A stretch of 58,339 nucleotides of DNA. Origin: an uncultured Eubacteriales bacterium. GTDB taxonomy: Bacteria; Bacillota; Clostridia; TANB77; CAG-508. The notes under the pieces were generated by a model, which saw only the letters and a list, made by a program, of their open reading frames with translations, was not told where the DNA came from and made no database searches. Below are positions 1 through 58,339 of the stretch, piece by piece. The stretch covers positions 1-58,339 of the forward strand of contig CASEIX010000024.1 in assembly GCA_949288095.1 (NCBI GenBank), in the 5' to 3' direction. Every line of letters begins with the position of its first letter. The stretch's first letter is position 1. The position numbers and the translations under genes were made by a program.

Positions 1-1
1 A

Positions 2-574
2 GAAGATACAACAATAGGAACGACATACAAAGAATATGGAATAAAAAACATAGTAATAAATGGAGACGGAGCAGATTGGACAGGAAATATAGTAGAAGGA
101 GCAAAAGAGATATTTCAATTAGATATGGCACATATACAGAAAAAAATATATATGGCAATAAGTGATGAAGAATACTTAAAAAAGATGCAAGAAATAGTAT
201 ATACAGAGCAAGCCAAAGATATATTTAGCTTAATATATAACTACAAAGTAGAATTAGAAGCAGATAAAAAGAATGATGAATTAGAAAAAGTAAAGGAATT
301 AGAAGAATATTTAAGAAACAATGAAAAAGGACTGTTGAGATATCAATATAGGTTAGGATACAAAGAGGAAGAAATAGAAAAATATAAAGAAGAATTACCA
401 TCACTAGGGTCAGAAGAAAGCCATATGTATTGTGTATGTAGAGATAGAATGAAGAAAAATAGAACAAGTTGGTCAGTCGTAGGAGCAGAAGCGCTATTAA
501 AGGTAATAATGAACAAAATGAATGGAACAATGGAGTTCAAAATAAAACAGAATTTATACAAGGAAATGTTTTAG
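2..574 (+). CDS. ISLre2/UPF0236-family transposase, C-terminal part (5' end outside window)
   Basis: Frame 2 is open from the window edge (EDTTIGTTYKEYGIKNIVINGDGADW...QLDMAHIQKK...RMKKNRTSWSVVGAEALLKVIM). The GDGA-W, LD-x-H and RMK..SWS..GAE blocks match the pattern I associate with ISLre2-type transposases. Confidence 0.55.
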   Translation, partial: EDTTIGTTYKEYGIKNIVINGDGADWTGNIVEGAKEIFQLDMAHIQKKIYMAISDEEYLKKMQEIVYTEQAKDIFSLIYNYKVELEADKKNDELEKVKELEEYLRNNEKGLLRYQYRLGYKEEEIEKYKEELPSLGSEESHMYCVCRDRMKKNRTSWSVVGAEALLKVIMNKMNGTMEFKIKQNLYKEMF

Positions 575-1151
575 ATGAAAACCTTTTACAAAATATACAA
601 GCAGAAGTTGCAATATTAGACCCAGATTGGAGTGCGGGAAGTAACAAAAAAGAGCATGTGATGAATTTAGAAATGACACAACCAAGTATAAAGGAAATGT
701 TTTATAAAGCAAAAGAGAATATAACACATAATTTGGTATTAAGAATACCGAATACATTTACATTTGAGATATTAAATGTTTTAGGAAAATGTGAGATTGA
801 AAACATTATCTGGGATAATAGAATTAGATTTAAATATGCCTTTTTTGCAGATGACATTCTTGAAAATAGAGAAACAAATTCTTATTTTATAATATAAATA
901 AAAAAGTTTAAAACAGAAAAATAAAGAATAAAAGGTATTTCTGCAATCCAATATTGCAATTTTTATTACAATATTGTTAAAATAAGATTAGCAAAGGAAT
1001 TTATATAAAAAATAAAGGAGTGTAATACCTATTATCAAAGTTGGTTTATGGTATTGGGAGAATTGACTTTACTATTAGTTGGAATATATGCAGTATTTAA
1101 AAATGATATTTATATAAAAAATAAGAAATTATTCGTAAAGGAAGGTTAAGT

Positions 1152-1688
1152 ATGAAACTTTATGTTATTAGACATGGAGAAACAGACTGTAATAAAGAGA
1201 ATAAATATAATTGTAGATATGATGAAGATATTAATGAAATAGGGATAGAACAAGCTAAGAAAGCGAGTGAAAAAGTAAAAACATTAGATATAGACGTAAT
1301 CATTTGTTCTCCAATGAAAAGAACAAAACATACTATGGAACTAATAAATGTAAATCATGTTCCAGTAATATATGATGAAAGACTAATGGAAAGAGAAGGG
1401 GGAAAACTCACATTAACTTCTCTTGATGATTATCCTTGTGAAGAATATTATAATTATTATTCTACAAAATATGTCGAAGGATTAGAAACATTACCAGAAT
1501 TATTTAAAAGAGCACATTCATTCTTAGATGAAATAAAAGAAATATATAAAGATAAAAATATATTATTAGTAACACATGGAGCTGTTGCAATTGCAATGCA
1601 GTTTTACTTTCAAAAAATACCAAAAGATGGAATGTTATTAAAAGCAGGTGGACAAAAAAATTGTGAAATTAAGATGTATGAAATGTAA
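1152..1688 (+). CDS. histidine phosphatase (phosphoglycerate mutase-like) family protein
   Basis: N-terminal catalytic RHGETDxN motif (MKLYVIRHGETDCNKE) and a late THG block. SD AAGGAAGG lies just upstream. Confidence 0.8.
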   Translation: MKLYVIRHGETDCNKENKYNCRYDEDINEIGIEQAKKASEKVKTLDIDVIICSPMKRTKHTMELINVNHVPVIYDERLMEREGGKLTLTSLDDYPCEEYYNYYSTKYVEGLETLPELFKRAHSFLDEIKEIYKDKNILLVTHGAVAIAMQFYFQKIPKDGMLLKAGGQKNCEIKMYEM

Positions 1689-1770
1689 AAATTAAAATTG
1701 GCTAGCATTTTATGTAAAGAAGTGGTATAATAAGTGTGTAAATGTAAAAAATTCCAAAAGGAGGAGTAGA

Positions 1771-2040
1771 ATGAAACGGAAAATAATATGTTTTTTGTTA
1801 ATAATGATAGTGGTTGGTGCTGGCTGCTTTGCTTGCTCGAAAGAGGATGAAGAGCCAGAAACAATAGAAACCGTGTATGAACGAAATATCACGGTTTCTG
1901 AAGACGGAACATATTTCTTGTTCTATACAAACTTAGAACAAGAGTATGTAGACTTTTTAGAGATGATGGACCAAGAAAAAAACGAAAAGTATTGTATAAT
2001 GAATCAAAATGAATATAAATTAGGGAGAAAAATAGTATGA
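1771..2040 (+). CDS. small putative lipoprotein
   Basis: Signal peptide with a lipobox-like VGAGC followed by an acidic mature part. SD AAAGGAGG is upstream. The stop overlaps the next start (ATGA). Confidence 0.5.
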   Translation: MKRKIICFLLIMIVVGAGCFACSKEDEEPETIETVYERNITVSEDGTYFLFYTNLEQEYVDFLEMMDQEKNEKYCIMNQNEYKLGRKIV

Positions 2041-2528
2041 ATGATACCATAATATATGAAACAGAAACATTTATGGCTTGTGTACCAAAAGTACCACATA
2101 TTCCAAGGGAAGATGGAGGACATATTTGGATAAGAGCAAGGGAAAAATATTTTGCCAGTAGATTGGATTTGAGTCCAAAAGAAGCAATTGAAGTGATGAG
2201 ATTAACCATGCTAGTTAGTGAGGCAATGATAATAGGGATGAAAAATAGAGGAATTCATATAGAAAGAATCAATTATCAAGAAAATGGAAATTGGGCATAT
2301 GTAGAAGGAACAAAACCAGTGTTTCATATACATTTGTATGGAAGAACTAGAGATTCCAAAACACAACCATTTGGACAAGCTTTAGTATTTCCATATAAAG
2401 ATACAGGATTTTATGATACATTTAAACCATTCAATGATAAAGATATACAAGAAATACAAAAGCAGATTCAAATATTGGAAAAAAGCGAAAAATATAATAT
2501 AATAAATTGGAGTTTAGATAAAGTGTAA
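2037..2528 (+). CDS. HIT-like fold protein (degenerate histidine triad), function unknown
   Basis: VFHIHLYGR resembles an HxHxH triad but the third His is Tyr. The gene is translationally coupled to the upstream ORF. Confidence 0.35.
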   Translation: MNDTIIYETETFMACVPKVPHIPREDGGHIWIRAREKYFASRLDLSPKEAIEVMRLTMLVSEAMIIGMKNRGIHIERINYQENGNWAYVEGTKPVFHIHLYGRTRDSKTQPFGQALVFPYKDTGFYDTFKPFNDKDIQEIQKQIQILEKSEKYNIINWSLDKV

Positions 2529-2539
2529 GGAGGAGAGAA

Positions 2540-3382
2540 ATGCAAGAATTTAATTATCATTCACACACATATAGATGTGGACACGCAGATTTAGATTTGA
2601 CAGATGAAGAATATGTAGAAGCATACATCAAAATGGGATTTAAAAGAATGGCTTTTACAGACCATTGTCCAGAAAAAAATAAAATAGATAAAAGAAAACA
2701 TATGCGTATGGAATATAATCAAAGAAAAGAATATTTAGAAAATATACAATCATTAAAAGAAAAATATGCTGGACAAATTGAAATCCAAAGTGGGTATGAA
2801 GTGGAATATTTACCAGGAGAAGAAGAAAACTTAAAAGAATTAAAAGCTGAAACAGATAAATTGATTTTAGGACAACATTTTGTTTATGATGATAATAAAA
2901 ATCTAAAAATACATGGAAAAGATGATTTTTCAGATAAAGAATTATTAAGATATGCAGAATATATAGAACAAGCAATGAAATGTGAAATTCCAGATATCAT
3001 TGCACATCCGGATTTATATATGTTAAAGAGAAAAGAATTTGGAGAAATTGAAACAAAAGTTGCACACCTTATTTGTCAAGCTGCTGAAAAATATGACGTA
3101 CCTTTAGAGATTAATTTAAACAACATATTTGCAGAAACATACTATGAAAATGAGAAATTAAATCATAAACCAATAGAGGAACAAAGAAAAAAATTAGAGA
3201 AAGTAGCATATCCATGCAAAGAATTCTGGAAGATTGCATCAGAATATAATATACATGTAATATATGGTATAGATGCTCACCATAGAGGACAAATTGAATT
3301 GTTTAATGAATTTGTGGAATTAGCAAATGAAATCATAGGAAAAGACATTATTGAAAAATTAGATTTTATAGATTTAAGGTAA
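2540..3382 (+). CDS. PHP-domain phosphoesterase (HisJ-type histidinol-phosphatase family)
   Basis: N-terminal YHSHTYRCGHA metal-binding motif, FTDHCP, AHPDL and DAHH blocks typical of PHP/HisJ phosphatases. SD GGAGGAG is upstream. Confidence 0.7.
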   Translation: MQEFNYHSHTYRCGHADLDLTDEEYVEAYIKMGFKRMAFTDHCPEKNKIDKRKHMRMEYNQRKEYLENIQSLKEKYAGQIEIQSGYEVEYLPGEEENLKELKAETDKLILGQHFVYDDNKNLKIHGKDDFSDKELLRYAEYIEQAMKCEIPDIIAHPDLYMLKRKEFGEIETKVAHLICQAAEKYDVPLEINLNNIFAETYYENEKLNHKPIEEQRKKLEKVAYPCKEFWKIASEYNIHVIYGIDAHHRGQIELFNEFVELANEIIGKDIIEKLDFIDLR

Positions 3383-3502
3383 ATGTAATGATCTTGAAAA
3401 TGGGATAATGAATATACAAAATCTATAGAAAAAGACGAAGAATGGTATAGATAGCATAAGAAAAAGAATTTGTAAAATAATAATAAAAAATGGTGATATA
3501 TT

Positions 3503-4171
3503 ATGAATACATGTCATATTAAATATTGTGGAAAAGATGAAAATGGGATAGATAGATATTGGTGCCTAACCCATAAAGATGTTGCATCAGATAAAGATGG
3601 ACATCCATTAAAAGAATGTCTATGTAACTATAAAAAAATATATGATAACAAATTAAAAATAGAGCCTAGAAATATAGAAAGTATAAAAGTAATATATAAA
3701 AATGCTTTAGAAGAAATAAAACCAATTATTTATTTAAATAAAAATGAAGAAAATCATGCTTTACAAATAAAGGATAGTATATTAGATTTTAAAGATATTG
3801 GTGGGCTTATGATTTCAAAATTAAATAGTATCAAATTAATACCATCTTTTTGTTCTTATTGTGGAAAGCCACATACAGATGATGGTGTATTTGCATACAT
3901 ACCACATGCAAAACACTTGTGCCAATATTGTGGTTATTTTTATAATGTAGAGAAAGCCAATATTGGAAACGAATTTGCTTTGTTTTTTGATGTTCCAGAT
4001 ATAAACTTAGAAGAAGGAATAGTAGAAATAGAAGATACATTATCCTTAGAGTATGATGCTTTAAAAGGAACGCTACTTACAAATGGGAAGAATGTAAATA
4101 AAGTGAAAGTGAAAGGAAAAATCATATATCTTAAAGCGTATTTGAATGAATTGTTTAAAGATGAATATTAG
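3503..4171 (+). CDS. hypothetical Cys-rich protein (possible zinc ribbons)
   Basis: Long ORF with CxxC-like pairs (CSYCGKPH, CQYCGYF). No recognisable family. Confidence 0.5.
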   Translation: MNTCHIKYCGKDENGIDRYWCLTHKDVASDKDGHPLKECLCNYKKIYDNKLKIEPRNIESIKVIYKNALEEIKPIIYLNKNEENHALQIKDSILDFKDIGGLMISKLNSIKLIPSFCSYCGKPHTDDGVFAYIPHAKHLCQYCGYFYNVEKANIGNEFALFFDVPDINLEEGIVEIEDTLSLEYDALKGTLLTNGKNVNKVKVKGKIIYLKAYLNELFKDEY

Positions 4172-4601
4172 AAGTAAAAGATGATACAATAAAATATTCT
4201 AATAAATAATTTATAATTGGTATTGGTGGGGATTTTGGATACAAAAAAGTATCTAAAAATGTTGACAATATCATATTTTTGAATGATAATACATCTAGAA
4301 ATAAACAAAGTAACAAAGAATAAAAATATGAAAATATAAAAAATAAAATTATCATAAAATTAGGTGATCATAGCCAAGATATGTTTTTATAATCTGAATT
4401 TTGATGAGAGTAGCTGATACTCTCATTTATGCTAATTTGTAAAAAACACTACACAAAATAAGAAAAGTGTGATAAAATACTTGTGGTGTTGTTTGAGAAA
4501 AGGAAAAAATAAACAACAAAATAATTTATTCACTGAATAGTTTAATAATAAATAGCCAAAAAGTGGTTTAAATACTATAAAATTAAAAAGGAGGAATTAA
4601 A

Positions 4602-5321
4602 ATGTCAGGACATAGTAAATGGCACAACATACAAGCCAAAAAAGGAAAAGCAGATGCAGCAAGAGGAAAAATATTTACAAAATTAGGAAGAGAATTACTA
4701 ATTGCTGTAAAAGAAGGTGGACCAGATCCTGCAGGAAATTCAAAATTAAAAAATGTTATTGCAAAATGTAAGGCAGCAAATATGCCAAATGATACAATCA
4801 ATAATGCAATTAGAAAAGCATCAACAAGCAATGAAAATTATGAAGAAATTACATATGAAGGATATGGACCAAATGGAGTAGCCGTTATTGTTGAAGCATC
4901 AACAGATAATAAAAATAGAACAGCAGCAGATGTTAGACATGTATTTGATAAAGCAGGAGGAAACTTAGGAACAACAGGTTGTGTATCATATATGTTTAAT
5001 AAAAAAGGTGTTATTGTTATTGAAAAAGAATCAACATCTATGAGTGAAGATGATTTAATGATGTTAGCATTAGAAGCTGGAGCAGAAGATTTTTCATCAG
5101 AAGAGGAAGTATATGAAATTACAACAGATCCAGCAGATTTTACAGCTGTTCGTGAAAAATTAGAAGAAGCAGGATTAGAATTCTTACAAGCAGAAGTTCA
5201 AATGGTACCAACAACCACTGTAAAACTAGATGAAAAAGGAACAGAAAAAATGGAAAGATTAATTGAAAACCTAGAAGATTTGGATGATGTTTCAAATATT
5301 TATCATAACTGGGAAGAATAA
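4602..5321 (+). CDS. yebC: YebC/PmpR-family DNA-binding transcriptional regulator
   Basis: Hallmark N-terminus [40 protein letters not shown] is upstream. Confidence 0.95.
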
Positions 5322-5420
5322 AGGTAAATAGATAAATGACAGTAGGAATACAGTTATTTATCTATTTATATTATAGAAATATCATATTTAAAATAGAGTA
5401 TATTACTTGAGGAGGTATTT

Positions 5421-7394
5421 ATGGGACAAAAGAAAAGTAAAAGCTTGTTAATAACAGTTATTGTTTTATTAATTATTATTCTACTTTTAGTAGGTGTTAT
5501 AGCATATTTATATTTTTTCACAGATATGTTTAAAAGTAATAAACAGTTATTCTTCAAATATACTTCACAGATTGTACAAAGTGAAAATGGATTTATAGAT
5601 AATCAGTTAATGCAATATTTCCAAAAAAAGAATAGTACAAGTTATGAAAATAATGGAGAAATAACATTTGATGTATCTATTCCCAATATGGAAGATGACT
5701 TAGAATTGGCGAATAATCTTAATATTACTTTCTCAGGAAAAGAAGATCCGAATAACTCAAAATCAGAAAAAGAAATTAGTTTGAACTATTCAGATAGTGT
5801 CAATTTTCCATTAACATATAGAAAAACCAATAATATAACAGGAATTCAAACACAATATATTGGAAGCAGTTTTGTAGCTGTTAGAAATGATGAAGAAATT
5901 TCAGGATTAGAAGATATCAATAATTTATTAAAATTACAAAATATAGAGTTTTCTAATGAAGAAATACAAAGTTTGAAAACAAGCTATTTTGATAATATAT
6001 TAAATACATTAGATGATAGTAAATTCTCTACACTAACAGAAGGAAATTTAACAGGATATAGATTAACATTAACAAGCGAAGAATTTAAAAATACATTGGT
6101 TCAAATCTTAAATGCTTTAAAAACAGATACCAATACAACACATAAATTAAATGAAATATTACAAGGTATAGGAATTGATACACAATTAAATGAAGATTCT
6201 ATAGATGATGTTATAGAAAGTATTAATGATTGGAAATTAAATGATAATGTTGAAATGACTGTATATGCTACAGGAGGAAATCTTACTAGAGTAGATGTAG
6301 AAAGTACAGGAACTACATTAGAAATGAATAAAGAAGGAAATGGACAAGATATCACATACACAATAACATTAAATTCTACAGAACAAGATATAAATGCTGT
6401 ATTTACAGCAAAATATGCTGGTTTAGCTTCTGATAGTGTAACGGAAACATATGAGCTAACATTAGAAGGAAAGTATGAAGAAACTAATGTGGTAGAAAAA
6501 TCAGACAATACACAATATACATTAGATATTTCAAGTGAGAGAGAAGCAATTGAGTCATTAATAACAACTGTTCAGGCAAATAAAATTGCAGTAGGAGAAG
6601 ATAGTACACAAATCAGTGATACAGATGTAGAAGAAGAATTATCATCAGGAGAAAATGAAATCTATGCAGATATGCGTTTAGAAAGAGAAACTGATACAAC
6701 ATTTCATATTACATTTGTTAGTACGGGAGATAGATTTGTCATAGATAATACAGGAGAAATTGTTGAAGAACCAGAAGAAACAACTACAAACGAAAATTCA
6801 AACAATACTTCAAATAGTAGTTCAAACAGTACTTCCGAAACAACCATCAGCCAAAATAAATATAGTGTAACAAATAATGCACAATTTAAAGATGGAGTGG
6901 AAATAGAAGACTTAACAGAAGAAAATGCTGTTATTCTAAATGATAAAAGTAATGAATATGTTAGTAATTTAATGAATGCGATACAAGAAAGAATGGTAGA
7001 AGTTAATCAAGTACAAATGGAAGAATTAGGTGTATCTGAAGATGAGAATCCAATTCAATATCTAATACCAGCATTTTTAGGGGCAAGTCAAACAAATGCG
7101 CAAATTGATGAACAAGCTGTAAATGCATTTAATGCAAAATTTGAATTATATCAAAGTACAAACACAAAGGGCGCAACAGTCAAAGGATTATTAACAACCA
7201 TTCAAAATAATAATGAAACAGAAGGAAATGATAAAATAGAAGAAATCAATATGGATGGGGAAGAATATGAAGTAAATGAGCAAAATATTACCTTATTAAA
7301 AAGTAGTATTAATGTAGATGATGCATACAGAGTAGAATTTGAAAAAGATATTAATACAGGACTCATTTATAGAGCAGTTATTAATAAACGTTAG
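5421..7394 (+). CDS. membrane-anchored hypothetical protein (657 aa)
   Basis: N-terminal TM helix (LLITVIVLLIIILLLVGVIAYLYFF) and a long polar extracytoplasmic region. The last two codons and the TAG stop lie inside the repeat element starting at 7389. Confidence 0.7.
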   Translation: MGQKKSKSLLITVIVLLIIILLLVGVIAYLYFFTDMFKSNKQLFFKYTSQIVQSENGFIDNQLMQYFQKKNSTSYENNGEITFDVSIPNMEDDLELANNLNITFSGKEDPNNSKSEKEISLNYSDSVNFPLTYRKTNNITGIQTQYIGSSFVAVRNDEEISGLEDINNLLKLQNIEFSNEEIQSLKTSYFDNILNTLDDSKFSTLTEGNLTGYRLTLTSEEFKNTLVQILNALKTDTNTTHKLNEILQGIGIDTQLNEDSIDDVIESINDWKLNDNVEMTVYATGGNLTRVDVESTGTTLEMNKEGNGQDITYTITLNSTEQDINAVFTAKYAGLASDSVTETYELTLEGKYEETNVVEKSDNTQYTLDISSEREAIESLITTVQANKIAVGEDSTQISDTDVEEELSSGENEIYADMRLERETDTTFHITFVSTGDRFVIDNTGEIVEEPEETTTNENSNNTSNSSSNSTSETTISQNKYSVTNNAQFKDGVEIEDLTEENAVILNDKSNEYVSNLMNAIQERMVEVNQVQMEELGVSEDENPIQYLIPAFLGASQTNAQIDEQAVNAFNAKFELYQSTNTKGATVKGLLTTIQNNNETEGNDKIEEINMDGEEYEVNEQNITLLKSSINVDDAYRVEFEKDINTGLIYRAVINKR

Positions 7395-7733
7395 GGATGT
7401 GCCAAAGAGGACGTGCCAAAATGGCACCAAAAGGGAGAGACCTTAGCATTATTCACCAAAGGGACCTGTGGTTATATAAAGTCACTCACAATTTTGTATA
7501 AGCTAAATTTTCATAGAATTCTAAAATAAAAAAATGTATTCATGCACTCAGACCCTCTCGTAAACGAGAGTACCGTGCAATTCATACATTTTTTTATTTA
7601 AGAATTTCTACATTCAAATTTAGATACGCAAAATCGATTCGTTTTTTTATATAACCACAGGTCCCTTTGGTGAATAATGCTAAGGTCTCTCCCTTTTGGT
7701 ACCATTTTGGAACGATTTGACACGTCCCTAACG
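7389..7733. repeat. 345-bp nested fold-back element, copy A (outer REP-like ends, 38-nt perfect middle arms, 165-nt imperfect hairpin core)
   Basis: The left end CGTTAGGGATGTGCC... is mirrored by ...CACGTCCCTAACG at the right. Arms 7443..7480 and 7646..7683 are perfectly complementary. The core is centred on CTCTCG-TAAA-CGAGAG. A second copy is at 55113..55460. Confidence 0.9.
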
Positions 7734-7823
7734 TTTCAGTCATAAATTCAATATATTAGAATATATATATTATTGAGGTAGAAGTAAAACAAATTCTAAA
7801 ATTATTGAAAAAAGGAGTGAAAA

Positions 7824-8693
7824 ATGGAAAAACTTTTAGAAATTGTCAAGTTTTTTCCAATGAATTTATCCAACATTTTATATAATACAATTATTTCCAA
7901 TAATAAAATAAAAGATGAATTGCAAGAAATCAGAATTAGAATTGATAGACCGCTAATTTTGAAGCTTAGAGATAAAGAATTAATTGTAGAATATAAAATT
8001 ACACAAAATGAAATATTACAAATTGTGGAGAGGTTATGTGAAAATTCTATTTATGCATATAAAAAGCAATTGTGTGAAGGATATATTACCATAAGAGGAG
8101 GACATAGAGTAGGAATAACAGGAACAGCAGTTGTAGAAAATGGAGAAATTATCAATATTAAATATATAACTAGTTTAAATTTTAGAATTGCTAGAGAAGT
8201 TCCAAATTGTAGTAATCGCATTATCGGACAAGTTATTGACATTAAAAATCAAACAATTTTTAATACATTAATTGTTTCACCACCGGGAAAAGGAAAAACG
8301 ACGATGTTAAGAGATTTAATTAGAAATTTAAGTAATGGGGTAAATGGGATAAATTTTAAAGGAAAAACTTGTGGAGTGGTTGATGAAAGAGGAGAAATTG
8401 CAGCAATGTATAGAGGCGTTCCACAAAATGATGTTGGAATTCGAACAGATATTATTGATAATGTGTCAAAGGCAAAAGGAATCAAGATATTAATTAGAAC
8501 TATGGCACCAGAGATTATTGCTTGTGATGAAATTGGAGGAAATGAAGATATACAAGCCATTGAAGAAGCAATGTTGTCTGGTGTAAAAGGCATATTTACG
8601 ATGCATGGAAAAAGTATAGAAGATGTACATAATAATCCATATATTAAAAAATTAATTGATAAAAAAATCATTGAGAAAATTATTTTTATATAG
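7824..8693 (+). CDS. spoIIIAA: stage III sporulation protein AA (ATPase)
   Basis: Walker A SPPGKGKTT and Walker B-like IIACDEIG. It is the first gene of an eight-gene cluster with the spoIIIA order. Confidence 0.85.
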   Translation: MEKLLEIVKFFPMNLSNILYNTIISNNKIKDELQEIRIRIDRPLILKLRDKELIVEYKITQNEILQIVERLCENSIYAYKKQLCEGYITIRGGHRVGITGTAVVENGEIINIKYITSLNFRIAREVPNCSNRIIGQVIDIKNQTIFNTLIVSPPGKGKTTMLRDLIRNLSNGVNGINFKGKTCGVVDERGEIAAMYRGVPQNDVGIRTDIIDNVSKAKGIKILIRTMAPEIIACDEIGGNEDIQAIEEAMLSGVKGIFTMHGKSIEDVHNNPYIKKLIDKKIIEKIIFI

Positions 8694-8793
8694 TTATACA
8701 AATAGAGAAAATATAAAAAAGCCCGCTATTGTTCTAAAAGAAAAAATGCGTGCATATAATATAAAGAAAAATAAATTAAAATAAAAGGACAAG

Positions 8794-9312
8794 GTGTATG
8801 ATATGCAAGTGATTAAGTGTTTTATGCTGTTACTAGTATTTATTGCATCCAGTTTTATTGGAAGATATATAGCCAAAAAATATTCCTATCGATTGGAAGA
8901 ATTAGAAGAAATCAAAAATATCTTAAATGTTTTTAAATCCAAAATTAGATTTACATATGAACCCATTCCAGAAATATTTAAAGAAATGGCAAATAATGCC
9001 AAAGAAAATATAGGACAAATATTTGAACAAGCTAGAAAAAATATGCAGAATCTTAGTGCAGGAGAAGCTTGGGAAAATGCAGTACAGACAAGTGAAACAA
9101 ATCTTACTGATGAAGATAAACATGTATTATTAATGCTTTCTAAAATGTTAGGACAAACAGATGTAGAAGGACAAATTAGCCAAATAGAAATTACAGAAAA
9201 TTTTTTGGAAAAGCAAATCAAAGAAGCTCAACAAGAAAAAGATAAGAATGAAAAATTGTATCGAAAGCTTGGAACAACAATAGGACTAGCAATTGTCATT
9301 ATTTTAATTTGA
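8794..9312 (+). CDS. spoIIIAB: stage III sporulation protein AB
   Basis: About 170 aa with one N-terminal TM helix, in second position of the spoIIIA cluster. GTG start in the track; an ATG at 8803 is an alternative. Confidence 0.7.
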   Translation: MYDMQVIKCFMLLLVFIASSFIGRYIAKKYSYRLEELEEIKNILNVFKSKIRFTYEPIPEIFKEMANNAKENIGQIFEQARKNMQNLSAGEAWENAVQTSETNLTDEDKHVLLMLSKMLGQTDVEGQISQIEITENFLEKQIKEAQQEKDKNEKLYRKLGTTIGLAIVIILI

Positions 9313-9391
9313 GAAAAAGAAAAATAGAAAGGTTGAAAATAATTACAAGTATTTAATTCTTTTTCAACTAGATTAATGCCTTGGGAAAGGA

Positions 9392-9598
9392 ATGAAACAA
9401 AATATGGATATCAATTTGTTATTTAGAATAGCAGCAATTGGTATATTAGTTGCTGTTTTACATCAAGTACTGGTAAGAGCAGGAAGAGAGGACCAAGCAA
9501 TGATGACGACTTTAGCAGGATTAATTATTGTTCTCACTATGGTAATAAAAGAAATTAGCGGATTGTTTGATACAGTAAGAACTATATTTAATTTGTAA
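9392..9598 (+). CDS. spoIIIAC: stage III sporulation protein AC
   Basis: A 68-aa two-TM protein, LFRIAAIGILVAVLHQVLVRAGREDQAMMTTLAGLIIVL, typical of SpoIIIAC. Confidence 0.85.
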   Translation: MKQNMDINLLFRIAAIGILVAVLHQVLVRAGREDQAMMTTLAGLIIVLTMVIKEISGLFDTVRTIFNL

Positions 9599-9604
9599 AA
9601 GGAT

Positions 9605-9997
9605 ATGTTTATGGAGATTATTAGAATTATAGGAATTGGATTAATTGCATTGATTATCATCATATTATTAAAGCAATATAAACCAGAATTTGCCATATAT
9701 ATCAGTTTATTAACAGGAGCACTTATATTACTTCTATTAACAGATCAATTATCAGGAATTGTAAATTTAATACAATCCATTGCAGGAAAAGCCAATATCA
9801 ATAGTCAATTTTTATCTTTGCTAATTAAAATAACAGGAATTGCCTTTCTTTCAGAATTTGCCGTTAGTATATGTAGAGATTCTGGAGAGGGTGCCATAGC
9901 TAGTAAAATAGAGTTAGGAAGTAAAATCATCATCATTTCTATGTCCATACCAATTATATCTAGTTTATTAGAAATGATATTGCAAATTTTGCCTTAA
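9605..9997 (+). CDS. spoIIIAD: stage III sporulation protein AD
   Basis: A 130-aa polytopic membrane protein with N-terminus IIRIIGIGLIALIIIILLKQYKPEFA, in the expected operon position. Confidence 0.85.
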   Translation: MFMEIIRIIGIGLIALIIIILLKQYKPEFAIYISLLTGALILLLLTDQLSGIVNLIQSIAGKANINSQFLSLLIKITGIAFLSEFAVSICRDSGEGAIASKIELGSKIIIISMSIPIISSLLEMILQILP

Positions 9998-10076
9998 ATA
10001 AATTATGAATAATACACAACATAAAAATTATAAAATGAATTTTAAAAACAGTTTCTAGAATTCAAGAGGAGGCAAA

Positions 10077-11246
10077 GTGAAAAGAATTATATATATTTTG
10101 ATAATGATTATTCTCTTTTTATATTTCACAATGCCAATTTCGACAGCAAATGAAACGAAAGATGCAAATACAAATGATACATTACAAGAACAACAAGAAG
10201 AATTTGGAATTAGTGAATTTATTCAGCAAGCAGAAGAATATTCAGGTGAATTTTTTGATGGTATTAATATAAATGAACTTCTTGAAAATGCCATAAAAGG
10301 AGAAGTAGATAATCAAGCATTATTCAAAAAAATACTTAGTATATTAGGAGGAAAATTAGTAGATGGGCTAACCGTATTAGGAAGTATATTAGCCATTGTG
10401 GTGATACATAGTATATTAAAATCTGTTAGTGAAAGTTTAGAAAATGATACGATTTCAAAATTGATTTACTATGTTCAATACGTATTGATTGTTACGATTG
10501 TTATGATGAATTTTTCAGATATTGTACAAGTTGTAAAAGATACCTGCAATAATTTAATTGGGTTTATGAATATATTAATACCGTTACTATTTTCACTGAT
10601 GATATATACAGGAAGTATTACAACAAGTGGTGTATTAGAGCCTATTATATTATTCTTAATTAATTTTATAGGAAACATTATACAAACGCTCATTATTCCA
10701 ATTGTATTAGTTTTTACGAGCTTAATTGTCATATCTAAAATTTCAGATAATGTACAAATAGACAAATTATCGAAATTCTTAAAATCAGGAGTTGTGTGGT
10801 TCTTTGGAATTATTCTCACCATTTTTGTAGCAGTTATTTCGTTAGAAGGAACGCTTTCTAGTAGTGTAGATGGTATTACTGCTAAAACAACAAAAGCAGT
10901 TGTCAGTTCAGCAATACCAGTAGTAGGGAAAATTCTAGGGGATGCAGTTGATACAGTTCTAGGTTGTGGAATGATACTAAAAAATGCAGTAGGGGTTATT
11001 GGAATTATTATTGTAATAGGAATTTGTATTATACCAATCTTAAAATTAGGAATCTTCACAATTGCCTATAAGTTAATGTCGGCAATCTGTGAACCAATAG
11101 CAGATAAAAATATTACGAGTTTATTAGATCAAATAGGAGATGTGTATAAAATTTTTCTAGCAATTTTATGTTCTGTATCTGTTATGCTAATTGTTGGCAC
11201 AGCTTTAGTTGTTAAAATATCCAATACAGGAATGATGTATAGGTAG
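10077..11246 (+). CDS. spoIIIAE: stage III sporulation protein AE
   Basis: GTG start after SD AGAGGAGG. Signal peptide plus a multi-TM C-terminal half, with matching size and position. Confidence 0.85.
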   Translation: MKRIIYILIMIILFLYFTMPISTANETKDANTNDTLQEQQEEFGISEFIQQAEEYSGEFFDGININELLENAIKGEVDNQALFKKILSILGGKLVDGLTVLGSILAIVVIHSILKSVSESLENDTISKLIYYVQYVLIVTIVMMNFSDIVQVVKDTCNNLIGFMNILIPLLFSLMIYTGSITTSGVLEPIILFLINFIGNIIQTLIIPIVLVFTSLIVISKISDNVQIDKLSKFLKSGVVWFFGIILTIFVAVISLEGTLSSSVDGITAKTTKAVVSSAIPVVGKILGDAVDTVLGCGMILKNAVGVIGIIIVIGICIIPILKLGIFTIAYKLMSAICEPIADKNITSLLDQIGDVYKIFLAILCSVSVMLIVGTALVVKISNTGMMYR

Positions 11247-11254
11247 GGGAAGTT

Positions 11255-11911
11255 ATGATAGAGTTTTTAAGTAGTTGGGCAAAAAGTTTAGGATTGGCCA
11301 TTATTGTCATATCCATTTTAGAAATGTTATTACCCAATAATAAAACAAAAAAATATGTCAGAATGGTATTTGGTATATATATTATTTTTAATATCATATC
11401 ACCATTTGTTAAAAATAAAGATATATTAGATGTTAGTTCTTATGATTTAAATGAATATATCGGTAATTATACAACCAATCAAACAAATGAAGAACAAAGC
11501 ACTGTGAATAGTCAAATAGAAGAAATCTATATAGAAGAATTAGAAAAAGATATCACTAAAAAAATAGAGAATTTAGGGTATCAAGTCACGACTTGTAATG
11601 TGTATGCAACATTATCAAATGAAAATGAAGAAAATTATATAGAAGAAATTGTTTTAACAGTTGAAAAAAATGAAAATCAAGAAAATAATCAACAAGGAAA
11701 TGAAACAGGACAAACAGAAACAATTGAAGATAAGTTAGTAAATGAAATTCAAAAGATAAAACCAGTAAACACTACAGTCGGAAAAATTAATAAAACAAAT
11801 GAGGAACAAGATGAGAGTAAACAAAATATAAATAATAGTGATATTCAAAAGATAAAAAAGTTCTTAAAGGAAGAATATGGAGTTGAGGAAACATGTTTAA
11901 AGATAAATTAA
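11255..11911 (+). CDS. spoIIIAF: stage III sporulation protein AF
   Basis: N-terminus WAKSLGLAIIVISILEMLLPNNKTKKYVRMVFGIYII matches the SpoIIIAF pattern. Confidence 0.7.
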   Translation: MIEFLSSWAKSLGLAIIVISILEMLLPNNKTKKYVRMVFGIYIIFNIISPFVKNKDILDVSSYDLNEYIGNYTTNQTNEEQSTVNSQIEEIYIEELEKDITKKIENLGYQVTTCNVYATLSNENEENYIEEIVLTVEKNENQENNQQGNETGQTETIEDKLVNEIQKIKPVNTTVGKINKTNEEQDESKQNINNSDIQKIKKFLKEEYGVEETCLKIN

Positions 11912-12516
11912 AAGGGTTGATCAATCCAGAAGATAGAAATAAAAACAACAAAAAGAAAATAGAAAATTTAGTATTTTTTGTTGTCATACTAATTGTCACA
12001 ATTGTCATCATAAATATCATATGGAATGGAGATAAAAATAGTAGTAATGAAAAGGAATTACAAAATAATACTTCAAAACAATTAGCCAATAGCAATACAT
12101 CTTCATTAGAAGCATCAAGTAATACCAGTAACCAGTTGGAAATAAAATTAGAAGAAATCTTAGCAAAAATCCAAGGAGTAGGAGAAGTAAATGTGTTCAT
12201 AAATTACTCAGAATCAAGTGAAATTGTACCAATGTATAATGAAAGTACGCAAACCAGCAATACAGAAGAAACAGACACATCAGGAGGAACAAGAACCATA
12301 GAAGAAACCGATTCACAAAAAGAAATCATATATGAAGAAAGTGATGGAGAAAAAACCGTCATTACACAGAAAGTAGTAGAACCACAAATAGAAGGAGCCA
12401 TTATTACAGCAAAAGGAGCAGGAAATGCAGAAGTAAAAACAAGCATCATCCAAGCAGTAGAAGCAGTAACAGGACTGCCAACACATAAAATACAAGTCTT
12501 TGAAATGGAACATTAG
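11893..12516 (+). CDS. spoIIIAG: stage III sporulation protein AG
   Basis: N-terminal TM helix and a C-terminal ring-building-like block VEPQIEGAIITAKGAGNAEVKTSIIQAVEAVTGLPTHKIQVF. It overlaps spoIIIAF by 19 nt. The last codons and TAG lie in the repeat at 12506. Confidence 0.75.
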   Translation: MFKDKLKGLINPEDRNKNNKKKIENLVFFVVILIVTIVIINIIWNGDKNSSNEKELQNNTSKQLANSNTSSLEASSNTSNQLEIKLEEILAKIQGVGEVNVFINYSESSEIVPMYNESTQTSNTEETDTSGGTRTIEETDSQKEIIYEESDGEKTVITQKVVEPQIEGAIITAKGAGNAEVKTSIIQAVEAVTGLPTHKIQVFEMEH

Positions 12517-12594
12517 GGACGTGCCAAATCGTTCCATTTTGAAACGATTTAACCTGTCCCCAATGTTTCAAAATGAAACAAAAGGGACAGACCT
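12506..12594 (+). repeat. REP-like palindromic unit, long form
   Basis: ATGGAACATTAGGGACGTGCCAAATCGTTCCATTTTGAAACGATTTAACCTGTCCCCAATGTTTCAAAATGAAACAAAAGGGACAGACCT. Same family as 27903, 29082, 32308 and 34987. Confidence 0.9.
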
Positions 12595-12626
12595 GAATGA
12601 AAAAACATTGAAAGGAAGGTAATTCT

Positions 12627-13304
12627 ATGAAAATAATGAAAGGATTATTAAAGAAAAATCAAGTGATTATTTATGTGATTGCTTTAATGTTAGTAACTGC
12701 TGGATATTTGAATTATACTACCAATACAGCAGAACAAGTATCAGCACAGACTGCTATGGAAATGGAAGCAAATGATGATATGCAAATGGCTGATATTGGA
12801 GATGCTACATTGGTGAATAGTGAAGCAGTTAGTGAAAATGAAGTAGAAGAAAACTCCACAGAAAATACAACGAATACAAGTGTCGATGTAAATGTAACAC
12901 AAAATACCAATACAACAGAAAGTAATACAACGGCGCAAGCAAGTGCAACAGTCACAACAGATGAATATTTTACAAAATCAAAATTAGAAAGAGATACTAT
13001 GTATTCACAAATGATAGAAAGTTATGAAAATGTATTAAATAGTAGTAATAGCTTAGAAACACAAAAACAAAGTGCAACAGAGGAAATAAAAAAAATTAAT
13101 GATACGAAAAATAGTATCATGATATGTGAAAATTTGATTAGTACAAAAGGATTTACCAATAATATTATTTTTGTAAATGGAGATAGTATTAGTGTCATTA
13201 TTGGAGCAGAACAATTACAACAAGAAGAAGTGGCGCAAATACAAAATATTATTTCGAGAGAATTAAATGCAGAAATTGAAAATATACATATATCAACAAA
13301 ATAA
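12627..13304 (+). CDS. spoIIIAH: stage III sporulation protein AH
   Basis: Last gene of the spoIIIA cluster, with an N-terminal TM helix, a polar linker and a C-terminal domain. SD GAAAGGAAGG is upstream. Confidence 0.65.
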   Translation: MKIMKGLLKKNQVIIYVIALMLVTAGYLNYTTNTAEQVSAQTAMEMEANDDMQMADIGDATLVNSEAVSENEVEENSTENTTNTSVDVNVTQNTNTTESNTTAQASATVTTDEYFTKSKLERDTMYSQMIESYENVLNSSNSLETQKQSATEEIKKINDTKNSIMICENLISTKGFTNNIIFVNGDSISVIIGAEQLQQEEVAQIQNIISRELNAEIENIHISTK

Positions 13305-13345
13305 GAAAAATAGCTTAAGAATATTTGTTATGCGATTCCATATTC

Positions 13346-13552
13346 TTAAGCTATTTTATTAGCCATAATTCTTATGTATTCACCTAATTCCTCATCTGTT
13401 AAATCCAACTCTAAAATCAGGTTTTTTAAAACATCTCTTCTGGGTAAATCTTCTTCATTATCAATTCGTATATATTGCCTCAAACTAATTCCTAGTATTT
13501 CAGACATTTTTTCTTGAGTATATTTTTTTGCCTTTCTTTTTTCTTTTATCAT
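13346..13552 (-). CDS. XRE-family helix-turn-helix regulator (68 aa)
   Basis: The HTH_3 pattern KKYTQEKMSEILGISLRQYIRIDN. Confidence 0.75.
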   Translation of the reverse strand: MIKEKRKAKKYTQEKMSEILGISLRQYIRIDNEEDLPRRDVLKNLILELDLTDEELGEYIRIMANKIA

Positions 13553-13662
13553 AACATCACCCTAAACTAATGTTTAAAGTTATTATGACACAAAAGAAGC
13601 AATTGTTGTATTGACATTTAATGTCAGTGAAAAAATATATACTAAAAAAACAAGATAAAACA

Positions 13663-13938
13663 TCAGCTTGCATTATCTTGTTTAAATTCAGTTATAAAAT
13701 CGCCTAAGAGTTCTTCAACAGGAACTTTGAAAATATAGGAAAAAGCATATAATTCATAATCTTTAATAATTCTATCTCCCTTTTCTAATTTATGAAGAGA
13801 AGGTTTAGGAATATCAATTCCAAGTAAAGCCAATTTCGTAGACAAAGCAGATAAAGATAAATGATTTTTTATTCGTAGTTCCCTAATTTTTTTATTAGAA
13901 ACATTTAAATGGTTGTTATATTTACTACATTGATACAT
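13663..13938 (-). CDS. XRE-family helix-turn-helix regulator (91 aa)
   Basis: IRELRIKNHLSLSALSTKLALLGIDIPKPSLHKLEKGDR fits an HTH_3 fold. The gene is divergent from the 14131 gene. Confidence 0.7.
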   Translation of the reverse strand: MYQCSKYNNHLNVSNKKIRELRIKNHLSLSALSTKLALLGIDIPKPSLHKLEKGDRIIKDYELYAFSYIFKVPVEELLGDFITEFKQDNAS

Positions 13939-13998
13939 AGGCGAAATCCTTTCAAAATATTACAATTATTGTATAGTATTTAGAAGTAAAATCGTACG

Positions 13999-14076
13999 CA
14001 CTAGAGATACGAATTTTAAAAAATATATTGAATATAAAAAATATTAATGTTAAAATGTAATCACTAGAGATACGAA
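13999..14076. promoter_or_regulatory. two direct copies of CACTAGAGATACGAA (candidate operator pair) in a divergent promoter region
   Basis: An identical 15-mer at 13999..14013 and 14062..14076, each preceded by GTA two bases upstream (GTAnnCACTAGAGATACGAA). The start-to-start spacing is 63 bp. Confidence 0.5.
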
Positions 14077-14130
14077 AAGAATAAAAGGTTTCATGTAAGT
14101 AAATAATAAAAAACAAAAGAGAGGGAATTT

Positions 14131-16473
14131 ATGAAAGAAAAAATGAAAGCAAATCAAATAACAAGAGAAAAGAAACAAAGGATTAAAAAGATAGAAACAG
14201 AAAAAGGAATTACCTTACTAGCTTTAGTGATTACCATTATAGTATTACTAATTTTAGCAGGAATTACAATAGGAGCAATAACAGGAGATAGTGGGATTTT
14301 ACAGAATGCCATAGAAGCAAAAGAGAAAACAGAAATTGCAAATGAAAGAGAAATTGTAGAAGAAGCGACTGTCCGAGCTATGGGAAATAATAAAAGAGGA
14401 AATCTAGTAAGAGATGAATTACAGAAAGAACTAGATAAACTAACAGGAGAAGGAAAAACAATTGTAACAACAGATACAGAAGAACAAGGATATTTTGTAA
14501 AGTTTGTAGACAGTCGAAGAATCTATAAGGTTAGTATAGATGGAGAAGTAGAGTATTTAGGAAAAGAAGACGAGTTAATCACACAAGCAGATATTATAGC
14601 AGATCCAGAAAGTAATACAACACCAGAATTTCTACAAGAAGTAGGACTAACTGTAAAAACACCAATCGAAATAGAAGGAGCAGAGTATTCATTAGTATAT
14701 GCATGGAACCAAGATAAAGAAAATGCACCAGAAGATGAAAAATTCTTAGAAGCAAACTTAATAGGACAAGGAAGAATCAGAACGACAACGGTATATAGTA
14801 GTGATACAGCAGGTGGAGATTATTACTTGTGGGTAAGAATTGTGGTGGGAGAGATAGAAAGAGAAGAATGCTTTGGACCATATGCGATAAAGGATCATAC
14901 AACTTTAGTAGCAACAAGTAGTGAAATAGCATCTACATCGGGATTTTTAGGAAGTGCAAATCAAGAAAAAGAATTAGTAAAAGAAGTTCAAAGAGGATTA
15001 ATAAAAAGTGTAAATATAGTAACATCATTAGAAGGACATAGTTTAAATGATGCAAATACATGGGATGTATCAGATGGAAATAAAGGAATGTATTTAGCAT
15101 GGGTAGAAAAAGATGAAAACGGATATTATGGTATTACAATAGGAGGAGAAGGTAGTGTTGTAGCAAGAAATTATTCAACATGTTTGTTCAAAAATATAGG
15201 ATATGGAGTAGAAAATCAAGAGGTAACTATTACAGGATTGGAAAATCTAGATACAGGTTTAGTAATTGATATGGTAGAAATGTTTCGCAATTGTCAAGCG
15301 AGTAATCTGAATTTAAATGGGTTTGATACTAGTAATGTAAGAAGTATGGAAAATATGTTTTATGATTGTAATGTAAGTGGATTAGATTTAAATGATTTTG
15401 ATACCAGCAATGTAACAAACATGAGTGGTATGTTTTATGATTGTTCTGCTTTAACAAATTTAAATATTGATAATTTTGATACTAGTAATGTAACGGATAT
15501 GAATGGAATGTTTCATGGTTGTGGAAATTTAACGAATTTAAATGTTAGTAGCTTTAATACTAAAAATGTAATTAATATGAATCAAATGTTTGATTATTGC
15601 AAGAGTTTAACACAATTAGATTTAAATAACTTTGATACCAGTAATGTAACGAATATGACATATATGTTCTATAATTGCACAAAATTAGTGGATTTAAACA
15701 TAGATAATTTTAATACAAGTAAAGTAACAAGTATGCAAAGAATGTTTTGGTGGTGTAGTAGTTTAAAGAGTTTAGATGTAAGTAGTTTTAACACGAGTAA
15801 TGTGACAAGTATGGAGAGAATGTTTGCTAATTGTACAACTCTAACACAATTAGATGTAAGCAATCTTCGCACAGATAATGTAAAAAGCATGAATGCAATG
15901 TTTGGTGGTTCTAGTGGATTAACAAGTCTAGATTTAACTAATTTTAAAACAGAAAATGTGACAGATATGGGAAGTATGTTTGATGGTTGCAGTAATCTAA
16001 TAAGTTTGAATGTTAGTAGTTTTAATACAAATAATGTAAAAGTAATGAGTGGAATGTTTAATAATTGTACTAAGTTGAAGAATTTGGATTTAAGTAATTT
16101 TAATACAAGTAATATAACTAATATGGAGTTAATGTTTGGAGGTTGTCATAGTTTAACAGATTTAAATATCAGTAGTTTTGATACAAGCAATGTTACTAAA
16201 ATGTTTAGAATGTTTATAAATTGTAGTAGTTTAACAGAATTAGATTTAAGCAATTTTTATACAGGTAATGTTACTGATATGGAATCCATGTTTCACGGTT
16301 GTGGTAAATTAACAAGGCTAGATATAAGAAATTTTGATATAAGTAAGGTTACAAATTCATCAATGACAATACATCTAGTACCAACAACAATAGAAATCAT
16401 AACAAACCAAAATACAAAAGATTGGATTTTAGAAAAATTTCCAGATTATACAAATATAACAGTGGTTGAATAA
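14131..16473 (+). CDS. surface protein: prepilin-like N-terminal module fused to 14 BspA/DUF285-type leucine-rich repeats
   Basis: KG|ITLLALVITIIVLLILAGITIGAITGD resembles a class III signal peptide. It is followed by 14 repeats of about 25 aa of the form F(D/N)TSNVTxMxxMFxxCxxLxxL(D/N). Confidence 0.8.
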   Translation: MKEKMKANQITREKKQRIKKIETEKGITLLALVITIIVLLILAGITIGAITGDSGILQNAIEAKEKTEIANEREIVEEATVRAMGNNKRGNLVRDELQKELDKLTGEGKTIVTTDTEEQGYFVKFVDSRRIYKVSIDGEVEYLGKEDELITQADIIADPESNTTPEFLQEVGLTVKTPIEIEGAEYSLVYAWNQDKENAPEDEKFLEANLIGQGRIRTTTVYSSDTAGGDYYLWVRIVVGEIEREECFGPYAIKDHTTLVATSSEIASTSGFLGSANQEKELVKEVQRGLIKSVNIVTSLEGHSLNDANTWDVSDGNKGMYLAWVEKDENGYYGITIGGEGSVVARNYSTCLFKNIGYGVENQEVTITGLENLDTGLVIDMVEMFRNCQASNLNLNGFDTSNVRSMENMFYDCNVSGLDLNDFDTSNVTNMSGMFYDCSALTNLNIDNFDTSNVTDMNGMFHGCGNLTNLNVSSFNTKNVINMNQMFDYCKSLTQLDLNNFDTSNVTNMTYMFYNCTKLVDLNIDNFNTSKVTSMQRMFWWCSSLKSLDVSSFNTSNVTSMERMFANCTTLTQLDVSNLRTDNVKSMNAMFGGSSGLTSLDLTNFKTENVTDMGSMFDGCSNLISLNVSSFNTNNVKVMSGMFNNCTKLKNLDLSNFNTSNITNMELMFGGCHSLTDLNISSFDTSNVTKMFRMFINCSSLTELDLSNFYTGNVTDMESMFHGCGKLTRLDIRNFDISKVTNSSMTIHLVPTTIEIITNQNTKDWILEKFPDYTNITVVE

Positions 16474-16533
16474 AAGCTAATTTGTATATACAGGTATCTT
16501 AAATGTTTCGAGAGAATATAAATTAAGGAGAAA

Positions 16534-17157
16534 ATGTATATGGATAAAAAGAAAAAAATAATCATAGGAGCAAGCATAGCAGGAATCGTGCTATTGCTTG
16601 TCATCCTAATCGTTGCAATATCAAATAGTAAAGAAGCAGAAGAAAATACAGAAATATTAGAGAATGTAGACTTATCAGAGTTGATAAACGTAGAAGATAT
16701 AGAAAGTTTATCCTATGAAACAGAAGAAACAAAAGAAGAAATATCATCAAAATATATTACAGGACAAGAAACGTATGAAGTAAAAGCAAATGTCCAAGCA
16801 GGAGAAACAGAAGGAAAGATGATATATGTAAGAGGAAATTATGACAAATTAAATGTATACAAAACAGAATATACATTCAATAAATATGAGGATAAAACAA
16901 CAAAAGTAAGTCATATTATGCAAGAATTTGAAATGATATGTGAAGGATATATGGAAATAACAGACAAAGAATATGAAAAAACAGAGAAACTGTATGGAGA
17001 AAGTAGTGCAGACTTTGAATTGCCAATAGAAGAAAGTATCTATAATGAAGGAAGGTTATACAGTAAAACATATAATAGTGAAGAAAATGAATATGATATC
17101 AATTTCTATAAACAAGATAACAAGATTATATGTGAGTTTGTAAGAGTATATAGATAA
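16534..17157 (+). CDS. membrane-anchored hypothetical protein
   Basis: One N-terminal TM helix (IIIGASIAGIVLLLVILIVAI) and an acidic extracytoplasmic domain. Confidence 0.6.
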   Translation: MYMDKKKKIIIGASIAGIVLLLVILIVAISNSKEAEENTEILENVDLSELINVEDIESLSYETEETKEEISSKYITGQETYEVKANVQAGETEGKMIYVRGNYDKLNVYKTEYTFNKYEDKTTKVSHIMQEFEMICEGYMEITDKEYEKTEKLYGESSADFELPIEESIYNEGRLYSKTYNSEENEYDINFYKQDNKIICEFVRVYR

Positions 17158-17218
17158 TTACTGACCACCTGTACTAGCTTGAAAAAAATAAAAAATAAAT
17201 ATATAATATATAAGGTAT

Positions 17219-17246
17219 AAAAGACAGTATATAAGCTGTCTTTTTT
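17219..17246 (+). terminator. rho-independent terminator
   Basis: AAAAGACAG-TATATAAG-CTGTCTTTTTT, a stem followed by a T-run. Confidence 0.7.
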
Positions 17247-17300
17247 CAAGAAAATAAAGAAAATGTAAAAATAAATTTATCTTTTGTGGGAGGAATTTTC

Positions 17301-18644
17301 ATGTTAAAAAAAGTATTAATTGCCAATAGAGGAGAAATTGCAGTAAGAATTATAAGAGCTTGCAGAGAAATGGGGATAAGAACAGTAGCGATTTATTCAG
17401 AAGCAGATAAAAATGCTTTACATGTGCAATTAGCAGATGAAGCCATTTGTGTAGGACCAGCACCATCTAATAAAAGTTATTTAAATGTGAAAGCCATATT
17501 GGAAGCAGCATGTTTAACAGGAGCAGATAGTATACATCCAGGATTTGGATTCTTATCAGAAAATCCAAATTTTGCAAAGATTTGTCAAGAAACAGGAATT
17601 AAATTCATTGGACCAGACTGTAAGTTAATCGAATTATTAGGAAATAAATCAAAAGCAAAAGAAACTATGAAAAGAGCAGGCGTTCCAGTTGTACCTGGTT
17701 CAGATGGACTAATTTATTCAAAAGAACAAGCAGTTAATTTAGCAGAACAAATTAAATATCCTGTTATGTTAAAAGCGTCAGCAGGTGGTGGAGGAAGAGG
17801 TATTCGAATTGCCTATTCCAAAGAGGAATTAGAAAAAGAATATGATATTGTAAAGCAAGAAGCAAAAGTAGCATTTAATGATGATAGCCTTTATTTAGAA
17901 AAATTTGTAGAAAACCCAAGACATGTAGAAATTCAAATATTAGCAGACGAACATGGAAACTGTATCCATTTAGGAGAAAGAGATTGCTCTGTACAAAGAA
18001 GAAATCAAAAGGTATTAGAAGAAACACCAAGTGGTATATTGGATGAAAAAACAAGAAAGAAAATGGGAGAAGTGGCAGTAAAGGCAGTTAAAGAAATCGG
18101 ATATTCTAATGCAGGAACAATTGAATTTTTAGTTGACAAAAATAAAGATTTTTATTTCATGGAAATGAATACGAGAATACAAGTCGAACACCCTGTAACA
18201 GAAATGGTAACAGGAGTGGATATTATAAAAGAACAAATCAAAATTGCAGGTGGAGAAGAATTAACATATAAACAAGAGGATATTAAATTTGAAGGACATT
18301 CAATGGAAGTAAGAATTAATGCAGAAAATCCAGACAAAAACTTTATGCCATGTCCAGGAACGATAACAGGGTTACATCTTCCAGGAGGAAATGGTATAAG
18401 AGTAGATACTGCTATATATAGTGGATATACAGTTCCACCTACATATGACTCTATGCTTGCAAAATTAATTGTTCATGGAAAAAATAGAGAAGAATCTATC
18501 GCAAAAATGAAAAGTGCCGTGGCAGAATTTGTTGTAGAAGGAATTACAACCAATATAGACTTTTTACTAAAAATATTAGAAAATGAAAACTTCAAAACAA
18601 ACAATTATGATACATCTTTTATCAAAAAAGAATTTAATATGTAA
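17301..18644 (+). CDS. accC: acetyl-CoA carboxylase, biotin carboxylase subunit
   Basis: MLKKVLIANRGEIAVRIIRACREMGI, the ATP-grasp GGGGRG loop and EMNTRIQVEHPVTE. I place the start at the ATG 9 nt after GGAGG rather than the track GTG at 17286. Confidence 0.95.
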   Translation: MLKKVLIANRGEIAVRIIRACREMGIRTVAIYSEADKNALHVQLADEAICVGPAPSNKSYLNVKAILEAACLTGADSIHPGFGFLSENPNFAKICQETGIKFIGPDCKLIELLGNKSKAKETMKRAGVPVVPGSDGLIYSKEQAVNLAEQIKYPVMLKASAGGGGRGIRIAYSKEELEKEYDIVKQEAKVAFNDDSLYLEKFVENPRHVEIQILADEHGNCIHLGERDCSVQRRNQKVLEETPSGILDEKTRKKMGEVAVKAVKEIGYSNAGTIEFLVDKNKDFYFMEMNTRIQVEHPVTEMVTGVDIIKEQIKIAGGEELTYKQEDIKFEGHSMEVRINAENPDKNFMPCPGTITGLHLPGGNGIRVDTAIYSGYTVPPTYDSMLAKLIVHGKNREESIAKMKSAVAEFVVEGITTNIDFLLKILENENFKTNNYDTSFIKKEFNM

Positions 18645-18646
18645 CA

Positions 18647-18686
18647 AAAAAAGAAATTGGCAATTTAACTGCTAATTTCTTTTTTG
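18647..18686 (+). terminator. rho-independent terminator between accC and accD
   Basis: AAGAAATTGGC-loop-GCTAATTTCTTTTTT, with one G:U pair. Confidence 0.6.
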
Positions 18687-18790
18687 TCCATTGATTTTAT
18701 CTGATTTTAACAAAAATTTGACTACTTATCCTAGTTGAAATAAATTGAAAATACATATATAATAACAAAGATATAAAGGAGGGAAATGCC

Positions 18791-19636
18791 TTGGTAATCG
18801 ACAAAGTAAAAAAGATAAATCAAAAGGAAGAAAAAAGAGTAAAAAATGAAAAAGCCTCAGACATGATGATTGGAAAATGGGTGAAATGTGATAAATGTAA
18901 AGAAATCATCTATAAAGATGATTTACATCAAAATTTAAGTGTATGTCCAAATTGTGGAAAACATTTTAGATTATCATCAAGAAGAAGAATTAAACAAATT
19001 GCTGATGAAGGAACCTTTAAAGAAATTGGTGGAGATATTGTTACAAAAGATCCATTAAACTTTAAGGGATATATGAAAAAAGTAGAAATGCTAAAAGAAA
19101 AGACAAAAATAGAAGAAGCAGTAAAGTGTGGTATATGTGAAATAGAAGGAGAAAAAGCAGTTCTGGCTGTTATGGATGGAAACTTTTTAATGGGAAGTAT
19201 GGGATCAGCAGTAGGAGAAAGAATTACATTGGCAATTGAAACAGCAGCTAAAAAGAAGTTACCATTAGTCATATTTTGTGTATCAGGTGGTGCCAGAATG
19301 CAAGAAGGAATGATATCTTTAATGCAAATGGTAAAAACATCAAGTGCACTTACCAAATTAGATAAAGCAGGACAATTATATATATCTGTATTAACAGATC
19401 CAACAACAGGAGGTGTAACGGCAAGTTTTGCAAGTTTGGGAGATATTATTTTAGCAGAACCACATGCATTAATTGGATTTGCAGGACCAAGAGTTATAGA
19501 ACAAACGATTAATCAAAAATTGCCAGAAGGATTCCAAAGTTCAGAATTCTTATTAGAACATGGATTTATAGATAAAATAGTAGAAAGAAAAGATATGAAA
19601 TCAACAATTGCAAAACTAATCAGATTACATAAATAG
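18791..19636 (+). CDS. accD: acetyl-CoA carboxylase carboxyltransferase beta subunit
   Basis: N-terminal Zn ribbon [26 protein letters not shown] and the carboxyltransferase body. TTG start 8 nt after AGGAGGG. Confidence 0.9.
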
Positions 19637-19652
19637 AAAAGGAGGAAGAAAC

Positions 19653-20444
19653 ATGGCGAAAATAACAGCATGGGATAGAGTAATGTTAGCAAGAAAAATG
19701 AATAGACCAAAAGCATTAGATTATATCAATGGGCTATTTGATGACTTTATAGAGCTACATGGTGATAGAAATTTCGGAGATGATAAAGCAATTGTTGGAG
19801 GAATTGCGACATTTGATGGTATTCCAGTCACTATAATAGGAGAGCAAAAAGGAAAAAAAGCAAAAGAAAATATGGAAAGAAATTTTGGAATGCCAAATCC
19901 GGAAGGATACAGAAAAGCATTACGATTAATGAAACAAGCAGAAAAATTTAATAGACCAATTATTACGTTTATTGATACACCTGGTGCATATCCTGGAATG
20001 GGAGCAGAAGAAAGAGGCCAAGGAGAAGCAATTGCTAGAAATTTATTTGAGATGTCAAAACTAGAAGTACCAATTATTTGTGTCGTTATTGGAGAAGGTT
20101 CTAGTGGTGGTGCATTGGCAATTGCTGTGGGAGATAGAATTGCTATGTTAGAAAATGCAGTATATTCCATCTTGTCACCAGAAGGATTTGCTAGTATCTT
20201 ATATAAAGATTCAAGTAGAGCAAAAGAAGCAGCAGGAGATATGAAGGCTACAGCTAAAGATTTAAAAGATTTTGGAATTATTGATAAAATCATAAAAGAA
20301 CCAGAAGGTGGTGCACAGGAAGATATTGATATGGTTATAAAAGAACTAAAATCATATATCAAAAAAAGTTTAAAGGAATTAAGTACATTATCTAAAAAAG
20401 AATTAGTAGAAAACAGATATGAAAAATTTAGAACAATGTGTTAA
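19653..20444 (+). CDS. accA: acetyl-CoA carboxylase carboxyltransferase alpha subunit
   Basis: [21 protein letters not shown]...[23 protein letters not shown], a typical AccA sequence. Confidence 0.95.
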
Positions 20445-20519
20445 AAATAGTATATGAAAAAATAATATGTATGATTTCTTATACGATTAAATAAAAATAT
20501 AAATTAGGAGGAATTTAAA

Positions 20520-21290
20520 ATGTTATTAGAAGGTAAAAAAGTAGTGATTATGGGAGTAAGAAATAAATGGAGTATTGCATGGGGAGCAGCACAATCAGCT
20601 TATGAACAAGGTGCAGAAGTAATTTGTACTTGTTCAGGAGACAGTGTAGAAAAAGTAAAAGACATGGTAAAAGATATGCCAAGAGTAAGTGTTTATGAAT
20701 GTAATGATGTAAGCAAAGACGAAGATATAGATAAATGCTTAGAAGAAATTAAAAAAGATCATGGAAAAATAGATGGATTATTACATGCCATTGCACATGC
20801 AAATACAGAAGATTTAAGAAATGATTTTATTTTAACATCAAGAGATGGATATGCACACGCACAAGATGTAAGTGCTTATTCATTAGTTGCTATTGTTAGA
20901 ATGGCAAGAGAAAAAGAAATGTTAAACAAAGGAGCAAGTATAGTTGCATATACATATTATGGTTCAGAAAAAGCAATTGAAGGATATAATGTTATGGGTG
21001 TTGCAAAAGCTGCATTAGAAGCAAGTATTAGATACTTAGCAAGAGATTTAGGAAAAGATGGATATAGAATTAATGGAATTTCAGCTGGACCAATTAAAAC
21101 ATTATCTGCAAAAGGAATTAAAGATTTTGGTTCAATACTAGATATCGTTGAAGAAAGAGCACCATTACATAGAAATGTTACTATTAATCAGGTAGGAGAT
21201 AGTACAGCATTTTTATTTAGTGATATGTCAAGTGCAATCACTGGAGAAATTATTCATGTAGATAACGGTTTCTCAACTGTTGGTGTATAA
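20520..21290 (+). CDS. fabI: enoyl-[acyl-carrier-protein] reductase FabI-type
   Basis: GVRNKWSIAWGAAQ N-terminal motif, Y-x6-K (YNVMGVAKAAL) and ISAGPIKTLSA. Confidence 0.85.
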   Translation: MLLEGKKVVIMGVRNKWSIAWGAAQSAYEQGAEVICTCSGDSVEKVKDMVKDMPRVSVYECNDVSKDEDIDKCLEEIKKDHGKIDGLLHAIAHANTEDLRNDFILTSRDGYAHAQDVSAYSLVAIVRMAREKEMLNKGASIVAYTYYGSEKAIEGYNVMGVAKAALEASIRYLARDLGKDGYRINGISAGPIKTLSAKGIKDFGSILDIVEERAPLHRNVTINQVGDSTAFLFSDMSSAITGEIIHVDNGFSTVGV

Positions 21291-21388
21291 TAAAAATATG
21301 ATAAAAAAGAAATTACTTTATATTGAAAAGATATAGAGTAATTTTTGTTTTTATGGTAAAATAAGAAAAAACGAAGGAGAAAAAGAAA

Positions 21389-21808
21389 ATGGTATTATTA
21401 AAAATATTAGCAGGATTAATCATCTATATATTGGTTTGTGTAATAATTGGATTGATAAAGTTTAAAGAAAAGCAAAAAAAATATATCATGTCTACATTAT
21501 CTGTCATATTTAATGGTTTTATGGGATTTATGGACACCATATTTTTTCTGCTATTCTATATGTTCTTTTCAAATATGCCAAATGGAAGTGGATATGAAGT
21601 ACCAGAAAGTGAAGCTGGTTTTAATGCAATGATAGGAATATTTCTTCTTGTTGTCTATTTATTATTATTACTGCCTATTAATATATATATGAAACGAAAA
21701 GGGAAAATTAGCACAAAAGTATATGTATTAATCAATATATTGGCGACATTAGTGGGATTAGGAGTTTATTGGATTTGGGTAGGAACACAATTTACAAAGA
21801 TATTTTAA
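21389..21808 (+). CDS. polytopic membrane protein, unknown function
   Basis: Four hydrophobic segments. SD GAAGGAG is upstream. Confidence 0.6.
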   Translation: MVLLKILAGLIIYILVCVIIGLIKFKEKQKKYIMSTLSVIFNGFMGFMDTIFFLLFYMFFSNMPNGSGYEVPESEAGFNAMIGIFLLVVYLLLLLPINIYMKRKGKISTKVYVLINILATLVGLGVYWIWVGTQFTKIF

Positions 21809-21827
21809 CTAAAAAACAAATAAAAAA

Positions 21828-21861
21828 AGTCCTAGAGTTAAGTACTCTAGAACTTTTTTTG
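21828..21861 (+). terminator. rho-independent terminator
   Basis: AGTCCTAGAG-TTAAGTA-CTCTAGAACTTTTTTT. Confidence 0.75.
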
Positions 21862-22052
21862 TACCTTGATTATACCAATAAATATGATAGATATCAATAA
21901 AAAATCTAAAATAAAATAACAAAGTCTATAAATTAAAATGTAAAAAATAAAGAAGTTAAAAACTCTAAACTACCTAAATAATGCATAAAATTCAACTTCC
22001 TATATTTCTTAGAGTACTTAACTAAAAGAAAGTATAGAAGGGAGAAGATAAA

Positions 22053-23642
22053 ATGCAAAAGATAAGGAAAGAACAAGGAATTACACTATTAGCATTGGTT
22101 ATCACAATTATTATATTATTAATTTTAGCAGGAATTACAATAAGTGCCATTACAGGAGATAATGGAATCATAGGAAATGCAGGTCAAGCAAAAGAAGAAA
22201 CAGAAATTGCGAATGAAAAAGAAATCGTAGAAAAAGCAACCGTGCAAGCAGTGGGAAATAATAAATATGGGAATATAGAGGAAAGTGAATTACAAGAACA
22301 ATTGGATAAAGAAACCAAAGAAGGAGAAACAGAAGTATCAGATGTCGGAGATGAATTTGAAGTTGTATTTCATGAAAGTAATAGATATTATACAGTAGAT
22401 AAAGATGGAAATGTAGAAGGTGCTTATGAAATTATAGAAGATACACATCCAGGAGATATAACAGTAGGAAAAGATGGAGAAACATTGGATGGAAGTGAAG
22501 AAAAACCATATGAGATTTGGTGTATAGAGGACTTATGTGCATTTTCGAATGAAGTAAATAAAGGAACAAGTTTTTTGAATAAATATATAAAATTAATGAG
22601 AGATTTAAATTTTAATTCGGATTTTTCTTACGTAAATGGAAACATATCTGTAGATGGCAATATTCAAAGTTGTCAATCAATCGAAGAATTAAAAAAGCTA
22701 TTAACAGAAAATGAAGGGTTTTATCCAATTGGAGATAGAAGTACAGTAACTTCTGTTTTTACAGGAATACTAGATGGGAATCATAAAATCATTAAAAATA
22801 TTTATATTAATAGACCAGATATGACAGTAGGATTATTTGGAACGACCCTTATACAGTATTCAGATATGCTTATTAAAGATTTAAGTATTTCTGGAGATAT
22901 AACTGGTAATACTGCAGGAGGAATATATGGTATATTGTCAAATACGAATCCTAATGTATGTGTTAAAATAGAAAATTGTACAAGTGATGTAACAATAGAA
23001 GGAAAGGTAACAGGAGGAATAATAGGAGGCGTTGGTTCAGGGGCTAATTCTAGTTATATAATGATATCTAATTGTATAAATACAGGAAAAATTAATGGAG
23101 CTACTAGGGCAGGAGGAATACTAGGACAGCATTATAATAATGATGCTAAGATAGTAAATTGTTATAATTTAGGAAATATATCAGGAGAAGGAGATGTTGG
23201 AGGAATTATAGGATATGAGTATAGGGGATCAAATGTAATAAATTCATATAATTTAGGAAATGTGACATCTGATTCAAATGCAGGTGGAATAATAGGAAAT
23301 TTAGAATGGGCTGAAAGAATTATAGAAAATTGCTATAACATTGGAAAAGTATCGGGAAAAGTTGCAGGAGGTATTCTAGGAGGATTAAATACAAGCAATG
23401 AATTATTGATTACAAAAAACTGCTATTATTTGAACACAAATATTTCAAAAGGAATTGGAGGATGGGATTCTAGTAAAGAAACATTAGAAGATATACAAGG
23501 TCTTTCAGACACAGAAATGAAATCAACCGAAATATTAGAGAAACTCAATAACTATGTAACAGAAAATATAACAATGAAAGATGTTGTGTTAAAAAAATGG
23601 ATAGTAGGAGAGGATGGATATCCTGGATTTGATAATAACTAA
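22053..23642 (+). CDS. surface protein: prepilin-like N-terminal module fused to GLUG-motif repeats
   Basis: The N-terminus QG|ITLLALVITIIILLILAGITISAITGDNGI...EIANEKEIVEKATVQAVGNNK is paralogous to 14131..16473. The C-terminal half has six (A/T/V)GGI(I/L/Y)G repeats. Confidence 0.75.
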   Translation: MQKIRKEQGITLLALVITIIILLILAGITISAITGDNGIIGNAGQAKEETEIANEKEIVEKATVQAVGNNKYGNIEESELQEQLDKETKEGETEVSDVGDEFEVVFHESNRYYTVDKDGNVEGAYEIIEDTHPGDITVGKDGETLDGSEEKPYEIWCIEDLCAFSNEVNKGTSFLNKYIKLMRDLNFNSDFSYVNGNISVDGNIQSCQSIEELKKLLTENEGFYPIGDRSTVTSVFTGILDGNHKIIKNIYINRPDMTVGLFGTTLIQYSDMLIKDLSISGDITGNTAGGIYGILSNTNPNVCVKIENCTSDVTIEGKVTGGIIGGVGSGANSSYIMISNCINTGKINGATRAGGILGQHYNNDAKIVNCYNLGNISGEGDVGGIIGYEYRGSNVINSYNLGNVTSDSNAGGIIGNLEWAERIIENCYNIGKVSGKVAGGILGGLNTSNELLITKNCYYLNTNISKGIGGWDSSKETLEDIQGLSDTEMKSTEILEKLNNYVTENITMKDVVLKKWIVGEDGYPGFDNN

Positions 23643-23710
23643 TCATAAAGTTAAAATTCAAACTACTCAATAGAAAATATATTTGTTAAATTAATGAATT
23701 AAATATTGCA

Positions 23711-23762
23711 AAATCTCTAATTGCGTTGTAAAATAATGGAAATGCAATTAGAGATTTTTTTG
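23711..23762 (+). terminator. rho-independent terminator
   Basis: A 14-bp stem AAATCTCTAATTGC...GCAATTAGAGATTT followed by a T-run. Confidence 0.75.
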
Positions 23763-23840
23763 TTTTATTCATAAAGTTTTATTGTTAATAAAAAATATGT
23801 TAATATAGGATATGAAAAAGAAGAAGAATATTTAACAGAC

Positions 23841-24227
23841 ATGGTAAAATACTATATCATAGAATTACCAAAGTTTAAGAAAAAGAAACCAAAGGTAGCA
23901 GATTTACTAGAAAAATGGTTATATGTGATTGGGGGAGATAGAAAAATGATGGAAGAATGCAAAAAAGAAAATGAAGAAATCAAAGAAGCAGTAGAACAAT
24001 TAACACAAATGAGTGCAGATGAATACGAAAGAGAACTATATGAAATTAGGGAAAGAAGTAGATTAACTTATAACACAGAAATGTATGAAGCAAGAAGGAA
24101 AGGATTAGAAGAAGGGAAGACTGAAGAAAGAAAAGAAATTGCTAAGAAAATGAAAGAAAAAGGTACAGATATTACATATATAATCGAGATAACAGGTTTA
24201 ACTGAAGAAGAAATTAAAGCATTGTAA
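23841..24227 (+). pseudogene. C-terminal fragment of an Rpn/YhgA-like (PD-(D/E)XK) recombination-promoting nuclease
   Basis: YYIIELPKFKKK followed by the charged repeat tail (ERELYEIRERSRL...RRKGLEEGKTEERKEIAKKM..GLTEEEIKAL). This is typical of the last third of Rpn proteins. The nuclease N-terminus is absent. Confidence 0.55.
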
Positions 24228-24265
24228 AAACGGATATATAAATTCGTAAAAATATCAAAAAGCAC

Positions 24266-24293
24266 TTGAAAAATCTAAAAAACATGATATAAT
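24266..24293 (+). promoter_or_regulatory. sigma-A-type promoter for the ileS leader
   Basis: TTGAAA, a 16-nt spacer with an extended -10, then TGaTATAAT. Confidence 0.6.
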
Positions 24294-24309
24294 AATGAAC
24301 ATAATATAG

Positions 24310-24566
24310 AAAAACGATAGTCAGGACACGATAAATGGCATAATATCTTAAAGAGAGCCAAAGGTAGCTGAGAATTTGGTAAGTAAACTCTATTTATTAT
24401 CCCCTAACTGTTACTAAACTGAAATAAAAGTAAGTATAGTCGTAAATCTGCGTTAAAGATAAATGAGAGAACTAATTAAAAGAGAATTAATTAGTTAAAA
24501 TAGGTGGTACCGCGGAAAGTAAAGCTATTTCGTCCTAAGTTAGGATGTTAAATAGCTTTTTTTGTT
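24310..24566 (+). promoter_or_regulatory. T-box leader (tRNA-sensing riboswitch) with terminator
   Basis: AGAGAG and GCTGAGA stem I elements, and the conserved T-box AAAATAGGTGGTACCGCG at about 24497..24514. The terminator AAAGCTATTT...AAATAGCTTTTTTT spans 24521..24566. The 5' boundary is approximate. Confidence 0.8.
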
Positions 24567-24695
24567 TAAAACAGATGAAAATCAACATCTTGCACATTTT
24601 TTTGAGCCTATGCAAACTTCAATGTACAATAAGTACATTTTCAGCTTGCAAGACTCTTCAAAAATGCACAATATATTAATTTTGATTTGTTTTAA
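24566..24695. repeat. 130-nt imperfect palindrome inside the ileS leader
   Basis: Arms 24566..24627 and 24633..24695 are complementary at roughly three quarters of positions. The centre is GTAC-AATAA-GTAC. Confidence 0.7.
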
Positions 24696-24770
24696 AGAAT
24701 GAGGGAATCAGCATCCTATACATGAAAGTTTATAATTTTAAAAACATAAAAATAAAAAGGAGGAATTTGT

Positions 24771-27700
24771 ATGTACAAAAAAGTAGAATTGCAAAATGGT
24801 TTTGTCGGAATGGAAAATGATGTTGCCAAAATGTGGAAGGACAAAGACATCATAAAGAAAAGCCTTAACGGAAATCAAGGGAAAAGATATTTTACCTTTT
24901 ATGATGGACCTCCAACAGCAAATGGAAAACCACATGTAGGACATATTGAAACAAGAGTTATGAAAGACTTAATTCCAAGATACAAAGTCATGAAAGGATA
25001 CAGAGTTATCAGAAAAGCTGGATGGGATACACATGGATTACCAGTAGAACTAGAAATAGAGAAAAAACTAGGTATTTCAGGAAAACAACAAATAGAAGAA
25101 TATGGTGTAGAAAAATTTGTAAAACAATGTAAAGAAAGCGTTTTTGAATATGTTCATTTATGGGAAGAAATGACAAACAAAGTTGGATTCTGGGTAGATA
25201 TGGATGATCCATATGTAACTTATCATAATGAATATATTGAATCTGTATGGTGGGCATTAAAACAAATGTGGGAAAAAGGATTACTTTATGAAGGACATAA
25301 AGTAATGCCATATTGTCCAAGATGTGGAACAGCTTTATCATCACACGAAGTAGCACAAGGATACAAAGATGTAAAAGATTTAACATGTATTGCGAAATTT
25401 AAAGTAGTTGGAAAAGATAACACATATATCTTAGCATGGACAACAACTCCATGGACATTACCATCAAACTTAGCACTTTGTGTTAATAAATCATATGAAT
25501 ATGCTGAAGTAAAAGCCAATATTGGAACAGATGATGAACCAATATATGAAAACTATATTTTAGCAAAAGATTTATTAGAAACCGTATTAAAAGAAACACC
25601 ATATGATGTTGTAAAAACATTTAAAGGTGAAGAATTATTAGGTACAAAATATGAAAGATTAATACCATTTGGAGAAGTAGAAGGAAAAGCATTTGAAGTT
25701 ATTCATGGGGACTATGTTACATTAACAGATGGTACAGGTATTGTTCATATTGCACCTGCTTATGGTGAAGATGATAGTTATGTTGCAAAACAAAATGGTA
25801 TTACCTTTATTAATCTAGTAGACAAAGAAGGAAAATTTGTAAAAGAAGTAGAACCATGGGCTGGAAGATTTGTAAGAGATTGTAATGAGGATATTTGTAA
25901 ATGGTTAAAACAAGAAAATAAACTATTCAGCAAAGAAAAACATATGCACTCATATCCACATTGCTGGAGATGTGATACACCACTTTTATATTATCCAAAA
26001 GAAAGTTGGTTTGTTGCTATGAGTAAACTAAGAGATGAATTAGTTGAAAATAATAGCAAAGTAAACTGGTATCCAGAAACGATTAAAACAGGAAGATTTG
26101 GAAAATTCCTAGAAAATGTTATTGACTGGGGAATTTCAAGAGATAGATATTGGGGAACACCACTACCAATCTGGACTTGTGAAGATGAAAATTGTGGACA
26201 TCAAGAATGTATTGGTTCAATTGCAGAATTAAAAGAAAAAGGTATTGATGTACCAGATGATATAGAATTGCATAAACCATATATTGATAATGTATATTTG
26301 AAATGTCCAAAATGTGGCAAGAAAATGCATAGAGCAAAAGAAGTTATCGACTGTTGGTTTGACTCAGGTTCAATGCCTTTTGCACAATGGCATTATCCAT
26401 TTGAAAATAAAGAAATGTTTGACAACAATTTCCCTGCTGGATTTATTTCAGAGGCAGTTGATCAAACAAGAGGATGGTTCTATACATTAACAGCAATTGG
26501 AACCGCACTATTTAATAGAACACCATTTGAAAACTGTATCGTTTTAGGTCATGTCTTAGATGAAAAAGGACAAAAGATGTCTAAATCAAAAGGAAATGGT
26601 GTAGACCCAATGGAATTATTAAACACAGTTGGTGCAGATGCAACAAGATGGCATTTCTATACATGCAGTGCTCCATGGCTACCTACAAGATTAGGATTAG
26701 ATAATGTAAAAGAAACTCAAAGAGGATTTTTAAGCACATTATGGAATGTATATTCTTTCTATGTGTTATATGCAGAAATAGACCAATTCAATCCATTAAC
26801 ATATAAAGATTTCAAAGTAACAAATATTATGGATAAATGGATTATTTCAAAACTAAATACATTAATCAAAGATGTAGATAATAAATTAGATAGTTATGAT
26901 ATTACAGGAGCCGCATTAGAAATAGAAGAGTTTACAGACAGTTTATCAAACTGGTATGTCAGAAGAAACAGAGAAAGATTCTGGAGTCAAGAATTAACAG
27001 ATGACAAGATTGGAGCATATGTAACACTATATAAAGTATTAGTAGACTTATGCAAAGTATCAGCACCATTTGTACCATTCATGACAGAAGAAATTTATCA
27101 AAACCTAGTGGTTAGCTTAGACAAAACAGCACCTGAAAGTATCCATTTATGTTCATGGCCAGAAGTAGATGAAAATGTCATTGACAAAGACTTAGAAAAA
27201 GAAATGGACTTAGCATATAGAATTGTCAAACTAGGAAGAAGTGCAAGAAACTCTGTAAACATCAAAAACAGACAACCATTATCAGAAATGTTAATCTCAA
27301 TAGATACACTTCCAGAATATTATGCAGACATTGTAAAAGAAGAATTAAATGTCAAAGAAGTTGTATTAGGAGCAGAAATGTCTGAATATGTAAACTTCGA
27401 AATCAAACCAAATTTACCAGTCTTAGGAAAAGAATATGGTAAATTAATTCCTAGAATTAGAGAAGAAATTGCAAAGAAAAATCAAATGGACTTAGCAAAT
27501 ACAGTAAAAAATGGTGGAGTAGAATATATTGAAATCGATGACACACAAATTGGACTAAACGCAGAAAACTTACTAGTCACAATGCAAGGAAAAGAAGGAT
27601 TTGCATTTAGTGGAGAAGGAGAAATTGGTGTTGTATTAGACACAACTATCACACCAGAACTAGCAGAAGAAGGAGTCCTAAGAGAAGTCTTATCAAAAGT

Positions 27701-27914
27701 ACAAAACATGAGAAAAGACAGTGGATTTGAAGTATTAGACAGAATCAATCTATATGTAGCAGGAAATGAAAAAGTAGAAGCTGTTATCAAAAAATACGAA
27801 GAAACCATCAAACATGACACATTAGCAGACAACATCTTCTATAACAAAGAAGGAAGAGATTATACTGATACAAATATTAATGGAGAGAATTTAAAGATTG
27901 ATGTGGAACGTTAG
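24771..27914 (+). CDS. ileS: isoleucine--tRNA ligase (long, about 1,050-aa form)
   Basis: HIGH motif [17 protein letters not shown] motif KMSKSKGN, and the editing and Zn-finger regions. The last codons GTG GAA CGT TAG lie in the repeat at 27903. Confidence 0.97.
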
Positions 27915-27958
27915 GGACGTGTCAAATCGTTTCAAAATGGAACGAAAGGGACAGACCT
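27903..27958 (+). repeat. REP-like palindromic unit, short form
   Basis: GTGGAACGTTAGGGACGTGTCAAATCGTTTCAAAATGGAACGAAAGGGACAGACCT. Confidence 0.9.
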
Positions 27959-28063
27959 AAAAAACGATTTGGTTATATTGGAAATGACACAAGAATGAAT
28001 AAAAATGAAAAGGATATATCTAAAAATACAAACATTTGAGTAGGTATGTCCTTTTTATTTTAG

Positions 28064-28092
28064 TTGACAAATGGAAAAAAATGTAATATTAT
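28064..28092 (+). promoter_or_regulatory. sigma-A-type promoter upstream of the RAYT gene
   Basis: TTGACA, a 17-nt spacer, then TATTAT. Confidence 0.5.
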
Positions 28093-28163
28093 ATCAAATA
28101 GTTATATAATCAAATATAATAATTAAAGTTTTATCAAAATAATTTTATTTCAAAGGAGAATTT

Positions 28164-28919
28164 ATGTCTAGAATTGCGAGAAATCAAATGGAAACCACTT
28201 TTTTTCATAATATGACACAGGGAATAAACAAAGAATATATTTTTGAAGAAAATAGATGTAAAAAGAAATATATAGAACTATTACAAAAAGAAGTAAATGA
28301 ATTTAATATAAATTTGATTGCTTTTACTATCATGAATAACCATGCACATATATTATTGCATACAGAAAATATAAGTAACATGAGTAAATTTATGAAAACA
28401 ATTAATGAAAAATTTGCAATGTATTACAATTATATAAATAAAAGAGTAGGAATTGTTTTTAGAAATCGATATAAAAGCCAACCAATATTAAGTGAAAAGC
28501 AACTATTAAATTGTATCAGATATATTTTTAATAATCCTGTAAGAGCAAAAATTGTTTTAAATCCAGAAAAATATATTTATTCTAATTTTAAAGATTTTCA
28601 AGTTAGTCAAATATCAGAAATTTCGTTAGATAGAATTTATAAAAATATTAATAATTCGATTGATTTTCCAAATGTAAAAAATCAAAAAATAATAGCAGAA
28701 GCAGAATTTTTAGATACGTTTGAGGATACAGAAATATTTATTAAAGAATTAATAAAAAATTATGAAAAAGGAAAAGACTTAATGATAGGTAAAAATACAG
28801 AGGAAATGAAAAAGATTGTACAATATGTAAAAGAAAATACAAATATATCGCATAAGTTTTTGGCAGATATATTACATGTATCTAAAACAACAATTAGTCG
28901 ATATATAAAAGGTGAATGA
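28164..28919 (+). CDS. REP-associated tyrosine transposase (RAYT) / IS200-like Y1 HUH transposase with C-terminal HTH-like tail
   Basis: HUH motif NNHAHILLH, GIVFRNRYKSQPI block, catalytic Tyr block CIRYIFNNPVRAKIV and C-terminal LADILHVSKTTISRYIKGE. Confidence 0.8.
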   Translation: MSRIARNQMETTFFHNMTQGINKEYIFEENRCKKKYIELLQKEVNEFNINLIAFTIMNNHAHILLHTENISNMSKFMKTINEKFAMYYNYINKRVGIVFRNRYKSQPILSEKQLLNCIRYIFNNPVRAKIVLNPEKYIYSNFKDFQVSQISEISLDRIYKNINNSIDFPNVKNQKIIAEAEFLDTFEDTEIFIKELIKNYEKGKDLMIGKNTEEMKKIVQYVKENTNISHKFLADILHVSKTTISRYIKGE

Positions 28920-29081
28920 TAAAATTACAACATTATAATTTTTTATTAAACTTTATAATGTTGTAGTAAAAACAAAACAAGTGATACTTTTATGACAAAA
29001 AACTCTTAATTTGTCATAAAAAGTATTGTAAAAGAATTAATTAAATATTATAATACATAAGAATAAAAGATAAAAAGAACG

Positions 29082-29136
29082 AGGTCTGTCCCTTTCGTTT
29101 CATTTTGAAACGATTTGGCACGTCCCTAACGTTCCA
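29082..29136 (-). repeat. REP-like palindromic unit, short form (inverted)
   Basis: AGGTCTGTCCCTTTCGTTTCATTTTGAAACGATTTGGCACGTCCCTAACGTTCCA. It ends directly against the SD AAGGAGG of the next gene. Confidence 0.9.
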
Positions 29137-29150
29137 AAGGAGGATAAAAG

Positions 29151-30041
29151 ATGGGATTAAAACTGGAAAATGTTTCTAAGAAGTTTGTTGGGAAACAAGC
29201 TGTAGATAATATTTCTTTTGAACTTGATAAACCTGGTGTGTTTGGATTACTTGGTACAAATGGTGCTGGTAAAACCACAACGATTAGAATGCTTCTTGGA
29301 ATTATCAAAAAAGATACAGGTGAAATTACTTGGAATGGAAAAAAGGTTGAAAGAAAGAGTGTGAATTTTGGGTATTTACCAGAAGAAAGAGGTGTTTATC
29401 CAAAAACAAAGATATATGATCAGTTGATGTATTTTGCTAAATTAAAAGGTATGAGTCAAAAAGATGCAGATGCAGCAATTAAGAAATGGGCAAAGGTATT
29501 AAAAGTAGAAGAATATATACCAATGCCAGCGGAAAAGTTGTCAAAAGGAAATCAACAAAAGATTCAATTTATGACAGCAATTATTCATGATCCAGAATTA
29601 ATTGTATTAGATGAGCCATTTAGTGGATTGGACCCAGTAAATTCGGAGATTTTAAAAAATGTCATTATTGATTTAGTAAAAGATGGAAAATATATTATCA
29701 TGTCTAGTCATCAAATGGCATCTATTGAAGAGTTTTGTACAGATATTTTAATATTAAATAAAGGAAAAACAGTATTGCAAGGAAATTTAAAAGAAATTAA
29801 AGAAGGATATAGAGCAAATCGATTAGAATTATCAACAGATAAGAATATAGAAGAATATATTAAAGAATTCAATATGGAAATAGAGTTTTCTAAAAATAAT
29901 GAATATTCTATTAAAATTGATTTTGAAGAAAAAGCTCACCAATTGCTAGAAAAGTTGGTTACAGATCATATAGAAGTAGATAAGTTTGAAATTAAGAAAC
30001 CAACATTAAATGATATTTTTATTGAAAAGGTGGGTGAATAA
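29151..30041 (+). CDS. ABC transporter ATP-binding protein (NatA/ABC-2 type)
   Basis: Walker A GTNGAGKTT, signature LSKGNQQK and Walker B LIVLDEPFSGLD. Confidence 0.9.
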   Translation: MGLKLENVSKKFVGKQAVDNISFELDKPGVFGLLGTNGAGKTTTIRMLLGIIKKDTGEITWNGKKVERKSVNFGYLPEERGVYPKTKIYDQLMYFAKLKGMSQKDADAAIKKWAKVLKVEEYIPMPAEKLSKGNQQKIQFMTAIIHDPELIVLDEPFSGLDPVNSEILKNVIIDLVKDGKYIIMSSHQMASIEEFCTDILILNKGKTVLQGNLKEIKEGYRANRLELSTDKNIEEYIKEFNMEIEFSKNNEYSIKIDFEEKAHQLLEKLVTDHIEVDKFEIKKPTLNDIFIEKVGE

Positions 30042-30042
30042 T

Positions 30043-31287
30043 ATGAGAGATTTAAAAACAGTTATTGCATTTACAATCAAAGATATGGCAAAAAGAAAAT
30101 CTTTTATTATATCAACATTGATTATTTTGGTATTAATTGTAATAGGATTTAATATACCAAATATTATGGAAGCAATCACAGGTGATAATGAAAATGCAGG
30201 AGAAACAAAATTATTAATTGTAGATAGTACAAATTTATTTGAAGGAACATTGCAAAGCATAAATCAAATGGATTTAGGATATAATGTTCAAGTTGCCAAT
30301 AATGAAATTTCTTTTGAGGATATAAAAAGTAAAATAGAAAATAATGATATAAATGAAGCTATGATGATTGAACAAAAAGAAGATGGAACTTATAAATTAA
30401 GATATATTGTAGAAAATATGACACAAATAGCTACTGTTCCCGAAGATTTAATCAATGCATTAAATACACTATATACAAATTTACAAATTTCAAAATTAGG
30501 ATTAACACAAGAACAAATGGCAAGTTTATCTCCAAATTTTGAATTTACAATTGAACAAACAGAAGAACAAGAGGTTAGTGGAAATTTATTTGTTATCATG
30601 ATGTTATCTATTGTATTATTCTATGCCATCTATTTCTGTGCATATCAAGTATCAAGTTCTATTACCACAGAAAAAACTTCAAAAATCATGGAAACATTGG
30701 TAACTTCAACATCACCAAGAACAATCGTATTAGGAAAAACCATAGGAATTGGTATTGTAGGATTAATCCAAATATGTGTGATTGTAGGTGTAGCATTGAT
30801 ATCTGCTAAGGTATTTTTAGCCCCAGAATTGTTAGATGCTGTTTTAGATATGTCCATGATGACACCATATTTGGGAATAATGACAATTGTATACTTTATT
30901 TTAGGATATTTTGCATATGCTTTATTGTATGCATTAACAGGTTCAACAGTTAGCAAACCAGAAGATATACAATCAGCCAATACACCGGTTGCTATATTGG
31001 CAGTGGTTGGATTCTATTTATCATATTTTACCATGATGAACCCAACAAGTGAATTAAATCAATTTGCAGCAATCTTCCCAATTTCATCACCATTTTGTAT
31101 GCCATTTAGAATTATGATGGGAATTGCATCAACTTCAGAAATTATATTATCAATTGTCGTATTGGTGATTACAATATTAATTATTGCACAAGTTGCTATT
31201 AAGATTTATTCAAATGCGATATTAAATTATGGAACAAAAATGACATTTAAAGATATCGTAAAAGTATATAGAGATAAAAACAATTAG
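30043..31287 (+). CDS. ABC-2 family transporter permease (NatB-like)
   Basis: N-terminal TM helix, a large extracytoplasmic loop, then five or six TM segments. I place the start at the ATG at 30043, downstream of the track start and next to the stop of the ATPase gene. Confidence 0.75.
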   Translation: MRDLKTVIAFTIKDMAKRKSFIISTLIILVLIVIGFNIPNIMEAITGDNENAGETKLLIVDSTNLFEGTLQSINQMDLGYNVQVANNEISFEDIKSKIENNDINEAMMIEQKEDGTYKLRYIVENMTQIATVPEDLINALNTLYTNLQISKLGLTQEQMASLSPNFEFTIEQTEEQEVSGNLFVIMMLSIVLFYAIYFCAYQVSSSITTEKTSKIMETLVTSTSPRTIVLGKTIGIGIVGLIQICVIVGVALISAKVFLAPELLDAVLDMSMMTPYLGIMTIVYFILGYFAYALLYALTGSTVSKPEDIQSANTPVAILAVVGFYLSYFTMMNPTSELNQFAAIFPISSPFCMPFRIMMGIASTSEIILSIVVLVITILIIAQVAIKIYSNAILNYGTKMTFKDIVKVYRDKNN

Positions 31288-31387
31288 AAAACATAAATAA
31301 ACTAGCTTGCATTTATTTGTAAGCTAGTTTAAACTATATAAAGAAGATAAAATCAGAAACAATTATCAAGAAAGGAATAGGGGCAAT

Positions 31388-31873
31388 ATGGAAGAGGTAT
31401 TGGATATATTAAAGAAATTAGGAATCGATTATGAAGTGGTAAATCATAAAGCTGTGTACACGATTGAGGATATGAACAATTTAAATAAAGAAATCTTTAA
31501 AGGTGCAGAAATCTGCAAAAACTTATTTTTAAGAGACCAAAAAGGAAAAAGACATTTTTTAGTTGTATTGTGTAGTGAGAAAAAAGCAGATATGGCAAAA
31601 ATACAGGAACAAGCACTTTCCACTAGATTAAGTTTTGCCTCTAGTGAAAGATTAATGAAATATTTAAAATTAGAGCCAGGTCATGTAAGCCCTATGGGAC
31701 TAATGAATGATGAGGAAAAGAAAGTGGAAGTGTTAATTGATAAAGATTTAAAAAATAAGAAGCTACTAGCTGTTCATCCAAATACAAATGAAGCAAGTAT
31801 ATTAATCACATATGAGGATTTGATGAAGTTTATAAAAGCAATGGGAAATGAGTATGAATTTATAGAGATATAA
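31388..31873 (+). CDS. YbaK/ProX-type aminoacyl-tRNA deacylase domain protein
   Basis: The size and the blocks NHKAVYTIEDM...CKNLFLRD.KGK.HFLVV...VSPMGL fit the YbaK/EbsC editing domain. Confidence 0.65.
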   Translation: MEEVLDILKKLGIDYEVVNHKAVYTIEDMNNLNKEIFKGAEICKNLFLRDQKGKRHFLVVLCSEKKADMAKIQEQALSTRLSFASSERLMKYLKLEPGHVSPMGLMNDEEKKVEVLIDKDLKNKKLLAVHPNTNEASILITYEDLMKFIKAMGNEYEFIEI

Positions 31874-32123
31874 TATAATAAAATAAACATGAAGTATAAA
31901 ACAAAAATATGAAATAATTTTAAAGTAAACCGAAATGATTAAATATAGTATTTGATTATTAAGGTTTATTTTTTATTTTATAAAAAAACCGACTTTTAAC
32001 TGACTTTTATCTTAACTTTATATAAAATTTTTTCTGTATACAACAAGATGAAGATTCTTATATAATTCATTTAAAAGAATAAAATAACCAAAATAAGAAA
32101 AACTAAAAAATGAGGTGAATAAT

Positions 32124-32267
32124 ATGAAGGATTTAAAGAATAATATAAAAAAAGAAATAGAAATATTAGAAAACATGATAAATTTAAATAAAGAAAAAGA
32201 ACAAATAGAAAATCAAAGGAAAAAGTTAGATAAGTTATTAGAAGAATATTTAAAAGATTTAGATTAA
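32124..32267 (+). CDS. 47-aa helical mini-protein, possibly Spo0E-like
   Basis: Not in the ORF track because it is under 60 aa. SD GAGGTG lies 7 nt upstream. MKDLKNNIKKEIEILENMINLNKEKEQIENQRKKLDKLLEEYLKDLD; the KLDKLLEEY tail resembles the Spo0E SQxLDxLIxxY motif. Confidence 0.3.
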   Translation: MKDLKNNIKKEIEILENMINLNKEKEQIENQRKKLDKLLEEYLKDLD

Positions 32268-32307
32268 TAGGAAAAACAAAAGCATTGAAATATTTCAAAT
32301 AATTATG

Positions 32308-32391
32308 AGGTCTGTCCCTTTCGTTTCATTTTGGAACATTGGGGACGGGTTAAATCGTTTCAAAACGGAACGATTTGGCACGTCCCCAATG
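32308..32391 (-). repeat. REP-like palindromic unit, long form, variant terminus CATTGGGGACG (no TAG)
   Basis: AGGTCTGTCCCTTTCGTTTCATTTTGGAACATTGGGGACGGGTTAAATCGTTTCAAAACGGAACGATTTGGCACGTCCCCAATG. Confidence 0.9.
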
Positions 32392-32485
32392 TAACACTGA
32401 AATAAAAATACAATACGTACGAAAATAATTCGTTTATACACAGTTGAAAATTTGATAAGATAAACAAAAAAATAAAGGTGGTAAT

Positions 32486-32812
32486 ATGAGAAAACCAAGT
32501 ACAATTAAAATAGGAAAAAAACTTCAAACAATTAGAAAAAGTAATGGATATACACAAGAACAGTTAGCCGAAAAAGTAGAGGTATCTGTTAGATATATTA
32601 GTGATGTTGAACAAGATCGAGCAAAACCATCTTATGAAGTACTTGTTAAAATTTGTAATATTTTTAAAATTAGTTTAGACCAAGTCTTTAGTGAATATTT
32701 AACAGTAACAGAAAATAAAAGCTTAGCATATCCATTAGCAGGATATGAGAAGTTATCAGAGATAGATAAGAATACAATTGAACATTTAATTATGTATTTT
32801 AATAAAAAATAA
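32486..32812 (+). CDS. XRE-family helix-turn-helix regulator
   Basis: IGKKLQTIRKSNGYTQEQLAEKVEVSVRYISDVEQDRAKPS is a canonical HTH_3 pattern. Confidence 0.8.
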   Translation: MRKPSTIKIGKKLQTIRKSNGYTQEQLAEKVEVSVRYISDVEQDRAKPSYEVLVKICNIFKISLDQVFSEYLTVTENKSLAYPLAGYEKLSEIDKNTIEHLIMYFNKK

Positions 32813-32994
32813 AAGATATTTAGAATGAGAGCAGAAACTCATTCTTTTTTTCTTATATTTTTTGTTTTATAAAGATTTGCCTATATTATATAGACTATTT
32901 CTATATAATTGTTTTTATAAACTGGTTTTGACACAAAGATAGTTTTATTATATACTGATATCGCAATAATATAAAAATAGAGGAGTTGTCATAT

Positions 32995-34998
32995 ATGAAA
33001 GAAAATGAGACATATGAACAATGTGTAATAAAGGAAAAAAATGAAGGACAATTTAGTAGAGAAAAATACTTAAAGTTATTAAGTAAAGAATTTAAAAATA
33101 CAACAGAAGTGGCAGAAGAAATTATTAATTTAAAGGCAATACTAAATTTACCAAAGGGAACAGAAGTATTTTTAAGTGATATTCATGGAGAATATGCACC
33201 ATTTACCCATATTTTAAATAATGAAGCAGGAATTATAAAAAGTAAAATTGAAGAAACATTCGAAAATCGAATTACAGAAAAAGAACGAAATACATTAGCA
33301 ACTTTGATATATTATCCAAAAGAAAAACTAAAATTCATTAAACAAGAAACAGAAAATCTAGAAGAATGGTATGCAATTACTTTATACAGATTAGTAGAAG
33401 TAGCAAGAAAAGTAAGTTCAAAATATACAAGATCAAAAGTTAGAAAAGCGATTCATAGTGGATTTGAATATATTATAGATGAATTACTACACTCACAAGT
33501 AGATAGTGAAAAAGATAAAGAAAATTATTACAAACAAATTATTAAGACAATTATTGAGCTAGAACAAGCAGATAGCTTTATCATAGCTATATCAGACTTA
33601 ATTAAACAAATGGCGATAGACCATTTACATGTAATAGGAGACATCTTTGATAGAGGAAGATATCCAGATTTAGTATTAGATAGACTAATGAGTTTTCATA
33701 GCTTAGACATTCAGTGGGGAAATCACGATATATTATGGATGGGAGCAGGATGTGGAAATAAAGCTAATATTGCAACTGTTGTTAGAATATGTGCAAGATA
33801 TAATAATATAGGAATATTGGAAGATTCTTATGGAATAAATATGAGGCCATTATCCACATTTGCACAAAAAATATATAAAAATGATGATTGTGCAAACTTT
33901 ATGCCAAAGGTATTTGATTTTAATAAATATGACAATAGTGATAGAAATAGTATAGCCAAAATACAAAAAGCAATAACGATTATTCAATTTAAAATTGAAG
34001 GACAATTAATCAAAAAACACCCAGAATATCATTTAGACAATCGATTATTACTAGACAAAATGAATATAGAAAAAGGAACCGTAACGATAGAGGGAAAAGA
34101 ATATGAATTAAATGACAAGAATTTTCCAACAATTGATAAAAATGATCCATATGCTTTAACTTCTGAAGAAAATGAAATCATGGAAAGACTTGCAGAATCT
34201 TTTGTGCATAGTCCTAGTCTACAAAAACATTTGAAATATTTATACACAAAAGGAGAAATATATACTATATTTAATAATAATCTTTTATTCCATGGTTGTA
34301 TTCCAGTAGATGAAAATGGAAATTTAAAAGAAGTAGAATTTATGGGAAAAAGATTAAAAGGAAAAGCCTATTTTGATGAAATCAATGAAGTGGTAAATAA
34401 AGTATTTGCAACAAGACAGCCAGAATTAGTAGATATCATGTGGTTTTTATGGATTTCACCAGAATCACCATTTTTCGGAAAAGAAAAAATGGCAACATTT
34501 GAAAGCTATTTTGTAAAAGATAAAACAATGAGCAAAGAATCCAAAAGTCCCTATTATCAATATTCTGAAAATGAAGAATTTTGTGTAAAAATATTAAGAG
34601 AATTTGGATTAGAAGGAGAAGATTCTCATATCTTAAATGGACATGTTCCAGTAAAAGCAAAAGATGGAGAAAGTCCAATAAAAGCAAATGGAAAACTATT
34701 AGTGATTGATGGCGGATTTGCAAAAAGCTTTAGAGAAAAAACAGGAAATGCAGGATATATCTTAACATATAACTCAAATGGATTATTATTAAGTCAAAAT
34801 AAACCATTTGAATCTGTAGAAAAAGCAATTGTAGAAGAAACAGATATTATCAGTGAAATCATTGTCAAGAAAACAGATGTTCTTAGAAAAAGAGTAGCAG
34901 ATACAGACATAGGAGCAAAACTAAAAGGAGAAATTGCAGACTTACAAGAATTAATGAAAGCATATAAAAATGGAGAAATAAAAGAAGTGGAACGTTAG
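32995..34998 (+). CDS. fbp: fructose-1,6-bisphosphatase, class 3
   Basis: IINLKAILNLPKGTEVFLSDIHGEY, HVIGDIFDRG, WGNHD and GHVPV metallophosphoesterase motifs, and a length of about 665 aa. I prefer the ATG at 32995 over the track TTG at 32986. The last codons GTG GAA CGT TAG lie in the repeat at 34987. Confidence 0.9.
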   Translation: MKENETYEQCVIKEKNEGQFSREKYLKLLSKEFKNTTEVAEEIINLKAILNLPKGTEVFLSDIHGEYAPFTHILNNEAGIIKSKIEETFENRITEKERNTLATLIYYPKEKLKFIKQETENLEEWYAITLYRLVEVARKVSSKYTRSKVRKAIHSGFEYIIDELLHSQVDSEKDKENYYKQIIKTIIELEQADSFIIAISDLIKQMAIDHLHVIGDIFDRGRYPDLVLDRLMSFHSLDIQWGNHDILWMGAGCGNKANIATVVRICARYNNIGILEDSYGINMRPLSTFAQKIYKNDDCANFMPKVFDFNKYDNSDRNSIAKIQKAITIIQFKIEGQLIKKHPEYHLDNRLLLDKMNIEKGTVTIEGKEYELNDKNFPTIDKNDPYALTSEENEIMERLAESFVHSPSLQKHLKYLYTKGEIYTIFNNNLLFHGCIPVDENGNLKEVEFMGKRLKGKAYFDEINEVVNKVFATRQPELVDIMWFLWISPESPFFGKEKMATFESYFVKDKTMSKESKSPYYQYSENEEFCVKILREFGLEGEDSHILNGHVPVKAKDGESPIKANGKLLVIDGGFAKSFREKTGNAGYILTYNSNGLLLSQNKPFESVEKAIVEETDIISEIIVKKTDVLRKRVADTDIGAKLKGEIADLQELMKAYKNGEIKEVER

Positions 34999-35076
34999 GG
35001 ACGTGCCAAATCGTTCCGTTTTGAAACGATTTAACCCGTCCCCAATGTTCCCAAATGAAACAAAAGGGACAGACCT
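34987..35076 (+). repeat. REP-like palindromic unit, long form
   Basis: GTGGAACGTTAGGGACGTGCCAAATCGTTCCGTTTTGAAACGATTTAACCCGTCCCCAATGTTCCCAAATGAAACAAAAGGGACAGACCT. Confidence 0.9.
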
Positions 35077-35212
35077 ATCATGATAAAAAGGAAAAATAAA
35101 TAAAACGTTTGACAAATTTTGTTTAGCAGTATATAAATAAGATAAAGATTATTTATATACTGCTATATATTTTAAGATAATATAACATTATTTTAAAAGG
35201 AGGTAAGTATTA

Positions 35213-35542
35213 TTGGATTTAGAAATATTTAACCATATACAGGAAAAAATGACAGATATGAAAAATGAAATAAAACAAAACAACACTTCAGAAGAAATCG
35301 AATTAGCAAAAAAACTAGATGCCATAGAAGAATATTCTGTAGATAGATTTGAAGGAGAATATGCCATATTAGAGAACAGAAAAACAAATGAAATAAAAAA
35401 TGTAAAAAAAGATATGTTACCAGAAAATATAAAAGAGGGAAGCATTTTGCAATATGTAAATGGAAAATATACATATAATGAAGAATTGACAAAAGAAGAA
35501 ACCACAAGAATTCAAGACAGGATGAATAAATTATGGAATTAA
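35213..35542 (+). CDS. DUF3006-like small protein
   Basis: YSVDRFEGEYAILENRKTNEIKNVKKDMLPENIKEGSIL is the DUF3006 pattern, and such genes commonly precede ComEC-type MBL genes. Coordinates are taken from the ORF track; my hand count in 35188..35280 was 1 nt out of register with it. Confidence 0.55.
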   Translation: MDLEIFNHIQEKMTDMKNEIKQNNTSEEIELAKKLDAIEEYSVDRFEGEYAILENRKTNEIKNVKKDMLPENIKEGSILQYVNGKYTYNEELTKEETTRIQDRMNKLWN

Positions 35543-35603
35543 GATAACAGTATGAATGGATACACAACAGAAGATATATGTGAAAAATGAAGGAGGACAA
35601 AAG

Positions 35604-36527
35604 ATGGCAAGAAAGAGGAGAAATACAAAAATACAAAGAGCAATAGCAACAGCAATTGCATTCATCATTGTAGGAATTGCAGGAATATTAGGTACAAATG
35701 AAGAATTTGTAAATACAGTTTCTAACATAGGAGAACAAACCAATAGTCAAAATGAACAACAAGTAGAATTTGTGGCACAAGAAAATTTATTAATAGATTT
35801 TATAGATGTTGGACAAGCAGATAGTATTTTAATTCGAAATCAAGACAAAGTGATGTTAATAGATGCAGGAACAAATGAGGCGGGGAAAACAGTTATAGAT
35901 TACCTAGAAAATTTTGGAATTACAAAGATAGATTATTTGATAGGAACACATCCACATGAAGATCATATTGGTGGATTAGATGATGTAATAAACAATTTTG
36001 ATATTGGACAAATTTATATGCCCAAAATTGAAACAACAACCAAAACATTTGAGGATGTATTAGATGCTATAGAAAATAAAAACTTGACAATAACAGCTCC
36101 TAATAAAGGTGACAAAATTGAACTGGGACAAGCAGTAGGAGAGTTTATGACAGAACCGATACTAGATGAAGATAATTTAAATGTATCATCACTTGTTCTT
36201 AGACTAGAATTTGGAAATACCAGTTACTTGTTTATGGGAGATGCAGAAGAGAAAAATGAAGAAACAATCAATTGGCCAAAGACAGATGTGTTAAAAGTAG
36301 GTCATCATGGCTCTAGTACGAGTAGTAGTGAAAGATTCCTAGAACAAGTACAACCACAATATGCCATAATTATGGCTGGAAAAGATAATTCTTATGGATT
36401 ACCAACACAAGAAACAATAGATAAATTAAACAATATTGGAAGTAAAATATATAGAACAGATGAAGATGGAACCATTCAAATGATATCTGATAGAAATACA
36501 ATAGAAATTAAAACGACAAATAATTAG
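35604..36527 (+). CDS. MBL-fold metallo-hydrolase (ComEC C-terminal-like), membrane anchored
   Basis: IDVGQADSILI and HPHEDHIGG motifs and an N-terminal TM helix. I place the start at the ATG 7 nt after GAAGGAGG. Confidence 0.8.
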   Translation: MARKRRNTKIQRAIATAIAFIIVGIAGILGTNEEFVNTVSNIGEQTNSQNEQQVEFVAQENLLIDFIDVGQADSILIRNQDKVMLIDAGTNEAGKTVIDYLENFGITKIDYLIGTHPHEDHIGGLDDVINNFDIGQIYMPKIETTTKTFEDVLDAIENKNLTITAPNKGDKIELGQAVGEFMTEPILDEDNLNVSSLVLRLEFGNTSYLFMGDAEEKNEETINWPKTDVLKVGHHGSSTSSSERFLEQVQPQYAIIMAGKDNSYGLPTQETIDKLNNIGSKIYRTDEDGTIQMISDRNTIEIKTTNN

Positions 36528-36532
36528 AAACA

Positions 36533-36563
36533 AAGCAGATAGTATTAAACTGTCTGCTTTATT
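36533..36563 (+). terminator. rho-independent terminator
   Basis: AAGCAGATAG-loop-CTGTCTGCTTTATT. Confidence 0.6.
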
Positions 36564-36624
36564 GAATATATCTTTTTATTGAGACGTATATTTAATGTGA
36601 ATTAAGCTTTTTATGCCAAAACGC

Positions 36625-36653
36625 TTGACAGTTTACAATAATAAAGATAAAAT
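36625..36653 (+). promoter_or_regulatory. sigma-A-type promoter upstream of rny
   Basis: TTGACA, a 17-nt spacer, then TAAAAT. Confidence 0.55.
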
Positions 36654-36733
36654 AGATATGGTAGGAAAAAATATATTTCATATAAACATATATATTTATT
36701 TCGAACATTGAAAATTAAATAAGAAAGAGGTGT

Positions 36734-38281
36734 ATGATTATGACTATTGTAATCATTATCGCCGCTGTCTTAATCTCACTTGCAATAGGATTTCTAGTAG
36801 GAATGGTATACAGAAAAAAAATTGCAGAATCTAAAATTCAGGGAGCAGAAAACGAGGCAAAAAGATTAATTGATTTAGCAAAAAAAGAAGGAGAAAATCT
36901 AAAAAAAGAAGAGATTTTCAAAGCTAAAGAAGAAATTATGAATAATAGAAAAGAATTGGATCAAGAGATTAAAGAAAGAAGGGGCGAAGTACAAAAACAA
37001 GAAGCAAGACTAATTCAAAAAGAGGAAAACTTAGAAAAGCGTGCAGAAAATTTTGAAAAAAGAGAACAAGAGTTAGAGAAGGAAAGACAAAATATTGATA
37101 AAGAAAAAGAAGAATTAGAAAAATTGCATGAACAAGAAATGGTCGAACTTCAAAAAATTGCATCTTTAAGTAAAGAAGAAGCAAAACAAAGGTTACTTGC
37201 AGAAATGGATAAAGAATTGACAGCAGAAAAAGCAGCTTTAATTAGAGAACAAGAGCAAAAGGCAAAAGAAGATGCAAATAAAAATGCGAAAGAAATTTTA
37301 TGTTATGCCGTGCAAAAATGTGCAGCTGATCATTCACAAGAAACAACAGTATCCATTGTTCCACTTCCAAATGATGATATGAAAGGAAGAATTATTGGTA
37401 GAGAAGGTAGAAATATAAAAGCATTGGAAACATTAACAGGAATTGATTTAATAATCGATGATACACCAGAAGCTGTCGTATTGTCAGGATTTGACCCATT
37501 AAGAAGAGAAGTTGCTAGAATTGCATTAGAGAAGTTAATCGATGATGGAAGAATTCATCCTGCTAAAATCGAAGAAATGGTTGAAAAAGCTAAGGAAGAA
37601 TTAGAAACTACCATCAAAGAAGAAGGGGAAAGAGCCGTATTAGAGACAGGTGTTATTGGATTACATCCAGATTTAGTAAGATTAATTGGAAAATTAAAAT
37701 ACAGAACAAGTTATGGACAAAATGTACTAAATCATTCAATAGAAGTTTCAAATTTAGCAAGAATCATGGCAGAAGAATTAGGATTAGATGCTAAACGTGC
37801 TAGAAGAGCAGGTTTATTGCATGATATTGGAAAAGCATTAGACCACGATATGGAAGGAACCCATGTAGAAATTGGTGTAGAAGTATTGAAAAAATATAAA
37901 GAAAATCCATTAGTGATTAATGCAGTAGAAGCACATCATGGAGATGTAGAACCTCAAACTTTAGAAGCACTTTTAGTACAAGCAGCAGATGCTATATCAG
38001 CATCAAGACCAGGTGCTAGAAGAGAAACACTAGAAGCATATATTAAGAGATTACAAAATCTTGAGGAAATTGCAGATTCATTTGATGGCGTTGAAAAATC
38101 TTTTGCTATACAAGCTGGTCGTGAAATTAGAGTTATGGTAAAACCAGAAAAGATTTCAGATGACCAAATGACAATCTTAGCAAGAGAGGTTTCTAAAAAG
38201 ATTGAAAACGAAATGGATTATCCAGGACAAATCAAAGTTAATGTTATTAGAGAAACAAGAACAGTGGATTATGCAAAATAA
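36734..38281 (+). CDS. rny: ribonuclease Y
   Basis: N-terminal TM helix, a K/E coiled coil, the KH domain ([15 protein letters not shown]) and the HD domain (GLLHDIGKA). Confidence 0.95.
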
Positions 38282-38317
38282 AAATATAAATCAATAAGGA
38301 TTTAAATAACTAAAAAA

Positions 38318-38347
38318 AGAATCTAGCTTAAAAGCTGGGTTCTTTTT
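38318..38347 (+). terminator. rho-independent terminator
   Basis: AGAATCTAGCT-TAAA-AGCTGGGTTCTTTTTG, with G:U pairs. Confidence 0.6.
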
Positions 38348-38519
38348 GCGTTTATGAGAGGTTATCAGTACATTTTCAGAAAAAACAAACTTTAAATTCT
38401 CCACAGACCAGAAGATATACAAATGTAAAATAGAAAAAGCAAGGAGGCTGACAGAGAAGCTCTTGCGAATTCAAAAAAAATATAGTATGATAATACTATA
38501 AAATATATAGAAAGAAGGA

Positions 38520-39296
38520 ATGGTTTTGAAGATTTTAGCAGTAGGAGATATTATTGGAGAAACTGGAATTAAAGAATTAAAAAATAAATTATACCAAATT
38601 AGACAAAAAGAAGAAATTGATTTTGTCATTGTCAATGGAGAAAATGCAGCAGAAGGAATGGGAATCACAGAAAAAAACTTTAATGATATTATTTCTCAAA
38701 ATGTAGATGTAGTAACAATGGGAAATCATACATGGGGGAAAAAAGATATCTTTAAGTTTATAGATCACCCTAAATTAATTAGACCAGCTAATTATCCAAA
38801 AGGAGTAGTAGGTAAAGGATATGGTATCTATGAATGCAAAAACAAAAAAATAGCGGTTATCAATTTAATTGGAAGGGTATATATAAATGTATTATCAGAA
38901 AATCCATTTTTAACAGTAAAAGGTATCATAAAGAAAATTAAAGATAAAGTAGATATCATTATTGTAGATTTTCATGCTGAAGCAACAGGGGAGAAAATTA
39001 CAATGGGATATTATCTAGATGGTATGGTTACTGCAGTTTTTGGAACACATACACATGTACAAACAGCAGATGAAAGAATTTTACCAAAAGGAACAGCATA
39101 TATTAGTGATATTGGTATGACAGGAACAAAAAATTCAGCTTTAGGAATGGATGTTTCAGTAGCTTTAAAACGATTTGAAACATCATTACCAGAACGATAT
39201 AAAGTAGCATCAGGAGAAGGAATGTTAAATGGTGTTATTTATGATATTGATGATAAGACAAATAAAGTAAAAACAATAACAAGAATTAATGTGTAA
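38520..39296 (+). CDS. ymdB: YmdB-family metallophosphoesterase (2',3'-cyclic-nucleotide phosphodiesterase)
   Basis: LKILAVGDIIGETG, VNGENAAEGMGIT and DFHAEATGEK blocks, with conserved rny-ymdB-spoVS synteny. Confidence 0.9.
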   Translation: MVLKILAVGDIIGETGIKELKNKLYQIRQKEEIDFVIVNGENAAEGMGITEKNFNDIISQNVDVVTMGNHTWGKKDIFKFIDHPKLIRPANYPKGVVGKGYGIYECKNKKIAVINLIGRVYINVLSENPFLTVKGIIKKIKDKVDIIIVDFHAEATGEKITMGYYLDGMVTAVFGTHTHVQTADERILPKGTAYISDIGMTGTKNSALGMDVSVALKRFETSLPERYKVASGEGMLNGVIYDIDDKTNKVKTITRINV

Positions 39297-39437
39297 AAAA
39301 TGTCGAATTAGTAGATTTATTGCGATGAAAACCTATAAATTTTTATAAAAAATACTTTACAGTAATTTCCAGATATTGTAAAATACAAACTGTAAGAGTT
39401 GCAACAAAAAAATAAAAATTATAGGAGGCAAAAGAAA

Positions 39438-39701
39438 ATGGAAGTTTTAAAAATTTCATCAAAATCAAATCCTAATTCAGTAGCAGGAGCAATTGCTGGA
39501 TTAGTAAAAGAATCAAACAAGGCAGAAATGCAAGCAATCGGAGCAGGAGCATTAAATCAAGCGGTAAAGGCAGTTGCAATAGCAAGAGGCTTTGTAGCAC
39601 CATCAGGTGTAGACTTAGTTTGTATACCTGCATTTGCAGAAGTGGAGGTAGAAGGAGAAGATAGAACAGGTATCAAATTGATAGTGGAATCAAGAGGATA
39701 A
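39438..39701 (+). CDS. spoVS: stage V sporulation protein S
   Basis: MEVLKISSKSNPNSVAGAIAGLVKE...GAGALNQAVKAVAIARGF. The ATG lies after GGAGG; the track start at 39399 is too long. Confidence 0.95.
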   Translation: MEVLKISSKSNPNSVAGAIAGLVKESNKAEMQAIGAGALNQAVKAVAIARGFVAPSGVDLVCIPAFAEVEVEGEDRTGIKLIVESRG

Positions 39702-39713
39702 AAAGGATAAATA

Positions 39714-39745
39714 ACAGACTACAAAATAGTAGTCTGTTTTGTTTT
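39714..39745 (+). terminator. rho-independent terminator of spoVS
   Basis: ACAGACTAC-AAAATA-GTAGTCTGTTTTGTTTT. Confidence 0.8.
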
Positions 39746-39858
39746 GTCCAATTGGGGACGTTTCTTTTTGGACATTTTATTTATATTTGTTACTTATAAT
39801 TTCTTTTTTAGACAACACATCAAAAAAATGTCCAAAAAGAAACGTCCCCAATTGGACA
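39746..39858. repeat. 113-bp MITE-like element with perfect 30-bp terminal inverted repeats
   Basis: TGTCCAATTGGGGACGTTTCTTTTTGGACA at 39746..39775 is matched by its exact reverse complement at 39829..39858. It shares ATTGGGGACG with the REP family. Confidence 0.85.
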
Positions 39859-39927
39859 CTTGACAATTAGAAGATATTATGAAAAAATACAAACGATAAA
39901 AGTAAAGAATAGAAGGAGGACTAAAAA

Positions 39928-40389
39928 ATGGAAAAAAAGAGAGGATTTGAAATTGCAAAAGGATTTGAGGATAAACAAATCAATCTTCCAATTAGAAAAA
40001 CAAAATATAGTGCAGGATATGATATAGAAGCAGCAGAAGACACAATCATTCCAAGTTTTAAAAAAGGAACAAACCCAACATTAGTAAAAACAGGATTAAA
40101 AGCATATATGCAAGATGATGAAGTACTATTATTATATAATCGTAGTTCTAATCCAAAAAAGAAAGGATTAATTATGGCAAATAGTGTTGGTGTAATCGAT
40201 AAAGATTACTATGGAAATCCTGATAATGATGGTCACTTCATGTTTGCATTTTATAACATAAAAGAAGAAGATGTAGTGATAAAAAAAGGTGAAGCAATTG
40301 GACAAGCAATCTTTCAAAAATATTTAGTAACAGATGATGATGCGGCAGAAGGAGAAAGAGTGGGAGGATTTGGTTCAACAACAAAATAA
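39928..40389 (+). CDS. dut: dUTP diphosphatase
   Basis: SAGYDI motif, a beta-barrel body and the C-terminal GERVGGFGSTTK motif 5. Confidence 0.8.
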   Translation: MEKKRGFEIAKGFEDKQINLPIRKTKYSAGYDIEAAEDTIIPSFKKGTNPTLVKTGLKAYMQDDEVLLLYNRSSNPKKKGLIMANSVGVIDKDYYGNPDNDGHFMFAFYNIKEEDVVIKKGEAIGQAIFQKYLVTDDDAAEGERVGGFGSTTK

Positions 40390-40602
40390 TCCTAAAAAGA
40401 TGCAAAAAAAATTCTTCTTAGAGCGGTAAGGATTACAGGAAAAATATACATAAAAAATGACGGTAATGGCTTTGACTTTTACCGTTTTTTGTTGTATAAT
40501 AGATATGGTTAAAAAATCCAATAAAGTTATTAAAAGGTATTGACATAACTTTATTATATTTTTTCTGCCAAATAAATTAAAATGCTGAAAGGAGTGACTT
40601 AC

Positions 40603-41178
40603 ATGTTCAATGTAGGAGACAAGATCGTATACCCAATGCACGGGGCAGGAACAATAGATGCAATAGAAGAAAAAGATATTTTAGGACAAAAACAGTCTTA
40701 TTATATTTTAAAAATGCCAGGTGAGGTTAAAGTAATGATACCAACCGCAAAAGCAGAAGAAGTTGGGGTTAGAAATATAATTGACAAAGAATCAGCAGAT
40801 AAAGTATTTGGAGTTTTAGAACAAGATGAAACAGCTATGGATAAAAATTGGAATAAACGCTATAGAGACAACATGGAAAAGATGAAGAGCGGAGATATTT
40901 ATGAAATAGCTGATGTCGTTAGAAATTTAAGCTTTAAACAAAAAGAAAAAGGACTTTCAACAGGCGAGAAAAAAATGTTAAACAATGCAAAACAAATTTT
41001 AGTTAGTGAGTTAGTTTTAGCAGAACATGCATCACAAGAAGAAGTAGAACAATTAGTTGAAAATAAAATTAACACATCATTTATGATGTTTAGAGCAGAT
41101 GATGTATCAACAGAAAGTGTCGTAAATAAATTCATACCTTTTGAAGGTACAGAAGGAACAGGAACAGATAATACTTAA
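40603..41178 (+). CDS. carD: CarD/CdnL-family RNA-polymerase-binding regulator
   Basis: MFNVGDKIVYPMHGAGTIDAIEEKDILGQKQSYYILKM. The ATG lies 8 nt after GAAAGGAG. It has a longer-than-usual acidic C-terminal tail. Confidence 0.85.
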   Translation: MFNVGDKIVYPMHGAGTIDAIEEKDILGQKQSYYILKMPGEVKVMIPTAKAEEVGVRNIIDKESADKVFGVLEQDETAMDKNWNKRYRDNMEKMKSGDIYEIADVVRNLSFKQKEKGLSTGEKKMLNNAKQILVSELVLAEHASQEEVEQLVENKINTSFMMFRADDVSTESVVNKFIPFEGTEGTGTDNT

Positions 41179-41267
41179 CATTAACCCATGAGAAGCCTAA
41201 TTTTATAGGCTTCTTGAAATTTGACTACTATTTATACTAGAAAAATAAAAAAATATGGGAAAAACTA

Positions 41268-41296
41268 TTGACAAAAAAAAGAACAAATATTATAAT
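41268..41296 (+). promoter_or_regulatory. consensus sigma-A promoter for tRNA-Leu
   Basis: TTGACA, a 17-nt spacer, then TATAAT, about 35 nt upstream of the tRNA 5' end. Confidence 0.7.
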
Positions 41297-41331
41297 AACT
41301 ATTGTCGTCAAGATAAAACCAGTTCAAATAT

Positions 41332-41419
41332 GCAGATGTGGCGGAACTGGTAGACGCACAGGACTTAAAATCCTGCGGTTGAATAAACCGTGCCGGTTCG
41401 ATTCCGGCCATCTGCACCA
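41332..41419 (+). tRNA. tRNA-Leu (anticodon UAA), type II with long variable arm, encoded CCA
   Basis: Acceptor GCAGATG pairs with CATCTGC. The anticodon stem CAGGA/TCCTG carries the loop CT-TAA-AA. The T arm is CCGGTTCGATTCCGG, followed by a discriminator A and CCA. Confidence 0.9.
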
Positions 41420-41420
41420 A

Positions 41421-41455
41421 AAAGTTGAAATTTTAACCAATTTCAGCTTTTTTTA
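41421..41455 (+). terminator. rho-independent terminator after tRNA-Leu
   Basis: AAAGTTGAAATT-TTAACC-AATTTCAGCTTTTTTTT. Confidence 0.75.
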
Positions 41456-41821
41456 TTGTCTTAGACAACAAGGTTCTGGGGTACCCGACTGCAATCTTTG
41501 ATTGCTATGTCGGGTCAGGTTCTTATTTTTATTCAAAAGTATTTGAAAGTATTGATATGATTGCATTTTAGCTATTTTCATTATTCAATCTATTTTCAAA
41601 ATTGTTTGCCATTATTCATTAATTTTTATTTCGTGCACGGAATCTGCACAGAGGATTTGCTCGATAAAATATCCTTTGTAATAGCATTAAAAATTAAGTG
41701 TTATAGAGAGTTGATAATTAATATAGTTTATGATAATATATCTAAAGATTGTTACTAGATGATAATTATTCTACTTTTAAATAATGGAGATATACAAAAT
41801 AATATTTAAGGGAGAGGAAAG

Positions 41822-42583
41822 ATGGATAAAAAGAAAATCGTTTTAATAACAGGAGGAGCAAGTGGAATTGGATTTGGAACAATAGAATATTTATTAGAAC
41901 AAAGAAATTATGAGATTATTTCAGTTTCAAGAGGGGAGAAAAATATAGCTATAGCAAAAGAAAAATTGCGTGATAATGTTAGACATGTTACTTTTTTACA
42001 AGGAGATATAAGTTCAGAAAAAGATTGCCAAAAGATATATGAAGAAATAAATAATAAATATAGTCGATTAGATGGTTTAGTAAATTCAGCAGGAATTATA
42101 AAATTAGGTGGAATAGAAGAACAAACTTTAGAAGAATGGAATAATTCAATAAATATAAATTTGACGGGAATATTTTTATTAACGAAAACTTTATTACCTT
42201 TATTAAAAAAGGGAACAAATCCATCAATAGTTAATATTTCGTCTATGTCTTCTGAAAGGGCAGGAGGTTCAATTGCTTACTGTGCAAGTAAAGCAGGAGT
42301 AGACATGCTAACGAAATACATGGGACAAGAACTTGGCAAATATAATATAAGAGTCAATAGTGTAAATCCAGCTGCAGTATATACAAATATTTATGTTGCT
42401 AGTGGTGATTATACTCAAGAAGGATATGATAAATGGTCAGAAGATAAAAAGAAATCATATCCATTAGGACGAATAGGAGATGCCAAAAAAGATATAGCAC
42501 CAACAATAGAATTTTTATTATCAGATAAATCTCTATGGACAACAGGTTCGATTTATCTTGTAGATGGAGGAAAAAGTATATAA
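41822..42583 (+). CDS. classical short-chain dehydrogenase/reductase (FabG-like)
   Basis: TGGASGIG cofactor motif, NSAG, and catalytic S...YCASK. Confidence 0.85.
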   Translation: MDKKKIVLITGGASGIGFGTIEYLLEQRNYEIISVSRGEKNIAIAKEKLRDNVRHVTFLQGDISSEKDCQKIYEEINNKYSRLDGLVNSAGIIKLGGIEEQTLEEWNNSININLTGIFLLTKTLLPLLKKGTNPSIVNISSMSSERAGGSIAYCASKAGVDMLTKYMGQELGKYNIRVNSVNPAAVYTNIYVASGDYTQEGYDKWSEDKKKSYPLGRIGDAKKDIAPTIEFLLSDKSLWTTGSIYLVDGGKSI

Positions 42584-42756
42584 TAATTAAAAACATCATT
42601 GTTTTTAATAAATGTGTTTGTCGCCTCCTCTTTGGTGACTAATAAAAGGAGGAATATTATGGGATTATATGTAGAAATTAATGATACTTACAAATAACAA
42701 AAGAACAAAGTTTTCCAAAAGAATTAGATTGGAAACAACATCTAAAAATACCATAT

Positions 42757-43008
42757 ATGGCAGAACAATTTAAAGATAAAATATTTGAATCTAAAGACAA
42801 ACCTAGTATTAAAAACTATCAAATGCCACCAGCAAGAAATTTTTTAGTTGAAAATATTGATGGAAAAATGAAGAAAAAAGAAAAATATCCAAGTGATGTA
42901 TTTAAAAATAGGATAAAAAAAGTTGATAAAGAAATAACTAAAAAAACAGAATCGCTAGAGAATGTTCAATTAGCTAAGATGAATGATAAAAATAGAAAGC
43001 TATTTTAA
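42757..43008 (+). CDS. hypothetical basic 83-aa protein
   Basis: ORF only. There is no convincing SD. It ends 19 nt before the giant ORF. Confidence 0.3.
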   Translation: MAEQFKDKIFESKDKPSIKNYQMPPARNFLVENIDGKMKKKEKYPSDVFKNRIKKVDKEITKKTESLENVQLAKMNDKNRKLF

Positions 43009-43027
43009 CATAAATGGAGATTAAAAG

Positions 43028-46000
43028 ATGGAAGAAAAAATATTTGATATAGATAAATTTAATATAATACAAGATGAAGATAATTATTATTTGTTTAGAG
43101 CACTAAATTTAGATGACCAAAGAGAAATAAGCGAGGGATTAACGACAGAAAATGGCGTAATACAAAGAGTAATTACAAATAAACAAAGATATCCTGAAAA
43201 TGATAAATATGCAGATAGAGAAGAAATATCTTTACAAGAAGTATGGGATCATACAAAAAGTGTTAATTTTTATAAAGGAACTAATTGTATATCATTATCT
43301 TCAAATGCTAATGTATCTATAGACTATGGATCAAAATATGGTCATAAATATTCAATGATAAAAGTACCTAAAAAGCAGAGTAATCAAATATATAATGCTG
43401 GTCAATATATGCTTGTAGAATTAAATAGAGTACTTGATGAGGCTATAAGAAGAATACCACAAGATTCTGAAGTTATAAAGTTAATAGATGAAATAGAAGG
43501 TGAACATAATTATAATGAGATAAAAACTGTAATAGGAGAATGCTTTAAGACTGCAAATTCAAATGGTAAATATACATCTCAAGCTAATATAAGAGCAAGG
43601 CAATCAATGATTGAAAGGTTTAATAAAAGACAAGCTTTTTCTGAAGAACAACAGTTAGAATATAATAAAGTTATTGGGAAACTTACTGTACTTGAGTCTT
43701 ATGGAATGTTGCCAAAAGAAATTTTTGACACAATTAATATACCATCATTAATTAGAACAATAGGGAGTGAATTTTCAAATAGAGAATTTGTACATTATGG
43801 AGAAATAAGTTCAGAAGAATTGATGCCTATATCAAAAATAAATATTGATATATTTGCTTGGCTTCAAGTAGCAAAAGAACAAGGTATTGATCCACAAATA
43901 ATAGATAAAATTGAGAGAATATTTATTGAATATACAAATCAAGGATTTGAATTAGTAGAAAAAGATGGTAAATTATTTTACTCAAATGGAAAAGAAAAAA
44001 TAGATTTAGATATAGGTGATGATAGTATACTTGTAACTGAAAATAGTTTAGATAGTAGTTCAGATTTTTCTATTGATGAAATGTTTGAAAGAACGAATGG
44101 AACTATAGGCTATTCAAAATCAAAAAATGCAGCAGAATTTGTATATTCTTTAAGTATAGCACAAAGAAAATCTATAGAAATAGCAAATATTTTAAAGATA
44201 ATTTTAAATGATGATAGATTAAATGATATTTTAGAAGAAATAGGAAATAAATCAATAGCAATAAATGATGATATTATTACTAGAAAAAACGGAAGAGGAA
44301 TACAAATATCAGAATCTGTAAACATTGATATGAATAGAGGAGAAAATAAATTATTTTCAGATGACGAACAAAGAAAAATATACGAAAAAATAAAAAGTCT
44401 ATCAGTAGAACAATTGGATACTATAATATCTAAAAATGGAAAAGACCTAGAACAAGAGATTTATATAGAAAATCTAGATCACAGTGAGATTGACGAAAAT
44501 ATTACAAGAGAAGAGAGATTAAATAGATATTATGCAGAAACTATATTAGACACTTTGGATTTCTCACAAATATATAGAAATGCAATAAAGGATAAAAGCT
44601 TAAATGAGCAAGAAAGAGAACAAATATTAAATCAACTTGAAAAAGCAGATTGCAAAAGATTAGTTAAAGCTTTTATAAAAGCAGGAATAGCAGAAAGCGA
44701 AGTTGCAGGATATATTATTAATATTCTTGCAAGTAATGGTTACCAAGGCTATACATTTGAGGAATTATCTAAATTAGATAACTTAGAGGATATTATTAGC
44801 AAAAATATAAAAAATACTAATTTAAAAGGGCACGTTTATCCATCTGTAATGGAAGAGTTAAGAGGAATAAGAGATAATGATAATCGTGTAGGAGATACAT
44901 TAATTAATTTAAGAGATTATCAGCAAGAAACAGTTGATAATGTAGATGAAATATATGCAGCAGGGAAAAGATTTGCAGGAGTAGTATTACCTACTGGTGC
45001 AGGAAAATCATTTATAGCTATGGCAGAAATGCTAAAAAATCAAAATGGAAATATTTTATATATAGCACCACAAAAAGAAATTTTAAATCAAGTTCAAAGA
45101 CATATTTTAAAATACATAGCTGGAGTTGAGGTATTAACAACCAAAGAAATTAATGAGTTAAAAGAAGAGCAGAACATCACAAATATAAAAAAATTAAAAT
45201 TACCAGAGGGAAAAATACTGCCAAAACAAGTAAATGAATATGTAAAAAAAGTTTTTCCACATTTAAAAATGTTTTGCTACCAAGGATTAGCTTCTCAAGA
45301 TGAAAAAGATTTATCTGATGAACAATTAAAAGAAAGAAATGAAGAAGAAAGAGAATTACGAGAAATTTTAAAAAATGCTGATGCTAACCTAATTGTTTTA
45401 GATGAATTACATAGAAGTGGTGCAAAAACATGGAAAGGAGTAGTAGAAAAATTAATAAAATCCAATGATAAAGCAAATATACTTGGAATAACAGCTACAC
45501 CTATTAGAGATGTGGATCATGTAGACATGATGAAAGAAATAGCTAAAATGACGGGGACATATACAGACGAAGAATTAGCTCAAAAAAAGCATTTAGCATA
45601 TGAAATGTATTTAACTGATGCAATACAAAGAGGAATAGTAGTAGAACCAAAAATTGTTTCATTTGATTTTATGTTACGAGATACAGAAGAATATAAAGAA
45701 ATATTAGAAATGATAGAAAAAGAACAAGATGAAGACAAAAAAAAGAAATTAGAGGAAATTAAATCTCAAATTGATGAATTAATAAATGGTGACACTGAAA
45801 TTTCTGAATATATCAAAAATAATATTTCTTCAAAAGAAAATGAAGAGATAGGAAAAATTATAAAAAGTACAATAAGAAAGAAAGATGGAAGATATATAGT
45901 ATTTTTACCACAGAATACTACTAAGCTTCCAACAGAAGAATATATAAAACAAGAGATAGAAAAAGTAAAAGAATATTTTAAAGATATAGATGCAGATCCT

Positions 46001-49000
46001 GAAATAGGATATTTAATGAATGGAAAAGATAAAAATAATTTTAATGCAATATCTAATTTTGAAAATTCTGATTCACTTCATATAAAGTTATTATTTGCTA
46101 TAGATAAATTAAATGAAGGTGTGCATATAGATGGAATTAATGGTGAAATAATGCTTAGAAAAATTAACAATGGAAGTACTATTTTATATTTACAACAATT
46201 AGGAAGAGCAATATTTGCAATAGACCCAGACCATCCATTATCAGAAGATGAGATACCTATAGTATATGATATATATAATAATTACTTAGTGCAGAACTTG
46301 AATAGAACCATAAATGAAACAACTCCAAAATCAGATTTACAAAAATTACAAGAAATTATGGAATGGATGGATAAGCATGGCTATATTCCAGATATAAATA
46401 GTGAAAATACAATGGAAGCACGAAAAGCTATTACATTAAAGAAAATTCAAACAAAATATAAAAAATATATAGATGGAATAGATAATCCGAGATTAAGTGA
46501 ATCAGACATATATGAAATTGAACAAGTTATGGAATTAGCCAACGCAATAGATTTATTTAATATGGAAATTGGAGATAGAATAATACCACCAGGAGAAAAA
46601 GAGCTAGATGAGGTTCAACTATTTAAAGTAACAGCTGTTCAAAAGAAATTTATGGAACTATATAAAGATGCAAATAAAGTTATAGCTAATGTTGAAAGAC
46701 ATAAGAATAATCCAATAGCTAGATTAAATGATGTCATGATTATTTTGGAGACATTAAATAGCAAAGATGTATTTATAGATAATAATTTAATTCAATATAA
46801 TACTACATTAAAAGAACTTATAGAAAGATGCCCAGAAGAAATTCAAGCCAGTTTGTACGAGGAACTTTCTGACTTTGACGAAAAATATCCTATTGGCAAA
46901 GGTTATAATTTTGCTAAAGCGTCATTTAGAGATCATTATTTGTGGAAATATTATGCTGATTCAGATGTGAGAAAATTATATGCCTGTGGTATATTTGAAG
47001 ATATAGACAAAGATTATATTTTTAGGGAAGTAGAAGATTTAAGTACTAGAGATAGAATTACTAGGAAAGTATTAGATGAAGATTTTATAATTTGCGGAAA
47101 TGCGAATTTAAAGGAAATAAATGTAAAAACAGGTACTTTATATAATGAACAAGGACAGACATATAAGCAAATATGTAGCATGAGAGAAAGTAGGGAAGAG
47201 AAACAATTAGATAAACTTGTTCATGTTATTCAAGCTGTTTATAGTCGTTTTTCTTTTAGTTTTGCTAATGAAAATATAGATGAAATTCCAGAAGGTAAAA
47301 TTAGAGAAATAGTATTTAATACAACAGGAGAAGGAATAGGTATGCCGTTTTCTGATGTTCCACAAATGTACTTCTTGAAACAAGAAATATTAAAAGCTAG
47401 AGAGTATATAGAAAGTAATTATGAATCATATAATCAGGAAGATATTATTAAGTTTAAAAAATATGGTATATTACCAATAAATATAGATGAGAATGGACTG
47501 GATAAAGAAACAAAATTACCAAGAGAAGAGTTTGGAACTAATATAGAACAATATAAACAAAAAAGAGCTCAAGAAGAACAAGCTGCAAGAATAAAGGAAA
47601 GAGTGGAAAAAACAATAAGTGTATTAGAAGATATTTCATCTATTTTAGGGTATAAATATAGCTTTGCTAATGAAAATATAGATGAGCTTCCTAATAAAAA
47701 TCTTTCTGGATTTTTAGATAAATTATTAGATAGGTTAAAATTACCAGAAAGAAATAAATACCTACCTACTAAGTATTCGCTTAGAGAAGAAGTTTTATTT
47801 GCGAGAGAGCATATAGAAGAAATTTTTCCAACCATAAAAGAAGATAAATCGATGCTAATTAAATTTAAAGTATTAGGTGTATTACCATTAAAATTTGATT
47901 CAGAAGGTAATGAAATAGAAACTGGTTTGCCTAGGGATTATTTTAAAACAGGTTTGATGAATTTATATAAACAAAAAGAAAAAGAGGAAACACAAAGAAA
48001 ACAGCAAGAGGCAGAAGCAAAAAGAGATGAACGTATTAGAATGCAAAAAGAAAGAGAACAAAGAGAAAAAGAGTGGCAAGAGAGAAAAGAAAGAGAAAGA
48101 AAAAGGAAGGAAAAAGAAAAAGAAAGAAAAAAGAGAGAAAAAGAAGAACGATATAATGTTGGTGATGATGGATATAATTCAAAAGGGGAATATTTATATA
48201 AGGGAAAATTATACCCATATAATCCATTAACTGGAAAAAAAGCAGATGGCACATATGCAGTAGAAGCTAGAGATGAAAGAGGTTTTAATCCAGATAGAAC
48301 ATATAAAGATACAGGAGACTATTATGATGAAAATGGTCTAGATTATGATTATAAAGATAGAGAAGGATTTGATACAATTTATCATTTTGACAAAGACGGA
48401 TATTATTACGAAAAAAACGAAAACGGAGAATATGTAAACACAGGTTTAAAATATAATCCTATGGGATTCGGGGCAGATAAATTACATGTAGTAACTAAGA
48501 CTGCCGTAGATGTAAGAGGCTTTACAATAGATGGTAATTGTATAAGAAATGAAAATAAAAAATATGATAGAAAAGGATTTAAACAAGATGGAACACATAA
48601 GGATACTGGAGAAATCTATTATAATGGCTATAATGCATTTGGAGTTGATAAAAATGGAAAAAATGAAAAAGGAAAAACGCCAAGAGAAATAATTTTTGCA
48701 AAAGACTTTATAATTAACGGAGTGACAAAAGGTAATTTAAAAGCAACTCTAAAAAAATATGGTATAACATCTGAATATTCATTAAACTTAAATTTATATA
48801 CTGCGGCGGAAATGTGGCCTCAAATAAAATTGTTGATTCGTAGACAAATATTTGAATTCCAAACAAAGATAAAAAAAAGAGAAGATAAAATTGCACAATT
48901 AGAGAAGGAAAAAAATAATAATACCGAGTTAATAAAGAAACTGAAAAAAGATAATGAGCGATTAAAAAAGAATATTTCATATTTGAATCCAATGGAAGAG

Positions 49001-49012
49001 ATAGATAAATAA
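43028..49012 (+). CDS. giant (1,994 aa) multidomain protein with central SF2 DExH helicase core
   Basis: SD GGAG is upstream. Motif I is VVLPTGAGKSF (about nt 44991), motif II LIVLDELHRSG (about 45401), motif III GITATP and motif VI LQQLGRAIF (about 46193). The N-terminal ~620 aa and C-terminal ~900 aa are unassigned. Confidence 0.85.
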   Translation: MEEKIFDIDKFNIIQDEDNYYLFRALNLDDQREISEGLTTENGVIQRVITNKQRYPENDKYADREEISLQEVWDHTKSVNFYKGTNCISLSSNANVSIDYGSKYGHKYSMIKVPKKQSNQIYNAGQYMLVELNRVLDEAIRRIPQDSEVIKLIDEIEGEHNYNEIKTVIGECFKTANSNGKYTSQANIRARQSMIERFNKRQAFSEEQQLEYNKVIGKLTVLESYGMLPKEIFDTINIPSLIRTIGSEFSNREFVHYGEISSEELMPISKINIDIFAWLQVAKEQGIDPQIIDKIERIFIEYTNQGFELVEKDGKLFYSNGKEKIDLDIGDDSILVTENSLDSSSDFSIDEMFERTNGTIGYSKSKNAAEFVYSLSIAQRKSIEIANILKIILNDDRLNDILEEIGNKSIAINDDIITRKNGRGIQISESVNIDMNRGENKLFSDDEQRKIYEKIKSLSVEQLDTIISKNGKDLEQEIYIENLDHSEIDENITREERLNRYYAETILDTLDFSQIYRNAIKDKSLNEQEREQILNQLEKADCKRLVKAFIKAGIAESEVAGYIINILASNGYQGYTFEELSKLDNLEDIISKNIKNTNLKGHVYPSVMEELRGIRDNDNRVGDTLINLRDYQQETVDNVDEIYAAGKRFAGVVLPTGAGKSFIAMAEMLKNQNGNILYIAPQKEILNQVQRHILKYIAGVEVLTTKEINELKEEQNITNIKKLKLPEGKILPKQVNEYVKKVFPHLKMFCYQGLASQDEKDLSDEQLKERNEEERELREILKNADANLIVLDELHRSGAKTWKGVVEKLIKSNDKANILGITATPIRDVDHVDMMKEIAKMTGTYTDEELAQKKHLAYEMYLTDAIQRGIVVEPKIVSFDFMLRDTEEYKEILEMIEKEQDEDKKKKLEEIKSQIDELINGDTEISEYIKNNISSKENEEIGKIIKSTIRKKDGRYIVFLPQNTTKLPTEEYIKQEIEKVKEYFKDIDADPEIGYLMNGKDKNNFNAISNFENSDSLHIKLLFAIDKLNEGVHIDGINGEIMLRKINNGSTILYLQQLGRAIFAIDPDHPLSEDEIPIVYDIYNNYLVQNLNRTINETTPKSDLQKLQEIMEWMDKHGYIPDINSENTMEARKAITLKKIQTKYKKYIDGIDNPRLSESDIYEIEQVMELANAIDLFNMEIGDRIIPPGEKELDEVQLFKVTAVQKKFMELYKDANKVIANVERHKNNPIARLNDVMIILETLNSKDVFIDNNLIQYNTTLKELIERCPEEIQASLYEELSDFDEKYPIGKGYNFAKASFRDHYLWKYYADSDVRKLYACGIFEDIDKDYIFREVEDLSTRDRITRKVLDEDFIICGNANLKEINVKTGTLYNEQGQTYKQICSMRESREEKQLDKLVHVIQAVYSRFSFSFANENIDEIPEGKIREIVFNTTGEGIGMPFSDVPQMYFLKQEILKAREYIESNYESYNQEDIIKFKKYGILPINIDENGLDKETKLPREEFGTNIEQYKQKRAQEEQAARIKERVEKTISVLEDISSILGYKYSFANENIDELPNKNLSGFLDKLLDRLKLPERNKYLPTKYSLREEVLFAREHIEEIFPTIKEDKSMLIKFKVLGVLPLKFDSEGNEIETGLPRDYFKTGLMNLYKQKEKEETQRKQQEAEAKRDERIRMQKEREQREKEWQERKERERKRKEKEKERKKREKEERYNVGDDGYNSKGEYLYKGKLYPYNPLTGKKADGTYAVEARDERGFNPDRTYKDTGDYYDENGLDYDYKDREGFDTIYHFDKDGYYYEKNENGEYVNTGLKYNPMGFGADKLHVVTKTAVDVRGFTIDGNCIRNENKKYDRKGFKQDGTHKDTGEIYYNGYNAFGVDKNGKNEKGKTPREIIFAKDFIINGVTKGNLKATLKKYGITSEYSLNLNLYTAAEMWPQIKLLIRRQIFEFQTKIKKREDKIAQLEKEKNNNTELIKKLKKDNERLKKNISYLNPMEEIDK

Positions 49013-49026
49013 GTTAAGAGGTAAAA

Positions 49027-49410
49027 ATGAATAAAATTAAAAAATTTTTTAAAAAAATAAAAAGATATTTTAAAAGAATATTTAATAGGCAAAATACTAA
49101 ATTAATAGAAGAATCTACCATTAATAATGTTGATAAAGATATAAGCAATGATGAATTTATTGATGAAAAAAAGAAACAGAAAGAAGAGTTTTTTAATTTA
49201 TATAATAATGTGAAAAATGGTACTATTAATGTTAATAATTTGATGATAAATGATTTAATAAAAGTTCAATTTATGATGAAAAAAGAAATAGGTATTTTGG
49301 ATGAAAAAATTAATCAAAAAGAAAATGAAGTTAATATACAAAATACAGAAATAAATATATTAAATAGGGAGAAAGAAAAAAATGAAAAAAGTTCAAAAAG
49401 ATCAAGCTAA
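49027..49410 (+). CDS. hypothetical protein with basic N-terminus and coiled-coil C-terminus
   Basis: SD AGAGG is upstream. It starts 14 nt after the giant ORF stop. MNKIKKFFKKIKRYFKRIFNR... Confidence 0.5.
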   Translation: MNKIKKFFKKIKRYFKRIFNRQNTKLIEESTINNVDKDISNDEFIDEKKKQKEEFFNLYNNVKNGTINVNNLMINDLIKVQFMMKKEIGILDEKINQKENEVNIQNTEINILNREKEKNEKSSKRSS

Positions 49411-49652
49411 AAATATAAAAAATAGTGATACTAGTAAAATACTAGAAGTATGATAGAAGAATTAGAAAATTTATTAAAAATTAGGATTTGAAAGAAAGAT
49501 TTTATGAATAATGGAATATAAGTTAAATAAAAAGATATATATGTGATTTATCGAAAAATATCTTTTTAAAAGAATGAAAATATATGAAATTATATAAAAA
49601 GCTTGAAAAAATAAAGAAAACCTGATATATTTAGCTCAAAAGGAGAAAGAAA

Positions 49653-50072
49653 ATGCAAGAAATAAATCAACAAGAAAAAATAGAAGAAATGAGTCCAGAA
49701 GAAAAAAGAAAAGAAGAAAAGAAAAAAATGAGTCCGCAAGCAAAATATAGAGAAGTAACTTCATCAATACAAGTTTTATCTATTAGAGCGATAGCAGAAG
49801 GCAAGCAAGAAATATATGAAAGGTTAAGAAGATTAGCAAAATATTTGGAAGAGGTAAGAGCACAAAGACATTTATGCATGTTATCAGAAAAAGATAGAAT
49901 AGAAGAAGTAAGATATAATGAATTATTAGAATATATTGATAAACAATATGATGGAACAGAAGAGTCTCTAAAAAAGATATGTAGAGAATTGAACAAAAGA
50001 AAAAAAGATATTGAGGATGTATTAAAAGGTTGTGATAAGAAAAGTAATAAATCAAAGGAAGAAGTGAGATAA
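49653..50072 (+). CDS. hypothetical charged/coiled-coil protein
   Basis: SD AAAGGAG is upstream. Its stop overlaps the rdgB start (TAAATG). Confidence 0.5.
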   Translation: MQEINQQEKIEEMSPEEKRKEEKKKMSPQAKYREVTSSIQVLSIRAIAEGKQEIYERLRRLAKYLEEVRAQRHLCMLSEKDRIEEVRYNELLEYIDKQYDGTEESLKKICRELNKRKKDIEDVLKGCDKKSNKSKEEVR

Positions 50073-50654
50073 ATGAAAAAAGTTGTTGTAGCAACCAACA
50101 ATGCAGGAAAATTAAAAGAAATTAAAGATATATTAAAAGATTATCAGTTATTATCTTTAAAAGATGTAAATTGTAAAGTGGAAGTTGAAGAGGATAGGAA
50201 TACATTTGAAGGAAATTCTTTAAAGAAAGCACAAGAAATTTCAGAAATATTACATATGCCTTGTATAGCAGATGATAGTGGTTTATGTATAGATATATAT
50301 GATGGATGGCCAGGGGTTCATACGGCTAGATTTTTAGGCGAAAATGCAACAGCAAAAGAAAGAAATCAATATATTTTAGAAAAAATGAAGGATTTAAAGG
50401 GGACAGATAGAAAAGCAAGAGTAAAATGTTGTATTACTTATTATGAAAATGGCAACTATGTAGTTGGAAAGGGAGAAATACAAGGTAAAATTGCAGAAAG
50501 TCCAAGAGGAGATAATGGCTTTGGCTTTGATGAAATTTTTGAATTAGAAGATGGTAGAACATATGCAGAATTATCTAAAGAAGAAAAAAATCAGATTAGT
50601 CATAGAAGATTAGCTTTGCAAGATTTATTAGCAAAATTAAAAAATTACATATAA
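50073..50654 (+). CDS. rdgB: non-canonical purine NTP (XTP/dITP) pyrophosphatase
   Basis: VVATNNAGKLKEI, ADDSGLCID, GFGFDEIF and SHR motifs of the Ham1/RdgB family. Confidence 0.9.
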   Translation: MKKVVVATNNAGKLKEIKDILKDYQLLSLKDVNCKVEVEEDRNTFEGNSLKKAQEISEILHMPCIADDSGLCIDIYDGWPGVHTARFLGENATAKERNQYILEKMKDLKGTDRKARVKCCITYYENGNYVVGKGEIQGKIAESPRGDNGFGFDEIFELEDGRTYAELSKEEKNQISHRRLALQDLLAKLKNYI

Positions 50655-50695
50655 GGTTTCAAAAGATTCCTTTATATGTGATTTTTTTATATTTT

Positions 50696-50767
50696 TCCCA
50701 GTAGAAGTCTTTATTATTTTTTTGAAATTATCGACGAATGTGCCGTGGAATAGACCTTCTACTGGGA
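50696..50767. repeat. 15/16-bp inverted repeat with 41-nt spacer upstream of addA
   Basis: TCCCAGTAGAAGTCT at 50696..50710 and AGACCTTCTACTGGGA at 50752..50767. The spacer contains GAATGTGCCGTGGAATAGACCT, which is reminiscent of REP pieces. Confidence 0.6.
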
Positions 50768-50853
50768 GGATCTTGAAACTTAAAACAAATATTCTTGTCA
50801 TTCTTGAAAACGAATGATATAATCTAAAAAAACAATAAATAGGAGAAGAGCGT

Positions 50854-53800
50854 ATGGCAGATGTTAAATGGACCAAAGAACAGTCACAAGCAATTCATGA
50901 AAAAGGAACTAATATCTTAGTTGCAGCAGCAGCCGGAAGTGGTAAAACAGCTGTACTAGTTGAAAGAATTATTAATAAAATCATTCAAGAAAAAATAGAT
51001 ATTGATAGATTATTAGTCGTAACCTTTACAAATGCAGCAGCAGCCGAAATGAGAGAAAGGGTATTAGAAGCAATTTATCAAAAATTAGATGAAACACCAG
51101 AAAATGAAAATTTGCAAAGACAAATTACGTTATTAAATAAAGCTAGTATTTGTACAATTGATTCATTTTGTTTAGATGTGGTAAGAAATCATTTTTATGA
51201 ATTAGAAAATATATCACCGAATTTTAGAATTGCAGATACGACAGAAATTGAATTATTAAAACAAGAAGTGTTAGAAGATATATTTGAAGAAAAATATGAA
51301 AATCAGGAAGAAGATTTTGCCCAATTAATTAATACCTATACAAGTTATAGAGATGATACACCTTTAAAAGAATTGATTTTAAAAATTTATACATATATTC
51401 AAAGTAATCCATTTCCAAATCAATGGTTAGATGAAAAAATAGAAATGTTTCATATTCAAGACTTTGAGCAAGATTTTAGTCAAAATCCATGGGGAGAAAT
51501 TTTACTAAAAGAAGTAGAAGAAGAGTTAATTGATGATATTAATACACTAAAAGAACAAGCAGAAAACCTAGAAAAAAATCCTGATTTAGAAAAATATACA
51601 AAAACGATTTTTGATGATATTGATAAATTAGGAATGCTAAAAGTCAATTTAAATAGTTGGGATAAGGCATATGCTATTTATAGCAACTTAGCATTTGCTA
51701 CATGGCCAAGGCAAAAAATTGATTCTGCAATCAAAGACCAAGCAAAGTTGGTTAGAGATGATATTAAAAAGAAAGTGACAAAAAAATTAAATAAAATCTT
51801 TATATACAATTCTGAAGAAGCCAATCAAGATATAGCAGATATGTATCCTATTTTACTAAAATTAAAGCAATTGATATTTGAATTTGGAGAAGAGTTTTCA
51901 AAACGAAAAAGAAATAAAAACATGGTAGATTTTAATGATATTGAACATTTGGCATTACAAATCTTGATAAAAGAAGATGATGGAAAAGTAGAACCAACAG
52001 AAGTGGCAAAAAGCTATAAAGAAAAATTTGTGGAAATTGCCATTGATGAATATCAAGATAGTAATATGGTGCAAGAATACATTTTAACAGCCATTTCAAA
52101 GGGCAATAATATCTTTATGGTAGGGGATGTCAAACAAAGTATTTATAAATTTAGGCAAGCCATGCCAGATTTGTTTTTATCAAAATACAAAACATATCAA
52201 TTAAAAGAAAATAAAAAAGATGAAGATGATTTGAAAATACAATTATTCAAAAACTTTAGAAGTAGAGCAAATGTATTAGATTTCACCAATTTAATATTCC
52301 AAGACATTATGAGCGAAAATTTAGGAGAAATAAACTATACAGAGGAAGAATATTTGAATTTAGGTGCTAGTTATGAAGAAACATCACAAGAATTAGAAAC
52401 AGAAATTGATGTGATTGATTTAAAAGAAAAAGAAGACTTAGCACCTGAGCAAGAAGCAAGAGCAACCGAGGAATTACAAGAGGATAATGAAGAAGAAATA
52501 CAAGAAGAACGAGTAGAAGATATACAAGTTGAGGCAAGATTTGTAGCCAATAAAATAAAATCATTGGTAGAAAGTCATTTTCAAGTATTTGACAGAAAAA
52601 TCAATGGATTTAGAGATATTCAATACAAAGATATTGTTATTCTGTTAAGATCTACCAAAGTCAATGCACCGATTTTTGAAGAAGAAATGATCAATTTAGG
52701 AATGCCAGTATTTTCTGAAAGTTCTCAAGAATATCTAGATTCTATCGAAATTCAAACCATTATGAGTTTATTAAAAATTATCGATAATCCAATTCAAGAT
52801 ATTCCATTAGTAACGGTTTTAAGGTCACATATCGGAAACTTTACAGATGACGAATTGGTAGAGATTCGACTATCTGATAAATATGATAATTTTTATACAG
52901 CTATGCAAAAGGCAAGAATTAATGTAAGTCACGAATTAAAAGAAAAAATAGATACCTTCTTTCAAAACTTAGAGAAATGGAGAAAAGAAAAAGAATATTT
53001 GGCATTAGATGAATTCATCTGGAAATTATATTCAGATCCCCACTATTATACATATGTAGGATTGATGCCAAATGGAGATATCAGACAAGCCAATCTAAAA
53101 ATGTTATTTGAAAGAGCAAAACAATATGAAACTGCAAGTTTTAAAGGTTTATATAATTTTATACAATTTATAGAAAAACTCCATGTAGGAAGTAATGATT
53201 TGGGTGCTGCAAAACTAATAGGGGAAAATGATGATGTTATCAGAATTATGAGTATCCATAAAAGTAAGGGATTGGAATTCCCAGTTGTCTTTTTATCAGC
53301 AACAGGAAAACAATTTAATTTAATGGATTTAAATCAAAATATATTATTACATCAAGAATTAGGAATTGGTGTCAAATATATCGATTATGAAAGACAAGTC
53401 CAATATGATACTCTAACCAAAGAGGCTATTAGAAATAAAATTTTAACAGAAACCTTATCAGAAGAAATGAGAATATTGTATGTTGCTTTAACAAGAGCAA
53501 AAGAAAAATTATATATTACAGGATTAAAAAGAGATTACGAAAAAGAAATGGAAAATATGCAAAAGCAAGTCAGTCGTTATCATAAGGTAAATGACAAGAT
53601 AAACTATATTTTAGTGAAAAAGTATAAAAAATATTTAGATTGGATTTTATTAGTTTATCTATATGAGAAAGAAAATAAAGACCAATTATTAACATTAAAT
53701 GCATGGAATAAGCAAGAACTATTAAAGTCTTTTGAAAAACCAAAAGAAGAAATGGTAGATATTAAAGAACAGTTAGAAAATACAACTATTCAAAAAGATG

Positions 53801-54585
53801 AATTTGAAAAAATCAATACCATTTTGAATTATACATATACACATCAATTAGCAACAACAATTCCAACAATGACATCTGTTACAAAAATTAAGCAAATGAA
53901 AATGCAAGCAAATAGTAATGTCAATACAGATACAGTAGGAGAAAAAGAAAATACATATGTAATTAGCAAACCAAAAAACATGGAAAGTGAAATGGAGTTA
54001 GAAAATCAAGTTGAAAATCAATTGACTTTCAATAAACCAAATTTCATGAGAGAAGATAAAGATGATGTTGTCACTCCTGCACAAAAAGGAACTCTCGTTC
54101 ATATGTGTATGCAAAGATTAGATGAAACAAAAGAATATACATTAGAAATGATACAAGCTTTAATAGAAGATTTAGTAAAAAGAGAAATCATCACAGAGAA
54201 AGAAGCAAAAAGTATTAATCCATATAAGGTATTAGAATTTACAAAATCAACCATTTGGAAAGCTTTGAAATCTGCAAAAAAGGTATATAAAGAAAGACCA
54301 TTTTTTATCAATATACCAGCAAAAGAAATTTATGAAGAAGAAGTAGAAGAGGAGATTTTAGTACAAGGAATTATTGATTTGTATTATATTGGTCAAAATG
54401 ATGAAGTGGTTTTAGTAGATTATAAAACAGACTATGTGGAAAAAGGAAAAGAAAGCGAATTAGTAGAAAAATATATTTCACAACTAGAATTATATAAAAA
54501 AGCATTAGAAGAAAGTTTACAAAGAAAAGTAGATAAAACATATATATATTCTGTATATCTAGGAAAAGAAATTGAAATTGCTTGA
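50854..54585 (+). CDS. addA: ATP-dependent helicase/nuclease subunit A (AddA)
   Basis: UvrD-like N-terminus WTKEQSQAIHEKGTNILVAAAAGSGKTAVLVERI and the C-terminal RecB-type nuclease motif GIIDLYY...VLVDYKTD. Confidence 0.9.
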   Translation: MADVKWTKEQSQAIHEKGTNILVAAAAGSGKTAVLVERIINKIIQEKIDIDRLLVVTFTNAAAAEMRERVLEAIYQKLDETPENENLQRQITLLNKASICTIDSFCLDVVRNHFYELENISPNFRIADTTEIELLKQEVLEDIFEEKYENQEEDFAQLINTYTSYRDDTPLKELILKIYTYIQSNPFPNQWLDEKIEMFHIQDFEQDFSQNPWGEILLKEVEEELIDDINTLKEQAENLEKNPDLEKYTKTIFDDIDKLGMLKVNLNSWDKAYAIYSNLAFATWPRQKIDSAIKDQAKLVRDDIKKKVTKKLNKIFIYNSEEANQDIADMYPILLKLKQLIFEFGEEFSKRKRNKNMVDFNDIEHLALQILIKEDDGKVEPTEVAKSYKEKFVEIAIDEYQDSNMVQEYILTAISKGNNIFMVGDVKQSIYKFRQAMPDLFLSKYKTYQLKENKKDEDDLKIQLFKNFRSRANVLDFTNLIFQDIMSENLGEINYTEEEYLNLGASYEETSQELETEIDVIDLKEKEDLAPEQEARATEELQEDNEEEIQEERVEDIQVEARFVANKIKSLVESHFQVFDRKINGFRDIQYKDIVILLRSTKVNAPIFEEEMINLGMPVFSESSQEYLDSIEIQTIMSLLKIIDNPIQDIPLVTVLRSHIGNFTDDELVEIRLSDKYDNFYTAMQKARINVSHELKEKIDTFFQNLEKWRKEKEYLALDEFIWKLYSDPHYYTYVGLMPNGDIRQANLKMLFERAKQYETASFKGLYNFIQFIEKLHVGSNDLGAAKLIGENDDVIRIMSIHKSKGLEFPVVFLSATGKQFNLMDLNQNILLHQELGIGVKYIDYERQVQYDTLTKEAIRNKILTETLSEEMRILYVALTRAKEKLYITGLKRDYEKEMENMQKQVSRYHKVNDKINYILVKKYKKYLDWILLVYLYEKENKDQLLTLNAWNKQELLKSFEKPKEEMVDIKEQLENTTIQKDEFEKINTILNYTYTHQLATTIPTMTSVTKIKQMKMQANSNVNTDTVGEKENTYVISKPKNMESEMELENQVENQLTFNKPNFMREDKDDVVTPAQKGTLVHMCMQRLDETKEYTLEMIQALIEDLVKREIITEKEAKSINPYKVLEFTKSTIWKALKSAKKVYKERPFFINIPAKEIYEEEVEEEILVQGIIDLYYIGQNDEVVLVDYKTDYVEKGKESELVEKYISQLELYKKALEESLQRKVDKTYIYSVYLGKEIEIA

Positions 54586-54642
54586 AAATTATGTAGACTT
54601 TTGGTATAATAAGGATAGATTGTAAAGAAATGGGGAAGAAAA

Positions 54643-55113
54643 ATGAGTAGAGTAAAAACATTATTGATGTATGCCTTATGGATTGTACTGTTTATTATAT
54701 TTTCTGAGTTTCTAATTAATGTTGGTTTGAATTCAACTTATAAGCCAATAGAAAGAAGAGATAATGTGTCACAAGTCAATGTATATCAAGCAGAGGCAAC
54801 ACTTGTCAATGGAAGAATAAGGGGATTAATAACTAATTCAGAAACAAATAATATAAGTAATAAATATTTAGAATTTGATTTTTATTCTGAAAGAGATGTA
54901 TTTTTAGGGAAAAAAATCATTGATATTAATGAATTAGAAGCTAATGAAATACAAAACTTTGAGATTTTATTTAAATTGGAAGATGTGGACTATTATACAG
55001 TTAGTGTATTAGATGAAAGACCTGAAGGTGAGGAAATAGAAATTCTTCCTGAAGGTTGGACAACTGCAGAAATAATAGTAGCAACTGCCTTTACATTGCT
55101 AATTTTCTGGTAG
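54643..55113 (+). CDS. membrane protein, unknown function (TM helix at each end)
   Basis: N-terminal TM helix LLMYALWIVLFIIFSEFLI and C-terminal TM helix IIVATAFTLLIFW. The stop TAG abuts the fold-back element. Confidence 0.6.
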   Translation: MSRVKTLLMYALWIVLFIIFSEFLINVGLNSTYKPIERRDNVSQVNVYQAEATLVNGRIRGLITNSETNNISNKYLEFDFYSERDVFLGKKIIDINELEANEIQNFEILFKLEDVDYYTVSVLDERPEGEEIEILPEGWTTAEIIVATAFTLLIFW

Positions 55114-55460
55114 TGGAACGTTAGGGACGTGTCAAATCGTTTCAAAATGGGTCAAAAGGGACAGACCTTAACCTGCCCACCAAGGAAACTTGTGTTTATA
55201 TAAAGTCATTCACAATTTTGTATAAGCTAAATTTTCATAGAATTCTAAAAGAAAAAGATGTATTCATGCACTCAGACCCTCTCGTAACGAGAGTACCGTG
55301 CAATTCGTACATCTTTTTCTTTAAGAATCTCTATATTCAAATTTAGATACGCAAAATTGATTCATTCTTTTATATAAACACAAGTTCCCTTGGTGGGCAG
55401 GTTAAGGTCTGTCCCTTTTGACCCATTTTGAAACGATTTGATACGTCCCTAACGTTCCAC
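55113..55460. repeat. ~348-bp nested fold-back element, copy B
   Basis: Same layered architecture and nearly identical core as 7389..7733, with a different but internally complementary middle layer. It fills the whole gap between two convergent genes. Confidence 0.9.
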
Positions 55461-57218
55461 TCCTGCCCAAAGAGTTTTATTATTTTTATAAATCACCATA
55501 CCAGGTTTTGCACCATTTGGTTTTTTTACATATTTTACTTCACAAAAGTCCACAGGTACGTTAGAAGAATTTCTAGCTTTACTATGGTAAGCTGCAATTT
55601 CTGCACATTTTAATAAAATATCATCTTTAGGAATAGGAGAACCATTTAGGACTAAAATACAATGGCTTCCATGAATATCTTTGGCATGAAACCATAAATC
55701 TGTTTTTTTTGCATATTTTAAAGTTAAATAGTCATTTTCCATATTGTTTCGACCAACTAAAAGCGTATAATCTTCAATTTTATATTTGATTGGATTAAAG
55801 TGTACATATTTATTTTTGGTTAATTTTGATTTTTTTACTTTCGGATTTTTCTTTTCTTTATATTTTTCCGTTTTTTCTTTAAAAACAGAGCTTTCAGAAA
55901 TTTCTTCAAAAACATTACTAATATCTTCTATGGTAGAACAAGCTTCTAATTCATAAATAACACTTTCTATATAATCTAAATCTTTCATTGTCTCTTCTTT
56001 TTGTTCTCCAACAATCAGCAAAGCATTTTTTAATTTATTATATTTTTTAAAAAATAGTTTGGCATTATGACTAGGAGAATAACGTTTATCCAAAGGAATC
56101 GTAATCATTTTATTATTGTCATAATAATTTTCTAAAGATACTGTATCGGTATTTTCATTTTTAATTCTATACAAATTTGCTGTGATAAGTTCACCATATA
56201 ATTTATAAGTATCCATCTGGTCACATTCTTTTAGTTTTTCATTAATGTTATATAGTCTTTTGTTATATTTTTTTAGTGTATCTAAAATCAATTTTGAAAC
56301 ACTATTTCTATATACTTTAAATTCTTCAGATGTTTCTTTATGAAAATAATAATCATCAATGAAAAAGTTAATAGAAAAAGAATCTGAAGATGAATCCTTT
56401 TTGCATAAAATATAATCTTTTACATTTCCCTTATCATCTTTTATAGTATCAAAGCCTAACTGCAAAGAATCTGTTGCATCAATCACATGTTTCATATTTG
56501 CATAAATGGTTTCTAAATTTTTATCGTCTATTTTAGATGAAGTATCTAAATGTAGTGTTTCAACAATATGACTAATAAAACTTTTACTAATTCCATTAAA
56601 AATATTAGAAATGTGTGAAGGTAGATCAGACATGTGCATCTTTTCAAAATCAAAATCAAAATCTAAATTTAATTTTAATTTGAAATCTTGAAAATTAGTA
56701 ACTTCTAAAAAATTCAACTTATTTGTAGAAGGATATACATATTTTACATGTGGGACAATTTCTCTGGTCAATTCATTATCAGAAGAAATATGTCGTAAAC
56801 TATCGATAATCACATTATTTTCATCCACTAAAATGACATTACAATGTCTTCCCATTAATTCTATAATTAATTTTTTGGTAATAATATCATCTATATCATC
56901 AAAACCCTCAAACTCAATGGTAATGACTCTTTCTAAATTGACAGAAATAATATTTTTGATACGTAATCCAATTAAATATTTTCTTAATAACATACAAAAA
57001 TTTAATGCATTTTTAGGATTCAGTTTTGTATGTGTTGTTAAATGTAATCGATAATTTTGTGCATTTGTACAAATGTTTAATGCATAATTAACACCATTTA
57101 AATAAAAGCCTAAAACAATATCATTTTTATTTGGTTCATATACTTTATCAATTCTAGCACCAATTAGTTGTTGTAATTCAGAGGTAATTGCTTTTGTCAC
57201 AATTCCATCAAATGCCAT
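55449..57218 (-). CDS. rqcH: ribosome quality-control factor RqcH (NFACT / FbpA family)
   Basis: N-terminus MAFDGIVTKAITSELQQLIGARIDKVYEP and the NFACT-R block DLWFHAKDIHGSHCIL. The last codons GTG GAA CGT TAG lie in the repeat. Confidence 0.9.
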   Translation of the reverse strand: MAFDGIVTKAITSELQQLIGARIDKVYEPNKNDIVLGFYLNGVNYALNICTNAQNYRLHLTTHTKLNPKNALNFCMLLRKYLIGLRIKNIISVNLERVITIEFEGFDDIDDIITKKLIIELMGRHCNVILVDENNVIIDSLRHISSDNELTREIVPHVKYVYPSTNKLNFLEVTNFQDFKLKLNLDFDFDFEKMHMSDLPSHISNIFNGISKSFISHIVETLHLDTSSKIDDKNLETIYANMKHVIDATDSLQLGFDTIKDDKGNVKDYILCKKDSSSDSFSINFFIDDYYFHKETSEEFKVYRNSVSKLILDTLKKYNKRLYNINEKLKECDQMDTYKLYGELITANLYRIKNENTDTVSLENYYDNNKMITIPLDKRYSPSHNAKLFFKKYNKLKNALLIVGEQKEETMKDLDYIESVIYELEACSTIEDISNVFEEISESSVFKEKTEKYKEKKNPKVKKSKLTKNKYVHFNPIKYKIEDYTLLVGRNNMENDYLTLKYAKKTDLWFHAKDIHGSHCILVLNGSPIPKDDILLKCAEIAAYHSKARNSSNVPVDFCEVKYVKKPNGAKPGMVIYKNNKTLWAGVER

Positions 57219-57417
57219 AATTTGTCACTCCTTTATCTGTATACATATATCATATATGATACCACATTTTTAGGGACAAATCTAGTGATGCTAGACTTTT
57301 CATGTAAAAATGTATTGATAAATTAATTTTTTAATTATATAATAAGGAAAACTGTAAATTGTAACGGAAAAAATATGTTAATAAAATTAAAGACTTATAT
57401 AAAAAAGGAAGATGCTT

Positions 57418-58339
57418 ATGAAGTATAATGTACAAGAATTAAGTTTAGAAGAAAAAATTGGTCAAATGATCATTATTGGATTAAATACAGAAACAGCAGT
57501 AAAAAATTTAGAGGAAATTGTCGGAAAATACAAAGTAGGCGGTGTTTTATTATATAAAAAGAACTATCATCAAAGCTATGATGAAATGATAGAATTGGTC
57601 AATAAAATCAAAACATTAAATCAAAAAAACAAAATACCGATGTTTATTTCAATTGACCAAGAAGGTGGTAGAGTGAATAGAACACCAAAAGAATTTGAAA
57701 ATCTTCCAGCAGCTAATAAATTAGTAAAAAAGATTGGAGAAGAAGATTTTGTAAAACGTTCGGGAGAAATTACAGGAGAAATTCTAAATAAATTAGGTAT
57801 CAATATGGATTTTGCACCTGTTTTAGATATCAAAAGATTTAGTGACAACCATGCGATTGGTGATAGAGCATATAGTGAAAATATAGAAGAAGTATCAACA
57901 TATGGAATAGAATATATGCAAGCTCTGCAAAAACATGGAATTATATCTGTTGCTAAACATTTTCCAGGTCATGGAGCGACCAAAACAGACTCACATTTTC
58001 ATCTTCCTAAAATTGAAGAAGACATGGAAACTTTAGAAAAGGAAGATATGCAACCTTTTAAAAACGCCATAGAACATAAAGTAGATGGAATCTTAATAGG
58101 CCATTTAAAAATATCAAAAGTAACTGGTAATTTACCAGCATCTATGTCTAAGCGATTTATTACAAAATATTTAAGAAAAAAATATCGCTATAATGGATTA
58201 GTCATTACAGATGATGTCAGAATGAAAGGTGTTAGAATTCGTTATGGAAAAAACAATCCTGTAAAAAAAGCATTTTTAGCATGTAATGATATCATTATAT
58301 TTAAATATGATAATGATATTCATGTTATTGATAAAATCA
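57418..58339 (+). CDS. nagZ: glycoside hydrolase family 3 beta-N-acetylhexosaminidase (NagZ-like), 3' end outside window
   Basis: EEKIGQMIIIG, SIDQEGGRVNR and KHFPGHG motifs. The frame is open to the window edge and is not listed in the ORF track. Confidence 0.8.
   Translation, partial: MKYNVQELSLEEKIGQMIIIGLNTETAVKNLEEIVGKYKVGGVLLYKKNYHQSYDEMIELVNKIKTLNQKNKIPMFISIDQEGGRVNRTPKEFENLPAANKLVKKIGEEDFVKRSGEITGEILNKLGINMDFAPVLDIKRFSDNHAIGDRAYSENIEEVSTYGIEYMQALQKHGIISVAKHFPGHGATKTDSHFHLPKIEEDMETLEKEDMQPFKNAIEHKVDGILIGHLKISKVTGNLPASMSKRFITKYLRKKYRYNGLVITDDVRMKGVRIRYGKNNPVKKAFLACNDIIIFKYDNDIHVIDKI

Follow-up and report, generated by a model that had tools for sequence, protein, structure and literature searches.

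Two long palindromes occur in a 58,339-nt stretch of DNA from an uncultured Clostridia lineage (the whole stretch is called the window here), and they raise the question of what kind of element they are and why their arms stay complementary. We located them where a sequence-only reading had placed them, copy A at 7387-7735 and copy B at 55113-55460; each is about 350 bp long and non-coding. The best explanation, to which we give a probability of roughly 0.6, is that A and B are two members of a family of non-coding palindromic repeats, ~340 bp in length, that act at the level of DNA; they would pass through a Y1-transposase-dependent single-stranded DNA (ssDNA) hairpin and would carry a terminator. 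From the comparison of copies, the three layers of these elements appear to be under different constraints: the outer units in sequence, the middle stem in complementarity, and the core in sequence.

Anatomy of the palindromes and their link to a Y1 transposase gene

The layers of the two copies are as follows.

7387..7442, plus strand: copy A, left outer unit (TIR/REP-like), of irregular build and exceeding the right unit by about 4 nt
7443..7480, plus strand: copy A, middle layer, left arm (complementarity kept, sequence free)
7481..7645, plus strand: copy A, core; conserved left arm to about 7533, conserved right arm from about 7598
7540-7583: copy A, centre of the core, a type-1 hairpin between an A-tract and a T-tract
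7646..7683, minus strand: copy A, middle layer, right arm
7684..7735, minus strand: copy A, right outer unit
55113..55167, plus strand: copy B, left outer unit
55168..55204, plus strand: copy B, middle layer, left arm
55205..55368, plus strand: copy B, core with type-1 centre
55369..55405, minus strand: copy B, middle layer, right arm
55406..55460, minus strand: copy B, right outer unit

The arms of copy A (7412-7480 and 7646-7714) are 97% complementary across 69 nt, with 165 nt in between, and our inverted-repeat analysis confirmed the perfect 38-nt arm pair reported inside them (7443-7480 and 7646-7683). A further inverted repeat (7517-7539 and 7584-7606) lies within. Folded as ssDNA, the whole element reaches -119 kcal/mol (z = -20.5 against shuffles). 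In copy B the arms are 86% complementary over 128 nt each. Small ORFs do exist in the elements, but not one is conserved from A to B or from one centre type to another, in keeping with the earlier statement that the element encodes no protein.

The outer unit of about 52 nt also flanks, in inverted orientation, an ORF with a Y1_Tnp domain. With up to three mismatches, the unit sequence AACGTTAGGGACGTG has 11 matches in the 58-kb window against 0.22 expected by chance. The window contains two composites, three short forms, and one pair around the transposase gene. Besides copies A and B, the features are:

12506..12597, plus strand: short form of the unit (module a, inverted variant module a2', module b)
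27903..27958, plus strand: outer unit left of the transposase gene
28164..28919, plus strand: RAYT/TIRYT-type Y1 (HUH) transposase of 251 aa with C-terminal HTH, the presumed mobilising enzyme
29082..29136, minus strand: outer unit right of the transposase gene, inverted
32298..32393, minus strand: short form built as at 12506..12597, in opposite orientation
34986..35075, plus strand: short form built as at 12506..12597

The translation of the transposase gene carries the HUH motif as NHAHIL and the Y---NP motif as YIFNNP, both invariant among 38 homologues, and HTH_11 falls on residues 216-249. The NCBIfam model REP_Tyr_transpos scored 62.2 bits, which is under its cut-off of 80, and the IS200 model scored 19.8 bits. 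A profile search of the PDB gave E. coli TnpAREP (4ER8) as best match at E = 2.5e-4; the search needed a profile, as the single sequence matched nothing in the PDB. In relatives with 93% and 77% identical transposases, the gene stands between the same two neighbours, a PF00133 tRNA-synthetase gene (taken as ileS) and an ABC-transporter gene, and the inverted units are present there too. As far as copy number can be read from the window and the pieces of related genomes, the transposase gene appears to be single-copy and syntenic, at a place shared by relatives. The link to a RAYT that had been proposed is real, since the element's outer unit also flanks the transposase gene both here and in relatives. 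The outer layer would make the element a REPIN-like doublet, whose units the Y1 enzyme would recognise and cut on ssDNA, so that the doublet and its contents might be copied or moved as a hairpin. No similarity to the core was found in the flanks of the transposase gene, and a derivation of the core from these flanks is rejected.

Single units of copies A and B fold no better than their shuffles (z = -0.4 and 0.1); of the units flanking the gene, the right one folds clearly (z = -5.4) and the left one marginally (z = -1.8). The units of A and B thus lack the stable stem-loop per unit, with a tag at its foot, of a classical REP (20-40 bp, tagged GTAG or CGTC). This, like the score under the NCBIfam cut-off, weighs against our main reading. 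The units carry GGGACAGA and GGGGACGG/GGGACGTG, which are near but inexact matches to GGGG[AT][CG]A[CG], the motif of the inverted repeats beside TIRYT/subclass 2.1 genes.

Mirrored arms and a conserved core in changing shells

Copies A and B differ in the outer layer (GAGAGACC against GACAGACC), at about ten positions of the middle layer, and at two pairs of the core. All these differences are present and mirrored on the opposite arm as had been described, and the one exception, A versus G, was located in copy B. Covariation was estimated from five copies of one build (A, B, and the related loci L009, L004, and L098), which provide 137 pairs and in which 98.7% of the cells are paired. Both sides had changed in 21 of the 137 pairs, against 6.6 +/- 1.9 in shuffles (0 of 500 reached 21) and 0-2 with slid partners; among the shell pairs, 18 changed on both sides and one on one side only.

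The orthologous pair of B and L098 allows a comparison with neutral change. Their stems differ by four mirrored differences in 38 pairs, one of them a 1-nt indel, and the fourfold sites of the NFACT gene are 86.6% identical between the two genomes, whereas the core shows one difference in ~175 nt where the neutral rate predicts ~23. On this one pair, with four to five events, the middle-layer stem seems to drift at about the neutral rate yet keeps Watson-Crick complementarity. These mirrored changes, the indel between orthologues included, bear out the view that what the outer and middle layers preserve is the fold-back. In REPINs, compensatory changes across the hairpin and spacer have been described as common (PMC3116915); arm compensation marks the REPIN family and is not new in itself. 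Either of two causes may act on the 37-38-bp middle stem: only copies that fold may be processable, or mismatches in the hairpin may be copied from arm to arm by template switching or repair. A metagenome copy (L010) lacks bases 7661-7674 of the right middle arm and is otherwise identical to copy A; this one-sided deletion of 14 nt indicates that arm symmetry is not restored at once, which counts against our main reading.

The sequence-only reading had also offered a structured non-coding RNA, the fold-back being kept as RNA, and this we consider very improbable. Such an RNA would suit the very stable predicted fold, the covariation, and the many copies placed so that read-through from an upstream gene would carry transcription into them. 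However, G·U intermediates are almost absent, transversion swaps (C:G to G:C, for instance) are found, and one-sided mismatches of the G·T type are about as common as those of the A·C type, so that there is no strand bias. Rfam holds no matching family: at the gathering threshold the whole window gave a T-box and a tRNA elsewhere and nothing on the element, and at an E-value threshold copy A and a type-2 copy drew only generic miRNA models of long hairpins, with scores far under the threshold on either strand. The core stands either way round relative to its neighbours, with no clear bias in a small sample, and is reversed at an orthologous site. A sigma-70 promoter scan gave no promoter-like site within the element, inspection of the arms by eye gave no convincing sporulation-sigma motif, and the terminator-like centre would split any transcript.

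The layers were compared across 18 full copies, drawn from the 58-kb window and from 8-kb pieces of metagenome-assembled genomes (MAGs). The core arms are 86-88% identical between copies and 62% complementary to each other, and the core centres are 53% identical; the shells are 32-38% identical between copies and 74% complementary within a copy (90-92% in the A/B build). The core, ~190 bp long and ~87% identical, is found within at least five unrelated palindromic shells from other Clostridia MAGs and metagenomes, with other unit types as well and in shells without any GGGACG unit. To judge from these alignments, the core behaves unlike the shell, as its sequence is conserved beyond structure; it is also more conserved than the units, as would be expected of a module that moves or is selected on its own rather than of a passive spacer, and this counts against our main reading. 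Fixed unpaired positions recur in the conserved arms of the core, and its tip is variable and terminator-like.

The three-layer build occurs at four different sites (A, B, L009, and L004) in at least three genomes. A check for presence or absence at site A, which had been suggested, found it polymorphic among close relatives: L038 has one unit, L040 has none, and L042 shows a scar. At site B all relatives examined have a core-bearing element; these differ in shell, centre type, and core orientation, and our model leaves this turnover or conversion unexplained. The notion that the layers might be separate elements, each found alone elsewhere, holds in part: the outer unit does occur alone and as a simple doublet, and the core does occur in other shells, while no empty shell (palindrome without core) was met in 330 kb of related loci, a small sample. 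Where L009 has its full copy (3482-3823), the orthologous site of L016 carries only a unit, 12 nt, and an inverted unit, and this doublet shows ~12 mirrored differences from the L009 shell.

These observations bear on a further explanation, namely that the core is a miniature element in its own right, which has imperfect terminal repeats of ~60 nt and its own enzyme and enters the tips of existing palindromes (ATAT/TA); the three layers would then be successive insertions and the transposase-linked doublet merely the host. We regard this as possible, if on balance improbable. It would account for the recurrence of one core in unrelated shells, some without the GGGACG unit, for a junction that always reads ATAT/AAA-core-TTT/ATAT, and for the 12-nt-spacer doublet where a relative carries the full element. 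Centre-less short forms (L011, L016, L004:7115-7197, and L009:665-737) look like deletion derivatives, and unit 3 is nested outside unit 2 in L019, L020, L022, and L023. Yet none of the 330 kb of related DNA holds an empty shell with an intact ATAT tip, and the mirrored differences between L016 and L009 mean that they are not a clean filled-versus-empty pair. Inverted repeats as in a DDE-type MITE are present, but the AT-rich junction is itself palindromic, so that a TA/ATAT target duplication cannot be told apart from the palindrome, and searches of the metagenome, plasmid, phage, and viral collections turned up no parent element carrying a transposase. A recent insertion is also at odds with one difference in ~175 nt where the neutral sites of the flanks have diverged by 13%.

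Copy A had no BLAST match among the PLSDB plasmids and INPHARED phages, and a 19-mer of the right arm had 0 matches in viral contigs. The 54 viral matches of an 18-mer of the left arm are due to chance, as 51 belong to one phage gene family with nothing beyond the seed and the remaining three likewise show no similarity beyond it. A match in Acidimicrobiaceae (L003) is limited to a 20-mer and is also chance, and a literature text search for the element sequence gave two matches, both to one 12-mer and in papers on unrelated subjects.

It is rather unlikely, though conceivable by analogy, that the core is a self-standing folded-DNA module with a logic like that of an attC site or an IS200/IS605 end. 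With integron attC sites it shares a conserved imperfect stem, fixed unpaired positions, a variable tip, and possibly its use as folded ssDNA, and there is also a resemblance between the unit end AACGTTAGGG / CCCTAACGTT and the GTTRRRY / RYYYAAC boxes. In contrast, the arms here are conserved over 55 nt as against 7 nt in attC, and an attC proper is rejected, as there is neither an integrase nor a cassette array and the genes on either side have housekeeping roles. If the core were such a module, a protein-recognised core would move between the tips of transposase-linked palindromes across Clostridia, and the layered elements would be Russian dolls built by targeting of ssDNA hairpin tips, spreading ready-made bidirectional terminators.

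Genomic position and the terminator-like centre

In nearly all cases an element lies within 0-20 nt of a stop codon, and often the genes on its two sides are convergent. The left unit of copy A provides, with its GTTAG, the TAG stop of ORF 5421-7394, and its right unit ends ~25 nt ahead of a conserved TAGAATATATATAT motif upstream of spoIIIAA. Copy B begins directly after the TAG stop of ORF 54643-55113, and its right unit gives the minus-strand NFACT gene its TAG stop (55449-55451). Likewise, the unit at 27903..27958 provides the TAG stop of a 1047-aa ORF ending at 27914, and the short form at 34986..35075 that of ORF 32986-34998.

Every centre folds as an A-tract, a hairpin, and a U-tract on both strands, with covariation at the base of the stem; the folds range from -12 to -52 kcal/mol, and those of full-length type-1 and type-2 centres from -20 to -37. 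The centre was not called in a scan with a simple terminator consensus, its stems being AT-rich beside the T-tract and having internal loops. The fold resembles a bidirectional intrinsic terminator. The core is a ~190-bp module in which imperfectly paired conserved arms surround a variable hairpin, and we infer that this hairpin acts as such a terminator. Such an activity would explain the location of the elements immediately after stop codons, and also why copy A occupies a place at which relatives have an ordinary terminator: site A here is without the terminator hairpin present in L038 and L040.

The same positions might suggest that the host itself maintains a palindromic terminator or insulator, its arms being kept alike through template switching at replication and its units being relics that no transposase serves today. 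An element directly behind stops and between convergent genes, with an A-tract, hairpin, and T-tract at its centre and present at site B in all relatives examined, is consistent with such upkeep. Mirrored change at about the neutral rate is what unbiased arm conversion would give, and the inverted centre in L001 is what inverted-repeat recombination would produce. Conversion alone, however, would equalise the core arms, which are 62% complementary in all 18 copies. The three-layer build at four non-orthologous sites and its absence from site A in close relatives argue that the element spreads. Conservation is also higher in the units than in the middle layer, and the units occur together with an intact, syntenic transposase gene. 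Upkeep by the host alone is quite unlikely, and we retain the transposase-dependent repeat as the preferred reading.

Relation to known repeat systems and meaning

A REPIN with its RAYT consists of an inverted repeat pair, the repeat also flanking a single-copy, vertically inherited Y1 transposase gene (PMC3116915). The present element agrees with that description in that its two inverted repeats and spacer are predicted as one ssDNA hairpin, its unit is the RAYT-flanking repeat of the same genome, compensatory changes run across the hairpin, and copies are dispersed and extragenic. It differs in size, being ~350 bp long where REPINs have roughly 70-110 bp, and in having, instead of a short spacer, one of 240 nt whose core is its best conserved part and is common to other families; single units form no clear stem-loops, and the host is an uncultured Clostridia lineage and not a proteobacterium. 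On our reading the element is a larger, modular relative of the known REPIN repeats, ~350 bp long and with a conserved terminator-like core.

The TIRYT/TIRtron systems with their TIR repeats (PMC3733652) have been equated with TnpAREP-like subclass 2.1 (PMC6006769) and with RAYT Group 1, which is reported from Clostridia and linked with modestly frequent flanking 16-mers only (PMC5581495). To judge by motif and HTH comparison with the published descriptions, our system is like TIRYT in its RAYT-like enzyme with C-terminal HTH, in long inverted flanking repeats that are not classical REPs, in a GGGGWSAS-like motif (here GGGACAGA and GGGGACG), and in moderately abundant repeats organised as dimers. 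A dimer of TIR repeats with a large conserved core is not described in the TIRYT/TnpAREP literature cited here.

In the E. coli BIME-1 or RIP (RIB), inverted REPs surround a central IHF-binding motif. Shared with these are inverted transposase-linked repeats around a conserved centre that would be read by something other than the transposase, and a location at gene 3' ends; the centre here is, however, ~190 bp long, palindromic, and terminator-like, and there is no sequence relation. Correia elements of Neisseria and ERIC of enterobacteria are palindromic MITEs that act on transcripts, with proposed roles in termination or processing. Common to both are dispersed, imperfect palindromes, 100-200 bp in size, whose terminal repeats are long, which exist in full and in internally deleted short forms, and which have AT/TA junctions; here, in contrast, no parent DDE transposase was found, the core is always within a further palindrome, and the elements are linked with a Y1 enzyme.

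In annotation, the elements account for the TAG stops of several housekeeping genes and for a few additional C-terminal residues of their products, and also for breaks of metagenome contigs around the transposase gene. To our knowledge, nearly all that has been worked out on RAYT/REPIN systems concerns Proteobacteria, and for the HTH-bearing TIRYT/Group 1 branch the literature cited here describes only modestly abundant, little-characterised associated repeats. The locus would give this branch a clear repeat population in uncultured spore-forming Clostridia. Its three layers under three constraints provide an unusually informative anatomy, in which the symmetry question, that is, selection for a processable hairpin against arm-to-arm copying, becomes testable on one molecule; a second testable question is whether hosts keep the elements because of the terminators they carry.

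Fold-back architecture and arm covariation

Two layered fold-backs of about 350 bp, each with an outer unit pair, a middle stem of 37-38 bp and a core, were located and found to be built as the sequence-only reading had described.

7387-7735: copy A, upstream of spoIIIAA (site A)
55113-55460: copy B, by the minus-strand NFACT gene (site B)

Copy A has 69-nt arms, 7412-7480 and 7646-7714, that are 97% complementary and enclose 165 nt; an inner inverted repeat lies at 7517-7539/7584-7606. In copy B the arms span 128 nt at 86% complementarity. The ssDNA fold of copy A reaches -119 kcal/mol against -29 +/- 4 for shuffles; the layered fold-back is a real feature. All A/B differences listed earlier were found, and all are mirrored except one position in B. 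A core profile search of the window matched copies A and B only.

Scanning genomes with a core-centre 20-mer and metagenomes with a right-arm 22-mer, we found 23 related loci, all in Clostridia/Bacillota MAGs and metagenomes; a further hit, L003, was dismissed as a chance match. L009, L004 and L098 also carry the complete three-layer build, L098 at the site orthologous to B. Over the five copies, A and B included, 98.7% of cells are paired, and both partners changed in 21 of 137 pairs, compared with 6.6 +/- 1.9 in shuffles (0/500) and 0-2 in a slid-partner control. Because this count is far above both controls, the arm covariation is real, and the compensation claimed earlier from A and B extends to five copies. 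Within the shell helix (the shell being the palindrome around the core), both partners changed in 18 pairs and a single partner in just one. The changes are of Watson-Crick type, C:G to G:C swaps among them, and G·U steps are almost absent. The scarcity of such steps, the occurrence of the core in both orientations and the lack of any Rfam match do not bear out a structured RNA, the option offered earlier, which has nothing specific in its favour. The element has no conserved ORF and, on a scan, no promoter.

Outer unit and Y1 transposase

The outer unit (unit 1, about 52 nt) is GGAACGTTAGGGACGTGTCAAATCGTTTCAAAATGGnnCAAAAGGGACAGACC; a 15-mer from it has 11 matches in the window against 0.22 expected. 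Inverted units flank a transposase ORF on both sides.

24308-24540: ordinary T-box leader, upstream of the next ORF
24771-27914: 1047-aa ORF, taken to be ileS
28164-28919: Y1 transposase ORF
41332-41416: tRNA gene
12506-12597, 32298-32393, 34986-35075: outer layer as short hairpin forms

The transposase ORF carries Pfam Y1_Tnp and a C-terminal HTH_11 domain, with HUH (NHAHIL) and Y---NP (YIFNNP) motifs. It scores 62 bits against the NCBIfam REP-associated tyrosine transposase model (cut-off 80) and 20 bits against the IS200 model, and its profile best matches E. coli TnpAREP 4ER8. In metagenome relatives whose proteins are 93% and 77% identical, inverted units flank the gene as in the window and its neighbours are constant, namely an ABC-transporter gene and a PF00133 tRNA synthetase gene, presumably ileS. 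Judging from these domains, motifs, scores, synteny and flanking units, the ORF appears to behave as a RAYT. Most close homologues lie on 1-3 kb contigs, which fits assembly breaks at flanking repeats. The earlier interpretation was partly right: arm compensation and the RAYT link stand, and the RNA alternative is not supported.

The HTH tail and GGGAC-type repeats point to the TIRYT/subclass 2.1/Group 1 branch, a placement set by these traits rather than by reference-sequence comparison; this branch has been reported from Clostridia (PMC3733652, PMC6006769, PMC5581495). Since single units of A and B form no stable stem-loop on their own, "TIR repeat" suits them better than "REP".

Separable layers and the core

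The outer layer occurs without the core as single units (e.g., L026, L038), and L016 carries a plain doublet with a 12-nt spacer at a site orthologous to the full L009 element. Conversely, five or more other palindromic shells were found to hold the core, some built, at times nested, from the GGGGACG-type units 2 (GGGAATTTGGGGACGGACTCATTTTTCCC) and 3 (ATGTCCnnTTGGGGACGTTTCTGTTTGGGACAT), and some from no such unit. In L019, L020, L022, L023, L001 and L004:2665-2925, unit-2 hairpins are symmetrically enclosed by unit-3 hairpins, giving four nested layers round the core, which in L004:2665-2925 is short and much diverged. At L005:2741-2829, a lone half of a window-type shell (middle arm and outer unit) borders a unit-2 element on that element's right.

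Layer comparison over 18 full-length copies
Core arms: identity between copies 86-88%; complementarity within copy 62%
Centre: identity between copies 53%
Shells: identity between copies 32-38%; complementarity within copy 74% (90-92% in the A/B-type build)

These figures indicate a structural constraint on the shell and a sequence constraint on the core arms. The sequence-only reading had named, as evidence against itself, layers found alone elsewhere; this was borne out in part, the outer unit occurring alone and the core in other shells. The main rival, not an exclusive one, takes the core for an independent miniature element targeting palindrome tips. It accounts for the many different shells, but metagenome, plasmid, phage and viral collections yielded no parent element and 330 kb of related DNA no clean empty site, and it is a poor fit to cores that are nearly identical between orthologous sites.

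The core measures 187-190 nt in 22 of 29 listed copies (16 of these among the 18 tabulated); others are centre-less (85-93 nt), partial or short-centred (146-169 nt) or longer (230 and 239 nt). The centre has at least two sequence types, always with an A-tract, hairpin and T-tract, and its stem base covaries (GATGTA/TACATC, GTGAG/CTCAC, CGTGAG/CTCACG, CTGTG/CACAG). The centre's fold on either strand has an energy between -12 and -52 kcal/mol, the full-length type-1 and type-2 centres falling between -20 and -37. Type-2 centres (e.g., L025:1175-1351, L021, L020, L015, L100) conserve a 5x5 internal loop, CCKCU opposite CAUYC, within varying stems. At L001:3228-3406 the 43-nt centre runs opposite to that of every other copy (reverse-complemented, the L007 centre matches it at 42 of 43 positions), and the L007:5554-5773 assembly has NN and a duplicated centre at that spot; the centre may exist in both orientations in the population.

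At three orthologous sites, the window hairpins at 12506-12597, 32298-32393 and 34986-35075 have the module order a-a2'-b where L026 (180-232, 16181-16224, 18804-18857) has plain a-b. Module a2' (GGAACATTGGGGACGGGTTAAATCGTTTC) is an inverted variant at the same internal insertion point; all three sites have the identical variant, so it did not arise by local fold-back copying.

Persistence and turnover at gene ends

Nearly all of 22 copies start within 0-20 nt of a stop codon, and convergent genes often flank them; in tandem contexts the core lies in sense to the upstream gene roughly seven times to three antisense. In the window and at site B of L098, L100, L101 and L103, units start at a stop codon or within one. 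The unit's GTTAG (7390-7394, 12512-12516, 27910-27914, 34994-34998 and, on the minus strand, 55449-55453) supplies the TAG stop of five window ORFs, ending at 7394, 12516, 27914, 34998 and 55449 (minus strand), and the stop of a sixth ORF, at 55113, precedes a unit by one base.

Sites A and B in relatives
L010, site A (SpoIIIAA identical): element present, one-sided 14-nt deletion
L038, site A (96%): one unit at the same junction, then an ordinary terminator hairpin
L040, site A (93%): unit absent; gene end CGTTAA, then the L038-type terminator
L042, site A (90%): scar GTTAGGGCCAGAC
L098, site B: build as copy B
L100, site B: unit-1-like shell, core reversed, type-2 centre
L101, site B: unit-2 shell, core reversed, type-2 centre
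L103, site B: unit-3 shell, left arm partly deleted

The metagenome scaffold stretch L010:1783-2260 is 100% identical to window 7340-7830 over 490 nt bar its deletion (window 7661-7674, right middle arm), which is uncompensated and reflects strain polymorphism or an assembly effect. The L042 sequence (2335-2360) resembles a unit that has lost the stretch between its two GGGAC motifs and may be an excision or recombination scar. Copy A, directly upstream of a conserved TAGAATATATATAT motif before spoIIIAA, takes the terminator's place, as the window lacks the ordinary terminator of L038 and L040. Comparison of the element-free CGTTAA with window CGTTAGGGATG suggests that insertion took place inside a TAA stop, following its TA.

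At site B, a core-bearing element is present in each of the four relatives (NFACT 92-95% identical), and in these and the window five different unit types each start right after TGGTA; the site is persistent and its content turns over. Between B and L098, where NFACT fourfold sites are 86.6% identical, the 38 pairs of the middle layer show four differences that are mirrored, one of them a 1-nt indel, and a fifth change mends the single mismatch of B. Two one-sided changes and one mirrored change separate the outer units, and the cores have one difference in about 175 nt, in the centre loop. Mirrored change at a roughly neutral rate is the expectation of unbiased arm-to-arm copying, a lead from one pair and few events; compensatory selection alone should run slower. 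Conservation is not automatic, for dead centre-less copies at the orthologous L016 and L009 sites differ by about 9% with flanks 94% identical.

The element is best read as a REPIN-like doublet that belongs to the window's Y1 transposase and carries a long cargo. Handling as a ssDNA hairpin would explain the Watson-Crick compensation, and compensatory change has already been noted as common in REPINs (PMC3116915). The element would also provide a bidirectional terminator, and this would account for where it lies and why it persists. In essence, it is a variant of known REPIN/TIR-repeat doublets, whose interest lies in sequence-conserved core arms and in the turnover of content at fixed sites.

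Follow-up and report, generated by a model that had tools for sequence, protein, structure and literature searches.

Introduction

Is the Y1 HUH gene that lies between two inverted repeats in this genome of an uncultured gut bacterium part of a domesticated system maintaining the repeats dispersed around it, or is it the core of a still-mobile insertion sequence? REP/RAYT systems are the textbook example of a domesticated bacterial transposase, and the experiments performed on them nearly all concern Proteobacteria and short GTAG-REP enzymes. In the window (the whole stretch of 58,339 nucleotides analysed here), an earlier note had described a RAYT-like ORF between inverted repeats, an observation that we confirm, and had left its domesticated or mobile nature undecided. 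Here, we propose that the locus is likely to house a domesticated system built on a REP-associated tyrosine transposase, of the type flanked by terminal inverted repeats (TIRYT, probably TnpA_REP subclass 2.1). This is a system of a known kind, newly met in a little-studied lineage of gut Clostridia.

Results

A RAYT-type Y1 protein with a C-terminal HTH domain

The ORF contains the blocks NNHAHILLH, GIVFRNRYKS and CIRYIFNNPVRAKIV and matches the Pfam Y1_Tnp profile with 36.2 bits, above the cut-off of 23. The Y1/RAYT affiliation first read from these motifs is upheld by profile comparison. Indeed, the NCBIfam model REP_Tyr_transpos (NF047646) scores 62.2 bits (E 4.7e-17), which is below its cut-off of 80, versus 19.8 bits for the IS200 model, whose cut-off is 55. 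The RAYT model was matched by all 19 sampled members of the family and was the best-scoring family for each of them. In the Y1 protein, the HUH motif is formed by H60-A-H62, the catalytic Y120 lies in Y-IFN-NP and S140 is conserved; H60, H62, Y120, N124, P125 and S140 are invariant in the alignment of the 19 family members. The invariant Y120, N124 and P125 constitute the class 2 signature Y---NP as defined by Quentin et al. (PMC6006769). The central residue of the HUH motif is Ala, Ser or Thr across the family and thus falls outside the residues published for class 2, which are L, V, I, F, Y and M (PMC6006769).

The HTH-like tail that had been noticed at the C-terminal end corresponds to an HTH_11 domain at residues 216-249 (28.5 bits, cut-off 25), and HTH_24 or HTH_11 is matched in 6-7 of the 19 family members. 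A disordered linker (residues 169-185) leads into the C-terminal helical HTH domain (residues ~186-249), modelled by AF2 as a four-helix domain with pLDDT values of 80-90. The sole PDB sequence match of the protein is the E. coli TnpA_REP (4ER8, 13% identity), which is also its top fold match (E 2.3e-6), while fold matches 2-30 have the Y1 HUH fold of the IS200/IS605 type. A profile search with the family retrieved 1,263 clusters (50% identity) at E <= 1e-30; the best 150 of these are mostly of ~250 aa and matched over their full length.

Organization of the locus

The coordinates of the features are collected in Table 1. The flanking repeats, previously described as a 56-nt unit and its reverse complement, are inverted arms of 55 nt that are 96% complementary and separated by 1123 nt. 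They are members of the main dispersed repeat family of the window, in which a 39-nt arm core occurs three times (<=3 mismatches) with none expected from 100 shuffles. In the left arm, module A reads X-TTA-GGGACG-N8-X', with X = TGGAACG, and module B reads AAA-X-AAA-GGGACAGACCT, the GGGAC motifs lying at 27914 and 27948, 34 nt apart. Each arm carries an outer GGGACG and an inner GGGACAG, with the same 7-mer X before each of them and X' in between.

Table 1. Features of the Y1 locus and dispersed repeat copies in the window
Feature	Coordinates	Strand	Description
Fold-back MITE-like copy 1	7387..7738	.	A-B type ends, the left one degenerate; core of ~230 nt
Composite unit A-A'-B	12504..12594	+	REPIN-like inverted doublet plus half-site
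Left arm	27904..27958	+	Module A 27904-27934, module B 27935-27958
Promoter-like site TTGACA-17-TATTAT	28064..28092	+	5' of the Y1 gene; consensus match only
Shine-Dalgarno AAGGAG	28153..28158	+	5 nt ahead of the Y1 ATG
Y1 HUH gene, RAYT/TIRYT type	28164..28919	+	251 aa
Inverted repeat, 18-nt arms	28926..28965	+	Immediately 3' of the Y1 stop codon
Promoter-like site TTGTAA-17-TATAAT	29026..29054	+	Within the bracketed unit, faces the ABC transporter operon
Right arm	29082..29136	-	Reads B' then A' on the + strand
Composite unit B'-A-A'	32308..32398	-	Upstream of a small HTH gene
Composite unit A-A'-B	34986..35076	+	At the 3' end of the FBPase gene
Fold-back MITE-like copy 2	55112..55461	.	Between two convergent genes

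The right arm adjoins the Shine-Dalgarno sequence of the ABC ATPase gene without a gap (GTTCCA|AAGGAGG), as had been reported. On the other side, the left arm overlaps the final 11 nt of the IleRS gene (24771-27914), TAG stop codon included, an overlap that the earlier note had missed. These two genes are the neighbours of the Y1 gene, and no TnpB/IscB-like gene is present beside it, in line with the initial reading.

The promoter-like sequence located 5' of the Y1 gene is conserved in three related contigs (L002, L087 and L098); promoter-like matches are no more numerous in this AT-rich region than in shuffles. The inverted repeat that follows the Y1 stop codon may be a transcript-end hairpin; it is devoid of a T-run, and a terminator scan of the unit from arm to arm, this repeat included, called none. 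A search of Rfam gave no RNA family overlapping any repeat copy, the sole matches being a T-box and a tRNA.

Association of arms and dispersed repeats with the Y1 gene across genomes

In gut Clostridia, inverted arms with a GGGAC core flank the Y1 homologue at ~70 of 80 loci. Arms with GGGAC also accompany a homologue of 33% identity in Sedimentibacter acidaminivorans DSM 24004 (L073). From locus to locus the GGGAC(G/A) motifs are invariant or essentially so, while the stem is species-specific and changes in a compensatory manner (TGGAACG, TTGAACG, TGGACA or AGGGAT according to the species). Since loops of different length put the sequences of the species out of register, each hairpin was read from the sequence and folded individually. 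GGGACG resides within the loop of a perfect stem of at least 6 bp for 140 of 212 motifs, versus 4.7% of random positions; for composition-matched hexamers, which served as control, this was the case for only 1-2 of 17-39. The predicted single-arm hairpins are energetically modest (z = -1.2 to -4.6). Of 21 flanks, 16 have their two motifs spaced by 33-34 nt, among them flanks of homologues at 34-41% identity, and doublets lying 70-100 nt apart are numerous in other loci.

We also compared the dispersed copies with the flanks of the Y1 genes. Among the 80 loci, 38 of 65 dispersed copies best match the Y1 flank of their own locus (median score 29 vs 11), and 17 of the 65 fall in repeat families distinct from the one represented in the local flank. 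Moreover, paralogues found within one MAG bear different arms (L018 vs L038, L031 vs L046).

These data bear on the possibility that the repeats are spread or maintained by other means, such as another transposase, replication slippage or host selection for hairpins at 3' ends. The Y1-HTH protein would then have a separate job, for instance as a DNA-binding regulator or as a single-strand nuclease in replication or repair, and the repeats would accumulate around its gene. Quentin et al. (2018, PMC6006769) indeed reported that REP-like structures are lacking beside the genes of subclass 2.1, and put forward other roles for the encoded proteins, and the repeats lie at gene 3' ends and beside Shine-Dalgarno sequences, where structural roles are plausible. 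However, we consider this explanation unlikely: the symmetric inverted placement is retained although the arm sequences are quite different, flank and dispersed copies match strongly within their own genome, the paralogues of a single MAG each have their own arms, and the catalytic residues are invariant in a gene under purifying selection.

The Y1 gene is fixed in position and vertically inherited

The IleRS-Y1-ABC order is kept in at least six related species, without exception among the contigs recovered (L001, L002, L003, L081-L092 and L098-L102; relatives at 56-93% aa identity). For three different proteins, the 23, 22 and 7 contigs that were read all gave one and the same context, and the contigs bearing the Y1 gene or its 72-93% identical relatives all have this synteny. 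Contigs of 29-135 kb assemble straight through the Y1 unit. For the Y1 gene, dN/dS is 0.16-0.28, indicative of purifying selection, while dS (0.19-0.58) is close to the values of the neighbour genes. Altogether, synteny and dS indicate that the Y1 gene is fixed in position and vertically inherited, which answers the question left undecided in favour of a fixed gene rather than a still-mobile minimal IS. The possibility, raised together with that question, that the whole 1.2-kb unit is a multicopy IS is answered in the negative by the contigs read.

It could nonetheless be asked whether the 1.2-kb unit is an autonomous IS moved from arm to arm by the Y1 protein, the 350-nt fold-backs being MITE derivatives produced by internal deletion. 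The fold-backs do share their A-B / B'-A' ends with the gene-bearing unit, the unit has a promoter-like site of its own, and many homologues are found on contigs of 1-3 kb, like many multicopy elements. Yet assemblies that break at the dispersed repeats on either side would account for these short contigs just as well, and the identical position of the gene in at least six species and on all contigs read, the long contigs assembled through the unit and a dS matching that of the neighbours make an autonomous IS improbable. In addition, the promoter-like site of the host ABC operon lies within the unit, whose left arm provides the stop codon of IleRS. As for a chance bracketing of an unrelated resident gene by two independent repeat insertions, which the frequency of repeats in the window (10 A-type modules in 58 kb) might suggest, it is effectively refuted by the bracketing of most of 80 independent loci with different repeats and by its retention at the orthologous locus in at least six species.

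No target-site duplication was detected at any element end in the window, which fits a Y1 rather than a DDE transposition. A DDE-type MITE origin of the copies was considered and is unlikely, as no such duplication flanks any of them.

Dispersed copies form fold-backs and REPIN-like doublets

The seven further ends of the repeat family that had been counted in the window are all present: two in each fold-back element and one in each of the three composite units. The A-B ends of fold-back copy 2 share ~89-93% identity with the arms that bracket the Y1 gene, and over its full length the element forms a single hairpin (-142 kcal/mol, z = -26.8). With ~10% divergence between the two fold-back copies, the data do not demonstrate recent activity. 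The same-species contigs L093-L097 all carry both copies, and an empty site was met for neither.

The composite units vary between relatives. L081 carries A-B at the site orthologous to the unit at 12504; of the unit at 32308, L098 keeps a decayed remnant, and L001, L002 and L087 lack the entire segment; the site of the unit at 34986 holds A-B in L081 and A-A' in L087. The A-A' doublets of the three units fold with z = -3.3 to -5.5, and a doublet of a second family at 39745-39858 reaches z = -11.6. As in REPINs, these are inverted doublets that form one long hairpin and are dispersed in intergenic DNA. A-type modules amount to 10 at 7 sites in the window and to 5 in 20.7 kb of L081.

A metagenome scan for the repeat variant of the window, GGGACGTGNCAAATCGTTNCA, gave two matches only, and no empty site was found for this variant. 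In L087, a doublet of ~115 nt separates accD from accA, where the window and L081 have ~12 nt. This is evidence of repeat mobility.

Discussion

Relation to known systems

The REPtron layout proposed in the earlier note holds insofar as the locus is a RAYT system with cognate inverted repeats; it fits the TIRtron/TIRYT variant better than a classical REPtron with GTAG REPs. Di Nocera, De Gregorio and Rocco (2013, PMC3733652) described TIRYT genes as having HTH tails and GGGG[AT][CG]A[CG] inverted repeats, some of which form moderately abundant families, often arranged as dimers. The inner motif of the window, AGGGACAG, matches this motif at 7/8 positions, and that of L003, GGGGACAG, matches it exactly (8/8). 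TIRYTs are probably equivalent to TnpA_REP subclass 2.1, especially 2.1.2 (PMC6006769), and the published features match those of our locus: a RAYT-like Y1 protein with the Y---NP signature and a C-terminal HTH, of the longer kind within the family, encoded at low copy number between long terminal inverted repeats. The locus differs from the published TIRYTs by its host, an uncultured gut Clostridia, by an HTH that matches HTH_11 and HTH_24 instead of Bac_DnaA_C, HTH_23 and HTH_28, and by arms that hold REP-like hairpins and two motifs 33-34 nt apart instead of plain inverted repeats.

With the classical REPtron of E. coli (TnpA_REP, YafM, 4ER8; GTAG REP/BIME), whose enzyme matches the Y1 protein best in sequence and in fold, the locus shares a single-copy, vertically inherited gene between inverted copies of dispersed palindromic repeats, the co-evolution of enzyme and repeats, and inverted doublets (BIME/REPIN). 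In contrast, the GTAG tag is absent, and what is conserved is GGGAC(G/A), next to the hairpin or in its loop. The protein is larger by an additional HTH domain (251 aa vs 165 aa) and scores under the NCBIfam equivalog cut-off, and the repeats seen so far are modest in number, where classical cognate repeats exceed 100 copies per genome. A relation to 'CGTC-tagged' REPs, considered because GGGACG is the reverse complement of CGTCCC, is unsupported since the tag lies outside the stem in those repeats (PMC3733652).

While the earlier note was fair in stating that such systems have been studied mainly in Proteobacteria, Group 1 RAYTs, the widest-ranging RAYT group and one associated with flanking 16-mers of moderate frequency (~12 per replicon), had been described in Clostridia before (Bertels, Gallie and Rainey, 2017, PMC5581495). 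Compared by description, some Group 1 genes are duplicated or carried by plasmids, whereas here we find only a fixed chromosomal locus.

Finally, IS200/IS605 elements (IS608, ISDra2) have in common with the locus the Y1 HUH fold, hairpin-containing ends and the lack of target-site duplications, but their left and right ends are distinct, while ours are symmetric inverted repeats. The Y---NP signature also places the protein in class 2 (TnpA_REP) and not in class 1 (TnpA_IS200) (PMC6006769). An active IS200/IS605 element is rejected in view of the score with the IS200 model, far under its cut-off, the symmetric ends, the single fixed locus and the absence of TnpB.

A possible mechanism

In a single-stranded arm, X' can pair with either X: one pairing forms a hairpin with GGGACG in its loop, and the alternative pairing a tight hairpin between the two GGGAC motifs. 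Reasoning from the biochemistry of the E. coli TnpA_REP (PMC3333891, PMC3479197, PMC8266576), a distant relative of the Y1 protein, we can propose the following scheme. The Y1 enzyme would bind such folded single strands, probably on the lagging-strand template, recognise the GGGAC motif together with the species-specific stem, and cut and rejoin near the motif. Repeated cutting and rejoining could create, amplify and homogenise the dispersed family, with its single arms, its inverted doublets and the two 350-nt fold-backs. The HTH domain probably adds binding of the double-stranded arm or autoregulates the promoter between the left arm and the gene.

To our knowledge, no TIRYT or subclass 2.1 enzyme has a demonstrated biochemical activity or substrate. 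As a tentative extension, which we consider possible but somewhat doubtful, the TIRYT/subclass 2.1 enzymes of gut Clostridia might maintain genuine REPIN-type populations through a two-part code, a GGGACG borne by a species-specific hairpin and a second motif, GGGACA, 33-34 nt away (about three helical turns), co-read by the Y1 and HTH domains. The elements might then settle on the 3' ends of genes with such precision that their TAG becomes the stop codon of the host gene.

Outlook

The locus and its relatives allow the HTH-bearing, TIR-flanked branch of these enzymes to be compared within a compact data set. The motif is invariant, the stem covaries, the spacing is fixed, and both syntenic orthologues and filled or empty sites are available, so that the rules of recognition become directly testable with oligonucleotides. 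Beyond the enzyme, many gut-MAG assemblies are probably interrupted by these repeats, which also alter the ends of genes. Indeed, the TAG of the repeat repeatedly serves as the stop codon of the upstream gene.

Organization of the Y1 locus

The Y1 gene, which encodes a RAYT/TIRYT-type HUH transposase with a C-terminal HTH, lies between two inverted arms whose family is the largest dispersed repeat of the window (Table). The description in the earlier note holds: the ORF is bracketed by inverted repeats, the right one ends at the SD of the ABC ATPase gene, and the additional copies were located as two fold-back elements and three composite units. With up to 3 mismatches allowed, the window has three occurrences of a 39-nt core of the arm, and shuffles have none. 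The window has a G+C content of 28% and nearly all its genes are on the + strand. The left arm also extends over the final 11 nt of the IleRS gene, stop codon included, a point absent from that note.

Features of the Y1 locus and of its repeat family in the window (A and B, modules of the arm; A' and B', their reverse complements)
Feature	Position	Strand	Description
T-box leader	24308-24540		upstream of IleRS gene; 94.6 bits
Left arm	27904-27958	+	55 nt; 96% complementary to right arm
Y1 gene	28164-28919	+	251 aa; between the two arms
Right arm	29082-29136	-	55 nt; end abuts SD of ABC ATPase gene
Fold-back element	~7387-7738		~350 nt
Fold-back element	55112-55461		~350 nt
Composite unit	12504-12594		~90 nt; A-A'-B type
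Composite unit	32308-32398		~90 nt; A-A'-B type
Composite unit	34986-35076		~90 nt; A-A'-B type
Second-family inverted doublet	39745-39858		TGTCCAATTGGGGACGTTTCTTTTTGGACA; 54-nt spacer; -40 kcal/mol, z = -11.6
Repeat-borne TAG stops	7392-7394, 12514-12516, 27912-27914, 34996-34998
Repeat-borne TAG stop	55449-55451	-

The Y1 protein belongs to a large family

Profile searches confirmed the proposed Y1/RAYT affinity. The protein passes Pfam Y1_Tnp (36 bits; cut-off 23), matches HTH_11 above cut-off at residues 216-249, and has as its best NCBIfam match by far the REP-associated tyrosine transposase model (62 bits, E 4.7e-17, short of the equivalog cut-off of 80), against only 19.8 bits for the IS200 model. 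All 19 family members sampled behave in the same way. The family is large, with 1,263 clusters at 50% identity (E <= 1e-30); among the best 150 of these, most are ~250 aa and matched over their full length. H60, H62, Y120, N124, P125 and S140 are invariant, and Y120-x3-N-P matches the Y-x3-N-P signature of class 2 (TnpA_REP) proteins (Quentin et al., PMC6006769). The central HUH residue is Ala, Ser or Thr in the whole family (H-[AST]-H); for class 2, the same authors list only the larger hydrophobics L, V, I, F, Y and M.

The only relevant PDB sequence matched by the family profile is 4ER8 (E. coli TnpA_REP), and no IS200-family TnpA in the PDB was retrieved at E <= 1. In the AlphaFold model (pLDDT 79.5), the N-terminal domain is well predicted and is followed by a disordered linker (residues 169-185) and a helical C-terminal domain. 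Its top structural match is again 4ER8 (E 2.3e-6), before IS608 and ISDra2 TnpA.

A fixed position under purifying selection

Nearly all Y1 homologues belong to MAGs of uncultured gut Clostridia. The gene lies directly 3' of IleRS in the species representatives L002 (82% aa identity), L001 (71%) and L003 (56%), and the order IleRS-Y1-ABC ATPase-permease was found on every contig read for the homologues P0003 (93% identity, 7 contigs), P0012 (77%, 23 contigs) and P0027 (72%, 22 contigs). Contigs of 29-135 kb cross the Y1 unit without break. With this one fixed context on all contigs read, the 1.2-kb unit is not a multicopy IS. The Y1 gene is under purifying selection (dN/dS of 0.16-0.28), looser than that on IleRS, the ABC ATPase and the permease (0.03-0.10), and its dS (0.19-0.58) is within the range of its neighbours, as expected from co-divergence in place. 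Taken together, the single context, the selection and the neighbour-like dS answer the question left open in the earlier note, domesticated gene or still-mobile IS: they favour a gene that is domesticated and passed on vertically.

The dispersed repeats are cognate to the Y1 gene

At ~70 of 80 genome loci the Y1 homologue is bracketed by an inverted repeat. The arms diverge widely among genomes and have GGGAC(G/A) in common. GGGACG occurs 212 times in the 80 loci, compared with 17-39 for composition-matched hexamers. In 140 of these 212 cases a perfect stem of at least 6 bp places the motif in its loop (4.7% at random positions; 9/212 in reverse orientation). The 80 loci hold 65 further hairpin copies distant from the Y1 gene, frequently as inverted doublets 70-100 nt apart. 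For 38 of these 65, the own Y1 flank is the best match among the 80 loci, with a median score of 29 of 40 against 11 for other loci. Where one MAG has two Y1 paralogues, their arms differ.

Across species the arm reads X-nnn-GGGACG-N8-X'-loop-X-nnn-GGGACAG. Both GGGAC motifs are essentially invariant, except for one G-to-T change in the left arm of L098. Their spacing is 34 nt in the window arm; 16 of 21 flanks have 33-34 nt, among them flanks of homologues with identities as low as 34-41%. The X/X' pair (6-7 nt) is completely replaced between species, always in a compensatory manner and alike in both arms: TGGAACG/CGTTTCA in the window, TTGAACG/CGTTCAA in L002, TGTCCA/TGGACA in L001 and L087, and AGGGAT/ATCCCT in L003. 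X' has two possible partners. With the upstream X it forms a hairpin that places GGGACG in the loop, the sole pairing open to the simple hairpins dispersed in other genomes; with the downstream X it forms a tight hairpin between the two GGGAC motifs, which is the predicted minimum-energy fold for 7 out of the 8 arms tested.

The 90-nt units of the window correspond to an inverted doublet plus a half-site, and the fold-back elements have the A-B / B'-A' ends of the gene-bearing unit around a palindromic, unrelated core of ~230 nt. The second-family doublet belongs to a repeat family related to that of the arms, and its stem type recurs in L006; from this doublet, a second Y1 paralogue is predicted at another place in the source genome.

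Five host genes of the window end, all in the same frame, at the TAG within the repeat (GAACGTTAGGGACG); IleRS, FBPase and an NFACT-domain gene read ..VER* there. A sixth gene has a TAG stop (55111-55113) that directly adjoins an element. In the window and ~85 loci, TAGGGAC ends an open frame of at least 80 codons at 24 of 98 sites, independent repeat families included; for TAG trinucleotides as a whole the rate is 1.1%. L081 has lost the TAG, and there the variant stem TTGAACG contributes a TGA as the stop.

Relation to known systems and proposed role

The locus was first read as a REPtron-like RAYT with inverted copies of the dominant repeat, which is real and correctly read. The classical REPtron is the functional analogue; however, two of its defining features fail: its GTAG tag is lacking here, and the Y1 protein scores under the equivalog cut-off of its model. 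The matching description is the TIRtron/TIRYT, RAYT-like genes with long inverted repeats carrying a GGGGWSAS motif on either side, some of which form moderately abundant families in dimer arrangement (Di Nocera et al. 2013, PMC3733652). Of 26 described TIRYTs, 20 were placed in TnpA_REP subclass 2.1, a group of long proteins that carry an HTH at the C-terminus (Quentin et al. 2018, PMC6006769). Judged by described features, the Y1 locus is best filed as a TIRYT / TnpA_REP subclass 2.1-like system. It differs by its host lineage (gut Clostridia; Group 1 RAYTs were previously noted in Clostridia, Bertels et al. 2017, PMC5581495), its HTH flavour (HTH_11 and HTH_24 in the family), the two-motif GGGAC spacing, and arms that hold REP-like hairpins, whereas no REP-like structures were reported beside subclass 2.1 genes (PMC6006769). 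While this kind of system is already known, the locus and its relatives lend themselves to clean comparisons within an uncharacterised branch of the domesticated transposases.

E. coli TnpA_REP relies on a conserved motif plus the hairpin structure to bind, cleave and rejoin REPs in single-stranded form (PMC3333891, PMC3479197, PMC8266576). By analogy, the most likely first step is binding of the Y1 protein to its cognate repeats as folded single strands, after which it would cut and rejoin near the bound repeat, generating, amplifying and homogenising the repeat family with the Y1 gene itself immobile. Homogenisation would agree with the way stems change in concert across both arms and the dispersed copies. 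The HTH may let the protein bind double-stranded DNA at the pair of phased GGGAC motifs or, alternatively, may autoregulate a conserved promoter-like site (28064-28092).

Movement and turnover

Comparison of related loci suggests signs of movement and turnover. In L087, a ~115-nt doublet separates the accD stop codon from the accA SD; the gap at this place is ~12 nt in the window and L081. The site at the FBPase 3' end is occupied in three species, by A-B (L081), A-A'-B (window) and A-A' (L087), and repeat copy 32308-32398, 5' of the small HTH gene, survives only as a decayed remnant in L098. No target-site duplication was seen at any element end inspected in the window, which fits single-strand Y1 chemistry and not a DDE transposase. 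Recent activity is not demonstrated, since no empty site was found for the window's own variant and its two fold-back copies differ by ~10%.

Other rearrangements were noted. A ~1-kb segment (~31880-32965) with the repeat copy, a 47-aa ORF region and the small XRE-type HTH gene (32486-32812) is found in L081 and L098 but missing in L001, L002 and L087. In addition, L098, a close relative, has neither the YbaK-like nor the FBPase gene, with one deletion endpoint ~16 nt from the end of repeat 34986-35076. In L087, an unrelated ~220-nt fold-back element with AATTCTAAAAATAAGAA-type ends (11941-12161) lies between the ABC ATPase and permease genes, which overlap or abut in the window and L081. The right arm of the L087 Y1 unit is also interrupted, by a further insertion of ~150 nt. 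Finally, ORF 14131-16473 carries a tandem array (15304-16394) of at least 12 units of 78 nt (26 aa), 60-73% identical; its orthologues in L081 and L083 match Pfam LRR_5 (BspA-type leucine-rich repeats).

Follow-up and report, generated by a model that had tools for sequence, protein, structure and literature searches.

How do unrelated genes come to end at one and the same stop codon? The question is raised by a stretch of DNA of 58,339 nucleotides (58 kb, called the window below; 28% G+C) that carries the sporulation genes spoIIIAA, spoIIIAG and spoIIIAH and in which, according to the original prediction, five reading frames run into the same end of a repeat and terminate at the TAG inside it. 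The five are a 657-residue DUF6583 protein (5421..7394, plus strand, ending INKR), spoIIIAG (11893..12516, plus, ending QVFE-MEH; a TIGR02830 match below the cut-off of that model), ileS (24771..27914, plus; TIGR00392, with a T-box leader upstream and a repeat-derived final CGT codon and TAG), fbp for a class 3 FBPase (32986..34998, plus; Pfam FBPase_2, ending GEIKE-VER) and rqcH of the NFACT family (55449..57218, minus; NFACT domains, ending KTL-WAGVER). All five stop at the TAG within (T)[G/T]GAAC[G/A]TTAGGGAC. The claim is borne out by a mechanical list of open reading frames (ORFs), whose ends at 7394, 12516, 27914, 34998 and, on the minus strand, 55449 place the TAGs at positions 6-8 of the repeat matches 7387+, 12509+, 27907+, 34991+ and 55445-; the terminal codons quoted for them (DVER, EVER, GVER, MEH and KR before the stop) are all correct. 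A sixth gene, for a 156-residue protein ending IFW (54643..55113, plus), does touch the repeat as had been proposed: the G of its own TAG is at the same time base 1 of a left head, which begins GTGGAAC. The 12-mer AACGTTAGGGAC matches the window 15 times with up to two mismatches, against 1.3 expected from shuffled sequence (none of 100 shuffles reached 15).

The focal repeat unit (27903..27961, plus) consists of a head, GTGGAACGTTAGGGACGTGTC, a small hairpin, TCGTTTCAAAATGGAACGA, and a tail, AAAGGGACAGACCT; its TAG at 27912-27914 is the stop codon of ileS. An inverted partner (29082..29136, minus) is complementary to 27904-27958 over 55 nt at 96%, and its head abuts the ribosome-binding site (RBS) of an ABC-transporter gene (ATG at 29151). 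The repeat takes three forms, namely single units, doublets that fold into hairpins with 29-bp arms, and long hairpins of 350 bp, which together amount to nine heads in 58 kb. The doublet at fbp (34987..35079, plus) is built of a head unit, an inverted unit and a tail, and its TAG at 34996-34998 is the fbp stop; the doublet after spoIIIAG (12505..12597, plus) likewise supplies the stop at 12514-12516. In both, the A of the TAG is the sole unpaired base of the hairpin. A third doublet (32308..32398, minus), which no ORF enters, has a TTGGGG rather than a TTAGGG head and is perfectly paired. Of the two long forms, each of about 350 bp and given without strand, the one at 7384..7738 has two inverted heads round a shared core, and its degenerate left head gives the TAG at 7392-7394 to the DUF6583 protein. 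The other (55112..55461) has the same arrangement of inverted heads and shared core, lies between convergent genes, touches or overlaps the stops of both with its two heads, the right one supplying the rqcH stop, and forms one near-perfect hairpin (-224 kcal/mol, z = -29.7). By eye, the flanks of seven window elements contained no consistent direct repeat of the kind left by target-site duplication. CRISPR repeats and Tn3-type inverted repeats were considered as sources of the motif and dismissed on anatomy.

The focal unit and its inverted partner form the left and right flanks of a gene (28164..28919, plus) for a RAYT/TIRYT-like Y1 (HUH) transposase of 251 residues. This ORF between the inverted copies was absent from the first account of the locus. 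The HUH motif reads HAH and the tyrosine motif, RYIFNNPVRA, is of RAYT type; the Pfam domains are Y1_Tnp (residues 15-123, E = 7e-9) and HTH_11 (residues 216-249, E = 1.4e-6). The best NCBIfam match is REP_Tyr_transpos, the REP-associated tyrosine transposases (E = 4.7e-17), with IS200 also matched; the score of 62.2 bits lies below the curated RAYT cut-off of 80. A PDB sequence search with the transposase gave no match at E <= 1. The transposase belongs to a large family, with 125 clusters formed at 50% identity (E <= 1e-30). Three observations count against RAYT membership: the score below the cut-off, the empty PDB search and a unit that is not a simple GTAG palindrome. Upstream of the gene is a promoter-like site, TTGACA-17-TATTAT (28064..28092, plus; 11/12 matches), whose sequence is the same in relatives. 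Since copies of the repeat flank a RAYT/TIRYT-like gene, the repeat is probably a REP/TIR-type family of this RAYT-like (TIRYT-class) Y1 HUH transposase, with a spread of copies and a selection for stops as proposed below.

Among the matches listed, the tblastn hits to the transposase all lie 3' of ileS, in the window and in two related loci (L044 and L076; L-numbers label related loci), and a further locus, L120, which was retrieved separately, also carries it at ileS; the same search in the 77 other repeat loci listed found none. The gene order ileS - RAYT - ABC transporter is constant in all four, and in the three relatives, too, inverted repeat copies flank the transposase and the right flank abuts the RBS of the transporter gene. 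The RAYT-like gene therefore looks single-copy and vertically inherited. Proteobacterial RAYTs are likewise single-copy and vertically inherited, and Clostridia are known to have Group 1 RAYTs (PMC5581495).

Beyond the window, a scan of GTDB species genomes with AACRTTRGGGACGTGYC found at least 113 loci, all of the related genomes being MAGs, and at least 80 of these loci are on low-GC contigs that belong to numerous MAGs of uncultured gut Clostridia from animals. For each of the 127 outer heads among the matches listed, the distance from the T of the internal TAG to the stop of the closest co-oriented ORF was taken as the offset. The distribution is sharply peaked: 37 heads lie at offset 0, 16 at -8, 11 at -7, two at -9 and 13 at -11 to -15, about 30 are scattered elsewhere and 18 have no ORF. 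About half of the heads listed stand within 15 nt of a co-oriented stop; the internal TAG is used by 37 ends and a TGA at the tip of the head by 27, and in 13 heads a native stop survives 3-7 nt ahead of the tip. With orthologous sites clustered, at least about 19 unrelated gene families across species stop at the internal TAG among the matches listed, which upholds the view that a repeat-derived stop ends many unrelated genes. Across 112 non-redundant heads from these matches, conservation sets in 7-8 nt ahead of the TAG, and there is none beyond that point on the upstream side. As a consensus the head reads T[G/T][G/A]AAC[G/A]TT[A/G]GGGAC, in which the tag TT[A/G]G has A in 60 of the heads listed and G in 52. 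In the remaining two frames, ORFs end on a TGA at the tip, which the variants TGAAAC or TTGAAC provide. With a TAG 8 nt in and a TGA at many tips, an entering frame therefore stops within 0-3 codons in two of three frames. A few ORFs read through the tip and acquire repeat-encoded tails; that of RqcH at L071, shared by L049, is VRDVSNRSKIEQKGQT, and the tail gained at L018 and L089, both with TTGG heads, is ERWGRAKSF.

The placement of the stops is not what chance would give. Among the matches listed, 41 non-redundant heads have an ORF of 120 codons or more running into them, and the internal TAG is in frame at 22 of these ends, where chance predicts about one third (p = 0.006); by frame the gene-abutting heads number 22, 13 and 6, so that all three frames are present. 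The allele follows the frame. Where the tag is in frame, TAG and TGG occur 20:2, as against 40:49 elsewhere (p = 8e-5), and a TGA tip is similarly enriched where it is in frame (p = 0.012), in both cases among the matches listed. The frame bias, the allele bias and the unpaired A in the ORF-abutting doublets together point to selection for an immediate stop. Target sequence alone does not account for the positions: the tip motif occurs in the window at 24 gene-end and 236 intergenic sites, so that a pentanucleotide target by itself predicts only about 9% of tolerated copies at gene ends and therefore fails to explain the figure of about 50% that was observed.

Comparison of orthologous junctions adds a history of small changes. 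The fbp gene of L114 is missing 12 nt and reads GEIK-TAG, with the stop again taken from the repeat, ileS of L120 lacks 14 nt and reads nine repeat-encoded codons, and short indels between species also separate L006 from L008, L100 from L039, and the window from both L071 and L046. In rqcH of L124 and L126, a native-like tail, HVTPKTDC, runs directly into TAGGAACGTGCC. Within the species of the window, presence/absence variation was sought through contigs (few in number) with identical HTH and SpoIIIAH proteins; the doublet after spoIIIAG was present in all, being fixed in 8 contigs of the species, and neither a transposition event nor a within-species polymorphism was seen in the contigs compared. 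The units are old, fixed within the species and common to several species.

These indels raise the possibility that the repeats did not arrive at the stops at all. Copies may have landed past native stops, after which small deletions, many of them joining the tip to a native pentanucleotide resembling it, would have removed the spacer and a few native codons, with the built-in TAG or TGA rescuing the frame each time; closeness would then reflect age and deletion bias and not targeting. The short indels between orthologous junctions speak for such erosion, as do the apparent intermediates, that is, the 13 heads with a native stop just before the tip. Nevertheless, it requires that some 40 independent sites have each undergone a further event, leaves the covariation of the tip with a partner hexamer (below) unexplained and sits poorly with L120, where both heads of the cassette have lost the tip symmetrically, more as in re-insertion or conversion than in random deletion. 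As a general account we regard it as doubtful. Because orthologous junctions differ by 4-14 nt, however, erosion or re-insertion of junctions does also occur.

The original prediction offered another reading, in which the whole of (G)TGGAACGTTAG is element DNA that inserts into last codons, only insertions in the TAG frame survive, and V-E-R with the stop is accordingly element-encoded. Fbp fits it. The conserved end of this protein is AYKNGEIKE, after which repeat-bearing relatives continue [VMI]E[RHQ] and stop, whereas repeat-free orthologues, as had been foreseen, do not end VER and have no V-E here at all, their tails after GEIKE being N, TE, MI, II, TI, NWK, NKGK, TKSK or KINIKN. A stretch after fbp at L115, GTAACAATAGTTAC, was considered as a degenerate head remnant and rejected as too weak (11/16 positions). 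RqcH of the window also agrees, since native tails read KTL[YHN]V.PK.. and its WAGVER is non-native. The tip is conserved, moreover, at heads that abut no gene, such as those beside the RBS of divergent genes. In some elements the two ends have 8-11 nt in common, the tip among them: AAATCTGAAAC in L032, L045 and L095 and AGTGGAAC in the window. This speaks for a tip that can be element-borne and against a pure target model.

IleS does not conform. In dozens of IleS orthologues without the repeat the protein closes with NLKIDVEV[VI]K, and the search for an empty site that the prediction had called for succeeded at this gene. At L119, where the IleS C-terminal region is 97% identical to that of the window and the neighbouring ABC-transporter protein 94% identical, ileS ends AAT GTT GAA GTG ATA AAA TAA, followed by its own terminator, with neither repeat nor RAYT. 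Because this allele reads GTT GAA, the V-E of DVER in the window is native, and only CGT-TAG is new. The junction lies directly after T[T/G]GAA, and three native residues (V-[VI]-K) were lost and an arginine and a stop gained; the displaced native tail, GTGATAAAATAA, was sought downstream of either repeat and not found. Capture of the tip GTGGAA from the 3' end of ileS by a master copy was considered and dropped, as the right flank, which has no contact with ileS, has TGGAAC. At L071, the junction GTGAAC of rqcH encodes a native V-N. For a response regulator (GYK-M), GatB (EEL) and MutS2 (VVEM), the Pfam profiles run on into the codons of the tip and suggest that these are native there as well. 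In several cases it is therefore wrong to assign all of the upstream 6-9 nt to the element: the TAG and the CGT or CAT (R/H) before it are repeat-borne as predicted, while the V-E of ileS is not. These native codons, together with the presence of all three frames among gene-abutting heads, make it unlikely that an element-borne tip admitted in one frame only is the general explanation.

Alternatively, the repeat might be a host cis-regulatory element, kept at the 3' ends of genes as RNA and not mobile, with the Y1 gene incidental; an mRNA stabilizer, a terminator or attenuator, or a hairpin stalling ribosomes at the stop would be candidates. The copies are fixed and syntenic across species, and although a single unit folds weakly (z = -1.9), the doublets and long forms, to which strong hairpins are confined, fold strongly (z = -3.3 to -29.7). 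Liang, Rudd and Deutscher are said to have found in 2015 that REPs of E. coli within 15 nt of a stop lower translation, and the structured repeats here stand equally close; that effect concerns the function of the placement and not its origin. Yet inverted copies bracket the transposase just as in REPtrons and TIRtrons, subfamilies with different stems live side by side and vary by genome, and no terminator-like T-run follows the units. A terminator scan round the focal copy found none; the units are therefore not intrinsic terminators. An Rfam scan of the window at the gathering threshold passed only the T-box and a tRNA and gave the repeat no family. We consider a purely regulatory origin quite improbable, although a regulatory role and mobility can both hold. 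That the frames merely run past their real stops into AT-rich repeat by chance or ORF-calling artefact, for which only the mechanical nature of the ORF list speaks, is already refuted by the peaked offsets, by junctions shared among orthologues from several species and by the frame statistics, the five ORFs being long, named genes whose profiles end 1-9 residues from the TAG.

What, then, brings a head to a stop? The sequence of the tip changes in step with that of a hexamer lying about 19 nt downstream of it in the same unit: own pairs score 4.48, against 4.00 +/- 0.07 when shuffled (maximum 4.24), the pairs including TTGAAC with GTTCAA, TGGAAC with GTTCCA or GTTTCA, TGAGAC with GTCTCA and TGTCCA with TGGACA. 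For the REP/TIR-type family that we favour, we propose that copies would spread by the transposase acting on single-stranded DNA and would integrate beside a T[G/T]GAA-like pentanucleotide matching the partner hexamer inside the unit. Integration beside a host T[G/T]GAA would explain the native tip in ileS. Selection would then retain only such copies, or such G-to-A variants and short indels at the junction, as make the frame stop at once.

Taken together, these elements permit a tentative joint reading, one that could well prove mistaken, in which site choice by base pairing in the manner of IS608 is combined with a 'stop-ready' edge and a TAG allele kept by the host. Host DNA resembling T[G/T]GAAC would be recognized through pairing with the internal GTTC[A/C]A; an edge with a TGA at the tip and a TAG 8 nt in would let the unit colonize the last codons of ileS, gatB, mutS2 and other essential genes; and the host would select the TAG allele despite the cost of a mismatch in the hairpin. 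No model considered here accounts by itself for the fact that nearly every element touches a gene end.

The likeness to IS200/IS605 and to the GTAG of REPs drawn in the original prediction is apt, with a RAYT-like Y1 gene beside the focal copy. Barabas in 2008 and Guynet in 2009 reportedly described how IS200/IS605 elements (IS608, ISDra2) insert 3' of a target of 4-5 nt (TTAC, TTGAT), which is said to resemble the left end and to pair with a guide inside the element. The present family shares the Y1 HUH transposase and has T[G/T]GAA before its heads, native in ileS and covarying with an internal hexamer. It differs in having one gene in the window and none in the 77 other listed loci, no tnpB, ends that are inverted repeats instead of asymmetric LE and RE, and non-autonomous units that far outnumber the gene.

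The GTAG REPs and REPINs of E. coli and Pseudomonas are closer. They too are abundant short extragenic repeats occurring as singles, inverted doublets and clusters, with inverted copies flanking a single-copy Y1 HUH transposase and a tag ending in TAG at the 5' foot. They also lie within 20 bp of ORF 3' ends, and of those situated between convergent genes most are closer than 20 bp to either ORF; TAG stops are often supplied by their termini (Di Nocera et al., 2013; PMC3733652). Stop donation is thus confirmed here as a behaviour already described for REP repeats of other bacteria (PMC3733652). There are nevertheless three differences, in host, tag and transposase class; otherwise the family behaves alike. 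The family lives in spore-forming Clostridia of low G+C content; its tag reads TT[A/G]G after T[G/T]GAAC, in a unit that is neither a simple G+C-rich palindrome nor a palindrome of 20-40 bp tipped by GTAG; and the transposase has a C-terminal HTH and falls below the NCBIfam RAYT cut-off.

In the last respect the family resembles the TIRYTs, which are RAYT-like proteins with an HTH and flanking TIRs and for which TIRtrons were defined (Di Nocera et al., 2013; PMC3733652). Here, too, a RAYT-like Y1 protein of about 250 residues with a C-terminal HTH is flanked by terminal inverted repeats. TIRs of TIRYTs hold GGGG[AT][CG]A[CG] (GGGGWSAS), and in some genomes they form moderately abundant dimer families (PMC3733652). 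In the present family, GGGGACGT in the inner units and GGGACAG in the tail are near matches only, one base off GGGGWSAS. The present family is dense by comparison, at nine heads in the window, and the use of stop codons has been reported for GTAG REPs and not for TIR families. The TIRYTs of Di Nocera et al. are subclass 2.1 of Quentin et al. (2018), whose transposases carry an HTH and beside whose genes REP-like sequences were not found (PMC6006769).

Two more distant comparisons may be made. The Rickettsia RPEs and the MITEs (Correia, RUP, ERIC) are likewise small non-autonomous repeats that enter reading frames or form long hairpins with inverted ends. RPEs, however, insert inside genes and add internal peptide segments, and classical MITEs are of DDE-transposon origin with target-site duplications, none of which is evident here by eye.

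These results extend stop-feeding REP-type repeats at gene ends to low-GC gut Clostridia and connect with them an HTH-bearing (TIRYT) transposase class that has so far had few known ties to dispersed repeats. Two findings, the empty site at ileS and the covariation of tip and partner, yield a testable hypothesis on target choice by RAYT-like enzymes. For annotation, the C-termini of housekeeping proteins in these MAGs, among them IleS, Fbp, RqcH, GatB and MutS2, are partly repeat-encoded and vary between close species, and in assemblies contig breaks tend to fall at these repeats.

The stop codons of the 53 selected ORFs of the window comprise 31 TAA, 13 TAG and nine TGA. Of the TAG stops, five are situated within heads, the outer ends of the dispersed repeat, and a sixth touches a head. 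Two long-hairpin elements of 350 bp, at positions 7384–7738 and 55112–55461, have a core of about 220 bp in common, with an identity of 89–93%. When two close relatives are compared with each other (L124, 3990–4420, and L126, 1335–1760), the interior between the heads is found in opposite orientation, an arrangement that recombination between the inverted ends would be expected to give. A second repeat subfamily, with the head TGTCCAATTGGGGACG and stems GTCC/GGAC, forms an inverted pair at 39745–39858, the arms of which are 34 nt apart; the subfamily is predominant in some related MAGs (loci L004, L044, L089 and L091).

The focal repeat copy is directly adjoined by the gene for a RAYT/TIRYT-like Y1 transposase with a C-terminal HTH (28164–28919), which is flanked by repeats at 27903–27961 and 29082–29136 and to which a conserved promoter-like site, TTGACA-17-TATTAT, belongs (28064–28092). 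In the close relative represented by locus L119 (1785–3548), where the adjacent ABC-transporter protein is 94% identical, the interval between ileS and the transporter gene contains no RAYT cassette; its place is taken by a protein of 448 aa that has an HTH at its N-terminus, and ileS retains its native tail and its own terminator. At a further related locus, L120, the RAYT cassette is present and the T[GT]GAACG tip, the outer edge of the head, is missing from both flanks (2290–2340 and 3640–3700). IleS of L120 carries a 14-nt deletion, and its last nine residues are repeat-encoded (LGTCQIVSK*).

In the window, a T-box leader (Rfam RF00230, 94.6 bits) lies 5′ of ileS at 24308–24540. Among the other ORFs, that at 14131–16473 encodes a protein of 780 aa containing about twelve DUF285/LRR-like repeats of 78 nt (26 aa) each, arranged in tandem; over its N-terminal 284 nt this gene shares 75% identity with the beginning of the ORF at 22053–23642. 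A very long ORF of 1994 aa occupies 43028–49012.

Follow-up and report, generated by a model that had tools for sequence, protein, structure and literature searches.

What is the 1,994-residue protein encoded at 43028..49012 on the forward strand of the window (the whole 58,339-nucleotide stretch of DNA that was analysed), and which of the small genes beside it belong with it? A reading frame of 1,994 codons in 27% GC DNA, with 287 homologues found for its product, is not a chance ORF. The giant's ATG follows a GGAG Shine-Dalgarno by 9 nt. Upstream lie a tRNA-Leu(taa) (41332..41419), an SDR gene (41822..42583) and an 83-aa ORF (42757..43008), while downstream ORFs of 127 aa (49027..49410) and 139 aa (49653..50072) are followed by Ham1/RdgB (50073..50654) and an AddA-like gene with UvrD and PD-(D/E)XK domains (50854..54585). 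The coordinates of the four ORFs, all on the forward strand like rdgB and the AddA-like gene, and the gaps of 19 nt before and 14 nt after the giant agree with an earlier, sequence-only reading of this DNA, except that the stop of the 139-aa ORF, said there to overlap rdgB, is a TAA at 50070–50072 that abuts the rdgB ATG without overlap. That reading also grouped the 83-aa ORF, the giant and the 127-aa ORF into an operon-like trio, of which the giant and the 127-aa ORF are kept as a unit and the 83-aa ORF stands outside. No other locus carries a homologue of the 83-aa ORF, which lacks a Shine-Dalgarno and has a broken frame in the sister strain. The 139-aa ORF was likewise rejected as a member; it is homologous to the ORF preceding rdgB in the sister strain, where it lies 4 kb from the block, and it goes with rdgB. 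The features on which the analysis centred are these:

42872..43027, forward strand: conserved 5′ leader or promoter region, at the start of the 96%-identity block common to the sister strain

43028..43897, forward strand: giant aa 1–290, probable ADP-ribosyltransferase (ART)-like domain (AF2 model, Foldseek PDB matches, kept residues)

43898..44887, forward strand: giant aa 291–620, mostly helical conserved domain (621-aa model; kept in all relatives)

44888..46297, forward strand: giant aa 621–1090, SF2 DExH helicase/translocase core (Pfam and motifs)

46298..47155, forward strand: giant aa 1091–1376, helical extension after the helicase (BLAST coverage map, consensus alignment)

47156..47977, forward strand: giant aa 1377–1650, two tandem repeats of ~134 aa, ‘SFANENIDE(I/L)P...’ (DNA repeat, self-alignment)

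47978..48682, forward strand: giant aa 1651–1885, linker and short repeats (sequence and composition)

48683..49012, forward strand: giant aa 1886–1994, C-terminal tail with a predicted coiled coil at its end (kept in relatives with type-A partners)

49027..49410, forward strand: partner gene, 127 aa (coupling to the giant, homologues at other loci)

The core of the giant is that of an SF2 DExH helicase. Motifs I, Ia, II, III, V and VI are present, with an insert between Ia and II, and are nearly invariant across 25 relatives; the four already picked out in the earlier reading were correctly placed (PTGAGKS, LDELH, GITATP and LQQLGR, starting from aa 655, 791, 820 and 1055 respectively and corresponding to nt 44990–46200). 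Pfam ResIII (76.7 bits against a curated cut-off of 22.5, E 2.5e-21) and DEAD (51.4 bits against 26, E 1.3e-13) both match within aa 626–831, and beyond these two no Pfam, NCBIfam or PADLOC model passes for the giant. The closest solved structures are RadD (6jde, E 4e-9) and XPB/Rad25, and it is with the RadD, XPB and ResIII translocases that the core shares its motif set and best sequence matches. The giant differs from RadD and XPB in having 620 extra residues N-terminally and 900 C-terminally as well as the insert between motifs Ia and II. As had been supposed, it is no known housekeeping helicase over its full length, scoring 64.9 bits against a cut-off of 720 for RadD (NF053632) and 34.4 against 610 for XPB (NF045503), with both equivalog matches limited to the motif I–Ia and motif II regions. 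The nearness of the core to RadD and XPB nevertheless favours a first alternative, in which the giant is a housekeeping DNA-repair or transcription factor of reduced-genome gut Clostridia and Bacilli, a RadD/XPB-like helicase with an ART-like regulatory domain that is inherited vertically and shuffled by rearrangement. We consider this somewhat unlikely in view of the genomic evidence discussed below.

The N-terminal 620 residues had been described as carrying no assignable motif, but they contain an R-(H)-S-E signature within what is probably, given its modest structural scores, a cholera/pertussis-type (R-S-E) ART-like domain (aa 1–290). The AF2 model of this region (pLDDT 88.2, pTM 0.88) retrieves cholera toxin A1, LT, CARDS, PltA, pertussis S1 and the Rhs protein TreTu as top Foldseek matches in the PDB, and R-S-E ARTs make up 19 of the top 20, with TM-scores of only 0.23–0.44 over about 115 aligned columns. 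The best match, cholera toxin A1, has E 0.033 and probability 0.98 over 111 columns, no match reaching E 0.001, and it again ranks top for a confident model of aa 1–621 (pLDDT 85.7). The clade is defined by catalytic Arg, Ser/Thr and Glu residues on set strands (PMC11606950), and in the model the candidate residues sit where expected, on the first two strands and on the one that follows the ARTT loop: R24 ends strand 19–25, S89 lies in strand 87–91 with a helix next, and E253 opens strand 253–257. Among 232 relatives R24 is kept in 231, H75 in 223, S89 in 230 and E253 in 231; the Arg, Ser and Glu thus stay invariant in ~99% of sequences while the positions around them vary and overall identity drops to about 30%. 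The His, 14 residues before the Ser, resembles His44 of cholera toxin and His35 of pertussis toxin.

The likeness has clear limits. A helical insert of ~130 residues (aa 124–251) precedes the Glu strand, and of the [EQ]-x-E dyad of the ARTT loop only the second, catalytic-type Glu is present; two residues before E253 the family consensus has Ser and the window protein Asn. Sequence profiles built on aa 1–290 give nothing against PDB sequences at E up to 10 and no ART family in Pfam, and their 288 matches among 1.84 billion representatives include no known ART. An N-terminal domain that is structural or regulatory and only superficially ART-like, within a large helicase assisted by a small accessory subunit, would account for this missing HMM link, for Foldseek E-values above 0.01 and TM-scores below 0.5, and for the non-canonical S/N-x-E in place of [EQ]xE. 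It would account less well for structural matches drawn almost exclusively from one enzyme family, or for the near-invariance of R, S and E on the expected strands amid variable surroundings, and we hold a non-enzymatic domain to be unlikely. The domain shares with R-S-E ARTs, its best structural matches, the Arg of strand 1, the Ser of an S-x-S/T strand that leads into a helix, and the Glu opening a later strand; it differs in having no detectable sequence homology to them, in the helical insert and in the S/N-x-E. It is also N-terminal, cytoplasmic and fused to a helicase, with neither a secretion signal nor a B-subunit. The DNA-modifying pierisin and Scabin enzymes belong to the same clade as the cholera and pertussis toxins.

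Beyond its ART-like part, the 621-aa model gives no structural match for aa 291–620, nor does Pfam match this region. The helical extension that follows the helicase is also devoid of Pfam matches; every relative keeps it as far as about aa 1200, and the nearer ones up to aa 1376. It leads to the two tandem repeats, which are visible in the DNA as a direct repeat (47257–47289 and 47659–47691, 91% identity) and in the protein as a self-alignment score of 194 against 33.6 ± 7 for shuffles, and which form the fastest-evolving part of the giant (dN/dS 0.85 against the sister strain). A Lys/Glu-rich linker (aa 1651–1710) and Gly/Tyr/Asp-rich short repeats (aa 1711–1885), again with no Pfam match, come next, the short repeats being present in relatives in varying number. 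For the C-terminal tail Pfam gives only coiled-coil-type noise.

Of the four ORFs, only the giant and the 127-aa one make up the module. The partner has its own Shine-Dalgarno (AAGAGG) and begins 14 nt past the giant's stop, and its homologues lie directly 3′ of the giant at loci L001–L013; more widely, an ORF of 116–160 aa follows the giant at −53 to +38 nt (mostly −14 to +38) in about 35 loci. The partner family itself has only 35 members. Partner type co-varies with the type of the giant's tail, aa 1886–1994 being kept with type-A partners. The protein begins with a cationic amphipathic helix (KIKKFFKKIKRYFKRIF; hydrophobic moment 0.92, charge +9), continues with a conserved ‘NGxI..DLMIxDLIKV’ core and ends in a coiled-coil tail; the amphipathic motif is shared by all three partner types, standing N-terminally in A and B and C-terminally in C. 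Searches for the partner in Pfam, NCBIfam, PADLOC and PHROG gave no match, nor does it contain a hydrolase domain of the macro or ARH kind.

The giant had been called an orphan, which is apt in so far as it is unannotated but not as regards relatives, which number in the hundreds, none of them named: together they form a family, known from uncultured gut bacteria, that has not been described. All relatives come from MAGs of uncultured low-GC gut Clostridia and Bacilli, and the family is kept in genomes of 1.4–1.6 Mb. Each copy costs its host about 0.4% of a 1.5 Mb genome. The ART-like domain forms only 288 clusters among the 1.84 billion representatives and always heads a RadD/XPB-like DExH helicase. 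Some relatives add an N-terminal HD domain, an RNA-polymerase alpha-CTD, Myb/SANT or HNH-associated repeats, which suggests that the family acts on DNA or at the transcription apparatus. PADLOC-DB v2.0 gives nothing significant for either protein, in keeping with the earlier view that the architecture matches none that can be named; the only hits are weak, partial ones to the helicase core (mREase_IV, E 2.3e-6 over 49 residues; Cas3, E 2.7e-4).

The surroundings of the gene pair show no defence island, since among 119 flanking genes (about 35 loci), most of them housekeeping, each Pfam or PADLOC family occurs in 3 at most. The module is not accompanied by a macro, ARH or NADAR reversal enzyme, a methylase or a nuclease, and in the window, as already noticed, there is no integrase, methylase or conjugation gene within about 7 kb. 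The proposal of a tRNA-adjacent accessory island did not survive comparison, a tRNA lying within 8–10 kb at only 8 of 49 loci, and the tRNA adjacency here is incidental. One copy, P0076, lies among integrase, relaxase, MobC, HTH_17 and DUF6076 genes (1 of about 45 loci examined). This copy, together with the sharp edges at 42872 and 49447 of a block that seems to move as a unit, speaks for mobile-element cargo, in which case the giant would be polyvalent or anti-defence in nature and would modify host targets for an integrative or conjugative element or a prophage. The polyvalent proteins of phages and conjugative elements are giant and multidomain, and they can, and typically do, bring an ART together with an SF2 helicase (Iyer et al., 2017, PMC5512222). 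Their ARTs, however, are of the H-Y-D type, their helicases SNF2 and their companion an adenine methylase (PMC5512222), whereas the giant has an R-S-E signature, a ResIII/RadD-like core and no methylase domain, and its family is chromosomal rather than encoded by phages or conjugation loci. It has no match in 50,697 INPHARED phage records or in IMG/VR, and plasmid collections yield only remote helicase-core matches, in 4 plasmids; integrases account for only 2 of the 119 flanking genes. We hold mobile cargo to be decidedly improbable.

The position and divergence of the block bear on the housekeeping alternative. In the sequence-only reading, universal presence at this locus would have marked a core gene, but the locus differs between lineages, even between copies 87–94% identical, an 87%-identical copy lying at an unrelated locus. 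Against the sister strain (L096/L097), blastn gives 96.3% identity over 42872..49447 and 85–93% in the flanks. In this one strain pair the block shows a synonymous divergence (dS 0.075; partner 0.017) some 4.6-fold below that of three housekeeping genes in its flanks (addA 0.343, rdgB 0.362, 156-aa ORF 0.50), and dN/dS is 0.38 for the block and 0.85–0.9 for the repeat region as against 0.11–0.14 for the flanks. The leader at the edge of the block (42872..43027) matches no Rfam family. Several MAGs hold two paralogues, tandem in the case of L040. A housekeeping factor would hardly be expected to shift locus in this way, to diverge so much less than its neighbours, to be duplicated within one genome, to carry a C-terminus with dN/dS near 0.9, to form so few clusters and to occur once within an integrative mobilisable element. 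On the other hand, synteny of the pair is stable within species and among close relatives, where its dS is like that of the flanks (L008–L011; L099–L101), as would fit a useful chromosomal gene passed on vertically, and the block has the GC content of its flanks, with no composition anomaly. The mostly housekeeping neighbours, the retention in such small genomes and the alpha-CTD and Myb fusions, with their suggestion of transcription-linked work, also favour the housekeeping alternative.

Taken together, we interpret the pair as a self-contained two-gene module of a giant, with ART-like domain, DExH DNA translocase and variable C-terminus, and a small partner, whose likeliest role, at slightly less than an even chance, is in genetic conflict. 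The pair is probably a novel type of module for conflict or defence, a defence role being plausible. In the logic of joining an effector to an SF2 translocase within a single large protein that has few partners, the giant resembles the Cas3 HD-helicase (some relatives even have an N-terminal HD domain), the Res subunits of Type I/III/ISP restriction enzymes, Druantia DruE and Hachiman HamB, but its effector is ART-like rather than a nuclease and it lacks a methylase, CRISPR or Cascade partner. With a small gene next to that of a putative ART-type enzyme, the module resembles DarT-DarG, Tre1-Tri1 and TreX-TriX. Helical immunity proteins can block the R-S-ExE site in ART toxin–immunity pairs, and the adjacent and co-inherited partner is a candidate neutraliser. 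It differs from these pairs in that its ART is embedded in a 2,000-aa helicase and its partner has no macro or ARH domain.

The sequences show the domain anatomy, the kept catalytic-type residues, the gene pair, its narrow distribution and its relocation between lineages; activity, substrate, the partner's role and the function are inferred. On this reading the module is probably an effector that uses NAD+ and is guided by its helicase, the small helical protein serving to regulate or tether it. The C-terminal repeats would choose a nucleic-acid or nucleoprotein target, the ATP-driven RadD/XPB-type helicase would track along it, and the ART-like domain might ADP-ribosylate DNA or a DNA-bound protein, or burn NAD+. 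By analogy with restriction enzymes and Cas3, the helicase would bring the effector, an ART here replacing the nuclease. The partner may bind the giant's C-terminal coiled-coil tail and either restrain a toxin-like enzyme, much as R-S-E ART toxins are blocked by helix-inserting immunity proteins, or tether the giant to membrane or DNA via its cationic amphipathic helix; the module would serve in defence against incoming DNA or be addiction-like. A more specific version, on the unlikely side in our estimate, is a nuclease-free, restriction-like immune enzyme, in which a cholera-toxin-type ART carried along foreign DNA by its translocase would ADP-ribosylate that DNA or a polymerase on it, with the repeats as specificity determinants. 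The amphipathic-helix partner would keep the enzyme inactive or at the membrane until DNA entry, and in one paralogue subfamily a programmed +1 ribosomal frameshift may tune the output, so that the product is the ART alone or the full-length ART-helicase.

Should the N-terminal domain prove active, it would represent a previously unrecognized R-S-E ADP-ribosyltransferase lineage that is invisible to sequence profiles. An ART built into one protein with a DNA motor has not been described among the chromosomal genes of bacteria. A motor-coupled enzyme that ADP-ribosylates nucleic acid or protein could serve as a tool, for which DarT2-based editors provide a precedent (PMC11601458). The module would add an ART effector to the theme, familiar from restriction and CRISPR enzymes, of a helicase that delivers an effector, and would reveal that whole families in the small-genome uncultured Firmicutes of the gut escape the defence-finding tools now in use.

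The unit consists of two genes, those of the giant protein (1,994 residues: an ADP-ribosyltransferase (ART)-like N-terminus, an SF2 DExH helicase and a variable C-terminus) and of the 127-residue partner. The ORF coordinates that the sequence-only reading gave around the giant are matched exactly by the ORF positions in the window, listed here together with the AddA-like gene:

42757..43008, + strand: 83-codon ORF, outside the two-gene unit
43028..49012, + strand: 1,994-codon ORF, the giant, start of the unit
49027..49410, + strand: 127-codon ORF, the partner, starting 14 nt past the giant
49653..50072, + strand: 139-codon Lys/Glu-rich ORF, its TAA abutting the rdgB ATG
50854..54585, + strand: AddA-like gene (UvrD helicase and PD-(D/E)XK nuclease), after rdgB

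Homologues of the partner lie immediately 3' of the giant in the related loci L001-L013, and at about 35 loci an ORF of 116-160 residues begins -53 to +38 nt (mostly -14 to +38) from the 3' end of the giant gene. Three types of partner can be distinguished, which co-vary with the type of C-terminal tail found on the giant. Types A and B present an N-terminal cationic amphipathic helix ('IFxKIxxFFKKIF'), while type C carries the same helix at its C-terminal end; the window's partner belongs to type A, a family of only 35 members, and its helix has a charge of +9 and a hydrophobic moment of 0.92. The operon-like packing of four ORFs proposed earlier is not upheld, as the 83-residue and 139-residue ORFs are both excluded, and from the proposed conserved trio of 83-residue ORF, giant and 127-residue protein only the latter pair is retained. 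The 83-residue ORF has no homologue elsewhere, is not preceded by a Shine-Dalgarno sequence and has its frame broken in the sister strain (loci L096/L097); its 3' half more plausibly serves as leader to the giant gene. The 139-residue ORF is homologous to a 209-residue ORF situated directly before the sister-strain rdgB, 4 kb from the block formed by the unit (42872..49447 in the window), and belongs with rdgB. Its stop codon had been described as overlapping rdgB, whereas TAA and ATG in fact adjoin with no overlap, giving translational coupling. It has no family match, and its 209-residue counterpart contains an internal duplication.

The N-terminal 620 residues of the giant had been described as carrying no assignable motif, which stands for aa 291-620, a confidently modelled helical domain without a match, but not for aa 1-290, which appear ART-like with R-S-E residues (R-S-E denoting the cholera/pertussis-toxin type of ART). 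The AlphaFold model of aa 1-621 is confident (pLDDT 85.7), that of aa 1-290 has a pLDDT of 88.2 and a pTM of 0.88, and both return cholera toxin A1 as the top PDB match in Foldseek. ARTs of the cholera/pertussis group account for 19 of the 20 top PDB matches to aa 1-290, comprising cholera toxin, LT chimeras, CARDS toxin, PltA and typhoid toxin, pertussis S1 and the Rhs toxin TreTu. These matches score only modestly, the best having E 0.033 and probability 0.98, with TM 0.23-0.44 and about 115 aligned columns, partly because the fold is broken up by a helical insert of 130 residues (aa 124-251).

The strongest support for the ART-like identity of aa 1-290 comes from the residue pattern. In the model Arg24 ends strand 19-25 ('YYxFRA'), Ser89 lies within strand 87-91 ('TNCISLSSN') with a helix next, and Glu253 starts strand 253-257 ('SSxExIHYG'). 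Among 232 relatives R24 is conserved in 231, S89 in 230, E253 in 231 and His75 in 223, the last of these recalling in its position His44 of cholera toxin and His35 of pertussis toxin. In order and position R24, S89 and E253 agree with the definition of the R-[ST]-E catalytic triad (PMC11606950). Where the usual [EQ]xE dyad has its first residue this family has Ser or Asn, so that the site is non-canonical. Placement of the giant N-terminus in the R-S-E ART clade is supported by the predicted triad and the ranking of modelled folds, but not by sequence profiles or the [EQ]xE dyad. That the domain is non-enzymatic is improbable, the altered dyad being set against a near-invariant triad.

The ART relationship is invisible to the sequence methods used: a profile of aa 1-290 found no match in the PDB or Pfam, and the whole giant and its segments returned only the helicase core from Pfam, NCBIfam, PADLOC and PHROGs. 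Against 1.84 billion cluster representatives the same profile recovered only 288 clusters, in all of which the ART-like domain is N-terminal or follows an HD extension of about 220 residues; clusters of full length are large helicases, and short fragments make up many of the others. The extension occurs in about 10 clusters (P0034, P0056, P0156, P0177, P0188, P0204, P0215, P0229, P0255 and P0256), its identity as an HD phosphohydrolase coming from the two that were scanned, P0034 and P0056; P0034 has, in addition, an RNA-polymerase alpha C-terminal domain at its end. A search of viral structures (BFVD) gave weak, mixed matches only (PARP catalytic, ART-PolyVal, DarT and ModA), all with E > 0.1, and no viral relative is claimed.

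The DExH helicase core noted from sequence is confirmed, with PTGAGKS at aa 655, LDELH at aa 791, GITATP at aa 820 and LQQLGR at aa 1055, and with Pfam ResIII and DEAD above cut-offs over aa 626-831; no other model in Pfam, NCBIfam or PADLOC exceeded its cut-off. The core is closest to RadD and XPB/Rad25, which are dsDNA translocases, at scores far under the family cut-offs, and the giant is neither. C-terminal to the core are the following segments, all encoded on the + strand, for none of which Pfam gave a match:

aa 1091-1376: conserved helical extension, the first C-terminal segment
after the helical extension: two tandem 134-residue repeats (self-alignment score 194 vs 33.6 +/- 7 shuffled)
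after the 134-residue repeats: Lys/Glu linker
after the Lys/Glu linker: Gly/Tyr/Asp-rich short repeats
C-terminal end: tail ending in a coiled coil

Some relatives carry RNA-polymerase alpha-CTD, Myb/SANT or HNH-associated repeat modules in the C-terminal region or N-terminus, and some the N-terminal HD domain. These extra modules suggest an intracellular role on DNA or at the transcription machinery. A helicase-associated (HA) domain was suggested by eye in the post-helicase helical modules; Pfam did not confirm it and it is not claimed. Precomputed LysM/PMBR matches in relatives are fragmentary and were not accepted as evidence of cell-wall binding.

In one paralogue subfamily, at 10 loci outside the window, the giant gene is found in two overlapping frames:

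L022:10047, L023:3745, L028:10038, L029:10047, L031:2247
L038:8386, L040:511, L071:5606, L074:6730, L083:10038

Frame 0 reads ...HGPVNT-x-RKK and then stops, while the +1 frame opens only about 20 nt before that stop, encodes GRSKDEIIADVFP...VLDELH (motif II) and lacks a start codon until 100-240 nt further on. All 10 split loci have the same 9-mer CGGAAGAAG while adjacent codons vary, unsplit relatives read HGPVNTI(G/R)(R/K)(S/T)KDEII in a single frame, and one split locus belongs to a HiFi circular MAG. These sequences are best read as a programmed +1 ribosomal frameshift at a rare CGG codon, which would yield either an ART-only product of about 685 residues or the full-length protein.

The giant has 287 detectable relatives, none of them named. 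The conserved module begins at residue 1; in all of them it reaches about aa 1200 (about 33% identity), in the closer ones aa 1376, and a variable, repetitive C-terminus follows. Taking one genome per species there are 111 relatives, every one of them from a low-GC MAG of an uncultured gut bacterium, the labels being Clostridia, Bacilli, Mollicutes, Clostridium sp. CAG:492 and Candidatus Scatovivens. Two paralogues share a genome in several cases, among them locus L040 (1-9019) and the MAGs CALXHG01, JAFWJA01, CAKOYQ01 and CAKPJC01; in L040 the split-type paralogue, together with a partner of its own, lies immediately 5' of an unsplit one.

The window order is RNase Y, YmdB, dUTPase, CarD, tRNA-Leu, SDR, block, RdgB, AddA-like and NFACT/RqcH, the housekeeping surroundings all being on the + strand except the final NFACT/RqcH (- strand). 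GC is about 27% throughout with no dip in the block, flanking direct or inverted repeats were not convincing as insertion marks, no Rfam riboswitch or leader was found upstream of the giant, and promoter and terminator scans were uninformative. The AddA-like gene (50854..54585) has no adjacent addB, and its last 340 codons evolve faster (dN/dS 0.27 vs 0.03-0.08 for the rest).

The argument for a tRNA-associated island is rejected, since tRNA adjacency is no family trait. Flanking genes vary by lineage (sigma factor/ABC transporter, RNase R/TRAM methylase, PGM/MetRS, LigA..MetK, Zeta-toxin/PHP), and no Pfam or PADLOC family accounts for more than three of the 119 genes that flank the giant at about 35 loci. 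The Zeta-toxin and PHP-domain pair is found 5' of the giant at two unrelated loci (L004:3197-5077 and L095:6931-8749), directly adjoining it in L095. An 87%-identical copy of the window giant occupies an unrelated locus, L098; this copy (L098:6220-12597), in the form of a 1,714-residue ORF, a 183-residue ORF and a 120-residue partner, looks interrupted and may be decaying or frameshifted.

The 94%-identical sister-strain copy lies on the same side of rdgB-addA, with five extra genes between and different upstream sequence. The block is 96.3% identical between the two strains and its flanks 85-93%, with synonymous divergence of 0.075 for the giant and 0.017 for the partner, against 0.343 for addA (1,243 codons), 0.362 for rdgB and 0.50 for the next ORF. 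This low divergence indicates that the block was exchanged after the two lineages split. The dN/dS of the giant is 0.38 overall and 0.85-0.9 in the 134-residue repeats, with 0.11-0.14 in the flanks. A second clade, L008-L011, gives another result: there the pair is syntenic with flank-like dS, not clearly lower, so that the signal of horizontal exchange is not general.

The gap between block and rdgB (49411..50072) is a variable spot, holding in the sister strain a 133-residue ORF, SIR2, GIY-YIG, a 334-residue ORF (- strand) and the 209-residue ORF; the upstream SDR gene is absent there (window region 41602..42871). Three intergenic segments, X (49447-49534), Y (42578-42646; a CCTCC...GGAGG hairpin, duplicated in the sister strain) and Z (41602-41716), differ in order between the strains. 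A circularly permuted element was considered from this rearrangement and rejected: X and Y are only flank-like in similarity and Y is not contiguous with the sister-strain block.

In one prevalent species the giant locus is stable across samples, which, like the L008-L011 result, runs counter to an accessory reading. The overall picture is of a chromosomal module without a recombinase of its own, stable in the short term and relocated or exchanged over longer times. That the giant is mobile-element cargo is very unlikely: one copy does sit amid integrase, relaxase, MobC and DUF6076 genes, while 50,697 phage records and IMG/VR held no relatives, and a plasmid search gave only remote helicase-core matches, in four plasmids. 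A lineage-specific housekeeping repair or transcription helicase is somewhat less improbable, with the housekeeping surroundings and the RadD/XPB-like core on its side and the changing flanks and indicated exchange on the other.

What the analysis shows is a giant in which an ART-like domain with conserved catalytic-type residues is combined with an intact DExH motor and variable repeats, and which is accompanied by an obligatory small helical partner. We tentatively favour, by analogy, a helicase-delivered ART-like effector with a blocking or tethering partner. The motor and repeats would carry the ART-like domain to its target, a nucleic acid or nucleoprotein, where it might ADP-ribosylate DNA or a bound protein, or hydrolyse NAD+; the partner would bind the coiled-coil tail and then either block the enzyme or tether the giant through its amphipathic helix. 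Tri1 and TriX, helical immunity proteins that block R-S-ExE toxins, provide a model for the partner (PMC11606950). That the giant is specifically a motor-coupled ADP-ribosylating 'restriction' enzyme is doubtful. The giant would work like the helicase-plus-effector conflict proteins Cas3, Res subunits and DruE, and with its partner like ART toxin/neutraliser pairs, but tests assigned it to none of these named families, and it has no PADLOC match to known defence systems. From polyvalent proteins (PMC5512222) it differs in ART type and helicase type, in having no methylase and in being neither phage- nor plasmid-borne. The conflict module first proposed is therefore plausible and partly supported, though not with the gene content or tRNA-island argument offered for it. 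No description of an ART-helicase-partner architecture was found in the literature, and the giant and its partner represent a real, undescribed two-gene module.

Follow-up and report, generated by a model that had tools for sequence, protein, structure and literature searches.

A fold-back repeat between the convergent ends of rqcH and a membrane-protein gene in an uncultured Clostridia genome, with a probable tie to a RAYT-type transposase

The stretch of DNA analysed here (58,339 nucleotides from an uncultured Clostridia bacterium, hereafter the 58-kb window) carries a 346-nt fold-back element, copy B (55114..55459, + strand), that takes up the entire gap between a convergent pair of genes, one of which, rqcH, has its stop codon from the element. 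Copy B is probably a non-autonomous fold-back of a REP/REPIN-like (‘TIRtron’-type) family belonging to the RAYT gene of the same window, and has replaced the native junction between the two genes. The observation made in the earlier note is real and is explained; the tie of the family to the RAYT gene was not recognised there, nor that stop donation and close packing against gene 3' ends are family-wide.

Copy B and the gene ends it meets

The boundaries of copy B were set by family-wide comparison. A comparison of 57 non-redundant family ends showed a sharp onset of conservation at the T of TGGAAC, which places the element proper at 55114-55459. The palindrome of copy B (55112-55461) runs two bases further at each end, the extra AG/CT being flank. 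Its inverted-repeat arms (55112-55239 and 55334-55461) are 128 nt long and 86% complementary, and an inner inverted pair lies at 55242-55262 and 55308-55328. The predicted RNA fold of 55105-55470 has an energy of -224 kcal/mol vs -72 ± 5 for shuffled sequences (z = -29.7), and ~145 base pairs are predicted for copy B on either strand. At each end of the element is a 55-nt terminal module, the two being inverted and of the kind that also brackets the RAYT gene; the remainder consists of short palindromic linkers and a conserved core of 178 nt. The left module (55114..55168, + strand) consists of a 31-nt outer unit, TGGAACGTTAGGGACGTGTCAAATCGTTTCA, and a AAAGGGACAGACC box, and the right module is inverted (55405..55459, - strand). 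This 55-nt end occurs three times in the window where zero occurrences are expected. The structure was found again in the independent assemblies L001, L003 and L078, and copy B is thus not an assembly artefact. No curated RNA family of Rfam 15 matched the copy B region at the gathering threshold; at E ≤ 10 there was likewise no real family, and the sub-threshold matches were to plant MITE-derived miRNA hairpins only, owing to a generic likeness among long hairpins.

The + strand gene, encoding a membrane protein of 156 aa (54643..55113), terminates at its own TAG (55111..55113), which adjoins copy B with a gap of 0 nt. The earlier note had put the left end of the element at the G of this TAG, which has to be corrected since conservation over the family ends begins after the TAG, at 55114. 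The TAG of the left module (55122-55124) does not fall in the reading frame of the membrane-protein gene and is unused. The minus-strand rqcH gene (55449..57218) encodes a protein ending in ..WAGVER*, with GTG GAA CGT TAG at 55460-55449, and its stop codon (55449..55451, - strand) is supplied by the element. An overlap of the repeat with both stops, as originally described, is therefore right for rqcH, whose stop lies inside the element, and wrong for the membrane-protein gene, which is merely adjoined. Similarly, the right end does provide TG GAA CGT TAG, the final 11 nt of rqcH and the outer 11 nt of the right module (..(V)ER*), while the G that opens GTG belongs to the flank. There are indeed zero repeat-free bases between the two genes. 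The adjoining sequence CTCCTGCCCA (TGGGCAGGAG on the rqcH strand; 55460..55469, - strand) encodes the WAG of RqcH and is probably the remnant of an older unit; its TGGGC is common to L078 and to the solo unit in L083. The idea that one and the same TAG-bearing end can serve genes arriving from either side applies to the family, as in L012 and L036 a single fold-back between convergent genes gives an in-frame TAG to both, and not to copy B, where the TAG of only one end is used.

The C-termini of RqcH orthologues (..HVTPKN*, ..HVTPKIQN*, ..YVEPLKS*, etc.) do not end in VER*, and the terminal nucleotides of rqcH at element-free loci differ from those in the window. Judged by this comparison, the VER* of RqcH is element-derived, as had been suggested. 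Element-free orthologous junctions (L101 and L102/L103) combine a native RqcH tail (..HVTPKK*) with a 47-114-nt spacer containing an A-tract, a hairpin and a T-tract. This terminator-like arrangement, recognised as a terminator by a simple scan in L101, is absent from the junction of the window outside the element. Comparison with these junctions indicates that the element replaced the native RqcH tail, the spacer and the terminator-like hairpin. In relatives, the rqcH junction has been independently occupied at least three times: by an element with the core in opposite orientation and a junction different from that of B (L082), by a fold-back of a different TIR family (L080) and by a solo unit (L083). 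An ancestral convergent overlap of rqcH and the membrane-protein gene, suggested by L083, was ruled out by the spacers of the element-free L101, L102 and L103, which show the overlap in L083 to be derived.

The repeat family and its presumed transposase

Seven family members are found within the window. Fold-back copy A (7384..7738, + strand) is 85% identical to B, has its core in the same orientation and gives the stop codon of a DUF6583 gene (5421..7394). An 89-nt doublet of terminal modules, a REPIN-like hairpin in the spoIIIA operon (12506..12594, + strand), gives the stop of the gene at 11893..12516, and another 89-nt doublet (34988..35076, + strand) gives that of a class-3 FBPase gene (32986..34998). 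The 89-nt doublet at 32308..32396 has the reversed orientation (- strand) and is a TTGGGG variant without TAG, and a 114-nt fold-back of a sister family (39745..39858) has the TIR TGTCCAATTGGGGACGTTTC, a type that in L080 is present at the rqcH junction too. Of the 13 TAG stops in the window, five are element-supplied. The doublets form hairpins (z -3.5 to -4.4) and a 31-nt unit on its own is no more stable than shuffled sequence (z -0.5), with GTTAG present and not GTAG; the TIR-type variant (PMC3733652) thus fits better than a classical REP. An empty site for copy A was sought via its downstream neighbour, and the sole other contig (L085) carries the element too.

The only RAYT-type gene in the window (28164..28919, + strand) lies 27 kb upstream of B and encodes a 251-aa HUH/Y1 transposase whose C-terminus bears an HTH. 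The left terminal module of its unit (27904..27958, + strand) gives the stop codon of ileS (..KIDVER*), and the right one (29082..29136, - strand) is 96% complementary to the left module and 91% to the left end of B. The ends of B match the RAYT flanks at 91-96%, and the two modules themselves at 91-92%; the sole gene bracketed by such ends is the Y1/HUH enzyme. The protein matches Pfam Y1_Tnp above the cut-off, and its best NCBIfam match is REP_Tyr_transpos (4.7e-17 vs 6.9e-4 for IS200), at 62 bits and hence below the curated cut-off of 80. The HUH and YIxxNP motifs are invariant among 20 homologues. A PDB search with the single RAYT sequence returned nothing and a profile was needed; the sequence-profile search gave TnpAREP (PDB 4ER8) as the top match. 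In keeping with this, the best fold match of an AF2 model (pLDDT 80) was 4er8_A (E 2e-5, TM 0.74), followed by a second tier of IS608/ISDra2-type TnpA (TM 0.56-0.67). As seen in the 58-kb window and in 8-kb loci, the RAYT gene is located downstream of ileS in at least six species-level genomes (MAGs; 98-71% identity), and variation in the RAYT protein among them is matched by the inner portion of its terminal module. Assemblies break at these repeats, and many RAYT homologues are on contigs of ~1 kb. The enzyme is presumed to mobilise the family.

Exact 18-mer matches to the family number dozens per related MAG. In the related uncultured-Clostridia genomes, the element's own TAG is the stop codon of 21 of 37 independent upstream genes, and eight more of the 37 stop 0-3 nt before the element. 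Open reading frames enter the unit in frame A 21-22 times, in frame C three times and in frame B 0-1 times. Of these frames, only A adds just three residues, and the frequency of in-frame TAG codons is probably due to selection and not to targeting. Flank positions -20..-1 contain no target motif, G at -1 (35%) being the only enrichment, and a sequence-specific target (for instance TTGAT or TA) was ruled out by this composition. No direct repeats indicating target-site duplication were found at B or at other complete copies, and no filled/empty pair among near-identical strains. The placement at 3' ends and the donation of TAG stops are family-wide and typical of bacterial REP-type repeats, and do not represent a new kind of system.

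The conserved core and the origin of copy B

The 178-nt core of B (55198..55375, + strand) comprises a left block (..TTTTGTATAAGCTAAATTTTC..), a central hairpin and a right block (..TTCAAATTTAGATACGCAAAAT..). Full copies number at least 23 in related genomes and metagenomes, their blocks being nearly invariant across species, and the core motif had no match in viral contigs. The centre (55247..55322, + strand) consists of an A-tract (55247-55257), a three-tier hairpin and a T-tract (55313-55322) and resembles a bidirectional terminator; in its 76-nt hairpin, with a predicted energy of -35 to -38 kcal/mol (z between -6 and -9), 11 of the 18 predicted pairs covary. A role of the core or the whole fold-back as terminator or stabiliser is plausible from these features. 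The core is not confined to the present family: it is found in at least three outer TIR families in all and within locus-specific palindromic arms of 17-72 nt without the GGGACG unit (L017, L020, L035, L088 and L090). An origin of the core in subterminal sequence of the RAYT unit was ruled out by alignment scores that stayed at the level of shuffles. Being unlike the RAYT interior and occurring also with other TIR families, the core leaves the link of the composite to RAYT to the ends. Two functional candidates were likewise rejected: a scan for sigma-70 promoters pointing inward or outward from the core blocks found none inside the element, candidates picked by eye being misspaced, and G-U pairs (4 vs 5) show no asymmetry that would speak for a strand-specific RNA function.

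The model we favour, in which copy B belongs to the RAYT family, has the Y1 enzyme act in trans on family elements, moving or copying them as single-stranded DNA, a process that would leave no target duplication. One such element would have displaced 50-110 nt of native spacer together with its bidirectional terminator-like hairpin, as well as the six final codons of rqcH. From that time on, an in-frame TAG located 8 nt inside the outer unit would have ended RqcH (..WAGVER*), and likewise the products of ileS, the FBPase gene and two other genes in the window. Copy B would now form the common 3' region of both convergent transcripts, where its central A-tract, hairpin and T-tract may stand in for the lost terminator and its long hairpin would protect both 3' ends. 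A simple insertion leaves unexplained the loss of the whole native spacer, and also the presence of ends 0-3 nt from stop codons without a target motif.

The terminator-like centre raises the question of whether copy B is rather a domesticated gene-end cassette, needed by the host as a portable stop and a bidirectional terminator or 3' stabiliser, with a mobility that is secondary or extinct. Such a cassette would account for an element centre with the same architecture as the A-tract, hairpin and T-tract that are gone here, for near-invariant blocks and covarying pairs, for the co-orientation of core and genes in 8/8 tandem contexts, and for element positions at ileS, FBPase and spoIIIAG that are kept across species. 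The independent sites of core-bearing fold-backs (5 convergent, 8 tandem, 1 divergent) also point in this direction. However, strand-specific single-strand transposition predicts the orientation bias equally well, and a DNA hairpin required for mobility would covary too. A simple scan found no canonical intrinsic terminator in 54400-55800, conserved internal loops and flanking invariant blocks are not terminator features, the two strands are equal in folding and G-U counts, and one doublet is situated within the spoIIIA operon, a place in which termination would do harm. We regard the cassette as unlikely. We are more doubtful of a scenario in which the family is more than a set of tolerated selfish repeats: vertically inherited portable cassettes, with an in-frame TAG at the tip and in the long form an orientation-specific core, would have systematically replaced native stops and terminators throughout a clade of gut Clostridia, at dozens of genes that include ileS, FBPase, rqcH and spoIIIA. 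Their placement would then reflect the targeting or swapping of terminator hairpins and not selection acting on random insertions. Convergent transcription could also produce duplexes or hairpins cut by RNase III, coupling rqcH to the membrane-protein gene. The predicted pairing on either strand would permit this, and both genes must transcribe into B unless they terminate at its very edge, but the same family is found behind many unrelated genes and the rqcH junction of relatives holds different elements or none, which makes a regulatory device specific to this gene pair very improbable.

The distribution of the core bears on a further possibility, that it is a separate small mobile element inserting into the centres of palindromes already in place (REPIN-like doublets or terminators), with B as an invaded doublet that RAYT may not move. 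The occurrence of the core in several outer families and in arms devoid of the GGGACG unit, as well as its dissimilarity to the interior of the RAYT unit, would be expected under such nesting, and insertion sequences targeting REP palindromes are mentioned in the literature (PMC2817692). Nevertheless, ends, linker and core are shared by A and B as one unit at two unrelated loci, so that the composite has spread in one piece, and an autonomous element with the core blocks was seen in none of the loci and in no viral contig; we consider a nested origin distinctly unlikely. A classical MITE, derived by deletion from an insertion sequence with a DDE transposase and not related to RAYT, would match the size of 346 bp, the terminal inverted repeats and the AT-rich context. 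Here the absence of a target-site duplication at B and other complete copies, the absence of a conserved target and the finding of a Y1/HUH enzyme as the only gene between these ends render the explanation extremely improbable.

Implications and relation to known systems

The C-terminal residues of the housekeeping proteins IleRS, FBPase and RqcH in this window are repeat-derived, which matters for the annotation of uncultured low-GC Clostridia. Given this origin, the tails ..VER*, ..MER* and ..VEH* are best not taken for conserved features of the proteins. RAYT-type systems are well characterised, for the most part in Proteobacteria, and the findings add spore-forming gut Clostridia to their range. 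The 178-nt core with its covarying hairpin constitutes an undescribed sequence module. Having one and the same junction in an empty state, with a solo unit and with each of three different fold-backs makes an unusually clean data set, which bears on the old question of why REP-type elements are found exactly at stops and between convergent genes. Our literature search gave no usable account of this repeat family in Clostridia and nothing usable on E. coli REP sequences near stop codons.

Fold-back repeats of 100-150 bp and more that are co-transcribed with their neighbours include the Correia elements of Neisseria and the ERIC/RIP-type BIMEs of enterobacteria. Repeats of the Correia/ERIC type change the 3' ends of genes and have functional sites within them, and the RNA hairpins that they form affect mRNA processing and stability. 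Correia elements make TA duplications and are not known to be accompanied by a RAYT gene between ends of their own kind; no relationship at the sequence level was seen.

REP/BIME and REPIN-RAYT systems are represented by E. coli TnpAREP (PDB 4ER8) and the Pseudomonas REPINs (PMC3116915, PMC2817692, PMC5581495). The present family shares with them an HUH/Y1 gene flanked by inverted copies of a repeat that is also dispersed, hairpin doublets scattered at gene 3' ends without target duplication, and a high number of extragenic copies, chiefly at 3' ends or in the gaps of convergent gene pairs; TnpAREP is the best profile and structure match of the enzyme. The differences are a single unit that is not self-palindromic, GTTAG in place of the conserved GTAG, an extra C-terminal HTH in the enzyme, a host from a low-GC, spore-forming Clostridia lineage, and a copy B three times the length of a REPIN and equipped with an unrelated conserved core. 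IS200/IS605 elements and PATEs, their palindrome-associated non-autonomous derivatives, are similar in the HUH/Y1 fold (TM 0.56-0.67), the lack of target duplication and the strand or orientation bias, but IS200/IS605 elements have non-identical subterminal hairpins and a fixed 4-5-nt target next to the left end, whereas in the present family one end is the inverted repeat of the other, a target motif is lacking and the RAYT gene is syntenic.

TIRtrons are RAYT-like (TIRYT) genes with long TIR families, the TIRs of which are also dispersed as singles, dimers and clusters (PMC3733652), and the RAYT gene of the window is likewise bracketed by long TIRs that have dispersed copies. The TIRtron motif GGGGWSAS is only partially fitted by (T/G)GGGACG with AAAGGGACAGACC, and neither the 21/37 frequency of stop donation, nor its conservation across species, nor a composite with a conserved core is found in PMC3733652. 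REPs that lie <20 bp from each ORF of a convergent pair have been reported, as have TAG stops donated by GTAG REP ends (Di Nocera et al. 2013, PMC3733652). The tight packing of copy B between convergent ORFs and the termini that supply TAG stops are analogous to these cases, and both properties were thus already described for REP elements.

Element B at the rqcH junction

The gap between a plus-strand gene for a 156-aa membrane protein (54643..55113, stop TAG at 55111-55113) and the minus-strand rqcH (55449..57218; domains NFACT_N, E = 2e-113, and NFACT-R_1) is occupied by a long imperfect palindrome, 55112-55461. Its outer arms of 128 nt are 86% complementary, and its inner arms are a 21-nt pair flanking a 45-nt centre. 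As RNA, 55105-55470 has a predicted fold of -224 kcal/mol vs -72 +/- 5 for shuffles (z = -29.7), with the two strands equal at ~145 pairs each (4 and 5 of them G-U). Independent assemblies L001, L003 and L078 carry the same arrangement.

The T of TGGAAC is where conservation abruptly sets in among 57 non-redundant family ends, and B proper therefore spans 55114-55459. The earlier note had the element filling the gap and overlapping both stops. The gap is indeed filled, with zero repeat-free bases between the genes, and the overlap holds on the rqcH side, where the protein ends in ..KTLWAGVER* (GTG GAA CGT TAG at 55460-55449) and TG GAA CGT TAG is B-derived. The TAG of the membrane-protein gene abuts B and is not supplied by it, since conservation begins at TGGAAC.

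B consists of a terminal module (55114-55168), a linker of ~30 nt, a core (55198-55375), a second linker and an inverted terminal module (55405-55459). In the core, an A-tract, a three-tier hairpin and a T-tract separate two nearly invariant blocks, left (..TTTTGTATAAGCTAAATTTTC..) and right (..TTCAAATTTAGATACGCAAAAT..), which are only partially complementary, an asymmetry that is itself conserved. The hairpin keeps its architecture while its sequence varies among copies, with compensatory double changes at 11 of 18 predicted pairs. The centre is built like a bidirectional terminator; a simple scan called no terminator there. The core is itself a repeat, with at least 23 full copies in related genomes and one metagenome. 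The outer TIRs that enclose it belong to three or more families, and it is also found within locus-specific palindromic arms; in each of the 8 independent contexts with tandem genes it points the same way as the genes. It matched no Rfam family, was not found in viral contigs and shows no relation to the inner part of the RAYT unit.

A RAYT-type transposase gene and the wider family

The 55-nt end of B, TGGAACGTTAGGGACGTGyCAAATCGTTTCAAAATGGnnCnAAAGGGACAGACCT, recurs at 27904-27958 and, inverted, at 29082-29136, enclosing a single ORF of 251 aa (28164..28919). B thus shares its ends with the flanks of a RAYT-type gene, and its TAG terminates rqcH. The 251-aa protein is a RAYT-type HUH/Y1 transposase, with a Pfam Y1_Tnp match over threshold and a C-terminal HTH. 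The best NCBIfam model is the REP-associated tyrosine transposase (4.7e-17, under its curated cut-off, vs 6.9e-4 for IS200), and the HUH histidines and the Y-I-x-x-N-P tyrosine motif are invariant in 20 homologues. The sole significant PDB match of the homologue profile was 4ER8, E. coli TnpAREP bound to a REP hairpin; the AlphaFold model (pLDDT 80) likewise had 4er8_A as top match (E 2e-5, TM 0.74), ranked above IS608 and ISDra2 TnpA. Six or more species-level genomes have the gene directly downstream of ileS, with protein identity from 98% to 71%, and across species-level genomes the inner half of the unit's terminal module varies in step with the protein.

Squeezed in between ileS and a gene for an ABC-transporter ATPase, the RAYT unit (27904-29136) provides the ileS stop, and the base right after its right end is already the first of the ATPase gene's ribosome-binding site (..GTTCCA|AAGGAGG). 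The only Rfam gathering-level matches in the window are a T-box leader upstream of ileS (24308-24540) and a tRNA gene (41332-41416). Most RAYT homologues (proteins P0122-P0240) sit on contigs of ~1-3 kb; the flanking repeats evidently interrupt metagenome assembly, and the system will thereby escape MAG-based surveys.

Counting B, the window has seven family members. The others are fold-back A (7384-7738), with 85% identity to B; the RAYT unit; three doublets of 89 nt, each formed by base-pairing of the outer unit with an inverted copy (z -3.5 to -4.4, folded as DNA); and a 114-nt sister-family fold-back. With one genome scanned per species, the 18-mer end was present in 73 loci, almost all from MAGs of uncultured Clostridia or Eubacteriales. 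Family members occur in multiple copies at gene 3' ends and are not flanked by target duplications. The sister-family fold-back (39745-39858, TIR TGTCCAATTGGGGACGTTTC) lies between spoVS and a dUTPase gene, and this TIR type also brackets the core at the L080 rqcH junction and at metagenome loci L094, L095 and L097. At L105, which comes from a genus further removed (FBPase identity 78%), another palindrome with the same GGGGACG core (GAAATGGGGACGGTTC..GAACCGTCCCCATTTC) begins right after the native FBPase stop TAA (about 2560-2620), and GGGGACG-type palindromes may be widespread at gene ends in the clade. Elsewhere in the window, a DUF285/BspA-like leucine-rich-repeat surface protein gene (14131-16473) contains ~14 diverged 78-nt periodic repeats (15304-16394; paralogous stretch 22057-22340), and a 1994-aa ORF (43028-49012) just upstream of the addA region has a ResIII/DEAD helicase as its sole recognisable domain (residues 626-831).

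Stop-codon donation and the history of the junction

Among the 47 genes of the window, 5 of the 13 TAG stops come from an element: those of rqcH (..WAGVER*), ileS (..KIDVER*), the FBPase gene (..KEVER*), a spoIIIAG-like gene (..FEMEH*) and a DUF6583 gene (..INKR*). Over all loci, the element TAG, 8 nt into the unit, is the stop of 21 of 37 independent upstream gene clusters, and in 8 further clusters the stop lies 0-3 nt ahead of the unit. ORFs enter the unit in frame A (xTG GAA CGT TAG) in 21-22 cases, in frame C in 3 and in frame B in 0-1, which under equal frames has a probability of ~1e-7 (binomial estimate). The added tail is 3 residues long in frame A and 6 to about 30 in the other two frames, so counter-selection of long tails would be enough to explain the bias. 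The closeness of the ends to stop codons is not explained by frame selection, and the 20 bases preceding TGGAAC in the 57 ends contain no motif that could mark a target.

The earlier proposal that one TAG-bearing end could serve genes arriving from either side is realised at two loci (L012, 2355-2743; L036, 6490-6872), where a single fold-back between convergent 788-aa and 229-aa genes gives an in-frame TAG from both terminal units (tails ..VVEMEH* and ..KEEVEH*). Inside the spoIIIA operon, a doublet (12506-12594) separates the spoIIIAG-like gene, whose stop it supplies, from spoIIIAH (12627..13304); the doublet has kept this position across 7 species-level genomes, which makes strong termination by the doublet form improbable. 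FBPase has undergone the same kind of change as rqcH: its native tails read ..GEIKENWK*, ..GEIKETI* and similar, and element-bearing ones ..GEIKE(V/I/M)E(R/H)*. At L104 a 12-nt in-frame shortening relative to 34986-34998 of the window, the same step as at L078, leaves ..GEIK* with the element TAG still in use.

Most of the 120 closest RqcH orthologues end in ..KNNKTLHVTPKN* or a near variant, and ..WAGVER* is a minority form, in line with the earlier attribution of the rqcH stop to B. In element-free loci the native tail is followed by a 47-nt spacer in which the scan does call a bidirectional terminator (L101) or by a spacer of 114 nt in which a 13-bp stem stands between an A-run and a T-run (L102, L103). 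The window lineage has lost the last six native codons of rqcH and has in their place WAG, probably a remnant of an older unit (TGGGC..), and the B-derived VER*; the native spacer and its terminator-like hairpin are absent. In every occupied junction the native spacer is gone, not split. The occupants differ among relatives: L078 (4244-4575) has B's fold-back without the outer TGGAACG(T) on both arms (12 and 11 nt shorter than at 55112-55461), the TAG staying in frame (..KTLWA*); L082 has a fold-back with a reversed core and a different junction, read in frame B (..YV|NVGDVSNRSKIEQKGQT*); L080 has a sister-TIR-family fold-back and keeps the native tail; and L083 has only a solo 29-nt unit, in frame within the rqcH tail. 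Independent occupation of this junction has therefore taken place several times, and it is the strongest sign here that the family is, or has been, mobile.

Proposed mechanism and relation to known systems

We propose that the RAYT copied B in trans as single-stranded DNA, and that the frame bias would be a product of selection. B would now form the 3' region of both convergent transcripts; transcription may end at its central A-tract, hairpin and T-tract, and its long stem may block 3' exonucleases or draw RNase III.

We found no published description of the family or its core in a partial coverage of the literature. The advance is modest. It lies in how far stop donation extends and is conserved across species, in native terminators having been replaced, and in a structured core that is conserved. 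Stop donation and closeness to convergent ORFs resemble the REPs of Di Nocera et al. (PMC3733652), where convergent REPs lie <20 bp from both ORFs and GTAG REP ends often supply a TAG stop. Group 1 RAYTs are on record in Clostridia, and RAYTs occupy single loci and are inherited vertically (PMC5581495), a pattern that the gene found here in synteny after ileS would fit. The B family works like, and by most tested criteria is, a system of the REP/REPIN-RAYT kind. As its unit is not the classical self-palindromic GTAG REP, it more precisely fits the TIR-type variant; RAYT-like genes with long TIR families have been described as TIRtrons (Di Nocera et al., PMC3733652).
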